A stretch of 64,000 bases of DNA from Lepidodermella squamata (lineage: Eukaryota; Animalia; Gastrotricha), in NCBI GenBank assembly GCA_047495785.1, contig JBLDXI010000013.1:682001-746000 (forward strand). The letters run 5' to 3'. Under the pieces are notes generated by a model. That model had not been told where the DNA came from and made no database searches. It worked only from the letters and a program-made list of their open reading frames with translations. Made by a program: the position numbers and the translations under genes. Position 1 is the first letter of the stretch; each line of letters opens with the position of its first letter. Below are positions 1-64,000 of this stretch, in pieces.

Positions 1-63
1 CACGCAAGTTTTAACCTTATTCACTTGTGTTATTCAGAAGTGACGATTTTTCAATTTTCTACA

Positions 64-811
64 GAGGCGTTTATACGAACCTGCTCACCGGTGGGGGAGG
101 TCCGCAATGCTCATCGGGGACTTGCGGCTGCCTCACTGGCTTTACGATGGTACAACGGCTTGCTTACGATGGCAAAGTCTCGACAACACTAAGCGTTTGC
201 TTAAAAGGTACTAATTCACTATTAAATTTATTCCAACGATAAATTATCGGTATTTTCAAGGTTATACGTCGAATTTGGCGCAAAATGCAACCTGTACGTT
301 AGTTCCAGAAGCTCAAAGTAAGTTTAAATTTCTCTTTTCATGTTAAGATGGGTAATCGTGTACTTAATCATCGAGGTACTAATGGAGCTCAAGTTTGTTC
401 TTCGAATTTCGCTTGTGTCCGCTGCCCGGAAGAGACTACTGCTGCAACGCAAGGCACTTGCCGAGCCGTATTAGGAGGTTTGAAATCGTGACTATATGCG
501 GCTTTCATGAACCTAGTATAATTCTTTCGCAGCAAGTTGTGCCAGCGTTCAATCCAAGGCCTTGGGTTCGCATTTATTCATCCTTTGATTTTGAATCGTC
601 CTATTATATATCATGGTTGATTTCCTATTCAGGAGGCATGACTCCGACCGAAGTAGTCACTGCGATCAAAGCGTGTGGAGGTCAAAGCAAAGGTAAACTT
701 ATCCCTCAGTGATTAGATACCTTCAACTTCTGATTTATAGCCTCTGGAAAAATGAAGTCTAACATTTTCCTGACAGCAGCCCTTGTCTCAATATTCTTTC
801 TGGCTAAATGA
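64..811 (+). CDS. 3' part of a multi-exon Cys-rich, probably GPI-anchored surface protein (5' end outside window; start coordinate approximate)
   Basis: Short GT-AG-flanked exons give GGGPQCSSGTCGCLTGF.., CSSNFACVRCPEE..GTCRAV and KACGGQSK, then a hydrophobic tail SNIFLTAALVSIFFLAK ending at TGA 809-811. Confidence 0.5.
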
Positions 812-1080
812 CAACTCAGCACAATTTTGATTACCGCTTTATTAGGCACAGATTTATTCGTTCACTTATATTGTATTTCTAACATATACTCTTTATTTCG
901 AGAAAAATAACAATAAAGCCAATGTCGAACCGTGAGACAAGCAAGTTTCCCACGAATCAGCCTGAACTTGATCGCCATTATCGGGGATGAGGAGATCAGA
1001 ACCATTTTGAATATAAAAAATATAACAATTATAATTTGATATTGTAATGTTACTAGAATTTTTCAATGAAATTGTTAGAT

Positions 1081-1728
1081 TTAGTAGTCCTTGGGTGTTT
1101 CCAGTACTTTTAGCATAACACCCTGGCGACGGTAAAAGTCAGCTTGGACGTGTTGCACTCGAGCATGCTTTGATCGTTCATGTGGCTCCGAGTTTCGATC
1201 TAAATAGTGGCCGTAATATGAACTAGACAGCGTTGGCACGTGTTTCTTCTTCTCCTATAACAAAGCGTTAAATTGCGGTTCACTATTACCACTGAAGTAG
1301 TAATTTACCTCTTCATTTACTTCCAGTCCACGAGCATGTGCATGTACGCGATCGCATCGATGAAGTCTACCGTTGAAGTCGTAATCAACGTGAAAAGTTC
1401 TGTCATAGTTAGTTTTGATCGGCCTTGGCTGTTAAAATTTACAGCAAAAGCATCAAGTAAATGATCCCAATTTCAATTTAGAAAATACCTTGGCGTCTGA
1501 ATTGAAAACAGTTCGTTCTTTAGGAATGGGATCCCGGTGGGTGGGAATAAATGAAAAGGCTGATAGCTCACATGCGTTGCCGCGCAACACAAAGTAATCG
1601 CTGTCTGTTTGAACATGGAGAAGTGGCTTATTAGTCACAGTGTCATGCGTCCCTACTTCTTTCGAGGGCGCTACTGGAGGACAATAAACTGGAGGCTCAG
1701 GGTGGTGATCCGGAAATCGAGATGACAT
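1081..1728 (-). CDS. CFAP90: Cilia- and flagella-associated protein 90 (C5orf49-like), 3 coding exons
   Basis: The spliced product contains SAFSFIP..RDP.PKE, YDRTFHVDYDFNGRLHRCDRVHAHARGLEVNEEE, VPTLSSSYYG and HVQADFYRR, recognised as the C5orf49 family signature; stop TAA at 1081-1083. Confidence 0.75.
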
Positions 1729-2034
1729 TGTAAATTAACCTTCTACAAAATAACGAGAGAATATTTAATACATTACGTTGTTTAAAACTCGGAGACGACA
1801 TGTAAATATTGATAGAGTAGTCAGCTTAAATTAACCAGGTCAATTAAAGAATTTGCACAATGCGGCAACTCAACAGAACAGCCATTTATCCAAATAATTG
1901 AATACACAATAAATTAACGAGTGAAACAGATAATGATCGGCTGTTCGCCAAATTACAATTGATAATATGGAATAAGCAGTATAATGTCATACAAAAATAC
2001 GAGTGAGCCCATTTTCCAGATTCCTGATCAATGA

Positions 2035-3116
2035 TCAAGCGGAAAGCTTGCATTTAAATACAGTTATGTTCGCTGACTCGTATGAGGTTAGAGCAACTCG
2101 CAAATCTTGATTAGCGGAACTGTCATTTGGCGAAACAAGAAAGCGAGCCCCGCAAATGAATTGATTGGGAAAAACGCCGTAAGCGCATTGCTCTACCTCA
2201 ATGGATCCCGGCGAAGTTTCGCGTAAAGCAAACACTCTAAAATTAGTGTCTTCTCCGGCAGTCAAAAGCAAAGCCAATGAACTTGAATAAGATATTATAT
2301 CCATTGCCATTAGAGAGCGAAAGTGAGCATAAATCTGAACAACTTCAGTTAGATCTTTCGAATCAAGAATATACACAGCGCCGGGCAGAACTCCAACAAT
2401 TATCCAGCTATGCCAGAACGATGCCGAAATACATGGCCAGCTAGCACCAACGCGAGTTTTAGAAAGAATTTGCAAACCGTTAGGGCCAACAGTCCACAAA
2501 GCAATTTGCCCAGAATCATCACAAGAAAGTACCTGTGATGCATCAGGGGATACACTTATGTCAACCAGAGGTGAATGTCCACAGGTAAAAACATCGCCTT
2601 TTCCATTCGAAAAGTTGGGCACATTAAACGACACAATCGCACCATCGCTTCTTCCAATCAGCAGCTTACCGCTTCCCAACGCACATGCACATCTAGCTCC
2701 CATGCATTCCAGGTCACTCTTCTTTTTGTCAGAGGAAAAGGAGTGAGAATACATCAAGGAAACACCATCAGAGTCATAAACCTGTAAAAATGAGTTTTAA
2801 TAAGGGCTGAAGTCTAACAAACATTTACCTGAAACCCTCTCTCAGATGAAGTAACAAACATTGATTTCTGGCCAAAAGTAAGCCACTTGGCTTGATAGAT
2901 CGTTTCAGATTCCCCATGATTCTCTCCATTTTCAACCATTCGGCAGTTCGACAAATTGGTGTCATCCGGAGAAAAACTAGCCACGTTAACAGCTTGCTTA
3001 CGTATCACACTGAGATGGTATACTCTCTTCTCAGGTAGATTGATAATGGATAAATTTTGCGGCAGAGCTGAGCAAGATTTAGTTATAGGGTAAGTCTTTT
3101 CCAAGTTGAATGTCAT
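2035..3116 (-). CDS. WDR54: WD-repeat protein 54-like, 2 exons
   Basis: The N-terminus F.LEKTYPI..SCSALPQNLSI resembles WDR54; WD blades include GRSDGAIV.F, SCDDSGQIALW, AHFRSLMAMDI and TAGEDTNFRVF. Confidence 0.7.
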
Positions 3117-3321
3117 TCTTGAAGTCAGATTAAGAGGTTCAGCGAAAACAAAACATCGAAGATTGACAGACTAAACGAAAACCACAAAGCGGCTGCGCGA
3201 CAATAGCGTCCCTGGTAACACAACTAAAAAATTAAATATTATCAAATAATATACTTTATTCATTTTTAAACACATCATTAGATGTTAAAAAATATATGTG
3301 AACATTTTCCCATTTACATAA

Positions 3322-3335
3322 GCGCGAAATTTGAA
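3322..3335 (+). promoter_or_regulatory. E2F site abutting a CHR element upstream of cyclin E
   Basis: GCGCGAAA (3322-3329) directly followed by TTTGAA (3330-3335), about 200 bp upstream of the cyclin E ATG. Confidence 0.5.
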
Positions 3336-3537
3336 GACAGCGACCGGCAAAAGTCAATCAATCCGGCCAGTCATCACAAGCTAACTACTAAAACTACCAA
3401 CACCTCGCTATTTTGCATTCTGCATTCATATGTAGCTGATATCGCTAAAATTAATGATACAAAGCATAAAGCTACTTCGAAGAAGTAAGAACGTTAATTC
3501 GTGAACTTTTATCCACTAGACCTGGTGATTAAAAGCC

Positions 3538-5316
3538 ATGCAAGGAAGAAATGTCGCCGGAGAAAATTATTTGCTACCAACTATGGAGTATTTGGGTGAT
3601 ATTGCAGCATACACGTCGCCTAGAATTCATGATATGCAATTTGTGAATTCCTCGCTATCAGCCGCAAGCGGCCGAGCGGTAATTTACTTGCATTTTTATC
3701 ATGTTCTTCTTTACAAATGTAGAATTCTAGAGGCAATGGGACATTGCAGCTCCGCCATCACTACCTGCTCATATATCTTCTAATGGAGCATCCGCAACTG
3801 CTAACTACGGTCGCTCTTCGCAGCAAATTCAGATTTCACATCCAAATTTCCGGGCCCCTGACATTTTTTACGGTCTGTTGACAGTCATATAATTCTATGT
3901 TTGTTGCACTGTCACATTGCAGATCAAAGCTTCTGGCAACGTTACAGGCAAAACAACGGTAATCAATTGGCCTCATCGGCGTCCACTCCGAACATTTTTG
4001 TAACGGATCCATCGGGTTCAGCACAAAATCAGCATGGGGTTCAAGCCTCTCCCGCTCAAACGCAACGCTTGTTGATGTCCCCGTTGCCTCCGCTGAACTT
4101 TGCTGACCGATGCGAGCTCTGGACTAATATGCTACGAAAAGACGTCCTATATACGCGTAATCCGGCTTGTCTTACTCGCCATCCTTCGCTTCAACCGAAG
4201 ATGCGATCGGTTTTGCTGAGCTGGATGACAGAAGTTTGCGAAGTTTACAAACTGCACAGGGAGACTTACTACCTGGCCATTGATTTTCTTGATCGCTTTC
4301 TGACTGTAACCCAGCAAGAAATCGCGAAAAACAATCTACAACTTGTTGGCATCACCGCACTCTTCATTGCGGCGAAAATTGAGGTTAGCACGCGTTATTT
4401 GCCACACCTTTATTCGATTTAATTCCATTTTGCTTGTTAAAGGAAATCTATCCGCCGAAAGTGCGGGATTTTGCTTATGTGACTGACGGAGCATGCCTTG
4501 TCGAGGAGATAAAACGAATGGAGGTGATAATTCTCGGTACCCTTGACTGGCAGTTGTGTCCCATGACGATTATCGGATGGTTGAGCACCTTCCTTCAAAC
4601 GGCTTACCTTTCAGATATGTCTGGTATGTATTCAACTGCTAAAAATTGTTTGCTTTACTAAAACGTATCTAGGACGTGAGCTGAGCAGTTTAGATGTCGT
4701 CATGCCAAAATACTCTCGTGATTTCTTCGTTTGCATGGCTCAAATTCTGGATCTCTGCATTCTTGACATTGAAAGCCTGCGCTTTCCCTACAGCCATCTA
4801 GCCGCGGCAGCGCTGTATCACTTGACGAATCGTCATATAATGCAAGCTGGATCTGGCATTTCTATCGAGGCACTCCTCCCGTGCATAGAATGGATGCGCC
4901 CCTTTGTCGAGACGTTGATCGAACGTGGGTTCGCCGAAGCACACTTGTTCGATGGCATCTCGGCGGATGAGCAGCACACCATTCAGTCGCACGCCGTCGA
5001 TTTTGAATTGTTGGACGCTGTTCACAAAAAAGCTGCCGAAAAGCGGATGCAGCAAAATGTGAGAAGCGAGCAACGTGAGCTTTTCGCGGCCCAACAGCGC
5101 CTGGCTTGGTCAGCGATATCCGAAAGTCCGATGCGTCAAAGCCTCCAGCTTCTGCCTCCAACGCCGACTTGTACGCCGCCTGACAGCATAAACAAGCCAA
5201 GCGAGCCCTACATGACAACGGCTAACATGAGCATGGGTGCGTATCGCCAACAAATGTACGGAAACGATCCGAATTTCTTGGCAGCTCAGTCGTCGTTTTT
5301 TCCATCATTTTCGTGA
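3538..5316 (+). CDS. CCNE: G1/S-specific cyclin E (multi-exon)
   Basis: SPLPPLNFA, RHPSLQPKMRSVLLSWMTEVCEVYKLHRETYYLAIDFLDR, EEIYPPKVRDFAYVTDGAC, HTIQSH, and a C-terminal Fbw7-type degron TPPDS. Confidence 0.92.
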
Positions 5317-5976
5317 AAAAAATGTCTCGAAAAACATCGTTCTTTCAAAACGAAAAATTGTATAGCTCATGATATTGTTGATATTGAGTTTGTATTCACA
5401 CGACTTCTTTCATCGTTCCAACTTCAAATGTGAAATATATGAAATGATATGGTGCCACTAATGTTACAACCAAAATTCAAAGTCCAAATTTGTATCGGTT
5501 GTGTCCTTGACTATAATTCAAATTGTTCCGGGAATCTACCTTGCTGATCATTTCTTCGCAAATCATTCATGAGTTTATTTCCACTGCCCACGTCTTTTTT
5601 AATATTGATTAGCTTGTTATGGAAATTTCGTTGGATTTCTTGTGTAACAATGCTTGTATATAAGTATAGCTGTTTGACTTCGATTATATGAAAAATCTAT
5701 TGAAATGGAAAAATATATGTCGCTTATATTTCTGTTTGTAATAATCTTGCAATGCATTGCGTTTCCTCGACTGATTTGTTGTTTCTTCTACGTTCACACG
5801 CTATTACAATTGGAATGTTGGACTCGCCTGCTTTGTTGAAAATTTCAATTCATCTTATTGCCATGTCGTTTCTTATTATCCTTGCTTTTCTTTGCACGAA
5901 CTGTGAAAACCGAAAACAGTCTTCTTGCTTCTTGAAAATTATGCTTTCAAACTCTTCTGCTTCTCATGTGCTTAAT

Positions 5977-7687
5977 TCATATCAAACAAAATGTCCCTCT
6001 GCAAGAAGTGATAAATAAAAGAAATATTTCTTTATTCAAGTTTTATTGACAAAATCAATCAGAACCTGCTGGTTTTAGACCAAGACGGCTTTGCGTCTTC
6101 ATCAGTGAATATTGCGGGTAGAAAACTCGAGTTGTGATCGGCGGTTTCATTTTCTTCAAATATCTTGAAGCCGCTCATGAAGCTACGAGTTGCATCGAAT
6201 ACTTTTTTCTTTTGAGAATCGCTCTTCTCAATCATTTGCTTAGTTGACCGACGGTTCCAATGTGGCATCGAATCCGCCGTGATATTCGTTTTACTTCTTG
6301 TCATAATCGGAAGGGATATAGAGTTGATAAGTTTTGGCTTGTTGCCAGCCCGGTTACTGTTTCCTGATGCGGCAACATGATCGTCAGACTCTAAAGGATT
6401 CGTCCTCCTGCAATGTAAAAGTACATATTTACGGCCTATATATAGTGGACATATATGAATGGAAAATTCGGAACGAGAAATTATAATTCAATTCAATTTA
6501 TGTGAATTAGAACTTACGCCGAGAGAATTCCATTTTTCTCGTTTTGCGAGATGGGGCGAAAAGGCGTCAACTGTTCCGAATTGTCGTAAAAACTATTTGT
6601 TGCCGTTATATCGACAGAACGACTTTTTTGGCGAGAATCATTGGCGTGGTGATTTGGGGATGAAATTTGACTGGCGACAAAGGTAACCTGGCGGCGAACG
6701 TCAGGAAAGGCCAGATTTGAACCGCTATTTCGGCTCAACTTCGGGAGATCTTCGAAAGTTCCCGATCGAGCGGCAGCGTTCATTCCATGGGATTGACGGT
6801 TTGTGATAGCGTTTGAAGTTGAGCCGGCCACACTTATTTGAGACCCGTCATTGTCACTGTCTTCAGCACCACTGTCCTCTTGGTTACTGTCATCGTTTTC
6901 CGGCATTAATTGTAGCATTGTTGTCGAACGACTTAAAGTATTGCGATATTCAGCCGTTTGTCGTTTCAACTCTATATCCCGAAGTTTGACCCGAGCTATC
7001 TGAATCTAAAATAGTCTTACTAAATAGTTACAACTGTATTAGCAAAGTTGTCGTACTGTTTTCGAAGTATTGTGCAGTGCGTTAGCCGTCACGGAATATG
7101 ACCATTTCGATTTATTTTGGCTACCCTGATAGGCGTTCCCCTTCCGAACTCTGAATTCCGAAGAGCCTGTATTTTGATCCGGCTGTGTGGCCGTTGATAA
7201 TAGGAGCTTATTTTCCCTCGGTAGGCGCTAAAACGTCGGCATTAGTTCTGAGTTCCAATTTTACTATCTTGGAAATTCTTACTTTTATTCTGTCAATTTC
7301 TTCGATAAGCGCGTCGACCAATTTCGACTGATTGACAAGGAAGTTGCGCTGCTCACTGTTGACGTGCTCGCGGAACTCGGCAAGTTTGTGTCGCAAGTAT
7401 TTTTGATACTGGTTAGCCCGGCGTTCCGATTTCTGCGCAATCTGACTAGTTGTGAACGCAATATTCCGCTGCATGATGACCTTATAGAGAGCGTCCTTCG
7501 CCGGATCCCGAGATGGTGCTAAAAAGCCTGCATTTTCGTAATAGTCGTCGTCGTATAGTGGCGTGTCCAAGTAAAAATCTTCGTCGCCAAGCTCTTTTAA
7601 TAGTTCAATTATATCAAAAGGCGGTTTGTCGCCTGCTTTCTCCAACTTCGGCTGATTGCCAGCCGTTAGTGTAGTAGTAGACGCCAT
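5977..7687 (-). CDS. Uncharacterised multi-exon protein (N-terminal acidic patch and coiled coil, low-complexity C-terminus)
   Basis: Four ORF segments join in frame through short GT-AG introns (e.g. donor GTAAGA near 7282, acceptor near 7228); ATG at 7687; putative last exon ends at TGA 5977-5979. Confidence 0.55.
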
Positions 7688-10537
7688 AATTTCGAAGCAA
7701 CTCGAATATTTGCCTTCAATTGCGAGCGAAAAGCGTGCCGAACCCTTCACACCTTTAAGGTGTTATAAAAATTGTTTCGCCAGACATTTTATATAATCGA
7801 ACTATTAGTCCATTTCTACTGCGCCAGGCAACGATAGGAAAAACGCCGCCTTAGAGGTTAAGTGTGGCCGATTTGCAGGTATTGAACAGAACGCGCCTCG
7901 AACCTTTCGATCGGTTTGCACGGAATGCGTCTTAACAATCTCTTGTACTCCTCATAAATGTAAGATTATTCATGAGCTAGGCTTAAAATATCCTCTGCTC
8001 AGTCAAGCAATAAGCTATCGAACCTTTCAATCTGTTGTGATTTGAATGCGTAAAAGCCAACGCGAATAATTCCGGCAAACGAACGATAACTTTATTTTTT
8101 CTTTTCCATCGTAAATTGTCATCTCGAAAAATAAATGAACATATAATCAGTCTTCACAATTTGTTTCCTGGGACGCCTTTTGACAATATTCAAAGCCGTA
8201 AATATTTTCAGTAACATGTTGTACATATAATATATCAGATTTCTTTCGTAGCAACAATTGTACTAGCTAATCTTGACGATCTTCCAGTTTTAGGTTCATT
8301 TACAAAGCTTAACTTACCAGGAGTTTCATCTTGCAATCCGCATAATATTCATATCTTTACATTTTAAATAGCTCAAGATATAATATGTATAGGAATTCAG
8401 ATTAAGCCTTATATCGTAGCATATATCAATCAGAAGTGAAAGTGCTCGGTTATAAAATTATACACGTTTTACAGGCTAGCCTTAAACTGCGATATTGAAT
8501 ATTTTTTTTACAATTACATTACAATCCGGTTCAATTTTACATCGGCGTTATACGTTTTACTTCCTGATGAGAGAGTGTATTTCAAAATTAACTTTTGTAA
8601 GAAAATTATCAAGTGAAGACAACAAAAATGAATAGATGTATAGTATATAAGTTCAAGCCGTGATAACATCGCGATTCTACAAACTGACAAACCACACACG
8701 CGAGAATAAGCGGAAATTCCGATTCACAAATAATACAGTGTATAGCGCTCACTAGCAGGTACGAATTGTTTTTTTTGTATAAAACCAGTGCCCTTGTAGA
8801 CGAGGCAGAATGAAGTTTTTAAAACACTAAAGTCTATAATTTCTAGTCACTAGCAGGTAGCCTGTGATAATTTTCAATTTTTAATTCATAATTACCAACT
8901 TTTATGACATCATATAGATATAATATTTTAGTATTAAGATAATAATAAGAAGTAGTTAACAGCTGCTTACAGCTCAACTTTGAATAAGATTATTTTTCTT
9001 AGAAGTGTTTTAGAAGATATAGTTTTTGTTATATCTTGCGGAGGTAGACAGAGCCCGAGAGGTGATGGACGATCGATCGCATTTTTTTCACTCTTATTTG
9101 ATGAGGTAAATTTAACACGCATAAATGATACGCAAGTAAAAAATTTAAAGGAACAAAACAATCGACACTTTATAAGTATGACAATTGCTTTTGTTAGTCG
9201 ACGATTTCCCATTTCATGAAGAAGATGTCTCTCTCTCTCATTCGCTTTTTAGGTGCATAGTGCGCTTTACAGCTCAACAACAACAGAGATGTGAAGTCAA
9301 CAATGTGAAACAACTATGGTGTAAGTTATTCTTTCGATCATCAATCAGGACAAGTGAAATTATCGAACACGTGTGTTATAAAACGAGAGAATCCGTCGCG
9401 TGTAGGACATTGCCATTTCAATGTTCTCAGTCATTCAGTCGAGCTTGTTCACTTGTTTTTAAACAACAGAAAAGCAGCCAGAAAATAGCCGCAAAATCGT
9501 TTTTCAACGTAAATTTTTGAGATGAGGGAAAACAGTGATTGAACAGGCTTTTGCCATCATTCTTTAGCATCTATTGTACCATAAGACGAGGTTTTTTGTC
9601 AATTATTCATAGGTAAAATAAGTGATTGATTAGTCAATCCAGTAACAGGTGCATCGCAGTATTTGGATTTGGATAAATTTGTTGGAGAGAATGCAGTAAA
9701 TAACGCAAACACAGTGAACACGACCACTTGATCAATTTTTTTTATCGGAAATTTTCCAGTATGTGATGTGCATCATCATGATCTATTAATTTCATAAGAT
9801 TGAACGAAACGATGTGGGAAGTTGCAATCGAAATGATGTAAAAATTAAAATTAAATAAGTAAGTTTTCTTCAAGAATTAAGGTAGTATTTAAAGCGTACG
9901 CCAAGAGCGAGGAGCACGCCATAGGTAGACAATGAATGAAATTTTTATCATTGTTGATACGTTTTCGTCAATCGATAGTTCAAGAGACAATATATTAATT
10001 AATATTATAATTGCCGAGAATAAAATCCAAATCGGTAATTCTCATATTATAAACGATTTCACTTTTCCGCATGAGAGTAGAAATGTTTTTTTTTCAAGAC
10101 TGAGAGCCGAAACAGAGACATCAACAGGAACATGACGGTTCTCTTCAGAAAAGCCGTGCAAAACATGTCAATGCATACGTTTTTTTTATCGTAAAATAAA
10201 GTCCACCAACACCTCCCTGGCATAATAATATGTTTTCATCTAGAGGTAAACCGAAAATTCCAAGGTAGTAAGATGCTCTAGGCCGGCAGTAAACGGCATG
10301 AATGACTCGACCGTAGCAGCAATATTGGGGCGATGAGGAGAGACAATTTTTGCGGCAGCACAAAAATTGAGAGATAAAATTGTAAAGAGCAATTATTGAG
10401 GAAAATTCTGTAAAACACGATGAAGCGAGGTCAGTCTGATTTCAGTTGTAGCGCAATGTTCAAATTTCAACTACAAAGTGGCGATGGTAGTAGATTTTTT
10501 AAAAAGGAATGAAGCCTTTCACAAATGATGCTGATGA

Positions 10538-10545
10538 TGAGGTAG
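10538..10545 (-). promoter_or_regulatory. let-7 8mer seed site in the putative lin-41 3' UTR
   Basis: Plus-strand TGAGGTAG reads CUACCUCA in the mRNA, about 420 nt downstream of the stop; further seed matches at 9041 and 9102. Confidence 0.65.
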
Positions 10546-10965
10546 AGAGCGCGAAGAATAATTGATTATGAATATTCATAAAAACAAAATAAACTCAACA
10601 ACGATAGAATTTTTTAATCTGCTTGATGAAGAAATTGTTAAACAAAACAGATAGAATAGAGTGTATAATAGGTATATAAGATGAATTTTGCTGCTGTTTC
10701 ACAGGCTTGTAATACTTTAGATATATAAGTTTGATGAGGACATGACGTCTCATTTCTATAGAAAGTAGGTGTAGGGCACAACTTTTTTTTACATGGTTGT
10801 AGGAGTGAATTTTAAAAGCGGGCAGAGAGCGCGTTTCGATTTTTCACCGAAAATCTTTACAAACTAAATGTTGCTATGTGCAAGAAGTATGTTCAGTGAT
10901 ACATAATAGCGCAGTAGCGAGTTACTATTTGATGACGCTTGTGTGATTTTTTATAATATGTTGTA

Positions 10966-13900
10966 TCAAAAAGCCTGCACTCGGTTATTGCCGAAGTCGA
11001 CGACAAGAATGCGACCCTCCGGCGAGACGCAAATGCCCGACGGCCGGTCGAGCAGGCCCGGGCCGTTGCCATGCGAGCCAAACTTAGCCAGGAAAACGCC
11101 GTTGGGCAGGAACACCTGGAGCCGGTGATTTCTCGAATCGGCGATGATAATATTTCCTAAAATTTCGAAAAAAATCGTCAGCTAGGGATACGCAAAATAG
11201 GGGTTCCAAAATATACCGAGGGCATCGACAGCCAGCCCCTGGGGCCGTAAAAATTGCCCATTTCCGCCGCCCTCGGAACCAACGAAGCGAGCCGCTTGTA
11301 GGTCAGGCTGAACAATGATCAGACGGTGGTTGTTGAAGTCGGTTACTAGCACAGAGCCGTCTATGTGGAAACAGACACCGCGAGGCGAGTCGAAGCACTT
11401 CCACATCGGGCCCTCGAAGCCGTACTTGGCGATAAACTGGCCGTCACGCGAGAACATCTGGATGCGGTGGTTTCGCGTGTCGCTGACTACGATTTTGCCT
11501 TCGTGGTTAACGGCAACATCCCACGGGTAGTTGAACTGACCCGGCCGGTTGCCTTTCTCCCCAAATTTAAACAAAAACTGGCCCTCCCAAGAAAACACCT
11601 ATAAATGAAAAAAAAGTTCAGAACTTAAATATCGAATATCAATTTTAGGTGCAAAAAAATTAAATGCACTTGAACGAGTGCACCGAATTTTGCACCGAAA
11701 AAGTGTCCTTAAAAAACGGAAAAATTCGAACCTGAACTCGGTGGTTGTCCTTATCGGCGACAATAATTTGGTTATCCTGATTGCAAGCAACACCGGCTGG
11801 GCGGTCGAACTGGCCGTTACGATTGCCAGGCGACCCGAACTTGTGGTGGAAATGGCCATCGGGCGTGAACACCTGAACGCGGTTGTTCGACCGGTCGGCG
11901 ACGATCATGTAGCCGTCGCGGTCGCAGGCGATGCCCCACGGTCGGCACAACTTGCCGTCCGTGTCTCCCTCGCCGCCAAACTCGAATGTGACCGGGCCGA
12001 GCTGAGTGTAATTTCGAATCTGGCATGCGCGAACTGTGAACGGGCTGTTCTGAATGTGCCGACCGCCGCCGATCGTCACGTGAATCATGTAACGGCCCTC
12101 TACCGGCGGCCGATAACTGACCACGTACGTTCCATTCTGCTTATCAACAACATCCGCCGCGCCTTTCGACCCATCAGGCTGCAAAATTGTGACGTTGAAT
12201 ATGTCGCCACCGGTTACGCGAACATCGCCGAGGTGGTCTTTCGCCTGGATAACGAAAAAAGCCGGTTTCCCAACGACAGCCCGCATGAGGCCCTCGCCGA
12301 ACGCGAGGCAGTTCGGGGCGAAAGCGCCGCTGAAAACGAACCCGACCTGGCGCACGGCGTTAAGCAGGTTCGCATCCGGCGGGGTGAATAAAATCGTGTC
12401 GTCGTCGTGCGGCTCGAGAATTTGCGGTAGAAAGGCGAGCGCTTGCATTTGCTTCACGAGTTGACTTCGCGTTCGCATAACATCACCCTCGGATCCGTTG
12501 ATCAACGCACCCTGGACATTCGCCATTAAACTATGCACGGTGGCGAGGGCGCGTTCCAGCTGTTCGGACTGGTCGCGAAGTGTCGCCTCTTTCACGCCGC
12601 GGATGCGGTCCAGCGACGTGACAAGTTCCAGCTTCCGTTCTTCGATCGCCATCATGTAGCGCTGGGCGAGGGCTGTGACTTGGCCACTAACGGTGCGAGA
12701 TTTCGCCGAAACCCGCGTCTGCATGGCTTGAACAGATTTCAAGCTCTGGTCGAGGGCGCGAACAGCCTGATGCGAGTCGGTGAGCCATTTGAGTAGAAAC
12801 TGCTTCGTCGAGTCAACCATGCGTGATAGTGGGACAAGGTTGTGCGCGGCGTGGCAGTCTGAACACGCCTTTTCCGAGCAGGTTTCGCAGTAGTGGCGAA
12901 ACACATCCTGGCCGTGAATAGAGCAACTAGTCGCGGCGTGGCTGATGGACGACGGCACCGAGCCGGAGCCGAACGACGAGGACGGCGAGCGGAAAGCGCC
13001 CAAGGGCGACGGCACCGAGTCGACACCGCTCGACGGCAACGACAGCGACACGTTGCCGAGTAAAGAATTTTGAAACAGACTACTAATTCCGCTGTCTGAT
13101 GTGAGGCCGCCTTGGCCGATCGGCGAGCCACTCGACGATGACGATAAGTAGGAGGTTCGCGAGGCGCCGGGCGCAAGGGGTTGGCCGGCGGAGGTTGCAC
13201 CGTAGGGTATTTGCTGACCGACGACGCCGTGCATGCCCGGTTGGAGTTGCGCGACGGGCGACGACGAGGTGGACGGCGGTGTGGCGGTCGACGCCGGCGT
13301 CCGGAAGCCGTTCGTCGTGCCGGACGTGGCCGATGACGAGAAGTGCTGGCCGCCGTCGACGGTGGTGCCGTTGGACGACGACGCCGAGTGGCGCAGCACG
13401 TTCGAAAGAGGAATGCCTTGCGACTGTTGCGGCGACGAAGCGGCCGCCGCTGCCGCAGCGAGCATCTGCTGCTGGTGCAGGTGCAACTGGCCAGCCAGTG
13501 ACAAGTTGCCGAGTGCCGCCGACGCCGACGAGGACGCGTGCGGCGCAGCGCCGCCGTCGTCGTCGAGCCCGGCGATGCGCAGCAGGTCGCTGATGATGGA
13601 CATGGCTTCGGCCGGCGCACCGCCCGCGAAATCACCGCCGTACAACATTTGTTGGTGTTGTTGTTGCTGCTGCTGCTGCTGCTGTTGCTGAGATGACGCC
13701 GAGTGCGCCTCCATCGGGGGTTGCTGAGGCGACTGCAGGTTTGCCGCACCGGATGACAATAATAAGCGATCACCATTGCTATTATTGTTAAGATTAGTCG
13801 AAGAGTTGTTGCCGAAGCACGAGGAGGCGCCCGACTCGCCTAGCATGTTGCAGTGCGGGCAACAGTGCGGGTCGTGGTCGTCTAAACACGACGAACACAA

Positions 13901-14502
13901 CGGGCCGGCTAAACATGGCAGCGTGCCAGATGTCGGCGACGACACGCTCGATCTAAAAAAAAAGAGATTGCAAAAAAATTCGGTGTGTGCAACTAGACGA
14001 ACCCGTCGTTGACCGGCGCTTGACATTGTAAGCAGGTTTGACCTGTGGGCGAGCCTGACATGAGTCTCTGCTGGCTGCCACTGCTGAGGCGCGCCGCCAC
14101 TTGGTGCTGACTCGCCATCGACGGCATCTGACCGTTAGCGATGCCGCTGTTGCTGCCGCTCGACATCCGGTGCGCCGACGACATCGAATTCTGGAACGCC
14201 GCAAAGTCGACGTCGGCTGACGCTGCGGCGGCCGCAGCGGCGACGAACGGAAGAAAGCTCGGGTGTTGCAGTGAGGAATTAGCACTGCTGTTTGTAGTAT
14301 TCGAATTACTGGCGGACGTTGCACCGAGTCCTGCCGCCAGGCTGCCGAGGCCTGCGAACTGCTCGAGCGGCGTTGAGCCGGTAAAAAACGGAAAAAACGC
14401 CTGCTGCGACTGCGCCGACGGCGGCATCATCTGCATTTGCGACTGCTGCATCTGGCCCGGCTGCGGCGTACCGCCCGGCGCCACCGAAGCCAGCGTCGTC
14501 AT
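10966..14502 (-). CDS. TRIM71: lin-41/TRIM71 TRIM-NHL protein; exons 14003-14502, 11732-13952, 11217-11598, 10966-11156
   Basis: Degenerate RING, B-box (CSIH..YCETC..CSDC..H), coiled coil, filamin repeat ([23 protein letters not shown]), and NHL repeats [42 protein letters not shown], ending [12 protein letters not shown]. Confidence 0.93.
13650..13690 (-). repeat. CAG/CAA polyglutamine tract in lin-41
   Basis: (CTG/TTG)n on the plus strand encoding a poly-Q run interrupted by one His. Confidence 0.85.
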
Positions 14503-17500
14503 CAGGCAATTATTGTGGAATTGAAGATCCGTCGACTGGTTAAGGTGGTACGAATTGTGATCTTCGAGATCGCTCGAAGCGCGATGTGTTGCGTCGAGTG
14601 CCGATTCGCTGGCAGTTGGCGACGAGTTGAGCGTTGGCGGCGGCGTTTTCGGAGGCGCTAACGAACAACTAGGATCCGACCCAACGCGCAGCTATAACCG
14701 TAACCGTTAACAACTCTCCACTCGATCGATCACCGGCGATCGACGGCGTCGGTCGGTTCGTCGCTCATGTTGCATTCTAGCAACTTTAATAGCGACATAA
14801 TAGTCGAACGTTAACGATAATTAACAGCGACGCCGTCGGTTAATAATAATAATTAAAAATTAAGGAACGTAAAATATTTGACCGGCCGGAACGGGTTTAC
14901 AGTAAATAAGTAATCCGTTCTAAAATCTATAGAAGAAGAAAATAATACAAATTCAAATGTTATCAATAAAATCAGGTAACAAATAAGTGCGAGCTATAAA
15001 CTTCCACGACGAAAAAATGGTTCGTTTGAGGTGCGATTTTGAATGCACCGCCAAACGGTAGTGTGAGCGAATAATGCACCTAAATTATACCCTAAATTCT
15101 AAAAAATGAATGTTGTGAAACTATACTAAATATAAATTGTAGTTTATGATAGTCAATAACGTTAGGAGCAAAATCGACAGCGAACACAGATAGGTAGGCA
15201 CAAATAGAAAGGCGTCGAAGCGTCATGAGTGTGAAACTTTTTTTCACTTTCCTCGAAAACGTAGGGCGAGAAATAGCCGGCGAGGTGAGTGCTGCGGCTG
15301 CGCAAGGTCTCGGCGTGCGCTTAGCTTGACGAGTGCAAGAGGGCGGGCCCTCGGCGGCCGCTACCAGCGCTCGTAAAAAGGCGCTACTAGTGTCACGTCA
15401 TTATACAGCTAACAATTATGGCTATTATGTGTACAAGGCAATTTTTTCTAATAATAAAATGGCAATAGGTTACATAAGAATTCTCGCATATTGAGTGAGC
15501 CGTGGATGTGGCTGAGCACGTCGCGCCATGCACCGAGCCAAAAAAGATTCTACAAACATACAAAACCAATGGTGACATACTAATAATATATTATTATTTG
15601 AATTACAAAACGAGGGGGAGAGTGGGGAGACTGTTGTATACGATATACAAGAAGAAAACGTCGCGCGCACATATTTATATTTATTATATAATCATAGTGT
15701 AAAATATGATGATGGCGAGATACTAGGCTGGCGAGCGGGTTTTTGGCATCCATGCCGGCAAATTTTTCATACGAGAGTGTGGCCCTGTACTGACTTGCCG
15801 TCGCGCTCAGTAGTGGCCATAGTAGTCGTAGTTAGTAGTAATAGTAGTAAAAACGTAAAAATGTGAAAAACGACGACGAAAAATATGTTTATTGTGCGTA
15901 TATATGAGCGTATGCGCGCCGGGTATATATTCAAGAAGAGCGGACAATCGGTGCATTGCCGAGCTTGGTCACGCTCCGCCCCACACGCGAAGCGACTGTA
16001 CTGCGCCTTTATTACGAAAAATGCTCTTACAATGCGCCAGTACGCATCGTCGTAGGAAAACTACGGCCGGCAAATATTATTAATAATAGTAAAAAAGCTG
16101 TTGAGGCGAAATGTGTACCGAAGTGACCGCGACTACGTGTGTCGGTCTGGTTTGAAAAATACTGCACTGGCACAAACAAACATATGCGAATGTATGAGGT
16201 TTGTTGTTTCGCGCTAAAAAAGAGCGCATAATTATTATATCTCTTCGTAGCCAGGTACGGGAGTGCGCTTGCGCATTAAATGTATACGCGCTACGGGAAG
16301 AGCGCTGGCCGATCGCAAGAGAGAAAGCGCTAGCCACGCGGGCGAGAGGCAAATGTCCTGAGCCTAGTTCGATTTTTGCCGGCTCTCGCGCTCGTATATA
16401 ATGGGCAAATACACACATATCGTCTGCACCGCGCATAGCAATTCACTGACACGATATATCGCAGCACTGGATCACAGCCAAAAAATGCGCGAGGAACAAA
16501 TAATAATACAAACACGCCTTACACTCACGCTCGAGTATATTAATGAATGTGGCTCGCTAGCGAAGTGCTGCGGTAAGGATGCACACGGCTAGCGTTTCTT
16601 CATCTTCGACGACGCCGGGCAGAATCCCGTATTATTTATGCGCGCCTATACTACTTGTTGCACCGACAAAAGTACTAAATAAAATAAAAAACATGCAACT
16701 GCTCAAAGAGCTCTTTTTACATATCACAACTCGAGCTGCTACTAATAGTGCGTCGAGTAGATCATAGCAACCTAATACTGCACGAGTTACTGCGCCAAAT
16801 AAACAAAGCCAGCAGCCAAGGACGACGAACCGGTGACAGTAGTCCTGAAGAAAAGTAACGCCTAGAGCGAACTAGTGCGCGATTTCGACGACACAAATTC
16901 AGCAGTCGGTAATGTGTAAATTATTTTCGGTTAGCAGATTAAAAACCTGTACCTACATACACTGATGCCTGGCCTCGCGCCAAACAAGGTGTGTCCATTG
17001 CAATTAACGCAAGTACCTAGCAGAGCGAGGACACGCTGTAGATGATAAGGAATAGTCGTAGGTGTAATAACTAGTAGTTGAGTTGTTAAAAAAACTCGCA
17101 CTAGTAGTGCCTGAAATAAAGCATCGTTTTGAGGCATAAAAGATACCAGCACTGACGAGTGCGCTCTTCCTGATGGTTGTGTGATAGTGGCCGACGAAAA
17201 AAATGGCTGGTGCTTCGGGATAACATACTGCTAAACTGCTGATTCAATAATGAGATGAAAAAAACAACATTACTTTTGAGTGCAAGGAAAAGCCGACGAC
17301 GATAAAACATAAATCTTGGCTCTGAATTACGACGATAGTGACCTGACCCAGTTGGTGTGTTCGATTCCTCAATGCGTTCGGCTAAAATATCACTGCAATA
17401 TTCTACGTTTTACTTGATTCGACCGCTCGAGTACTGGATAAAATGACTTGAGAGCGGCATCATACTTGCGCACCCTAATAATTTTGTTTGTTTGCCACAC

Positions 17501-18948
17501 CTTTATTACGGACTGACGGTCGGCCGGTCAGTGTGTGTGTGCACCTGTCGATTGCAGTACGAGAAAACAACTCGGTGTAAAAATGAGATTTTCGATTCCA
17601 TTTATTCCATTTCTCTATTATCATTTCAGTAGCAGCGACAAAGTTTTTACTCGGTTAAAGCTTATATAACCCGTTATTGACGATGATGATCACTCTAAAT
17701 TCGAATAAATATCCACGAATTTGATTTTAAAAGCTACAACATCAAATTTTCGATTTTACATAAGGCGGATTCGGAGAAAATCAACAGGAAATAAATTTAT
17801 TCATATCAATTTCTCAATCGTAAAAAGCCGCAACAATTTCATCCGATCATGTGCGTTGATGTTCGGCCAAATTTTATCTACACCGCACGTTCTAAACGTT
17901 GCCTCATGAAGTTAACCAAAAAGTAACATTCACGCTTTAATCAATAAAAGAGAACCTGAAAACGCAGCCAGAGAGAGAAACGTAATCGTTTTCAAAGCTA
18001 ATATAATTGAAGATAGGTATTATACAGACTATATTAGTTATTAAACGGATATGCAGCATAAATGTTAATAATATCAGTCGTTGAAAAAAAATATATTATT
18101 TCAAGTAAGAAAACATAGCTCACGTAGGTATCATATATAACGTGCAACCTGTCTCGACGAAAATATCGCCGAAGAGAGGCTTGACTCATAATAAGACCGG
18201 TTCGACGGGGTTCCTCTATCATCATCATTCAATAATAAGTAGAAAAAGGAGAACACTAGATTATCGCCTCGCATCAATTGTTTGGCTTTGAACTTTCGAG
18301 GGTTTGGTTCAAGTAATAATTTGAAAATCTCATCATAGCATTGGTAGGTAACGAAACACTGCTAGAAATAGACACTGATTGAAAGAAAATGGGCTGATTA
18401 CAAATGCAGAGTGAGAACACATAGCAACCGAGACATCAATCAGAGTTCCGCCAAACGCAACAGCTATACAATGAATTATTTGGCGTTGTTGAGAATTTCG
18501 GATTGATGGACGAACACGGGAAAAACACTCAGGCAACGGGATTTATAATAGTGATGAGTGAGTGATTCAGCTACTCTCTTCAAGTTCGCTCGACGACGCG
18601 GAAGTATTCGCTATTGCTGGAGCAATTGTGACAAGCAATTACGTATTTGCTATAATATGAAGCAATACTATCGTGCAGGTGTTGTTGTTGCTGTTGATTC
18701 TTGATAAGATGGCACGGGGAAAGACGAGTGACGAAGAAGAATTTGAACCATCGCTAAACTAGTGAACAAACAACGATGTAGTAGAAAGCAGCAACAACAA
18801 CAACAATGACTATCATTAAATCCAAGATTAACGATAAAGAAACACTCATTGTGTAAAAATCGTGTTGCGTCCGGCTCAATTCTCCGCCTCGAATCGGAAG
18901 TTATACAAAAAATCGGGGCGAATAATATAAAAATAAACGATTTTTCAG

Positions 18949-21900
18949 TCACGCGAGACCACTGCTGTCGATTTTTTTCCGGTTCGAACCTCGCAACCGC
19001 GGCTCAATCTTGGCTTTGGCCTTGCGAACCGACTGGGTGCTGTTAGTCACACTAGAGCTGCCGGGCTGCATGTTATTGCCGACACTACAGCCGAAACATT
19101 GGCCGAATAAAGACCTCAGTAGATTCCGCTTATGCCTATGAGAGGTGACTGCAGTTTCGGTCGAGTGCCTGACCCCGTTGGAAGTCGTCGGCTCCGTGAT
19201 AGACGACGGCGGGTTGCTCCTGATCGAAGGCGCTCGCCCAGTCGACGGCGCCCGACAGTGCTGACTGCTACTCCGATACGAGGAAGAACTGCCTCGTTTC
19301 CGGTTGTGGCCATGCAGAGAACCACAGCGGGCGCAGGCGACCAGGTTTGGCCCTCCATCCATTGCATCTTGAGTAGCACCGATCAGCGCCTCGCAGTCGT
19401 CTCCACTGCGTTTCCGCTCAACATTTCTGCCAACAATTCGCGAAGTCCGACACGACCCGCCAACCACAGCGGAAACGGTACTGCCGCTGTGCATAGGGCC
19501 ATTGCTGTTCGCATTCGCTGCACATATGTGGCGGTAATGGAAGAGGTCCGGGTCAGACCGGACTGATGATACCGAGGGTGTTTTGAAGCCGTTTCGCATC
19601 GAAGGCGCGCTCGATGCAGGTAGACTGCACTCTGAACCAGTGCCACGACTCGTGGTGGAAACCGAAAATTCGGACATTCGTTGCGATTTTACTAACTGCA
19701 ACTGATTCAGCGGCCGTAATTCGCAGTGGTGGCTGTGTTGCCGTCGGTTAGACACGCCCGATAGCACCGAAGTGGTTGGGGCAGAAGCATGGCCGTGTAG
19801 CGGGTTTTCAGGCTTTGAATCTCGCCGATCCAGCGCATCGTTTGGGGTCGAAGCTGTCACCAGCGGAGTAAGGGGTGGAGCGGTAATATCTGCAGCCTCG
19901 TCGTTGCCTTTTTGCTTCGAGCCGTCTGGAATGTGACCATTTGAGATACTAGCGTCTGGTATCGGGGTCAGCTTAGTTTCCGCAATCGGAGCGAAGGAGC
20001 TGTGGAATACTTCATCGATTCTCGGCGGCACAGAGCTCGACTGGCCAAGTAGCCGCTCGTTGTGGTTCAACACGGCTGTTTCCAAGACAGTGGTCGAGTG
20101 CCGCGCTGACAGCGATTGTTGACTCGATGGCGAGGGAGTTTCGCTTGTAACAGAAAAACGATGATGCCGGTGCTGGCCGTGGTTATTATGTCGAAGCCGC
20201 TAAAAATAATAAGGAAGAAAGTTAATAAAAGGAAAATGCCCTGCTTCAAAACTTTGCTTCAAACAATAAAGAATGCTCTCTATCAATTCACCTTAATATC
20301 TCAACTACAGCCAAATCAAAGAACCCAAAGCTAAAGAGCTCTCATTTGGATCCATTTTTCTTTAGCTCTATCGCACGAATGGATCACACGAAATTCCTGA
20401 AACTACGACAATCTTGCATCCGAGCCGAAAAATATGCACCACACAGCTCGATAATGATCTTAGCCTCACATGCAACACAGTGTGGGGCATATTATTATCG
20501 GGAAACTATCCTCTGATCATTTCTCATATCAGCATTCGAAAAGAATTAATTCCTGCACGTGAGACAAAGGTCTTCACAAAGAAAGTTTATATAGTTTTCA
20601 TTGGCTTTTTTTCAATGTTGGCGTGAAAATCCGCGAAGGATCGGGCCCATTACGATTGCAATGTCATGCTAGCTGTTCATTCAGATTTGGGGAAACTTTG
20701 CGCAGGGCAACTGTGGACAGTTAACAAGCCGACATTAGATAAGGTCCAGCTTCTGATTATCATTAAGACGGAACAACAACAATAACTTCCTCAAAACTTG
20801 GAATCAATCAAAGACTTTCTACCTCATACTAATCTGAGTATGAGGTCAGTATGAGAAACATGGCTTTTCATTTGAACAATTAGCAAAGTTAAGAGTATTA
20901 AAACGATTTTTTCTACATTTTCTAAAACATCTGATCGTCCAAATTACATCATCCTTAATTAGCATCCCTTGAATGTTCTAAAATTAACCAAATTTCTCGG
21001 TCTGTGCAATTTGCTTTCCATTTTCTTCAACTAGGCTTGTGCCTGAGGTTGGTGAACAACCGGAAGTCGAAGTGGATAATATTGAAATCGACGGCAATGA
21101 AGAGCCAGTTGAAGAAGAAGCGAATGTTGCTGAAAAATTCCTTGATGAGTTCGAAACTGTTTTGTGATGAATCAACCGAGTTCGAATTGTTGAAAAAGTG
21201 AGACACGGGTAATTTGCGCTAGCGAGCGCGATTTTTGTTAAATAAAACATTCACCATTTTACGGAAACAAATGTTTTCTCAATTATCCTTTTCGACAAAT
21301 ATAACTCAGAAGCTTAGCGGGAACACTATCCGTAAGAAATATTTTTTTTCTACTCAGAAACCCTTGCCGTGCGAAACTTCTAATTTTTACTATAAATTCT
21401 AATAGTTTGAGAAGTCTGTGCGAGCTTTCGAGCGCGCAATCAACTTGCAAATTCAAGCAGCTACACAAGCAATCATTCAAGCCATGAGGGTTGAATTTTG
21501 TGATAGCCAAGCTGCGTTGCAAGCTGATCTCAAAACGCTTAAAACCGCTGTCGATCCAATCCGGAAGGACAACGATGCAATGAAAACGGCTTTCGAAGAA
21601 ATCCGGAAGGACAACGAGGCGATAAAAACGGCTCTTAGGTAAGTCTTAAAGATTCCAGAAGGCAGTTGCTTCGATGAAAACGACTCAGGAAAAATTCGGC
21701 GACTAGCTGGACTGGGTGAAATCTCTTTTGCGTCGAACTGTTGATGCTGTTGAGGAGAGGTACCGGGATTAAGTTCCCTTAATTTTGTATATTCTTGTTC
21801 TTCGCAAATATAATTGCGATTTCTTTAATATAGTGAAAAACTGCCATCCATTGAGCATTATTTCTGTATTATTGCTGAAAACGGTCCGTCAACTCCTCAA

Positions 21901-24806
21901 ATTTCGACTCCTCTATGACGCCAGATATTTAATTCAAGTTTCAGACTAACCCCACGTAATGACTTGAGCATCTCGAATATACTTAAGCGGAAAAATCCTT
22001 CCATATGATCAATTGGAGCTAACTAATTGGTTTCAATGAGCTAAAGCCAAAACTAACCATTTGCAACGCGTTTCGATAGCTGCGAGGTAACTGCTGCTGG
22101 TCGAAAGGTACCCGTTGCAACACGGGCGGAACGAGGTGAGCTTTGGCTTTGACGCAACACGATTTCATAGACGTAGTCTCCGACTGGGGGAGCGATGACC
22201 GCCGCACTTGACCGCCGTCAACAGGCGTTTGCTGCCCAGTCTGTTCGTTATTGATAGCGCCGAGAATGAAAGTCACGGACGCGGCTGCACTCTGACAACG
22301 GCTGGTCGTCGAAGAAAACGGCTGCTCGGTATCGGAGGCTGACGTAGTCGCGGCTTCACTCGATTCAAACGCCGAATGCCTAGCGCCCATGTGTTTTTTA
22401 TGCCTCGGCGGGCGCCGGTGGTGGTGGCTATGATTATGGCCGTGATTTTTCAGCGGCTCATTGGTGCTGAGCAGCAACGATGCGGCCAAAGATCGCGAAA
22501 AGTCCATATCACAGCGGAAACAAGCACTTCGCGGCTTGTTAGCACATAAACCGGCTCGTTTCATTCGCGCTAAACTCCGATTCATCGACATAGACATAGC
22601 GTCGGATTCAATATCAGACGTATCGGAGCTAGAGGCGGAGCGAGTGAGGCGGCAAAACGGCGACACTGATAATGGAGCAGACATTCGTGTGAGAGACGGC
22701 GGTCGGCCACTGAGAGAACCTGATCGAAGTTGGACGCCGCTACTCCTCCGGCTGGTTGCGATCCAACTCGACCGGGCGCTTCGAGGTCTCACAGAGGGCG
22801 AGCCTAATTCGGCGGTTAACGCCGTACCCTCTGGTTCAGGGCCACTATCACTAGGCGCCGCACCGACGCTCCGCCGGCCACTTGGTCGCCCGCCATAGGA
22901 AGACATTGCGTCATCGGACTCACTCTGCGAAAATTATACTTAGTTACAACAAAAACAGGAAACGGAAGCTGAAAACGCACCATTTCAGCGATATTTGCGA
23001 GTCGTGTTAGGCTTGATTTACGACATTCGACTTCAAGATCATCCACTCCTTCTCGAATTTCGTAGATTTGCGGCAGCTCGTCGGGGTCTTCGTACGGCTC
23101 CTCGATGAGGACGGAAAACCTCTGCGATCGCAGCGACTGCTTTTCGTCCTCCTCATCTTGCTCTTCGAGCACTACTTCAGCTTCGCTTATCGCAGACATG
23201 ACGCTGTTCCAAATAAATAAATAAAAAATATCAAATAATTGAAACCATTAACATTAACTTAATTCTATAATTTTTTATTGGAAACCCAATTACGAGTTAC
23301 TTTCACAACTACTGATAACAAACGAGAACGAAGGTGTACACAAAGCGTTCCTTTATTGGTTATCAAGCTCGATTGCACTCGTAATTGAGTTCCCTCGTAA
23401 ATACTCAACGCGATGTTCTTTTGGTTTATTTTCGCGTCTTTTACACTCTGAGCAACTGTGATCAATAAATAACACAAACTCTTTGCGAGAGCTGCTCGCG
23501 TCACCACTGTTAAGATTTTCTCCGCTGTTCGGCCGGCTCGAAAATACCGATCCCGACGCGGTAGAAACAAGGGTGCGCGAATGGCTGGCCGGACCGAAGT
23601 GGCCGATTCGGTGAGCAAGTTGAACCGCTAAATGCCGTTCGGCAAGGAGATAGAAAGTAGCCTCGATGTGGTCGTACAGCTTCTCATCAAGCGATCTATT
23701 AAATTAACTCATTCAAATTATTTATTGATATAAATGCAAGTATTTACTTCAAAATTTGATCACGGCTCGCTACACTCCCGGAAACCATAATATTGATAAT
23801 ATGCTCCTTCTCGTCTTCAGATAGCTCGCCGCGGCTCATTAGCGGATGCACGCCGATAATATCGTCATCTTGAAAATCTGAAAACATACGTAAATCAAAT
23901 TAGCCGAATGATTAGCCGCAAATCTTCTTGCTAACTAACCACTTCCGAACCACTCGTCGTTGAGTATATCATCCATCGACATACGATCCTGTGGTTCTTT
24001 CACTAGCAGCCGTTTGAGAAGTCGCTGACACTCAGGGGAAAGACTTGTTGGGACTTTATACTGACAATCCATGATTTTCGTCAAGGTTTCGCTGTCGTTA
24101 GCCTCGCTGAATGGCAACCGGCCAACAACCAGCATGTACAAGATAACACCCAAACTCCAGATATCTTGTTAAATCATCAGTATAACGGCTTGAAAGTGCA
24201 AGAAAATTCAGTCTTACCTGATGCCACGGCGTCGTAAGCATCTCCCAGAAGAACTTCAGGAGCTGAATATGCTAATGAACCACATGCAGTATTAAGCTTG
24301 TCTCCAGGAATGAAAGAATTGCTGAAGCCGAAATCCGTTACTTTAACTACGTCAAGCTTCGGAAAGAATATGACATTTTCAGGCTTCAAATCCCTGTGAA
24401 CCACGTGCAATCGATGGCAAAATGCAACTGCGCTGACAATTTGACGGAAATACTTTCGGGCCAGGTCTTCGCCCAATCCGTTATCCTTTTTGACGATGTA
24501 ATCAAACAGATCTCCGCCATCGCCAAATTCTTGAATGAGGTAAAGCTTATTCTTGGTATCAATAACTTCGTATAACCGCACGACATATGGGTGCTGCACT
24601 AATTTCATGCACCGCACTTCGTGGTATAAATGTTGCCGTGCCACTTCATCCAGCTTAGTTTTATCAACAACTTTGGTGGCCACGACCTCTCCCGTGAATA
24701 CATGCTTGGCCCGCTTTACTACCGCAAAGTGGCCACGACCGATGGTCTCCTCGAGATCGTAATATCCAGCGATTTGAGAATCAACGGAAGATTTCCATCC
24801 TTTCAT
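18949..24806 (-). CDS. SNRK: SNF-related serine/threonine kinase (AMPK family) with long low-complexity C-terminal tail
   Basis: [94 protein letters not shown], and UBA-like [14 protein letters not shown]. Later exons join in phase (e.g. phase-0 donor near 22058 to acceptor near 20200). Confidence 0.88.
21035..21760 (+). pseudogene. Decayed coiled-coil gene nested antisense in the large SNRK intron
   Basis: An acidic exon-like segment ([25 protein letters not shown]) and a heptad segment with a 42-bp duplication ([22 protein letters not shown]) are interrupted by TGA-TGA, TAA and TAG. Confidence 0.35.
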
Positions 24807-25640
24807 ATTTCAAATTAAGCATAACACTACAGCAAACAAAATGTGAACTGTATAACGATGAGGAACACAGCTGAAAATGACATTCAAATTGAACAATTCA
24901 AATATAGAATCCCACCCAGTGACAGCAAGGTAAAATTAGAATAATTAAGTAATCCACTTCAAGAAGCAAAAGCAACTTACTCTTCTGGAGGCTGGCAAGA
25001 TGCACTATGAATCTGTAGGATTCTTTCAGGAATTCTTTCAGGAATTTATTGCTGATATCAACAACCATGCCAATATCACACATTCATGGGTCATGGGCCA
25101 TTTTTAAAACACCCGTATTATTTGACAGAAAAAAACATGAAAAGAGGGTTATCCTGTGCCGTATCTCACTCATAGTTCTGTGGACACTTACTAGTCTTGT
25201 GATTGGGAATTGGGACTTGAGGCTTGCGGTTTTCCAAGTTGAACATCGTCCAAAATCGACGCGGGAGCGCGTTCTCGCTCTTTTCTGGGAGGCTTTTTAA
25301 AATTATTAGTTGTACAATTTTGACACATAATAAATTTGCATTGTTTTCTCGTTACTACTTGCATAAAAATTTTAGCCTAATTGCATGAGTTTGTAATAAA
25401 TTGTTATAAATTTGTGTGTTTATCGAGGCTAGCTGAGGCTGAGTGTTGTTTTTGCGGGAAGAATGTCGAGTGTCGTGAGTCGATGACATCAGTTTTTGAT
25501 TGTGCGTCCAGCTAAAGCTGAACGGGCGGCGCAGGCCTAAATAAGGATAGGAGCGTCTGGAAGCTAGAAGATGCGGAAAATGCCGAAACACAACAAAACG
25601 AACAAAACCAAAAACCAAAAATAACTTCTGCGTTGAGAAA

Positions 25641-25730
25641 TTGAGACATACCTTATTTACTTGGGGCCGCGAGTGATCAACTCGACTCCGCTCGCTTCGC
25701 TCGCTCCGTCTCGTTGATCACTGGCGGCCC
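25641..25730. repeat. Palindromic hairpin repeat, copy 1
   Basis: GGGCCGC-G-AGTGATCAAC..GTTGATCACT-G-GCGGCCC stem around TCGACTCCGCTCGCTTCGCTCGCTCCGTCTC, preceded by TTGAGACATA..TTATTTACTT. Confidence 0.85.
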
Positions 25731-26342
25731 TGAACTATGAAATTGACTGATAAAGCTTATTATAGTATACATTTACTGTACATTTATAGTATAAAGTTTA
25801 CATTTACCTTTTGGAACCCGTATATACACCGTTAGATCCTACAATCAATGCAGGACGAACGACTTATCGATAAAAAATGGCTATAGTGGAATACCATAGT
25901 TTGCCTCCAAGCATGTATATCAGACATTTTCAGCTGCCACCGCGACACTGACCTAAGGGCACTAATTTTACGTGAACAACCACCGGTACCAGAGGTAATT
26001 TCCAGCTCGCGCTCAAAACTATCTGCAAACCCGTTTTCATTCTTTCATTTTTTTGTATTCATTATTCGAAATCCTTCTAGCTTCCAGCTGCCAACAGCTT
26101 ATCCCATCCCGATTTATGTTGTTTACTTTGTACTTATTGTGCGTTACCATTGTTGAGAAGCAATTCGAAAACGATTAGAGGGATGAAGGAGATAAAAATT
26201 ATGGACGCTCGGGCTAGGCGACACGCACCCCGCCGTTCCATGAGACTTACCAGGTCTCTTGCGCCGTTCGGGCGATACGATCTCGTCCTTTGGGTCGCAC
26301 TCACTCCATGTATATTCATCCAAGAGGTTGCATGATTGATGA

Positions 26343-26438
26343 TTGAGACATAGATTACAATTTATTCACTTGGGCCGAGCGTGGTCAACTCGACTCCGCT
26401 CGCTTCGCTCGCTCCGTCTCGTTGACCACGCGCGGCCT
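26343..26438. repeat. Palindromic hairpin repeat, copy 2 (direct repeat, 708 bp downstream)
   Basis: Same core; stem CGTGGTCAAC..GTTGACCACG carries compensatory changes; same TTGAGACATA..TTATT.ACTT leader. Confidence 0.85.
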
Positions 26439-27012
26439 TGTTCATATTTATGCCCATATCTTTTTTTGCAAGTTGTCAATACAACTAATTTAATGACATT
26501 TAACGAATGGTGAAGGAAAAACTCATTCAGCAGTGGATAAGGTTAGCTTGTCGCAAGCTTCAAGTGAGATGGTCACCCTTGGATTCAAAATAGGCGACAA
26601 GCTAACGTTCTAAAAGCAAATAAAAAACGCCAAGAGCAAGAGGAGAGGACTTTATGCGTCGAAACTGACCAGGAAGTTTGTCGATCGAAGGACGGATAGA
26701 TCATGATGGCAAATGAACTGGCGGAAAATCAGGTTGAAGCCTGGAAAATCATGAGGCCCAAAATGACTAGAAATAGCTTTTCCGACTACTGAATCCTTAC
26801 TGCTTACTGCTTGGAAGATTTAGGAAGTAGTCTAACCTAGCAAGCATTTGGAGGCTACTCATGTAAACTTATGGGATTGATTGAGGTGTCGATGTGATGT
26901 TCTAGGTTAATAATTGCCAGGTTAAAAAACGAAAAAGAAAAGTTACTCGCTCTTCAGGCTAAACAACCTCCACAGCTACTCAACGCGAAATATTGCTAAC
27001 ATTTCCGCTTAA

Positions 27013-27236
27013 CACTTCAACTGCCAAAAATAGACCGCGAGATCGATATTTGGATCCAACACCTAGGTCTGTCAAAAGTCCTGTTTATCGGGTCAACGAT
27101 GCGTCGTATGGCAAAATGTAGGCCATGACCCGGCGGTTCTTTTGACACCGAATGTGTGGCCACGAGGTCTGAGCAGGTCTTTGAAAATGACTGTGCAAAA
27201 CATCGAAATTTTGATCTGTTTTTGGCAGTTAAAGTG
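27013..27236. mobile_element. Non-autonomous TTAA-specific MITE (piggyBac-like)
   Basis: TIRs CACTT[C/T]AACTGCCAAAAA[T/C]AGA at both ends, flanked by TTAA at 27009-27012 and 27237-27240; no ORF. Confidence 0.8.
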
Positions 27237-27459
27237 TTAAACCTTCCATTTCAAATAAACTCAAATAAACTTTCTCTTTCATTCAACTTGCTAAGCTGCC
27301 CTCTTCTGGGCGATATGGCTTCTAAATAAAAAAATAATAATAAAATCCATACCTAACGCCGCCCCTGTCTAATCTGATCTCTATGCTCCTTCCATAATAA
27401 TTAGGTATACAAATTTTTTCATTACACTGTGACAGAAATTGTTAGGTAACAAAAACAAA

Positions 27460-27830
27460 ATGCGTCAAGAGTCAAGAGGCTATTCTATCTCTCTAACAAA
27501 ATTGTGCTTCTTAAATACCTACATCATGCTTACATCGAAGGTGCAGAATACTCTGAGCCACTGAAAACCTTAGGTATGGTAACGTTTGAAATGAGACGCT
27601 TCCAGAGGGATATTATCTTTCTGCACAAAATCTACCAAACTATTTCCGAGCTAAAGTTTGCGTATTTATTTGTTATTTTGCAGCGTAAAAATGGTCCGTC
27701 TCATCAAAATAAGGCTGCAATACATAGAACACACGTTTTTCAATGGCACTGGAGATACGTGGAGAGGTCTTTCTAATGACTTAGTTTGTACATAGTTGAA
27801 GTTGTACAAACTTAGTTGTGGTAAGTTGAA
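27460..27830 (+). mobile_element. 3' fragment of a CR1/L2-type non-LTR retrotransposon ORF2
   Basis: YSEPLKTLGMVTFEMRRFQRDIIFLHKIY matches the Y..RL..LGL..LE.RR...D....+KI C-terminal motif; followed by a short TAGTTG-like repetitive tail. Confidence 0.6.
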
Positions 27831-28038
27831 ATTGAATCAGTTTTTCAATGGTCCAAATAGCCCGCATCGTGGTCCACATTTCTATACTTGGAGCGAGCTT
27901 GGACGATTTTTTGCTGATTTTCTAGGAATTATTAAAATATTGCCAAGCTGAATTTGCATTATATTGAAAAGCACGTCCAGCCATGATCTTTTTCCAGCTA
28001 CACCATGTGGGTGTGGCGCACGTGCTGTCAACAAAGAT

Positions 28039-29170
28039 TCTAGAGTGAAACCTCCACATTTTTGTATGGCTGGAGGTTGTGATTTTTTGAGATTTATTGA
28101 GATCAGGTTTTAGCTTCTCTATGAAGCAAGCTTCTGCTGATTTCACTTGGAAATTACTATTATATAAATAATCGACGGTACGAAAAAATTTTGGTATTCT
28201 GGAAAACTTCACTATGACACATCTTTTTGTGGTGAGCCATAGCATAGTTCTCAGCACCATTCTGGCACGCCCCATGATGTTCCATCAATCTCGTGTTGAA
28301 CGATCTCCCGGATATACCGATGTAGAAACTGGGGCACTCGGGTATCGGACATTTTAGTTTATATACGACGAACCTTGCATTTTGATCCACTTTCAACCCA
28401 TAAATGCACGAGTAGCAAGTCAGATTAGTAGTGCATTCATCTTTCCAGAACTTCGACTTGACGAGCAACCTCGAATTAGTGGCCGTTGTCCATATGATCC
28501 GAACCGGTTGTTTACATTCCTCAGCGAATTTCCTTGCAATTTGGGTCGCCTTGCGTTCGAATCTCTTGCCAAAATAGTCCAAAACAGTGGTCTCGGTACA
28601 TTCGCAACCTTCTCATTTCCCTTCTTGGTGACCGGGTCAGGGTCCAGGGCTATTTTTACCAACTTTTCAGCAAACTTGTCTGAATACCCAGAATCCAATA
28701 GAGTCTGTATGATGGTGTTGCGGGCGTACGCACTTGCATCTGGGCTGCAATTCTGTGCCACGCGTTTGGCGAAGTTTAGTGCCGTATTGTAGATGTAGAG
28801 CATCGATCTCGGGTGGTTAGAGTTAGCGTGGAGGATGGTTGTGGGGGCTATTGGTTTCCGGTAGAAGCGGCGTGACAAATCATTCTGCTTGACTATGAAG
28901 TTCAGGTCGAGCACATTTAGCACGCCGTTAATATCGACCTCGGACGTGAACTTGAGACTTGAGACCCCATTGTGATCCAATGTTGTTTAAATCCAGGACG
29001 AAATCTTCAACTTCGTACGCATTCGCTAGCGGTTCTTTCACCCAGAAGCAGAACACATCATCAACCATACGACGCCAAAACGTGATATTTTGATGTTCTA
29101 GATTATTAGCCTGATGATGGGTACTTGGTACCTGAAACGTCGCTGAATGTCCACACTGTCGGAATAAAAA
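28039..29170 (-). mobile_element. 5'-truncated, frameshifted Penelope-like retroelement (RT palm/thumb plus GIY-YIG endonuclease) with inverted 3' end
   Basis: FWRRMVDDVFCFW (RT), LKFTSE..LNVLDL..FYRKP..LHANSNHP (PLE thumb), VVYKLKCP..C..FYIGISGRSFNTRLMEH (GIY-YIG), EACFIEKLKPDLN. Confidence 0.9.
29106..29146 (+). ncRNA. Minimal type I hammerhead ribozyme of the Penelope-like element
   Basis: TTAGC (stem I) CTGATGA T GGGTAC-TTG-GTACCT (stem II) GAAA CGTC GCTGA; palindromic ACGT stem III; AATAAA at 29163. Confidence 0.85.
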
Positions 29171-29759
29171 TGACTCGAGGTCGCAAAACTGTTGTCATAT
29201 ATTTAAATTTTTCCGAGTTAACAACATCAAAAACCACCACTACAATCTTAGCGGTTTCGTTGATTGCTGAAATCAATGATGAAGTTTGCAAATAAACAGT
29301 ACAGCAGTACAACTCTTTACTAAAATTTAACGCACTTTGGATTCAAATTTTTCGATTCGTGATTTCGAATAACGATTAACGATCGTCTACCTCCTCGTAC
29401 CATTGCAATGGAAAGCTACGATCATGATAGCTCTGATAGATTGAGTACAGCTTTGTAAGGCGAATACGACCAGTCTGGAACCGGCTACCGCATTGGACTA
29501 CGCCCTGAAGCATTCCTTATCAATTGAACTCCACACGGGGACAGCCGTCCCGGGGAGAGTTGTTCCCTGGACAGTGAACTGCCCACTGTCCACATTCCAC
29601 CAATTCCACCCTCTTTTACCGACAACCCAAAATATTCCCGTTCCCGCTTGAGCATATTTCAAAAATATAGCGCCAAAATAAATAATACTTTATGTAAATC
29701 ATTACTAATATTTTAATTTATATTAAATTAAAATTATATAATTATTACGGGTGATTGCT

Positions 29760-30110
29760 GAATTGCAAACATTTGCTCCTGATTTCGCCAAGGTACCGTT
29801 CCTCTGGGAAAGACGCAGTCCTTCTAAAGGCCTGCGGATTGAGTTTGTCGAAGACTCGACCTTCAAGCTGTCGTCAGCCCCCACACGTCAGCCTTTTTGG
29901 TTCAAGGAGTCATGCTCTTTTCGCTCCTCGCCTGTCTTATGTCTTGTGGCCATTGGCCATGTTAGGTCTTGTTAAGCAGAAGAAGTGCCCTTGGGAGGAG
30001 GGAGGAGGGAGGCATTGACTAAAATCCACGTGACGGATGCTTCCGCAGTGGCACTAAAGGGTGCAAACGTAGCCAGTCATATCGGGAGGGACAATCTACA
30101 ATCTATAATC
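29760..30110 (+). mobile_element. Highly decayed Ty3/gypsy pol (RT-RNase H) relic
   Basis: YVLWPLA.L.KQKKCPWEE and REALTKIHVTDASAVAL.G, in shifting frames, resemble the RT connection and the RNase H TDAS motif. Confidence 0.4.
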
Positions 30111-30382
30111 ACCCTCCTTCCGTCACATACGGAGTGTAAAGATTCACAGCTCACTGGGCACATCCGCTTGCTTGTTGTTGTCCCCATCCTCCTCTTCGTC
30201 TGCCTTGAATCCTCCCTGTCCCTTGTGTCCTAATATTTTGGAAGTGGCACAGATGATAAATAGCTCACTAGTTATTGAACAAGACAAGTTAATATCGTTG
30301 CAGGTTCTTATTGTGTGCACTATTTTATCACTGATCACTGAGAATGTATTTTCCTGTAGCATATAGAAGTTTGATTATTACA

Positions 30383-31061
30383 ATGGGCGATAATCCGTAC
30401 TCATCGGCTCTGCTCTCCCCTTACTTGGACTTCGACCCGGCCGTGTTACAACAGGTAGGCGCTTTACTTGATCGATGCATTTTTATATTTTATTTTCCAA
30501 AGGATGACCCTTACATTTACATGGATGCTAGCTCAAAAAATAGAGGTAGATTCGAGCTTATGTTTTCACAAATTGGTGGTGCAGTTGTCGTGGGTATGTT
30601 TCTTCGGTGTTGATTTTTGGCTTGTATTCATTTTTTATTTGTTCAGGCGGCGCGGTCGGAGGGGGCACGGGCCTATATCGGGGCTTAGCAGAAACCTCCA
30701 AACAAAAATTGGCCGGTGCCGTATTCCGAACTCAAATGCTAAATTTTCTAGCAAAAGACATGGCTCGATCTGCTCAGACGTTGGGCGTCGTGGGTAAGCT
30801 GTGCGCTTTCCATTTGAATTACTTGAAATGCTGGTTTCAGCTCTTTTGTACAGTATATTCGGAACTGTTCTGAGCAAAGCTCGTGGTGCTGACGATGAGT
30901 TGAACACATTGACCGCAGGAACAATGACTGGTATGATGTATCGCGCATCTGGTGGCCCTAAAGCCATTGCTCGTGGTGGAGCAGCTGGCTTCCTACTTTC
31001 ATCTGCTTATTGTGCCTACGCTAGCTACCCAAAATGGCTGGAAATCTTTGGCAGAAATTAG
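30383..31061 (+). CDS. TIMM23: Mitochondrial import inner membrane translocase subunit Tim23, 4 exons
   Basis: LSPYLDFDP, RGRFELMFSQIGG, RTQMLN, AQTLGVVALLYSIFG, RGADDELNTLTAGTMTGMMYRASGG. Confidence 0.93.
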
Positions 31062-31248
31062 TTTTCAAAATTATTTTGTTGTTTGCTGTCTTAAAAGAAT
31101 GCTTACCGAAGTCATAGATTTTGTAAAAAGACATTAGTCATAAGAAGTGCGTAACATCGAAGCGAGATAGTTATAGCTATTTTCTACTGATGTGAAATTT
31201 ATTTTAGTGGTTTTGTGAATTTATTGGTGATCGCAATTCCCGATAGTC

Positions 31249-31596
31249 ATGCATCACATCGATTCGCGACTCGCCGAATTTTTGGCGAAATGCCCACGAA
31301 ATGGCATGGTGGTCCGACCAACGTTGTTTCTACATCAGAAAATTGGTAATTTTATTCCATCTTTCATATTGCTATGTTAATGATGATTATTTTCAGATCA
31401 TTCCTACCATGTCGAAAATAACAACTCGAATAAGGAAGTTACCCTCAAGAAGACTGCGTTCACGGAAAATGGTCGCGCCATCAAGAAGTACCGGCGCGAT
31501 GAGCTCGTCAAAATGAAAGAATCCTGCCACCACTTGCCTCCTCCGGTGGAATTATTTAAAGATGAAATTTTGGTTCTGCAAATTTTCAGGCTATGA
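31249..31596 (+). CDS. 98-aa protein with canonical eIF4E-binding motif (exons 31249-31345, 31397-31596)
   Basis: A 51-nt GT-AG intron gives an open 297-nt CDS containing IKKYRRDELVKMKESCHHLPPP (YxxxxL-phi); AATAAA lies downstream. Absent from the ORF track. Confidence 0.6.
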
Positions 31597-32092
31597 AGAT
31601 CTTCCAGAGAAGGAATCTGTCTTCTCAACAAACTGTGAACTTTCAGTATTTGTTGCTATCCATGTGTTTTTATTTATCTACACACATTTTGGTTACTAAA
31701 GCTGCCGTTTATCATTTATCCGAATGCAAATAAACATGCAAACGCTCATATTTACTGTAATCTAGTCGTTCGCCTGTAACTCTACAACAGTGCGAGACTT
31801 TCAAATAAAAAATAGCGCTCAATTCGGTGCCTATTCGTTTTGACCATTAATCAGCTGTAAATTGCAGCCAATTGCCGTATGATGTCGTCGATTTACGATT
31901 TCTTGAACAATGAGTTTCATCATGGGATAGCTAAAATAATCCGATCTCATTTATTTACAAAAAACTGATAAAGAAATAGCTACTCTTAGTATGGAGAAGA
32001 GCCATACTCCAAGCACCAAAATACATCATGAAAGCTTCGAAGTCACATAAAATCTGAGTTTGGATCCAAGTTGATGGTTATTGATATTTATG

Positions 32093-35000
32093 TCACCTGA
32101 TCCAGAATCCATAAGTAAGACTAGCAGCCATTGTCGACATAAAAACGACTTCAAAGAGGCCATTCTTTGACAGCAGGGTTGCGTTGTTGGAAAGAACGCA
32201 TCTACGCCCAGGTCGACAGTTCAGGTACGCGTTTTCATTAGCCGACATGCCTGCAAAGGCATAGAAAGTGGAATTCGAGCGAACGTTGTCGTAATAGTTG
32301 AAGACCTTGGCGAGTGGTAGTTGAGTATTTCTAACGAATGAGACTCGCTTGAACTGGGCGTAAACGCAGTGCTCTTCTTCAAGAGCGTCAAAATAGAAAA
32401 CCAGGTTTCCTTGGCCGGTCTCCACCCTCTTTAACGATGAAGTAGATGCCAAGCCAACGGAGCTTCCAGACTGAGTAATCTTAGAATCTTCTCGAATTCT
32501 ATTCAAGACTTCAGTTGATTCCAAGTCCGCAATGAATCCAGTTGGAATGCCGATTTCAACAACACACATACCTGATCTTGCGGCAATTGAAATCGGTCTA
32601 CACAGGAAGATTGAAAAACAGCAATGAAAGAGAAAGAATGGCCACTTACCTCACGCAGCTTCTCAACGTATAGTCATTTTTAAGAGGAGCAACATCGACG
32701 GGAGAAAGCATGACGATGGAATAATCTCCCGAATCCGTTGCTACGGGTGCCAAAACGTTATACTTGGCCGCCAGCTGTATCAAGCCGAATCCTACGCCAC
32801 TTACATTCAAAACTACGCTGCTTAGGTGCTGTTGGTCACGAGGTAGATCATAACTAGCCAGCAATTTCGAATTATCCTCGTCGATGGAAAATATTCTACT
32901 AATGGGAAGAGAGCCATCGCCAAAATGGAATAAGGCCGAAATCTTTAAATTTTTCTTGGATTTCTGAAATCGTGCAGCGAATTGGGCTAAAGCTTGAAGG
33001 CCAACAACAGTGTCCTGAGTTGACGAAAAGCCCCCGAGAGAATTTCGCTGAGTTATCAACCACCGAGCGACTTGAGAAGCTTCAACGAGCATGTCATGGT
33101 TACACAGACTCAACAGAGCGTAAGCTGATGTTTCGATTTGATACGAGTCGCTTTGAGAATAGTCATCAGGTCTAGTTTGATTGCTCACCGTAATCCAATA
33201 CATCAAATCACCATCCTTCTTAGCAACTGCAATGAGGCGCTTCAAAGCTGTCTCTGACAATAATCTATCACTTGGTAGCATAGAGAAAGCGTAGGCAACC
33301 AAAGCCAGCTGATAAAAATCGTCCACCGAATCGGCTGTCGCAATTCTGGCTAAACGAGTCCGAGTGTCATCCAATGATGACCATTTGTAAGAGGTTGGCG
33401 CATCCGCCTCTGCATAAGCGATGTAAATATACGCAGCAAGATTTTCATCACTAGTTGCACCCCCCTTCATCGAGTGATGAAGCACTTTGCCAGGTTCCGC
33501 GAAGGTTCCATCAGGCTTGGCGTTCGACTTCAGGTAGCTCCAGGATTTCTCGAATATGTTATTGTCAATTTGAGTGCCAACATGCTTTCTAGCAGCATTG
33601 AAGCACCGCATGACAAAAGCGGTCAACCAGGTTGAAGAATCAGTGTCACTAGCTCCGAAAGCACTGTAGCCACCGTCACTCCTCTGGTATGTGAGTTCGC
33701 GCTGGTAACCCTGCTCGACAAACCGAGTCGTCTTCAATTCCAGATCGGATGTCAGTGAGTTGACCGACTTGAGGTACTTGTAGATGTACACGTTCGGCGC
33801 CAGAATGACCATGGTCTGCTCGCCACACCCAGTCGGCAACCGAATCTGGGCGCCGAGCGATGTCAACGCTGGGCCCAACAGGTCGCCTATGGCCTGAAGC
33901 TGGAACATTCTCGAGCCCGGGACAATCACCTGCTGCGTCGTAGTTCCCAGCATCTGGTCGACGTTGATTGTGTACGTCTGCGTCGACTGCGAATCGAAGC
34001 GGATGAAAATCGGTCGATTGGCGTACTTGATCTCACCCTCTGGTTCGACAGTCACTACCTTTTCCATCGCATCCTGATCTGAGGCCGAGCTACCGCTGAG
34101 TTTCATCTTGATTTCACCCAACCGTTTAGGTTTGATCCAAATCGAGACAGATGTGCCGTCATTAGCTGGAACTGTGACTGAGCGGGTCAGTTGAGCCGAG
34201 GCGTAGGTGTTGCCGTCATCAGAGCTGATTTCAAAGTCAGCTGATTGGTCTAGTACCAAATTAACCGTCTGCGGCGATGGTTGGTAATTCATAACAATAG
34301 CCTTGGCTTCGAATATTTCGTTGCGAATGACAGTGGAAAATGGCACGTCAAGATTGACAAAGAAAGGTTTAAAGACTGTTAATTCAGCAGGTGACTCAAG
34401 TGCGCCAAATCCGCTCTCAGCGCCAATTGCAATGATAGAGAGCAACCATGTCGTCATCGAATCTGGGACAGTCAAAGGTAGGACGAAATCTCCCTTAGTA
34501 CTGCATAAGCCAAATTAGAAGAAATGGGATTAAAGAGCAAAGATCTAAACCTTGTCATATTCCTGGTGAATATGAAAACTTCGGGAAAAAGCTTCCGAGT
34601 TTGAAACGAGGATTCGCCACGCTGTTTGATGGTTGGCCTCGAGTTGGCAGCTGGCAACAACGGCATGTTTTCAGCCCTCTACAAAGCATACTGTCAGCTA
34701 TTCCAGATAATACAAAAAAATAATTTGTTTAACCTGTCGCATTTTTGCATTGCTATAAACAGCCATATGGATTCCCTGACGGAAAAAGATGTTGTTAAAA
34801 TGTGTGAGACAGCAGAAGAAGATGCCATCAACTTACGCGAAAGACTCTCTCAGGATCGGAGCTGTCAATCCACCAAGGCCACCACCCGCATCTCCCACAA
34901 AGGTACGAAATGGGCCCGTCTCTTCTTGCGCCATTCACAGAGCTCAAAACATCGTCTAATGTGATGTCGTTGCCTGACTTGAGTAGCTTAGCACTTTTGT

Positions 35001-37107
35001 CAATAGCAAGCAATGCGACCATGGAACCCGGTTCCGAAGTCGTAACAGAAAGTGTCGTCTGTTCTCCTGGCCCTACCACTGACGGACTGAAGGAAGCTGT
35101 CACTTTTTGGCGAACAAATCCGTCGACTTGGAACTCAATAGCATCTGCAAGAATTTCGTTGGTCGTACTCTCAACCGTCCAGACGAGTGCAGCACAACGA
35201 GGAGCACATCGGTTCGGTAGAATGACATCAACAGTGAACGTTGCCGAGTCAGAAGTTTTCGAGGAGGGTGTTTCTAGCTTTCTGTAGTCAAACGTCTCGC
35301 CAGCATTAGACATAACGAAGTAAACAAAAGTTGCCGGGTAACTGGTGTGAAGTTTGAACGTAAGCCTTTCGCCAACTTTAGGAATTATCGCCGCGGCTGA
35401 TATCGCGCGACTGATGTAAATGGCTACTGACTGCTTGCTTTCGCTGTTTGGCAAGCTGCGAACTTCACATATTAGGATGGAGGGATGCTTTCGTAGGAAA
35501 GCTTTGAAAAGGATCGAATCAGTTTCTTTCGGCGTTGACACCTCAATAGAAACAACACCCGCCTCGTCGGTTCTCAAAGTAGTAGAAGTGTCCGGCTCTC
35601 GCTCGGTAGACCGGACATCTCCGCTGCTGTAACAACTGCCCAGGTAGCGGGTATTGTCCTTTGCTGTCCATATGTAAGCTTGTAAAACGACTTCCATTCC
35701 AGCCCCAACAGGGGTGCCATCCGCTTTCAGAACTTGCATTCTCATTATGAAGGGCAAACCTGGTTTCAGTGTTTTCTGTACAGAATCGTGAACTTTGATT
35801 TTGAAAGGTTCTCGATACAATATGACCATTTCTTCAGATACCCTTGATTCGCCCGTAAGTTCCTCGGTCACGTTTAGCTCGAGTTTTACGTTGCATATCG
35901 GCGTCATCATTGACTGAGTCGATTTAACAAAATTGTTCAGGCCTTTGACACGGAAATACCCGTCGTCTGTAGTACCATTACCACTAAGTTCCACGGCGAA
36001 ATCAATGGAGCTCATCGAAAGGAACATGCCCAAGTAAATGTCCGTATGAGGATTGCTGCACCCGCCAGACTTTATCGAAACAGTAGCCTTGCCGCGAACC
36101 GATTTCCCGTACGTGTACTTGGCTCGAATGTATCCCTCGTAAGATGCTTCCTCTGGATCGTACGTCCAGTAGCTGCGTGGTATGTCGACAGTAACCTCAA
36201 ATTTCGGGAGAACGTATAGCTGAACTGTCACAATTTTTTCCGTCGTCGGAATTTCCTTTCCGGTGACAACAATTTTCCAGCTTCCGAAGTTGACGTAGTC
36301 TGAAATAGTTAACGCTGATTCGAAAGAGCCGTAATCTAAACGCTGGTTTTTCCACTGCTTGATTCTATTTCCCTTCGCATCTTCGATGGCGATATTAATC
36401 TGCCCCTTGAGTGGCATCAATTTCCGATTCAGACAGACAATTCGCACGTTCATGACTTGTGACGGCTTATACATAGCTTTATCAGTCTGAATGAATACAA
36501 ATCTATCAACCACACCAGTGGCTTGAGTCGAGTAATCCGTGAAGTTTCGAAGACCACTTGAAGTGAAGTCGATTGTAACTCGCACGCTGATGAGGCTGGA
36601 AAAGGTTGATACCTTCTGCGGGTTCAGCAAAACCGCAATCTATAGGATGTGTAAAAGGTTTGCAAATGGCTTACCTCGAAAATGTGCTGCTGTAAGCCAT
36701 CTGATCGAACGAGACATAATAGCCACAAATACACGCAAAATTTGGGTAGGGAAGCGCACTTACATGTAGTTTGAGTGAATTTCTGTTCGGCCAAAACTTC
36801 TTGTTCTGCATCAGAATTACTCAAAAGCTTGGCTGTAAATGTAACCGGCAGCGTGTAGTGTTCGTTCTCGAATAGGACCAAGTTTATTTTGAAATCACTA
36901 GATGGTTGAATGATCGTCGGATGAGTTAAAACAAATCTGTATTAGAATATAGAATAGGTCACTAATCATGAGGAATCTAATGAGGATTTGAACTCTCATG
37001 GTCTGCACTTACTTAACCGGTTCTGCAGTTTCAAATTTGGTTTGGAGTAAGACTATTTGCGAAGCCGCTGCCACGTGTAATAGCATAGCAATCGAAACAA
37101 TCTTCAT
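32093..37107 (-). CDS. CD109/TEP-like thioester protein, paralog 1 (single bait exon)
   Basis: Signal peptide MKIVSIAMLLHVAAAS; FIQTDKAMYKP; YVLPKFEV; RKLFPEVFIF; PDSMTTW; thioester GCGEQ (33816-33830); His motif GKVLHHSMKGG; GGFSSTQDTVVGLQAL; MG8 domain; hydrophobic GPI-like tail. Confidence 0.93.
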
Positions 37108-38118
37108 TATCGCTATGGTAATTCCGCAACAATTAATAGGACGGTTGATTAATCCGCGGAATCGTCTTACCGATTCAGTACCTACTGTTTCATAATATAT
37201 CAGGTGTAAAGAAATCGTAGCAACTGCGTCGGACTAATAACAGCTCGAGAACGCCAATATTATTATTATCCTGAAGAATAAAAACAATTTACGGCTGTAG
37301 CACTTCTATAGGCGCGCAATGCCTTTTGATGTGTGATGAAACTATCCGCAAGTATATTACAGCGTTTGCCAAATCAAAAACTGAGAGGCGGCACACCATG
37401 CCGGCAGCGTTACCTATAGTACCTCGTTGGTGTACTTAGCGCTCTAATGATCTCGACGTGCTGAAGCTAGAAAAAACCCGTGTGAGCAGCGATCAAAATC
37501 AAATAAATAAACAAGAGATCAAAACGCTAATCTGCAGAAAAACACATCGCGTTGAACCCATTCAAGTTACCGATAAAACGCGCATTTAAGATACAAAAAC
37601 GTTATTTTATTATCTCCAGGTCGTCTAAACTCGTTATCATGTGTTCACAAATCACTTTATGATTGATTTAAAAATCAAGAATAAATCATTTGGATATAAG
37701 TTATACATATAAAATTTGACAAATCGCGAGAAAACCAGCAGATTTTAGCATTGTTGATAAGAATAGAAGAGAAACGTTCACATTTGACAGGAAGCTTTCT
37801 GTTAAATTTCATGATTAAAACACACATTCAGATTTGTAAGGGTTTCGCATGACTTGATTCGTTTTGAGTGTCCAACAATATATTATACGAGGAGTTGAAA
37901 AAATGACTAAAAGAGTAGACATACGCTCAGTTTCAGCCCTCCGCAGTGGAAGCATGCTACAAAAAGAAGAGAAGAATGCGCATAGCAAGGCAAGTTTTAC
38001 ACCTTTCAGAGGGTCAGCTATAAAACAATATAAAATTTTCAGATAAAACGCAAGATTACTCTGTGTAAAGTTTTTTCGTCGTTATGAATTTCGATCACCG
38101 GATAATTCAAGTCTTGGC

Positions 38119-41100
38119 CTAGAAGACAACCAAAACGGCTGCCAGTGAAATCAAACCAGCTACCGTGGCCGCCAGATTGCTGAAAATGCTGTTCAAATTA
38201 AAGCCTGATGATTCTTGGCAGTTGGTGCCAGGGGCGCAACCGATGGCGTCCGAAACAGCTCGTTCATCGTCAACAGACATGCCTTCAAACGAGTAGAGCG
38301 TCGAGTTCACGCGAACAGTTTGGTAATAGTTGAAGACTTTGGCAACGGGAGGCTGAACATTCTTGGCCGCCGAGGTTCGCGTCATTTTAGCGACAACGCA
38401 GTTCGGCTGATCGAGCGCGTCGAAGTAGTACACAAGCTTACGATCGCCGAGTTCGATGCGTTTCAACGGCACAGCAGTGGCTGGGTTGACGAGGGGTCGC
38501 GGGCCAAAAGCCGGGTTTGCCAAATTTACGACTCGGTTATTCGGCGGGGCAATGGGCGATGCGCCATCACTGGGCTGGGCGAGCCGGTTGGACGACTTGG
38601 TATCCTCCAAATCCGCAGTAAAACCAGTCGGTACACCCAGTTCCAAAACGACCATGCCGACTGTAGCTTGGCGGGTAACAGGCCTAGAAATAAAAATTAG
38701 CTTATTTTCAGCAATTTAACAAGTTACTAACTTGACACAGCTTTTGATTGTGAAATCGCTCGACGGCGCATTTTGGTCAGCAGATCGCTTACGACGTGCC
38801 GGCATTTCTTCGACAACTATAATAGCGTAATCGCCAGAATCCATAACTTTCGGCGACTGAACGTTGTATTTCGCCGCAAGCTGAACCAAGCCGACGCCAG
38901 TGCCAGAAACAGTTATATCAACAGTTCGCAAGTCCTGGCGATCACGAGGTAAATCAAAGGTCGATAGCAGCTTAGCATTATTTGCGTCGATCGTAAATTT
39001 GTTGGTCAGGGGTGAATTCGCAAAGTTGAACTTGGCTGAAATTTCGAGTTTAACTGGGGTGTTCGACAGTCTACTGGCGAATTCAGCCAGAGCCTGGAGA
39101 CCCACAACGGTGTCCTGAGTTGACGAGAAGCCGCCGAGCGAATTGCGTTGAGACATCAGCCAACGAGCGACTTGGGTGGCATCCTCAATTTTGCCGTGAT
39201 TGCATAGGGTCAGCAGAACGTAGGCTGAAGTTTCGATCTGACTCGGTCCACTTCGAGAATATTCGTTAACCTCTGACTGATCATTTGCTGGCTTCCAATA
39301 CAACAGATCGCCATCTTTGGTCGCATTGGCCATAAGGCGATTCAACGCCGTCTGCGAAAAACCTTTATCGCCCGATAAGATGGACAAAGCATACGCGGCC
39401 AACGCAAGTTGGTACGGATCCTTCGTCGAATCGTCAGTCGCGATTTTAACCAACATATTGCGAGTAGCGTCGAATGATGACCATTTGAACGAAGCAGGAC
39501 CGTCAGCCTCGGCATAAGCGATGTAGATGTAAATCGCGAGATTTTCATCACTAGTCGCACCGCCCTTCATCGAGTGATGAAGTACTTTGCCAGGTTCGGT
39601 GAAGGTTCCGTCCGACTTAGCGTTCGATTTCAAGTAACTCCACGATTTCTCGAAGATGCTGTTGTCGATCTGAGTGCCAACATGCACTTTGGCCGCATTG
39701 AAGCAACGCATGACAAAAGCGGTCAACCAGGTTGAGGAATCAGTATCGCTAGCTCCGAAGGCGCTGTAGCCGCCGTCGCTCCTCTGGTACGTGAGTTCGC
39801 GCTGGTAACCCTGCTCGACGAAGCGAGTCGTCTTCAATTCCAGGTCGGATGTCAGTGAGTTGACCGACTTCAGGTACTTGTAGATGTACACATTCGGCGC
39901 CAGAATGACCATGGTTTGCTCGCCACACCCAGTCGGCAACCGAATCTGGGCGCCAAGCGATGTCAAAGCTGGGCCCAACAGGTCGCCGATGGCCTGCAGC
40001 TGGAACATTCTCGAGCCCGGGACAATCACCTGTTGCGTCGTAGTTCCCAGCATCTGGTCGACGTTGATCGTGTACGTCTGCGTCGACTGTGAGTCGAAGC
40101 GGATGAAAATCGGCCGATTGGCGTACTTGATCTCACCCTCTGGTTCGACAGTCACTACCTTTTCCATCGCATCCTGATCCGATGCCGAGCTTCCGCTGAG
40201 TCTCATCTTGATGTCACCCAACCGTTTAGGTTTGATCCAAATCGAAACAGACGTGCCGTCATTAGCTGGCACAGTGACTGAACGGGTCAGTTGAGCCGAG
40301 GCGTAGGTGTTACCGCCATCAGTGCTAACATCGAAATCGAGTGATTTATCGAGAACCAGGTTGACAGTTTGCGGGTTGGCCTGGTAGTTGAAAACTACCG
40401 CCTTAATTTCGAACTGCTCGTTGCGAATGACCGTAGCATAAGGCACATCGAGATTGACGAAGAATGGCTGGAAAACTGTCAATTCGGCTGGTGACTCGAG
40501 AGCCCCGAATCCGCTTTGAGTTCCGACGGCAAATGCTGATAGCACCCAAGTCGTGATAGTATCTGGCGCTGTCAACTGTTGTGACAACTGTCCATTGCCA
40601 CTGAAAAACAAATAATGTTATTGATGGCCGTACTAAATAAAGCAAAAATCGGTAAGCAAATGGCCATTTTTCATTATTTTTGGTATTTTTTTGTGAATTG
40701 CACACTGAGACCTATGTGGGGAGCTACAAAGCATAGCGTTTTCATGCAAGGCGGTGAGATATAACATGCAAGAAAACACAACAAAGTGGGGAAAACTAGA
40801 CTAAATGAGGCATCTACACCCACTCATTTTGACCCTCGCGCCATATCCACAGTTCGGGGAATTGTTTCCGAACAGTTGCAGGTTGACCAGATGTGCTCCT
40901 TGAGGGGCTCAAATTAGCCGAAGTCATGGACACCATGCCAGGCGCACCTGCCACTCCCTCTGCACCACCGCGAGCGAAAGCAAAATCCATGGCCATTGGG
41001 TAGATGAGAACGTTCTACAACAGAGGAGAAGGGTGTCATCAACAAGACAACAGTGGGGTTGACGAATCAAGAGTATAAGGTTATTGGATCTTATTAGAAC

Positions 41101-44100
41101 TCGAAAGTGTTAAGAAACCGATTGGGGTAGTGATAATTATGGATAACTTGCTAACACAACACAACGTTGTTAATAAGTGCTGAAACTATGGCCTTACGTT
41201 TGTATTAGGTTTTATAATGTAGATTAATTACTCGGTTAGATCATGTTGGTAAATGAAGGTTTCCGGAAAGGCAGCTCGTGCTTTAATTGGCCTTGGTTCA
41301 TCTGGGTCTGAACCACGTTGATACAAAGCCGCTATCATTATGTTGACGTCATCCTATGAATAGTCGTTACATGCAATAATTACGTAAATATACACGATAA
41401 ACCCAGGATTATGTGTGACATTTGTGTATATTAGTTATCGAGACGAGCAAAGGAGAATCTTTGATGATTGAAACGCCATCCTTAAACCTTAATTGATAGC
41501 GAATTGGAAAAACGAAAAATGTGGATTGGATTTGATTAAAATGAGAATTCTCAATCACAAAGAAGAATTCTTAGGTGCATGCCAGGAACAATATTTCTCA
41601 GGGTTATATTGTAGCCTGGGGTGGAGAAATGGGCCAATGGTTTAGTCTCATGCGTCAGATTCGAAATGTGATGCTCGAGTTGAAGAAGCATTCCGTCGGA
41701 AACACATTTATAGCCCGAACCAGAACGATAATAATTTAATGGCAATGATTCATATTACTTGGTGCTTAATAGCTGGTGCAGATAGACTTGCGGGAACAGT
41801 GAGCGAGATCTAGGTGAGACCTTGCACTCAGCTCTTGTTTCTGTTCCGTTTTTGTGCTGCAAATTCATACGACCCACAGATTCCGAAGCCACCTCAGAAT
41901 CGTCCTCCGACAAAAAACGTCCAACAGTGTCTCCACTTTCACTTTTTGAACTGTCAGGCGCAACACTGGGCGAATCATTCACCCAAACGGCGTCATATGC
42001 CACCCAATCACCATCATCCATAATTGCCTGAATTCGAAGTGGTTCATGCGCAATCGATTTGTAATATTCAAACTGAAAGCGCCAGAAAAATGAGTCGCCA
42101 ATCGGAATTTTAAAATCAATGAGAGGAATTCAAAACATGCTACATGCCGCATTAGTCCGACTTGCCATGGGAAAACTGGGGGCTATAATTATGATACATT
42201 AGAACGGCATAGCCAACCTCAACGACAAGAGCGCATGCGATGAAGCAAGATTGATACGTAATAATTAAGGGATAGGGAAGACACAATTTAGGTTGAACAA
42301 GACCTAGTCGAGCTAATCAAACAATTGCAGAAAAAATATATAATTTCCTAAGAGCTATGAGGGATGGATGCAACTGAAATCTGGTCTGTTTGAGCTCAGA
42401 CGTATTGCGGTGCTTAACGTTTAACCCCTTAGCAACGGCTAACCCACTACTAACCCTCTAGATTGCCACAAATTTGGAAAATTATAAAAGCGAATTCAAA
42501 AAGCGCTGCGAATCTCCGATATAATTATTCTGTTGAAATTAGCAATGCCAGTGGAAACGAACTTGATGTTATCAACAGACCACTTCCAGGTCTCTGGGAA
42601 ATGTAAACGAACGCGCAGCTTTTCAGCAGCAGCAGGAGGGGCAGCGCCAACGCCCACCCCCATCGGTGGTAGAAATCTCGCAGCATCGAAGTCCAAAGCT
42701 GATTCAGAGTTACTCCGAGCGACGCCATACAAAGCATCCTTACAATAGGAATAATGATTGGTAATACTTAGTTGCTCGGCAGATGCGAAAATGCGCGAAA
42801 GAAGAAAGGAAACGTGCAATGTTTAGTTATTTTGAAAACAGATGAAAAGTGTTGTATGAAAATGGCGATTTGCTCCCGCTTAAATAAACTTTTACGAACT
42901 TATTATCATGTTGTAACCACAGCAATGTCTCCGGGAAGAGCTTCCGAACGGTAGGTTTCAAGTCACCTGAACCTGACGATTTCGCAAGAGCCACATCGGC
43001 CGACATCATGTCAACCGACATCTCAAAAACGGGCCCCTGGCCACGATGATTAGCCGCGGAAAGCATCATGCGACGTCTCTAGAATTGATCGAAAATTTAA
43101 TTCGGTTGATCGGTTACATTCATGCACTACTTCAAAGCTAAAGTTAAACCGGTTATTAATAATTTGAGGCGTTAAAATGAATGCAAACAGTCAGATAGAG
43201 TGTGTTGTTAGACGAGAAAAGAGAGTTTCCATAGAGATAAGTATGAAAATGAGGACATACCGATCGAGTGCGAGCATTACTCTTGATAGCCATGCTAATG
43301 CCCTGTGGACAATTTTAGTAAAACATGATAAAATTACCAGCAAAAGTCAACTTACGCTGAAAACACTCTCAGCATTAGAGCTATCGACCCACCACGGGTA
43401 CCAGCCACAGCGGAAGCAACGGAACAACACAGGAGAAACGGGGCCAGATGAGCCACCTCCACCGATAGTTCCGACAACGTCATCCAAAGTTATATCGTTG
43501 CCTGATTTCAGCAGCTTAACACTCTTGTCGACTGCCAGGAGGGCAACCAAGGAGTTCGGATCCGAAGTTTTGACCTTCAACGAAGTTTGACCGCCGGGGC
43601 GAACAGTCGCCGGGCTGAACTCGGCAGAAACGTTCTGCCTGACAAATCCGTCAACCTTGAATTCGATAGCATCCGCCAGCACTTCGTTAGCGGTGTTTTC
43701 AACAGTCCAAACAGCGGCAGCACAACGCGGAGTCGCTGCTTGAGGCAGAATTACTTCAACGGTATATGTGACAGTCTCGCCTGATTTCGATGAAGGGCTG
43801 TCTAGTTTTCGATATTCGAAAGTCTCGCCGTTTTGTGACATCAGGAAATACACGTATGAAGTCGCAAAGCTCGACTGAATTCTGAAAGTTAGCCGTTCCC
43901 CGACCTTCGGGATGGTGGCTGTAGCTGAAATCGGACGATCGATTGAAATACTCAGCGACTGTTTGCTTAGGCTTTGCGGCGGACTGCGAGTGTCGCAGTT
44001 TTGAATCAGCGGGTACTTTTTCAACACGGCCTTGAATAGAACGGATTCAGTTTCTTTCGGAGGAGTAACATCGAACGAAATTATTCCATTCGAGTCCGTA

Positions 44101-45672
44101 GTCAGGCTTGCTGTAGCATTAGGCTTACGAGTAGGCGCTGGTTGAGAGTTGTAACTGTTATAAGGTGAATAGCAATTGATGGAGTAACGATCTTCATCCT
44201 TGGCAGTCCAGAAGTAGGTCTGCAAATCGACTTCCATGCCAGCCTGAACCGGGGTGTCATCTGGCAATGTGACTTGCATCCTCATCGTGAATGGCAGGCC
44301 GGGTTTCAGCGTTTTCTGCACCGAATCGTGCACTTTGATGTTATACTGGTCCCGGTACAAGACAACCGAACCCTCCGCCTTAATCACCTCACCCGTCAAT
44401 TCTTCGGTGACGTTTGCCTGCAGCGTTATCGTGCACATGCTTGAAGTCATGGTCGGGGGCGTGTTGTCACCAGCGACTCGCGAATCCTGGGAATGGATGA
44501 TGTTAGTCAAACCACTCAGCACGAATTGGCCGTCGGTGGACGACCCGTCGCCGGTCAAAACAACGTTGTATTCCAGCTGTTGGTACTTGGGCCTAGGAGG
44601 GGTTTCGTAATCATAACCGCCAGGGTAATCATAACGGTAGTTGCAACCGCCGGTTGAGGTAAGGCGCATCCTAGCCTTGCCTCGAACAGACTTCCCAAAG
44701 GTGTACTTGGCCTTCAGAAATCCTCGATAGCTCGAATCGTCTTTGCCGTACAGCCAGTAAGAATACGGGTTGAAATCAAACTTGACCTCATATTTCGGCA
44801 GAACATATTGTTGGACGGTGAAAGTTTTCTCAGTCGTGGGAATCCCGTCGCCGGAATAGGTAATTTTCCAGTCTCCGAAATTCACGTAGTCAGACAGCGT
44901 CAGCGACGCTCCGAAAACACCGCGATCCAACGTTTGTTTTGTCCACTGTTTGATCTGATTACCTTTTGGGTCTTCAACCACAACATTTACGAGACCATCA
45001 AGCGGTTTCAGCTGGCGATTCAAGGCAACGGCTCGGAAATTAACCGTTTGGCTAGGCTTGTACATGGCCTTGTCAGTTTGAACGAACACGAATTTATCCG
45101 TCAGTTGGCCGGCGTAGGAAGACACGTCAGTGTAATTGTTCATTCCAGTTGTCGAAAATTCAACAACTACATTCAAGCCAGAATCTTCTGAAATTGCAGT
45201 AGCCTGCCTGATGTTCTATAAATAAATAAACCTCAAATTCCGCCAAATGGGTCAAACGAAAATATTACCTTAAATACATGCTGCTGTAAACCATCTAATA
45301 CATTTGGTAGATAAATTATCAAAGAAATGATCAAATTTAAAAAACTTACAGGTTGATTGCGTGAATGTTTGCGTAGCCAGAACTTGAGCCTCGCGATCAT
45401 AGCCTGACGTTAGTTTGGCCGTGAAAGTGACTGGTAGTGAGTAGTTGATGTTTTCAAACAAGATCAAATCAAATTTGAAATCTGAAGCCGGCCGGATCAG
45501 GGTCGGAAATGTTATCACGTACCTGAACAATTATTTTAGTTATCATCAGGAAGGATGTAGGATGTAAAACTCACTTGACAGGCTCGCCGGGTTCATTGGA
45601 TGATGGATACCAAGGCATCGAACGCGCCAGGATAGAAACGAGTAAAAAAGGTAATAATATAAAAGGCTTCAT
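38119..45672 (-). CDS. CD109/TEP-like thioester protein, paralog 2 (five alternative bait exons)
   Basis: Signal peptide MKPFILLPFLLVSILARS; same domain order as paralog 1; GCGEQ at 39916-39930; GPI-like tail SSGFNLNSIFSNLAATVAGLISLAAVLVVF. Confidence 0.93.
40824..41014 (-). CDS. TEP paralog 2 alternative bait exon E
   Basis: tag|NVLIYPMAMDFAFARGGAEGVAGAPGMVSMTSANLSPSRSTSGQPATVRKQFPELWIWREGQN|gtgggt; 191 nt (3n+2). Confidence 0.85.
41232..41353 (-). CDS. TEP paralog 2 alternative bait exon D
   Basis: tag|DDVNIMIAALYQRGSDPDEPRPIKARAAFPETFIYQHDLT|gtaatt; 122 nt (3n+2); not in the ORF track. Confidence 0.8.
41759..42027 (-). CDS. TEP paralog 2 alternative bait exon C
   Basis: cag|AIMDDGDWVAYDAVWVNDSPS..CKVSPRSRSLFPQVYLHQLLST|gtaata; 269 nt (3n+2). 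Confidence 0.75.
42563..42738 (-). CDS. TEP paralog 2 alternative bait exon B
   Basis: aag|DALYGVARSNSESALDFDAARFLPPMGVGVGAAPPAAAEKLRVRLHFPETWKWSVDNI|gttcgt; 176 nt (3n+2). AAG acceptors also occur in the TIM23 and SNRK introns. Confidence 0.8.
42900..43078 (-). CDS. TEP paralog 2 alternative bait exon A
   Basis: tag|RRRMMLSAANHRGQGPVFEMSVDMMSADVALAKSSGSGDLKPTVRKLFPETLLWLQHDN|gttcgt; 179 nt (3n+2). Confidence 0.85.
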
Positions 45673-46226
45673 TGTTAAAAATGTCTATAAAGAAGAAGTG
45701 AAAAGTGCCAGTTTTAGTCATGTATTCATGGAATTATTGGAACAGCTATAATTCAGCTTTCATATCAACATTCATCATAATAATACCATCGAAATATAAC
45801 TTGCTCATCACTTTCCAGTCGATTAAATAAAAAGGGATAGTCAGCAAAATCAGTCAACAACATCCCGTCAATTCACAAACTTGTGTACAGTTTTTTGACC
45901 GGCCTAAAACTTCACTCCTCAGATATAGGAAGTGTCGCTGAAAGCATATCGCAGCGAAAGCACATTTTCGCTTTGTCAAAACAAGGCCCTGATATTGCTA
46001 CCAACTCAATGAATGTTTACACAAGAGAAGTATAGTTGCTCATTTTCATTTATATATAAGCGGAAGGTCTAGAATAAATTCATTACCGCAGAAAGGGCGA
46101 CAAACAGTGCGGCAGAAACTTCCAGATAGCACAAAACATATCCAAAGTTTTTGGTTGTTGACGAATTGCTTATTATACACACTCGGCTGCGAACGGAGAG
46201 AAAACGGGATATGGGCGAACGAGCTA

Positions 46227-47735
46227 TTAACTGACTGTCTTCGCACGTTGCGCAGCTCGCTTTCCGACCTGTGAACGGAACATAAAAAAAAGCATTCATG
46301 ACGAAGGAATCAAAGGATAATGAAAAAAGCATAAATAAACACGGAAGTGTGTATGGGCGCGAGCGTGCAGATGTCTACGCCAGATTTAAGTAAATACCAC
46401 CCTTTTTTAGAACAAGAGATGGTTTAAGGCCGCCTACTCGTATAAACGTTACAATTGAGAACTGAAATGGGTAATACGCGTGCTCAACTACGCAATTGCC
46501 TTCTACTAACTTATACGCGACTTAAAAGCAAGTAAATCCTCTATTAATATACTGAATGAAATATCATCATTCAGCCCTGCGCCCTGAAATCATTACCCCG
46601 AAATGCGATTTAGAAATAGCAGAAAACTAACCTGAGCGTGGAAGCCGGTCTTTATACCAGCAACGGAGCAGCGAGATTGACACACTTCACATTGGAGAAA
46701 GTAGAGGCGATCTTCCTTTTGTAAATGAGTTTCTGGGGCTCGACATGTGTGACATGTTACGTATTCCTCTGCGGAGAAAGACCATTATTATCAGAAGTAG
46801 AAATAATGCAGAATAAACAAACTGATGTATTTTCGCAACACTGTTTCGATATGAGCTTGCTGAAACTTTCCCTTAATGATGAGGCACTCGTTACTGTCTA
46901 CCGAACCTCTGCTCAAATAAACATCATTAGCATACCCGACAATGATAAATAGCCAAAAACAAACTCTGTTCCCAATTCAGCGAGAATGAATGCAAGAACG
47001 TGTTTAGGCTGGCGTTTCAATCTGAAAAAAACGTCCATTTCATTAATTTCACCAGCCAAATCATATCAACCATGATGCGTAAATCACGAGGAATTCCTGT
47101 TTCGCATCATATGACGTAAATGGAAAAAAAACTTACAATCGGCAAATTTCAGCAAAGTTTGCGAACGAAGTTTTCTTTGTACCAGCTCGCATGACGCTTG
47201 GGGGCTTCATAATAAACCGCTTCTTTTCGCCCGAAATCATATCAGGATTCTTTTGACGCATGATCTCAAAAGCGCGATTGAGTAACTGCAGTGAGAGATA
47301 AATTGACATACATAGTTGTCGTAAACACGATTCACAAATCCCAAATACCTCTTCGTAAGTGTAGTCACGTTGGCCTTCAGTTGAAATTCCCGGCTGGATA
47401 CGAGTTGAAGCTTGCTCCACCGTCACCACGCCATCAGCGGAAATGATAGCAGTCGGTGGGGCCACAATGCCGACCTTCTTTTTTTTCTTAGTGGGGTCGA
47501 ACTGCGGCTAGTGAGAATATGAAGTTAATATAAGACAATAATGCAGTGGTCGTCGACTTACTGCGGCATCCGCTTCTGGTGCAGCTTCATCCGGACGAAC
47601 TTCAACGGGTGGTGCGGCCACTGGTGCTTGCTCTTCGGGAGCAGAAGATTTAACAACGGCACTGCTCGACTTCTTTTTCTTTTTCAGGCTAGGGTCGAAG
47701 GTCATAGCCTGCAACTCTTCTTCTAAACCAGCCAT
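46227..47735 (-). CDS. EIF2S2: Translation initiation factor eIF2 beta, canonical-like copy (7 exons)
   Basis: K-boxes [10 protein letters not shown] and FDPTKKKKK; RDYTYEELLNRAF; [22 protein letters not shown]; LAELGT; [12 protein letters not shown] Zn ribbon; ends [13 protein letters not shown]. Confidence 0.93.
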
Positions 47736-48141
47736 TCGTTAAAATATGTATATCGAAAAAACTAATTCGAGAGATAAATCGTTACTGACTTCAAAACAAT
47801 CATTGGAAACAATCATGACCATACATAACAGGGACTACATCAATCTTGCGCAGAACAAATAGAAGTATCAATCATTCATTGCATAAAATCGAGAGGAGCA
47901 AACAGCCCTAAAATTCCGTTAAATAGAAACGCAAGCTCTCATCTCTAGTAACCCCGAAGTTGGGGTTACGAGCTAAAAGGGTAGCAACTAACAAAAACTC
48001 AAGCCAGGAAGCTCTGACCTTGCCACCACATCAACTTATTCGCCACGAGAAATGATATGACTATTGCAAGGTCGGGTATCATCCTCAACGCTCAACGCAG
48101 CGATTGAAAGGTTCAAATTTTTCCGCTTTCCACAGCAGCAA

Positions 48142-49744
48142 ATGCCAACGAGCCAACGTTCTAAGAATACTTTGCTACTTTTACTCTTACTATCTTGTTG
48201 TGCCTTAAATGCGTGCCACGATTCGTCGATACCAAACCATACCCTAAGTGCTTTGTCACTAATAGCCTCAGATAACACGAGACAGGTCATTCAAACTGGA
48301 AAGATAAACATATGAATGAGTCGATCGCTGTAGCAAATATATTTGAGAGCAGTTAACTCCGTTTTGACGCAATAGAAACTATGAGGACCTCTTTTTACAG
48401 CGTGTCCCAGGCCCCATTAAGAAACTGTAAAATGGTGACAATCAACACATTATGCTTCAATCAGTTCCCCGATGAGCCTTTGAAATTCGCCGCTGATCAA
48501 GGAATGAAAACTGTAGTGAGAAAATCGTTCGATTTTCAAGGAATCAGCTCATAAGGAATAAGGAATCGCAAGCACTTGGAAGCAACTCGGTTCATCCAAG
48601 TCGTTAATGGCTGTCACACACAAGCCCTGAAACATGAAATCATTTCTTTTGTCAACTTCCCTCCATTATTCTCTGAACTCGACAGACAGTGCAGCGGTCG
48701 CCTTTTGGAGCCGTTTCGGAGCCAAGTCATCGCCGCAAGTAACATGCTGATGTAACTACGATCACGTGGTGCCTCGTAATTAATTGACGTATATACAAAT
48801 TTTTAGTAAAATTAGGCAAAAATAACAAGTTTGTAAATTTTGCCATGTTTTTAATTTTGAAAGCGTCATTAGTTGCATCCGTCATCAGTAGTGCTGATAT
48901 AGATGACCCCGGTGATAGATGCCAATAGATGCCACTCCTTTGTTGAAAAACTAACGGATGCCTCACCCATAAGGAGAAAATTTCATCTTCGACCTGAGGG
49001 AAGTGCTAAATTTAAGGTAAATGGCCAATCCGTGGTTTCAATTAGAAACTAAATTCACTGAAGTAACCGCATTTCAATGGCCTCTCTCGCTACAACCATA
49101 AAGGAGATTGTTGCACTGCAACGTCGATCATAGCTGGTTGACGGCATGTGGATCGGAAAGCTGCTATGTTGACATGTTGACGCGGCATTTTTCTAACATC
49201 AGACAGTCAGAACCATACGGTTGGTATGGTTAAATCGGCTGATTTCTTCGAAAGTGGTCATTGTTTTCGAAGTAGAAATTGCAGACTAAATTTCCTGCAA
49301 GTTGTTGTACTGATTTTGTGTACCACATTCAATTCCGGCGTCACTGGTGTCACTATAGACATGCATGTAGTATGTTCGCATAGTAAAATATGTCCCTGGG
49401 TGTCAGTAAAAGCAGAATGTTAATGAAGGCTCAAATCTGGACACCTCTCAACTTGATGCATTATGGATGGTGGAATGGCTACTACTTTTTCAAAGTCCCT
49501 CAGGGACGGGCGACAAGCTTCTGCCCTGATGCTGAATGTTGAATCCAACATTGATTCGGAATTTCTGCGCAAAATTCTGATGAACAATCTGTTGAATCTC
49601 AAGCTATTCAGAAACGCCTGTTTTAAAAAATTCCAAGTGTCCGCTGTGAAAGATAAAATTACCGATTTGACCAATATGGCTATTACTATTGTTAATTTAC
49701 TCGGCGGAAAGAAAGTTGGTTTACTCTGCTTAGTCACACGTTGA
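48142..49744 (+). pseudogene. Possible decayed secreted leucine-rich-repeat gene
   Basis: Signal-like TLLLLLLLSCCALNA; a long frame at 48402-48753 broken by one TAA; LRR-like MNNLLNLKLFRN, LMLNVESN and HFNGLS; many stops. Confidence 0.25.
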
Positions 49745-50035
49745 AGGCTGAGGCTCGACTGTCAGCTCAGAAAATATATAAAACCCTTGAAAATTCAACA
49801 TTTTAGCTTTATTAAATTAGGAATCACAGCCCATAAAAGCAGTCAGTAAATGAGCCAGCAGTCAGTAACTAATAGGGGGTAAGTTCGAACATCATTTTCA
49901 ATGTAGCATGTAACATCAAAATCTAGTAAACTGCGGACATATTATTAGGTAGGAAGCAAGGTATTTTTATATTGGTATCATAGCAAACTAGTGTGATTGT
50001 TGCAGCGCTTGCGCTGAAATTTTGCGATTTGGACG

Positions 50036-51128
50036 TCACGTTTGTACTTGTAACGATCGTTTGCCAACCTGTAAACAAATTAGAGCCTAAAGTTACCAAT
50101 CTAATTTGGGAATCGAAAGCTTTACCTGAGCTTGGAACCCGGACGTGATCCCTGCGACAGAGCAACGAGATTCACAAGCTTTGCACTGTAAGTACCAAAC
50201 GCGTTCTTGTTTAATCACGTTTGTGTTAGGAGATTTGCAAGAATGGCATGTCACGTATTCCTCTGAAAAAATGAACACCTGTAGAAATAAAGTCATTTGC
50301 TAAAAATTTCATACTGATGTATTTCCGCAAAACATTCTCAATCTGCAAAGGCTGGAATCGACCCTTCATGATCAAGCAACTGTTGTTATCAAGGGAGCCA
50401 CTAAAGCACAACACAGTAAATAAAATTGCAGCAGATCTATCAACTTACATGGTTCCTAGTTCAACCAGGATGAACTGCTGCAAATGCTTCAATGGACGGT
50501 TCAAGCTGCAAAATATAACAATATTTGTTATAACGTATAAGTAATGATTTTCGCTGTAATTTTATTTTCGCGAAATTTCGCGACGACCTCGGCTCGAGGA
50601 ATTCAAGATTCGCGTCGAAAATATAGCGATCACTGATTAGTTTCTATGATTGGATAAAGTAACGAAATTCACTTATTCATACTTTTTAGCAACTTCCAAG
50701 AAGTTACTGATGCAGGTTCGCTTGGAACCAACGCGAAGTACGTTGGGGGCTCGAGTCTTAAATGGTTGCTTTACACCACCCACGAAAGCTGGATCCTTTT
50801 CCTTGAGAATCAAACATGCACGTTGGAGCAGCTAAAAATGGGTATTCAAAAATGATCGAATTTTGTCTAAAGCAGTAAGCAGGTTAGGGCTCACTTCGTC
50901 GTAGGAATAAAAGTCACCGGACGCCTCGAGAAATCCCGGGTCTGTTGCTTGAGGCTCGGTCAATTGCTGAGCTGTAATATCTGCTCCTGCGGCTAACGAT
51001 TTGGAGACCGGTTTGCGTTTGCGTTTCGGTAGTGTTGGGTCAAATGTGATGGAATCGAACAGCTCCTCGAGCTCGTCGGTTCCTTTCGACCCAGCACCTT
51101 CGGATTGCGTTTCGTTGGCGATGTTCAT
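50036..51128 (-). CDS. Divergent eIF2 beta paralog (6 exons)
   Basis: [11 protein letters not shown]; FYSYDELLQRAC; [18 protein letters not shown]; LVELGT; [16 protein letters not shown]; [12 protein letters not shown]; [10 protein letters not shown]. Intron positions are shared with the neighbouring copy. Confidence 0.88.
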
Positions 51129-52764
51129 CGTTATCTATAATGAGGTGGTAATAACGTTTTGGAAATAAATCATTGAGCGCGGCTTAGTCACCTTTGTTGT
51201 TACGGAATCGGCGCAGTATTCGTTTTGGGGCAGCGATTCGTTCTTCGGCTGTAAGCCTTGATTTGCTTTTGATAAGTCTTCCATTTTACAGGAGTAATTT
51301 GCGATAGAGAAAAATTGTTTGGTGTAAATTGATATGTGTTCATGGTTGTTTCATGAGGAAAATGACTGAATCGTGTAAAAACCCGCCTTTTAATTCGTCT
51401 GATGCGAGCTTGCATCAGCCACACTCACAAGATGAGTCATGCAACCGTTAGTCTCTGCTTGATGATTCATTCGCTTTGTGCCAAACTGTGTCGCAGCATT
51501 GCACGCCAAAAGGTTATCTGCTAGTGCTTAGTTTACGATGGTTTCACCTTATGTGTTTTATTAAATTTTATCACTCATCATAGGTAGTAGATATACAAAT
51601 GCAAAACCCCCTCAAAATTAGGACATAATTCTGGTATTTACGCAATTTAGAGACCTGATAAGCGATTCAGAGCCAATACCATTATTTTTTGATGATAGGT
51701 AATTTGAAAAAGCATGAGCTGACGCACCCATCCAGAAAATGTGACTGAAATAGCTCTTTTGGTCTACTTTTTATCATTTATTTGTAAGGTCATTACAATA
51801 TTACGGAAAAATGTCTTGCTTTTGACTTGAATTGCCATCGAATAGCATTGCGGCCATCGGGGCTAATATGTACATAGGCCATTGCGGGATATGAAGGACG
51901 TCTCTGTATAATCTCAAAGATGACCGTACCCAGAGGAATGCCTCTCGTCATTTCAGCATCGCAAGGAACGGCAGTGACAAAGCGCGGGCATTTTTTCTTA
52001 AAAACAGTGTAATTCTTCGCTTGCGTTGCTTTTCTTGTGCGGCATTGAGGAGAAAACAAGCAAAAGAATGATGTTATTTTAAACGCCAGGAATGGCGCTA
52101 AATTACTTCCGCCACGCTTGCAAGATCGCTAGCAGCTTAACCCACATACCCCCTCGATCTCCGGCGTGTTATTTTTTTCGTGAATTTTCGGGCTCGCATC
52201 GATTATTCCATAATGACTGAACACAGCTACATCAAAAGCTCATTAACAATCGTCTGTAGTCACTTTTATTATTTCCCAATGGCGTGAGACATTTCGAAAA
52301 GCAGCAATGACGACAATTTTATTTCGATCATTTTTACGTATAAAATGTGAGAAGTTGTAATGACTTTTCGATCATTTATTAGCGCGGAAGCAAGAAGAAT
52401 AAAGAACTAGATGACACAGACCATATCGTGATGAATTTTGTCATTTTTTTATATCGCATCAGATATTTATATATGCTGTAATCTTGTATATCACTAGTTG
52501 AGTTATACCCGGTTCGATCAATCATCTCGTTTGCGATAGAAAATCACACGAAAGTGACAACAATGAACAGAATACAACTGAGAGATGATATACAACATCA
52601 AAGCGAGTTCATGCGATTTTTTTAACAATATAAGGCTCTGAGTACAGCAGTTTTATATCCTTCGTACTAACAAATACGTTTAATATATAACTAATCAGAA
52701 AATTTTGTTGCGGTTTGTCGCCGATGCGACTCGCTGTTGACCGGGCGATGTTTGCGTGACGTAT

Positions 52765-53154
<390 letters not shown>

Positions 53155-53296
53155 TTAAAAGCAACATGTTAATTAACCTTATCAAGTGATAGGAATTCGT
53201 GAAACAAGGATGAGATAATGAAGTTATAAAGAGTAGCGGCCGGCACGCATTTTGTTGCTCTGACACTCTGACACGTGCGTTGGATTCATTCGCCGC

Positions 53297-53420
53297 TTTA
53301 TAAATGCCGCCTCGCACGCTGATTGGCTCGTCAGTGACGATGAAAAATGCGCGCAGCTGATTGGCTCGCGTCAGTGAAAACGCAACATGGCAACGCGCTA
53401 AAAATAGCGTCGATAGCAAC
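53297..53420 (-). promoter_or_regulatory. LC8 promoter: TATA box, duplicated CCAAT + TGACG module, X-box-like sites
   Basis: TTTATAAA 53297-53304; CTGATTGGCTCG(CG)TCAGTGA at 53319 and 53357; ATGGCAAC near 53387 and ATAGCAAC at 53413. Confidence 0.55.
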
Positions 53421-55506
53421 GAGCGTGCCAATGAAGCTGCCTCTGTAAACATTGTTGTGCGAGTCTCTGCTTGTGTACTATGCGGCGCGGGCTCTTCAAA
53501 TAAACACGTAGCATTAATAATATCAAAGATTTGATAAAGCACACGTTTGGACTACATCTTTTTCCGCACTGTAGCGATAATATTTTTTCGCATGCTTTTC
53601 ATTGCCGTCATCGTCACATCTGCCGCGAGTGCGATAGCTGTTCATCTGCCGGCACATCGTGACCTACAGCACGATTTTTATTTGACCAAATTCCTAACGA
53701 CCAACCACTGCGTTTTCATGTCGACAATTATTAATTTTTCTGTCTTTTCGCGCAGGTAGTGCATATTACGTTTTTTCGTCATCAAATCGCAGGGTTTTTT
53801 CCAATTATTTGCGTGTATGCATAGAACCTTCTCGAGAGTTTGCATTTCATAAAAAACTTTAATTAAACGAATTGCAATATTCTCCCCAGGGTGTTGTTTA
53901 GTCAAAGGTTTTTCTTCTCTTGTATAATATTTTCTGGCGATACGGTCGAGAACCTTCGCGGAGATGAAAAGCTGCCAATAGCTGCTGTGCAAAATTTAAA
54001 TGAAGACTTGAATAGAAAAGACACATGAAAGATGTTAAATTGCAGGTGCTGGCGCCGACCCAACAAAGTGATCAAAAGAGTGACTTTGCCATTGTTCTCG
54101 GCTGACATTTTGCACCATTAACAGCTTGTATAATAATAACAACAAAACAACGGCGCTAATATCAGCCATAACACATGCGTATATTTTAGGACCTTGCTAT
54201 CACTTCACGCGTGTATCAACAACCACGCAGAAGTGCCTTGTTTGTGATACGCAAAAGCATTATTCAAAACACGTTGTTGGTCGTAACGACAAGCGCTCTC
54301 GACGCTCTAAATTACAATAACTAGGCGATGATGATGATGGTGCTGACAATAGAATTGCAGAGGCTCAAAGAACCAGTGAAGATTTGGTTAACGAATTTTT
54401 ATTCTTTTATTGGTGTCTGCGGCCACGCTTCAGTGCAACTGGTTGATGAGCGAGAACCAGCCGTGTTTTTTGACGATGCTTGGCTTTCACGCCAAAGCAG
54501 CCGCGATATAATGTAATAACATGCCAAGACACGGCTATTGAGCTCGCCATAATTTTACCATCACACGGTGCATATCTTGAATATAGGCGATTGAGCACTT
54601 CACACTAAACAACGTAATACATAAGTAATAATAATGTTAATTCGACGAAGATCAAAAACCATTCGCTCTGGTGGCGCGGGCAGTTGCTTCTACTTCTGCA
54701 CTGAACTCGCAGGCAACCGAGTGCTAGACAGCATGAAATTCTACACAATATTTACAATCAAAATCCATATAATACTATGGCCATATAATGGTTACTGAAC
54801 CCAAATATAAATAATAATATCGGCCGAGTTGGCGCTGTTACTCGCTCTAGGTGCTGCTATTGTTATTATCTGCCAATAAAATTGCTTCATATAAATGAAT
54901 TAACGAAGAGAAAAAACACCCGCTGGAAACGCAACCAGTTATAAAAATCCGACGTTCCGGATTCCCGAAGAACAGTTTCTGTGGTATTTCCATCTGTTAG
55001 CCGGGTCAAATTACTACGTCTGAGTCAAAACATTATTTTTTATTACCCGATATCTGACGTGAAATCGATAAATGCTATCAGAATGAAGATCTGATGAAAA
55101 AAATCAAATACTATTTTGCATTGAGGTTTTTCTTTCAAATTTCAATTTTTTAATGTGTCTGATGAATCATAATAAGAACAGCAAAGTGTGACACGCCGAT
55201 GCCAGGCCATTATCACACATAAATAGAATACAACTTTTCATGTCTGTTGGCCATTATGTTTCTGGTGACGAAAAATAATATTCAAGCCAAAGGTGTACCA
55301 CCACCTGTGAGGAAAAAAAGAGTACAGCCATGCAATTCTGTCTTATTTATGATTCTAAAAAAAACATTTGGCTATACAGCCACAGAAATAACAAGTGGAT
55401 ATCCTTCAATGGCATCGCATGAAAAAGGTGTAGGAGACATAGGAATCAACTGTTGATTCACTCATCTTGAAAAATCTTGACGGTTTAAACCCGAAATTGA
55501 GGCTGA

Positions 55507-57170
55507 ATGATTCTTTTCGGGTGGATAGGCGTGATGCTTCTCGTTCAGAACGGTAATGGCGAGGCGCTCGACTACGGCGACGATGACTGGCGCCACACTT
55601 TGTCATCTGTGCTCAATTCCATGTTAAAGCAAGCGCCGAAAATAGGTTATTCCATGAAGTTCGCGAACCGATCTCTTCAAACTGCTGGCAGCAGCCAAGA
55701 TCGACTCGATCGTATTCTCGAGGAACTAGTAGCCTCAGCCATAAACACTGGCAATCATGGTAAAACGATTACAGTGGCGGCCATCGGTGCTTCTATAACA
55801 ACGGGAGGTGGTGTAACAGTAGGTATCCTATGAAGTTTTTACCTTGAGGTCTCATCTTGACTTTACAGAAAGCTCAAGCCTACACAACCCTATTTATCAA
55901 TTGGCTCCAATCTGCATTGAAGCCTGTTGGCACAAAAGTAGAACTCGTAAACGCTGCAATCGGTGGTACAGTCAGCGAAGTGTTTTCTTTATGCCAGCAG
56001 GAGTTTATCGACTTCAAATCGGTTGACATATTGCTCGTTGACTTTGCCGTAAATGACGGCTCGGCTATGGATAGGAAATTGCCGGGCTACAGCGCTAATT
56101 CAGACGCCGGGCGACATCTCGAGGACATAATTAGAGCTGTTTGGAAGCGCAACCCGGGTGTTCATATAATTCTGCTCAACAGTCCTTACGTTGCCAGGCT
56201 TTTCGCACCCTATCCCTACGACAGCCGATGCAACACGACCGATGATGCTTACCTACCAGTCGCTGATTATTACAGGATTCCTGTAATAGGTTGGAAGCAA
56301 TTCTTTTGCGATAAGGAGGGGGCTACCAATGGAAAGCTGTTACTCGATCTATTCTCCAGCAGCGACAACTATCACCCCTCAGCTTTGGTTCATCTGATGA
56401 CAGCAGAATTTATAATTAACTACTTCAGAAATTCCATCAAAAATTTTGCAGATCGTCTTTTGACAAATCAGCAGAGTTCCAGAGATGCGAAAGTCTTCGT
56501 ACCACCAAATTATTTGTTCAACCGGTCGCAATCCTCCTCGGAATGTTTCATGACTTTCAACCGGCCTTTCAAGCGATCTGATCGACTGGCACGGTACTTG
56601 GCTAGCGATGACATCTCGTCGATGAAAAATATCTTCCGTGGATTTTTCTTAAATGGAGTCGGCGAAAAGTTCAGGGATAGCATCACGTACTTTGCTCTTG
56701 ACCGCAAATCACCAGCTGTTATCAAATTTCGCATTCCAGTTGATCAGTCATTGCTTTCAGCAGCCAAATCTCCGCTGTGCGGGGGAGGACGGCAAACACT
56801 CCCTAGGCTAGCTTTGGTTCTAATGGCCTGTAGGAACTGCGGGCTAAGCGAGTCGGGCGAAATCTACGTCGGCGTCCGTATGTCTTTCACGAGGACAGAT
56901 TTAGATGGGGCTTCATCAGGACCCATCGGCTTTTCTTACCGCTGGCCGAAAATGACGATCGAACTTAAACCGAACATATTTTACCAGAACGTAGTTCAGC
57001 ATATTGCCTTTCCCAGGTTGGCAAGGCGCCCGAACGAAACCATCGCTTCAGTCATGTGCAAACGCCTGAAGTCTGAATTGACTGATGTTGAAGTTCGCAT
57101 TGAGAAACCTGCAACAACCCGATACCAACTGAACATAATGGGAATCGTTGTAATTCATGAATGTTGCTAA
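55507..57170 (+). CDS. Secreted SGNH/GDSL hydrolase (2 exons)
   Basis: Signal peptide; block I AAIGASITTG, block II NAAIGGTVS, block III VDFAVND, block V DNYHPS. Confidence 0.8.
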
Positions 57171-58160
57171 GCTTAACTGAGTTGTGAAAATCGAAATTGA
57201 ATTCTATCTGAAATTATTTATTGGGAAACGCAAGTAGGTATCTGCCGAATACATCTACTCGATTTTTATATGGCATGATATAAAATAAAAGAATTTACCG
57301 AATCGCGAAAGGATATTTCAGCCATTTTCCGCAATTCGCAGGATGCCAAGGCAGGTAGGCCCTGTTTGAATTTCCAGAGACTAAACAAGGGGTCCGCAGC
57401 TAGGGCCCACTGAATGCGACAGTAAAAAACTCGACCCTTGTGTGGTCATGCCTTAAAAATCAAGGTTGAATGTCTGCAATGCAAACTGCGAAAGTGTAGC
57501 ACTAGGTTGGACAAGGGTTGAACACGGCTACTTTGCCACGACTCGTCCGTGATCATGTTCCTACACAAAGCATCAACCTCCATATGATTTGAGACACATG
57601 ATGGTGACGATTGACACCTTATATTAGTGAATGGATACCATTTTGTTTTTGTTCAAAATTGGGTATAATATATAAAACTTCTCAAGAATGGAATCCAAGA
57701 GCGGACAACGGATTCATGGTTTGAGGAGCTCTATGATATTGGTGTGAGTGGCCAGAAAATCTAGATTTAAGATCATCGAGTGAGACTCTGAAATTTGTCC
57801 AGCTGAGAAAGTTATTTGAAAAAATGTTGTAAATGCTATATATAGAGATAAATAGCTGCAAAGTGATTCATAATTCAAAACGAGTGACGACCTCATCATA
57901 AAGAGACGCGTGCGTGGCGAGGCCATGCAAAAAGTTTGACAGAAATCATGGTTCATTGTTCATTGTTTTTTTCCGCCGATCTTGAGTATCAACTCGCCAA
58001 TCCAACTTCGAATCTTCGAAGCGTCGAGTAATATTCAAATGCCAGCTCAAAATTAAGCTTTTTTTTTTTAATTTTTTCGCCTTTCCTGAGGAGATCATCT
58101 TGGCTATTATTACGTCCGTCGTTTATAGTTTCAATCGATTTAATCCTTAATTACGAGAAA

Positions 58161-58761
58161 ATGGGAAATGGCTACGCAAAGGAATTGAAAAAAATTGATG
58201 GTCCACTAATGACCTTCAACCGCTATTTAGCCGTCATCTCTGAAAATCCAGGAGATCGCTCTCAACGGAATGAGTTGAAAAATGCAGGGCTAATACTTTC
58301 TCAGCGTATTGAGGCTTTGTTCCATATGAATATAACTATTCCCGAAGAAGATCGTCAACCCTTGGCTGAAATGGCGATTCAAGCAAGTCTGTTATATGGA
58401 CATCTAACAAAATTGGCAGACGAGGATGAATTGACGCCCGATCAAACGTAAGTTTATATTGGGATTTCATTTTGATTTCATACGTACTAAACGCTTTTTA
58501 TGTAGAGCACTGCTTCAAAGTTGGGCTGTTAAAAGTCTCGCCATGAGTCGTCAATTATCAGCGCAACTTGGCAAACGGATCGCAGGACTAGTTGGAAAAC
58601 TCAAATCTTTTTTCGAAGATATGGCACACGGCTTAGTCGACGTATTGAAAAAACCGGTGTTGCATGCTATCACTGGACGGCTTGTGCAGGCTATTGGACC
58701 TATGTCTTGGGTTATGGGACTGATGTGGGGAGCAGGGCAAAGGGCAATTACTGATTCTTAA
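58161..58761 (+). CDS. Uncharacterised ~180-aa helical protein (2 exons)
   Basis: ORFs 58161-58447 and 58506-58761 join in phase via a GTAAGT..TGTAG intron. Confidence 0.55.
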
Positions 58762-58909
58762 ATTTGAACAACGGCACGGTACATTAATATCTACAATGAT
58801 ATAATGACATATATAACGAACTCCAGTGATAATCTAATGATCAATCTAGTGACACAGCATATAATTTATAATGCGAATGTATATTACCTAATATATGTTA
58901 CATATCAAA

Positions 58910-61288
58910 TCAAATTATTCTTTTCCTTCGAATGCAAGTGGGACTGATCCACGTTGCTGAAGTTGAAGCTGAGAAGAGCAATACTGTGGAAGATATTACA
59001 ATCATCTGCTCAGCCTCGGTTTGCAATAGCAGACATATTAGAACACAAGGCAAAGACAGCATCAACGCATTAGCTAGGCCATACCACATGTTAGCCAATT
59101 CTGGGCAGAAAACACGAAGAGCCTTGACTACGGCCAACAGTCTCATTGCTGACGGAACTCCGATAAAGATTAAACCGAAAACGTGAGCGATAATTAGTGT
59201 CAAAACCCAAGCGGTCTGATTGTTTGAAATGCAGGTCACGGCTCTGGTTGTCGTGAACGTGTCGGTTTCTGGCGAATAGCCGGTGAGGCGTGGTACGATA
59301 TAGGTATGACATTTTAGCGGATCCCCAACGAACCACGCTAGAAGTAGAGCTGCAACACACACAGCAGAAAGAATTGCGGATCTGAATGACAGTTCGTCAA
59401 ATCGCGTTAGAGACTGAGGTGAGAGGGCGTTAAAATTACGATTTTGATGATGGCGATAATGACCTCGTTGTGGCGATTTTGCGTCAGGTGAGACAAAGCG
59501 AGATTCAGCGCCGCCACCAGCAAAATTAAGCAAATTAAAGCTGGCAAATGCTGACGATGAAGTTCCATCAAGCATCAAATCCCAATCGCCCATTCTAGAA
59601 TACCAGAAGAGACGAGAACTCAACGCTGAAAATACCACCGAAAGACCCACGGATAACAATACAATACGGCTTATCCATGCTGAGGCGGGGTTTGAATCAT
59701 TTTCCAGGGCGAAAGCGATTGAACTCCCATTCAAAACAATGCATCCAATCAGGCCAATCAACTTGGTCTTCGAATTCAGGGTTTCATTGAATTTTTTAAT
59801 AATCATGACAATTGCTGCCAGTTGACAGATGGCAATGACCGAAGAAATGACAGCTATCGTGAAAAAAGCACGTCGAGAAACTTTTGATATCGCTTCAATA
59901 TTCGACATCTGATCACGAGGAGGCTTTCCGCCCCATGCTTGCCATGCAAATTTGCGAACAGTAACCACTTGGTAGCTGCTGAAATTTGAAGGATCCAAGC
60001 CTAAAGCCCATTTATTAAGCATGTAAAACACTTCAAACCCGGCTTCACGCGACCAGTATGAAATAGCTTCGACATTGTTGTCTATTTGGCCACTTCGAAT
60101 ATTGAACGGCATATGCTGCCCCGTTCGTAGGTTGAAAGATAGCGCCGATCTAAGGACAGACTCATTCGCTGTAAGCATAACCAAATTCGGGTGATTATGA
60201 TAATCTCGAAGAGTAAAATTGAAGCGCTGCCGTAGCAATTTTTCCGTATTATCGAGGGAGATCAGAGCTTGGGCTATTGTGTCGTGGCAGTTGTAACGAT
60301 TTGTGTAATCGGCCGGTTTTACGCTGCGGTTGAACCTTTCCTCCAACGCAGCGTCGAATTCATTAACCGAGTATCCGAGCTCGTTCCTTAACGCCGCTTG
60401 TGGGCCCTCAGGAAAGTTCATGGGGCCGTAGAGAATCGTAAATTTTGCTTGCTCGATAATAATGTGTTGCGAACAACCAGTTGGAACCTGCTCGGGGGTC
60501 AAAGTTGAGGGGTCAACGAAGAAGATTGCGTTAACAATGAAAACATAACGCCTTCCTGTTATACCGAATTTAAATGACTGACAAAAGAAGCGCCAAATCA
60601 TCGGCGTAGAAGCGGCCCAGTAAAGGACTATTATTCGCGCATCGCTGTTTTTCAGCCGCATCACTGTCTCATCATCGACGTCAAGCGTCGCGCCGAAAAA
60701 GATGGTTTCCATTCCGTTCTTAGCCGCCTGCTGCTGAAGAGCCAAGGCGCCGAGGTAATCATTTGAATTTGCGGCGTTCAAAATAATCGCGAACCGCGTC
60801 CAGTTGTTGAGCTTGATGAAATGAGCGATATTTTGCGGCACTTGCTCAGGTAAAACCATCAGATAAAGGTTCTTGTATAATTTGCGATTATTCAAAATCA
60901 ACCCGCTGCAAGTCGGCCCAATATTCACCATATTGATAAGATGGGCAAATGACCCGATCGCCTTACACGAAACTGTGAAGATAGGGCCGACGCTGATCGG
61001 AGAGATGAGCTCGCCTGCTTCGAGGCGGCTCGAAAAGTCAATCGCAGTTTTAGATACGCTAAATTCTGCATCGACTGCGTGTAAATTGACGTGATAATTT
61101 TCCAATATATCAGATCGGTTGTTGGAATAGTCCACAGCGAGTTGATACGACAAACCGCAAGCTTTCTGAGATACCAAACTGACGCCGTTGTCTGCCAGAA
61201 TCGCCAGCATGCTGATGTTGTAGGCCTTTCGAGCCATTACTGCCTTCCAAGCTAGTATTAAGCAAAGTATTATGCAACACGCATTCAT
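58910..61288 (-). CDS. Intronless class C GPCR, GABA-B-receptor-type architecture (divergent)
   Basis: Signal peptide; Venus-flytrap N-terminus (LAVDYSNNRSDILENYHVNL, FIKLNNWTRFAII, LKNSDARIIV); GGKPPRD linker; no Cys-rich domain; 7 hydrophobic helices with WFVGDPL after TM4. Confidence 0.8.
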   Translation of the reverse strand: MNACCIILCLILAWKAVMARKAYNISMLAILADNGVSLVSQKACGLSYQLAVDYSNNRSDILENYHVNLHAVDAEFSVSKTAIDFSSRLEAGELISPISVGPIFTVSCKAIGSFAHLINMVNIGPTCSGLILNNRKLYKNLYLMVLPEQVPQNIAHFIKLNNWTRFAIILNAANSNDYLGALALQQQAAKNGMETIFFGATLDVDDETVMRLKNSDARIIVLYWAASTPMIWRFFCQSFKFGITGRRYVFIVNAIFFVDPSTLTPEQVPTGCSQHIIIEQAKFTILYGPMNFPEGPQAALRNELGYSVNEFDAALEERFNRSVKPADYTNRYNCHDTIAQALISLDNTEKLLRQRFNFTLRDYHNHPNLVMLTANESVLRSALSFNLRTGQHMPFNIRSGQIDNNVEAISYWSREAGFEVFYMLNKWALGLDPSNFSSYQVVTVRKFAWQAWGGKPPRDQMSNIEAISKVSRRAFFTIAVISSVIAICQLAAIVMIIKKFNETLNSKTKLIGLIGCIVLNGSSIAFALENDSNPASAWISRIVLLSVGLSVVFSALSSRLFWYSRMGDWDLMLDGTSSSAFASFNLLNFAGGGAESRFVSPDAKSPQRGHYRHHQNRNFNALSPQSLTRFDELSFRSAILSAVCVAALLLAWFVGDPLKCHTYIVPRLTGYSPETDTFTTTRAVTCISNNQTAWVLTLIIAHVFGLIFIGVPSAMRLLAVVKALRVFCPELANMWYGLANALMLSLPCVLICLLLQTEAEQMIVISSTVLLFSASTSATWISPTCIRRKRII

Positions 61289-61604
61289 CTTTGAAATATA
61301 TTATCGCACTAAAATATCGCTTTGAGAGCTTAATTTTCACTGAGAGTTCAACTCCCACTCATTTTATCTACGGAAAGAAGAGTTCCTAAGAAATCCGAAA
61401 CTGCAGCATTATATCTGAGCTTCCGCTCTCACATGCGTAATTGAGCGGAAGGAACCATTCGAACGCCGAGGTCACCAGTCTCAAAATCCATCAGGAGCAG
61501 CCCCAAATTTTGAAAAAAAACACCGGAAAATTACTCAAAATTCGCAACAATTTATTCACAACAAATATTATCAAAAAGTCAAACTCGGATAATATAAAAA
61601 ATAT

Positions 61605-64000
61605 TCAGCTTTTCAAAGAAATAGCAGCGGCTTCGTGAAGATTGACGAGCTGAACAAGGCTCGGCGCCCGAGTCGCCTCGAGCAGGCTAACAAGCATGGA
61701 CCCATAACGCTTCTTCAGCGCTGCGGAATAAGCGTCCAACTCGGCGGCCGGTGAAAATAGCACCTCCGGCATCTCGCCGAGCGAGTCCGGGTACAACGCC
61801 GGTATCATCAGCGAGACAGACGGCACGCCGGCATCTCTCATAAGCGGGCAGTTCGGAGTCAGGCTAACAACAGCGCGCGAGCTGGCCGGAAAAGATTCCT
61901 CAGCATCATCGTCCCAAATAGGGTAAGTCTGGCAGTCGTTGGAAATGATCGTGTAATTTTGCGATAGAAAGCGAAGTTCGCGCTGAGCTGGCCGCGAAAG
62001 GTAACCAAACTCAGGAAATACAACAGGCACTTCGTCCGGGTTGACTTTCCGACAATCGACCTTACCCTGCGCCAATTTTTCGCGCCACTCGTCACCAATA
62101 TCACAAGAGAAGTCGTCATCAGCCAGAATAGTTGCACCGTAACGCTCATTCGTAAGAGCGTGAAATTTTTCGACCTGAACGTTTTTCGCGTCGGCCTCTA
62201 CTTTTGTTGCTGCAGCTGTAGCTTTCTCCAGAGCTTTCGCGAACATTTGCACAGCAACATCCGGAAAGCTGGCGCTCTTTGCCAGCAAAAGCTTCACGTG
62301 ATCTTCGGCCTTTTGTAAAAACTGCATCGTCAAACCGTCAACTTTTTGCTGATCAATTATATCATAGACCAGCTTCAGATTTTGAATGTTACTGCCGAAG
62401 TGTTTGCCAGTTGTTTGGGTGCTCTTCGAAAGTGTTTCAATGACGAACTTCAGTGAATCTTTGTACGAACGCATTTGCTGAAGTTTCTCGCGCAGTTCCG
62501 ACTCGCTTGCGACAGCACTCGGCGCGCTAATTGTTACATTGGGCGGTGGTGCTGCAGTTGAAACTGTTTTCGCCGGTGGTTCCTTATTTTCGGCTACAGT
62601 TTCCACCGGTTTCGTTATAATCTGCTTAATCGGGACATCTTTCACTTCAGGAGCAGGAGTTGGTATCGCCGGAATTGTAACAACTTGCTGTACCGAGCCA
62701 ATAGGGCTGATTGATGAATTTGATTCGGACACGCCTCGTTTCGAAGAGGCGACACTAGCAGGTGCCACAGAAGATGGCTTTGCAGAAATGGAAGGGGATG
62801 GCGTTGGCAGAATTGGAGGTTCAACAGACATCGGCTGTAGCTTGACATTAGGAACTACAGCCGTAGTCTGCTGTTGTCCGATGATAATCGACCGAACTGG
62901 TATTTGATGTTCAGGTGGCGTAGAGGGCACCTTTGCCGGCAAATGTGGTAGCGGGTTGGCTGGCGGAGGCGCCGCGAGGTATTCGATAAGGGTCGTCGGT
63001 TCGCGCATCATCGCACCCGTTGGCCTATTACTGGGGGCTGTTACATTCGGAGCAGCTGAGCGTTCGTACGGCGTCCGTGCTCGAATTGCAGGCATCGCTG
63101 CTTTCTGCTCGTGATGCCTTTGAACTTGGGAGTAGCCGCTTGACTGCTGCTGCTGTTGCTGCTGCTGCTGAGGTTGATTCATAGCTCGAGCAGGCTGCGG
63201 GTCATACGACGGTCCTGTTCTCATGCCGCCGCCCAACGGGTAGGCATTGGGCGCGGCTTGCTGCTGCTGTCGTGCACCACCCGCCATTTGACCTCCAGGA
63301 ACTACTCGCTGCTGCGCCGGTATTATTTGAGGTGGATTGGTTGCATACGAGCTTGGATAAGATTGCTGGGGATGAATGGGAGGGGCTGGAGGGGGAGGAG
63401 CCGGTTGGGCGTACTCATTCGTATTTTGGTACTGGTAGTAACCACTCGACATATTGCCATTATTCGGGAGGATTCTAGGCGTTGGCGGAACCATGTTGTT
63501 GGCCCAAGGTTCTTGCACGGACCCAGCCATGCTTGAGCTACCAATATCTTGCCTGCCTTGAATATTCGAATAGCTCAAATGCTGAGTTGCCTGTGGCTGC
63601 TGCTGCTGTGGTGGTTGTGCAGGGTAAGGCCGAGAAGCCATTGCAGTAGGCCTAATTTGAGGCTGATTTACCATCGGCTGATTCATCTGTTGCCACTGTT
63701 GGCTGACTGGGGGACCAGGATTAGGCGCCCATGTTTGATGCTGTTGAGGTTGGGGTTGAGCTACAGGAGGAGGCAAGTCAATGTAAATAGGCTGCCGATT
63801 ACTAGGATATTGGTGTTGTTGTTGCTGTTGATACTGATCGGCCTGTTGTTGCAAGTTTTGAATATAAGCCTCAATTTTCTGCTGATACTGAGCCGCCCAT
63901 GTTGAGCTTCTGTAGAATTCGGCTTCAATGGCGGCCGCACTTCGACCGTCGTGATTTAGATGCGGCGCGTTCCTGAAAACCTCCTGAATCCGGCGTATGA
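61605..64000 (-). CDS. MED15: Mediator subunit 15-like (5' end beyond window)
   Basis: The frame is open to the window edge with KIX-like IRRIQEVFRNA..SAAAIEAEFYRSSTWAAQYQQKIEAYI; Q/P-rich region; KLQQMRSYKDSLK..LQKAE middle domain; VPSVSLMIPALYP C-terminal motif. Confidence 0.75.
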   Translation of the reverse strand, partial: IRRIQEVFRNAPHLNHDGRSAAAIEAEFYRSSTWAAQYQQKIEAYIQNLQQQADQYQQQQQHQYPSNRQPIYIDLPPPVAQPQPQQHQTWAPNPGPPVSQQWQQMNQPMVNQPQIRPTAMASRPYPAQPPQQQQPQATQHLSYSNIQGRQDIGSSSMAGSVQEPWANNMVPPTPRILPNNGNMSSGYYQYQNTNEYAQPAPPPPAPPIHPQQSYPSSYATNPPQIIPAQQRVVPGGQMAGGARQQQQAAPNAYPLGGGMRTGPSYDPQPARAMNQPQQQQQQQQQSSGYSQVQRHHEQKAAMPAIRARTPYERSAAPNVTAPSNRPTGAMMREPTTLIEYLAAPPPANPLPHLPAKVPSTPPEHQIPVRSIIIGQQQTTAVVPNVKLQPMSVEPPILPTPSPSISAKPSSVAPASVASSKRGVSESNSSISPIGSVQQVVTIPAIPTPAPEVKDVPIKQIITKPVETVAENKEPPAKTVSTAAPPPNVTISAPSAVASESELREKLQQMRSYKDSLKFVIETLSKSTQTTGKHFGSNIQNLKLVYDIIDQQKVDGLTMQFLQKAEDHVKLLLAKSASFPDVAVQMFAKALEKATAAATKVEADAKNVQVEKFHALTNERYGATILADDDFSCDIGDEWREKLAQGKVDCRKVNPDEVPVVFPEFGYLSRPAQRELRFLSQNYTIISNDCQTYPIWDDDAEESFPASSRAVVSLTPNCPLMRDAGVPSVSLMIPALYPDSLGEMPEVLFSPAAELDAYSAALKKRYGSMLVSLLEATRAPSLVQLVNLHEAAAISLKS

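Follow-up and report, generated by a model that had tools for sequence, protein, structure and literature searches.

Five variable bait exons and a predicted intronic pairing in a CD109-like thioester protein gene of the gastrotrich Lepidodermella squamata

Drosophila melanogaster Tep2 (TepII) is a secreted insect thioester protein (TEP) that is not known to have a GPI-type tail. Like the gene described here, Tep2 carries five alternative exons at its bait-like region; in Tep2, one of them enters each transcript (Lagueux et al. 2000, cited in PMC7016707 and PMC6071210), and the gene is counted as one of the fly's mutually exclusive multi-exon clusters. According to the passages of PMC7016707 on variable TEPs, mutually exclusive bait exons have also been described in scallop CfTEP and in BgTEP2, BgCD109 and BgA2M of the snail Biomphalaria glabrata. 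The Chlamys farreri CfTEP gene, a spiralian TEP with bait exons as here, has six mutually exclusive exons and seven isoforms (Zhang et al. 2009, cited in PMC7016707). Isoform use depends on sex and challenge pathogen according to the same passages (PMC7016707), and regulation of that kind is predicted for the present gene. The snail BgTEP2 has 12 bait exons over 30 kb, whereas eight were predicted and four seen in BgCD109.

The Biomphalaria arrays, as portrayed in those passages of PMC7016707, resemble the present locus in several ways: they belong to CD109/insect-type TEPs of a spiralian and consist of tandem mutually exclusive exons for the highly variable bait-like region, their variable parts show no relation in length or composition while each exon's C-terminal stretch is strongly conserved, and transcriptomes yielded only some of the variants. 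In contrast to the 12 exons over 30 kb, the five exons described here lie within 2.3 kb and belong to the phylum Gastrotricha. The original prediction cited only Tep2 as a precedent; as the design has been published for snail CD109 and other mollusc TEPs (PMC7016707), its novelty had been overrated. The gastrotrich array adds to an already known design, and what is new is the conserved intronic pairing; the array itself is shared with a related species. The passages of PMC7016707 on the Biomphalaria arrays make no mention of conserved intronic RNA pairing, and no paper on gastrotrich TEPs was found in the literature searched.

Among solved relatives, human CD109 (PDB 8s3o, 9fx2; identity about 35%) scores highest against both large exons. 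It shares the order of domains, a thioester and a furin-type site before MG8 with the present protein, has a GPI-type C-terminus where a GPI-like tail is predicted here, and traps proteases after bait cleavage (PMC12927315). The sources consulted give human CD109 a single bait region, versus five exons here.

Gene model and protein family

The window is the whole 64,000-nt stretch of DNA that was analysed, and all coordinates refer to it. A CD109-like thioester protein gene of eight exons occupies positions 45672-38119 on the minus strand, and the full gene model adds up to 4824 nt with an intact frame. The invariant exons, and the bait exon of the tandem paralog, are the following.

45575..45672, minus strand: exon 1, read from the sequence; start codon and signal peptide (MKPFILLPFLLVSILA...), donor GTGAGT, phase 2
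45350..45522, minus strand: exon 2, read from the sequence; part of MG1, donor GTAAGT, phase 1
45269..45294, minus strand: exon 3, a 26-nt micro-exon (..GLQQHVFK) required for the frame
43356..45215, minus strand: exon 4; MG2, MG3, MG4 and A2M_BRD (Pfam), 3' end set by the RNA joint 43356>43302
43261..43302, minus strand: exon 5, constitutive, 42 nt, GISMAIKSNARTRS, phase-0 donor; RNA-joined to exon 4 and to variable exons A, B and E
38732..40600, minus strand: exon 7; remaining A2M domain, thioester domain with GCGEQ, RRKR furin-type site near the end, phase-2 acceptor
38119..38683, minus strand: exon 8; A2M_recep (MG8), hydrophobic GPI-signal-like C-terminal tail, stop TAG at 38121-38119
34551..34678, minus strand: single bait exon of the tandem paralog (gene about 37107-32096), 128 nt, AG/GT, 3n+2

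The micro-exon is conserved in the tandem paralog, where it reads GLQQHIFE. No RNA junction of exon 1 was seen in the RNA-like contigs described below.

Over exons 4, 7 and 8, the Pfam domains follow in the order MG2, MG3, MG4, A2M_BRD, A2M, TED_complement (E 5.5e-81) and A2M_recep. The thioester motif in exon 7 is intact (..PTGCGEQTM..), and GCGEQ is invariant across an alignment with paralogs and relatives. Across all exons, Pfam gave no match to an anaphylatoxin, C345C/NTR or LDLa domain, and A2M_recep is directly followed by the end of the gene. A phmmer search of the PDB with exon 7 ranked CD109 at the top (358 bits), followed by A2ML1 (248), A2M (245), Anopheles TEP1 (223), C4 (181) and C3 (152); exon 4 gave an identical ranking, and named matches in the protein database are mostly 'CD109 antigen'. 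The domain set with GCGEQ and the proximity to human CD109 bear out the TEP family and the CD109 type that were originally assigned.

A signal peptide is present at the N-terminus, and the C-terminus reads as a GPI-like hydrophobic tail without cytoplasmic residues (..QESSGFNLNSIFSNLAATVAGLISLAAVLVVF-stop), similar to that of the relative's protein. RRKR, a putative furin site, lies before MG8; paralog C38 and the relative's L024 have comparable basic sites, and the tandem paralog has no RRKR-type furin site. As judged from these features, the product is probably secreted, furin-processed and GPI-anchored.

The genome harbors at least 10 TEP paralogs. In a tree of CD109/insect-TEP-like proteins, which had no true A2M among its rows as an outgroup and whose deeper forks do not resolve, the paralogs and the relative's genes form one lineage-specific clade with a support of 100. 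Most members of this clade have a single or fused bait, and therefore the arrays probably arose inside it. Because the genes belong to a separate clade, the arrays here and in Biomphalaria are probably independent expansions, and the tree likewise makes homology with the array of Tep2, an arthropod gene, unlikely. The suggestion of a possible independent origin in the original prediction is therefore plausible. Arrays within a lineage-specific expansion would support repeated convergent invention wherever the bait has its own exon.

Five variable exons at the bait position

Five variable exons, A-E, are located between exon 5 (43302-43261) and exon 7 (start 40600).

42900..43078, minus strand: bait exon A, 179 nt, Arg/Met-rich, ..RKLFPETLLW.., codon score 0.25
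42563..42738, minus strand: bait exon B, 176 nt, Ala/Pro/Gly-rich, ..RLHFPETWKW..
41759..42027, minus strand: bait exon C, 269 nt, acidic/Ser-rich, ..RSLFPQVYLH.., codon score 0.30
41232..41353, minus strand: bait exon D, 122 nt, the shortest, ..RAAFPETFIY.., codon score 0.21
40824..41014, minus strand: bait exon E, 191 nt, Met/Gly/Ala-rich, ..RKQFPELWIWREGQ.., with ortholog r5 in the relative

On the minus strand, each of the five lies between AG and GT, measures 3n+2, and has phase 0 at its acceptor and phase 2 at its donor; the frame that leaves the phase-0 donor of exon 5 is open through each of them. The motif RxxFP[EQ] occurs near every 3' end (RKLFPE, RLHFPE, RSLFPQ, RAAFPE, RKQFPE) at a constant distance of 9 codons + 2 nt (29 nt) from the donor to FP[EQ]. 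This fixed spacing in five of five exons indicates homology of the 3' ends rather than chance ORFs, and the homology is limited to the last ~19 residues. A scan of the whole variable interval found exactly five motif-bearing ORFs, namely A-E. The codon-usage scores of the five range from 0.21 to 0.42, versus a mean of -0.09 and a maximum of 0.26 for stop-free noncoding ORFs; exon C exceeds all 142 of the latter, and exon D is matched or passed by 4% of them. The exons occupy the gap between the Pfam A2M_BRD and A2M domains, and since the A2M model begins directly after FPE, each variable exon encodes the bait linker and the first strand of the next domain.

Exon C has the most deviant tail (FPQVYLH), which shares 3-7 of 19 residues with the other tails and lacks the Trp residues kept in them. 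A second in-frame acceptor for this exon is possible at 42072, with a better pyrimidine tract than that at 42027. In DNA run X2, exon B is polymorphic at 42633 for a 3-nt indel that keeps the frame.

As each exon is 3n+2 in length, mRNAs with zero or several variable exons are out of frame. Joins of 0, 2, 3, 4 or 5 variable exons gave a premature stop in 27 of 27 combinations, whereas the frame stays open in the single-exon join of each of A-E. Re-verification upheld the original description of the five exons in its coordinates, boundaries, lengths, open frames and terminal motifs, together with their bait-region position, the rule that exactly one must be used (as a frame rule) and the single equivalent exon of the tandem paralog.

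Splicing was assessed in contigs, from which rare forms are lost, of one public RNA-like run (X1) of unspecified tissue and condition. The run is presumably RNA, a guess based on its exon-only coverage and exact GT..AG joints; the 53-nt intron 43303-43355 is spliced out in its contigs. Exon E is represented by the joints 43261>41014 and 40824>40600 on one 335-nt contig at a depth of 43, exon B by the joint 43261>42738 (depth 22, anchor 31 nt), and exon A by the joint 43261>43078 (depth 4, shorter-side anchor just 21 nt). At least three of the five exons (A, B and E) are alternatively spliced in, and exon E is the main form in this single RNA sample. No X1 contig joins two variable exons. The junctions that the original prediction called for, from 43261 to five acceptors and from each donor to 40600, were thus recovered in X1 for the acceptors of E, B and A and the donor of E, but neither for C and D nor for the donors of A and B.

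The array in a second species and the intronic pairing

The five-exon array is conserved in a second species, as a comparison proposed with the original prediction revealed. The orthologous gene of a related species, on metagenome contig L023, shows 65% identity over exon 7. Its array is flanked by the same micro-exon and phase-2 acceptor and contains five bait exons of 134, 176, 164, 176 and 206 nt, all intact with AG/GT boundaries and 3n+2 lengths. Exon E and r5 form the only clear one-to-one ortholog pair, so the equal count of five could partly reflect turnover. Between the two species, identity is about 66% in the constant parts versus 27-41% in the bait exons; divergence of the latter is two- to threefold faster than that of the remaining protein, which is what one would expect where foreign proteases are met.

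Structure-guided exon selection has so far been documented chiefly in arthropods, with a small number of vertebrate genes besides. Docking-site/selector pairing is known from the Dscam1 exon 4 and 9 clusters and from 14-3-3zeta (PMC4691838, PMC6071210). In the arthropod systems, and by prediction here, long-range base pairing connects an element that lies downstream of a variable exon to one in the intron preceding the downstream constitutive exon, with conservation across species. The two candidate elements of the present locus are the following.

42855..42879, minus strand: selector-like intronic element, 21-45 nt downstream of the exon A donor, predicted to pair with 40649-40675
40649..40675, minus strand: docking-like intronic element, 48-74 nt upstream of the exon 7 acceptor, predicted to pair with 42855-42879

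The helix 42879-42855 : 40675-40649 of the window comprises 22 bp (-26.1 kcal/mol), and that of L023, 1147-1167 : 2662-2682, comprises 24 bp (-35.7 kcal/mol). Both species use the same two introns for it, namely the one that follows the first variable exon and the last one. All other introns score at background against the last intron in both species; introns B-C, C-D and D-E reach 18.5-22.5, with a null mean of 20.6.

The docking element has a strong partner beside only one of the four non-proximal exons, and hence this is not a full docking/selector system. Unlike the arthropod precedents, the strong partner is found only at the most distal exon and the arrangement looks like a single RNA bridge, in an animal outside both arthropods and vertebrates. 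Pairing would loop out 1.5-2.2 kb, probably placing the distal donor beside the acceptor, and it probably aids the use of the distal exon. That it forms a working RNA bridge choosing among mutually exclusive exons in an immune-type gastrotrich gene is a tentative proposal, to which we give somewhat less than even odds. If correct, structure-guided exon selection would occur in Spiralia as well, with an independent origin on a TEP bait array. With five exons in 2.3 kb, this long-range pairing in two species provides a small, testable model for how a distal alternative exon is reached.

Proposed mechanism and alternative explanations

The explanation as a whole, with a probability of about 0.8, is that A-E are five tandemly duplicated, mutually exclusive exons for the bait of a CD109-like TEP, accompanied by a pairing bridge. 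One variable exon would be picked per mRNA, presumably with strict exclusivity; a transcript with none or several would lose the frame, reach an early stop and presumably be degraded. The outcome would be up to five proteins that are identical save for the protease-sensitive bait, each bait predicted to be cleaved by a different set of proteases to expose the thioester. Besides exon E, which lies nearest to the downstream acceptor, and exons B and A, the intact exons C and D would probably serve in other conditions. The gene may have an immune function, and the little-studied phylum Gastrotricha joins the animals that diversify the TEP bait by exon choice.

It is quite unlikely that A, B and E alone are working exons and that C and D are recently silenced duplicates, or pseudo-exons, that are still stop-free. 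The depth of zero over C and D in X1, where A, B and E are covered, would fit such silencing, as would the weak pyrimidine tracts upstream of both, the deviant tail of C, the lack of a clear L023 ortholog of either and, as an uninformative blank, the lack of any match of the exon C peptide in the protein database. However, C and D retain their AG/GT boundaries, 3n+2 lengths, open frames and exact donor spacing, their codon scores are like those of the expressed A and E and above nearly all stop-free noncoding ORFs, and the relative also keeps five intact exons. The depth values come from one RNA sample, and partial detection is usual, with four of eight predicted Biomphalaria CD109 variants present in transcriptomes according to the passages of PMC7016707 on that gene. 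A different question is whether the isoforms tune a housekeeping or developmental role, such as the control of own proteases or signalling, by tissue or stage rather than forming an anti-pathogen repertoire. Human CD109 is a cell-surface protease inhibitor that modulates TGF-beta and STAT3 signalling, and its furin-processed form is released upon bait cleavage (PMC12927315); the furin-type RRKR and GPI-like tail are retained here, and single scallop isoforms are sex-specific in gonads (cited in the relevant passages of PMC7016707). The low identity of the bait exons relative to the rest of the protein and the expansion of the family are, on the other hand, typical of host-pathogen interfaces, and scallop and shrimp isoforms respond to infection in the same passages (PMC7016707); a housekeeping or developmental role in place of an anti-pathogen repertoire is regarded as unlikely.

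The array with a pairing bridge is also to be weighed against an intronic inverted repeat that arose by chance or is neutral, with exon choice set only by splice-site strength, protein factors and the frame rule; we regard this as unlikely. It would account for the single strong selector-like partner, B, C and D having none above background, and for exon A being the least covered in spite of the pairing. The window test is modest, as its ungapped complementarity was reached by 10 of 2000 shuffles and the full-length duplex test gave z = -2, and the comparison is limited to two species with little true covariation. Against neutrality, the intron pair for L023 was fixed before testing and again had the top complementarity, reached by 0 of 2000 shuffles. 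Apart from it, the intron sequences of the two species do not align, yet the helix is retained with a partly different sequence (GCGCAG:CUGCGC in L023 versus AGCAAAU:AUUUGCU in the window) and a common core, GCCAUU:AAUGGC. The element is unique in the genome and does not belong to a repeat family.

Gene model and the single-inclusion rule

The minus-strand gene at 45672-38119 encodes a CD109-like thioester protein (TEP) and, with a probability of about 0.8, contains five mutually exclusive bait exons. An eight-exon model was derived from stop-free segments and splice sites; the sixth position is filled by one of the five alternatives, A to E.

45672-45575, minus strand: exon 1, start codon and signal peptide
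45522-45350, minus strand: exon 2, from stop-free segments and splice sites
45294-45269, minus strand: exon 3, 26-nt micro-exon
45215-43356, minus strand: exon 4, MG2, MG3, MG4 and A2M_BRD (Pfam)
43302-43261, minus strand: exon 5, 42 nt
42900-43078, minus strand: exon 6, bait alternative A, 179 nt
42563-42738, minus strand: exon 6, bait alternative B, 176 nt
41759-42027, minus strand: exon 6, bait alternative C, 269 nt
41232-41353, minus strand: exon 6, bait alternative D, 122 nt
40824-41014, minus strand: exon 6, bait alternative E, 191 nt
40600-38732, minus strand: exon 7, A2M and TED (Pfam)
38683-38119, minus strand: exon 8, A2M_recep (Pfam)

With exon E, the model is 4824 nt, in frame, and encodes 1607 residues that include the thioester motif GCGEQ. 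The best solved-structure match for both large exons is human CD109 (358 bits, where A2ML1 reaches 248 and mosquito TEP1 223), a protein that is furin-processed and GPI-anchored (PMC12927315). The gene product has a furin-type RRKR close to the end of exon 7 and a C-terminal hydrophobic stretch with small residues before it and nothing after it. At the level of sequence, these features match the CD109 design, with furin processing and a putative GPI anchor.

The coordinates, the AG and GT flanking each of A-E, the 3n+2 lengths and the terminal RxxFP[EQ] motif of the original prediction were all reproduced on rereading and by a script run on each exon of the minus strand. All five exons are open in the frame set by the 42-nt exon, and in all five the donor lies exactly nine codons and two bases past the motif. 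This constant spacing indicates that the 3' ends are homologous copies rather than chance open reading frames (ORFs). Scanning the interval between exons 5 and 7 for the motif recovered A-E and no further copies. When the flanking exons were joined by script with every subset of A-E, the frame stayed open only with a single inclusion, while skipping all five and each of the 26 multiple combinations led to an early stop, in keeping with the proposed frame rule.

Assignment of the exons to the bait relies on the surrounding domains. The A2M_BRD match terminates in exon 4, exon 7 matches the Pfam A2M model only from position 14, and in one paralog, where bait and large exon are fused, the A2M model starts at the residue directly after FPE. 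Taken together, these boundaries show that each of A-E encodes a variable inter-domain linker plus the first strand of the following domain. Searched singly, none of the bait exons matched a Pfam family, and exon E returned only noise from the PDB. The reading as a TEP bait repertoire stands for the CD109-like thioester protein and the bait position; its immune, protease-sensing part is drawn from the family, by analogy with which we infer that the isoforms may function in immunity and differ in protease specificity.

Coding signal was scored by codon usage, comparing ∼10,000 codons of this genome's TEP exons with local noncoding DNA. In the proposed frame A, B, C, D, and E score 0.25, 0.42, 0.30, 0.21, and 0.24, respectively, with the other two frames lower; 142 noncoding stop-free ORFs of at least 40 codons have a mean of -0.09 and none exceeds 0.26. 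The open stretch 5' of the exon C acceptor scores as noncoding, and exon C may have a second, candidate acceptor at 42072. The exon C peptide found no match in a protein collection, a blank that is uninformative because records from this genome may be absent there.

RNA-like and genomic contigs across the cluster

Contigs of three public runs were aligned to the window. The run X2 covers introns and exons equally and is thus DNA. The run X1, labeled only 'RNA?', covers exons with zero depth in introns and has GT..AG joints exactly at the predicted boundaries, and was therefore treated as cDNA. It joins exon 4 to exon 5 with removal of the intron 43303-43355, and one 335-nt contig (depth 43) carries both junctions of E, with exon 5 and with exon 7. 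The joint of exon 5 to B has a depth of 22 and a 31-nt anchor; that of exon 5 to A, at a depth of 4 and with a 21-nt anchor, is weaker. Among the junctions expected from 43261 to five acceptors and from five donors to 40600, the acceptors of E, B, and A and the donor of E are thus observed, the A and B donor junctions are absent among the X1 joints listed, and C and D have zero coverage in this single RNA-like run. No X1 contig links two variable exons. The contig depths are not usable as isoform ratios. One X1 contig (depth 6) links opposite strands within exon A (42965-43074), probably an assembly or library artefact. In X2, a heterozygous 3-nt (AGG) insertion at 42633 lies in the Ala/Pro-rich part of exon B and keeps the frame; all other indels listed for the region fall in introns.

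Conservation and origin of the array

A protein search with exon 7 returned four environmental-assembly proteins at 44-65% identity and all others at 38% or less, the named matches (mite, annelids, molluscs) reaching at most 36-38%. The 65% match is on a 5.7-kb metagenome contig, L023, which is organized in the same way: the BRD exon's end is followed by a 42-nt exon, SINMVIKSNARTGS, with 10/14 residues identical by eye, then by five bait exons packed in ∼2.1 kb, and finally by a phase-2 acceptor exon. The five, all with AG/GT boundaries and 3n+2 lengths, are as follows.

964-1097 of L023: bait exon r1
1241-1416 of L023: bait exon r2
1611-1774 of L023: bait exon r3
1967-2142 of L023: bait exon r4
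2342-2547 of L023: bait exon r5

The array has not been lost in the relative. By sequence, E is clearly orthologous to r5 (41% identity, 12/19 tail residues); the pairings of A-D with r1-r4 are not one-to-one. Constant parts are ∼66% identical between the species and bait exons 27-41%. The array is thus older than the species split, intact in both species, and fast-evolving. Two scans of JGI metagenome contigs for further relatives yielded nothing above 37% identity, and an exon 4 search found one further contig of a relative, L107, that stops short of the array. Mitochondrial COX1, sought as a lineage marker, has no copy in the assembly.

The genome (121.2 Mb, 151 contigs) harbors at least 10 TEP paralogs, among which only one other array is present, at G000:C38:322585-327207 (loci L022 and L003), where the two bait exons measure 173 and 200 nt and each have a length of 3n+2. 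Its ortholog in the relative, on contig L024, likewise has two; the other paralogs have a single bait exon or a fused bait. The genome search also revealed a nearly intron-free paralog at G000:C10:1553223-1556657, whose frame stays open for up to 1312 residues. In a phylogenetic tree, the genome's paralogs (all but the long-branched own_C13b) and the relative's genes form one clade with support of 100, and L023 is sister to the five-bait gene plus its tandem paralog (support 93 and 99). An origin of the arrays inside this lineage, separate from those of molluscs and flies, is probable.

The tandem paralog (32096-37107, minus strand) has one equivalent bait exon, as predicted, and lacks a furin-type basic site ahead of the last exon. 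Its thioester exon shares long stretches identical to the five-bait gene. Since it is placed nearer to the five-bait gene than L023 is, it would be either a derived copy or a gene with a converted thioester exon; the placement suggests recent duplication or gene conversion.

Alternative, mutually exclusive bait exons have been described in Drosophila Tep2 (5), in Chlamys CfTEP (6 exons, 7 isoforms), in Biomphalaria BgTEP2 (12), BgCD109 (8 predicted, 4 seen), and BgA2M, and in shrimp and tick A2M (PMC7016707, PMC6071210). In Biomphalaria, too, residues at the C-terminus of every variable exon are conserved, as in A-E (PMC7016707). The design is thus already known from fly, scallop, snail, shrimp, and tick, and the novelty of the five-bait array is modest. 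The present case extends the design to a new phylum, and contributes a compact cluster of five exons, two-species conservation, evidence for an independent origin, and a candidate RNA bridge.

Candidate intronic RNA bridge and neighboring features

A repeat scan of the cluster detected a 16-nt pair, 15/16 complementary, with one arm in the intron after A and the other in the last intron; duplex folding extends this pair to 22 bp (-26.1 kcal/mol). The identical scan of L023 detected a 21-nt pair in the equivalent two introns that extends to 24 bp (-35.7 kcal/mol).

42879-42855, minus strand: selector-like element, 21-45 nt past the exon A donor
40675-40649, minus strand: docking-like element, 48-74 nt before the exon 7 acceptor
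1147-1167 of L023: first arm, 50-70 nt after r1
2662-2682 of L023: second arm, 85-105 nt before the acceptor

Pairing was evaluated by an ungapped complementarity score against 2000 dinucleotide shuffles; whole-intron duplex energies were dropped for this score, being a poor statistic for duplexes so long and so rich in loops. The window score was reached by 10/2000 shuffles and the L023 score by 0/2000, the introns having been fixed beforehand from the window result. Against the last intron, none of the remaining introns rises above background in either species. The introns are otherwise unalignable between the two species, and the helices have a common core (GCCAUU with AAUGGC) while differing elsewhere. 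The selector-like element is unique in the genome, and a transposon origin was hence ruled out. No intron pairs above background with the intron upstream of A, sought as a docking site, and the best duplexes for a common docking site of B, C, and D lie at different places with background scores. Comparable partners are lacking for B, C, and D, so this is not a full docking/selector system. The pairing would instead form an RNA bridge: with 2.2 kb looped out in the window, or 1.5 kb in L023, the most distal donor would come close to the acceptor shared by all five exons; we infer a role in splicing for this candidate bridge.

Other features of the window are as follows.

46596-47738 and 50096-51134, minus strand: tandem of two eIF2-beta-like genes, multi-exon and similar to each other, immediately upstream of the TEP pair; one piece has a weak Pfam eIF-5_eIF-2B match, below the family cut-off
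52768-53034, minus strand: gene for an LC8-type dynein light chain, in a single exon (Pfam Dynein_light, E 5e-44), not cilia-specific
24180-24809, minus strand: exon for a Ser/Thr protein kinase domain, N-terminal part (Pfam Pkinase, E 7e-51)
27925-28986, minus strand: long ORFs of 120-188 aa that overlap and have no Pfam match, two of which look retroelement-like by eye and one of which has a GIY-YIG-like stretch by eye; may be a decayed mobile element
12001-14000: 2-kb block with a GC content of 0.60, compared with ∼0.43 in the rest of the window
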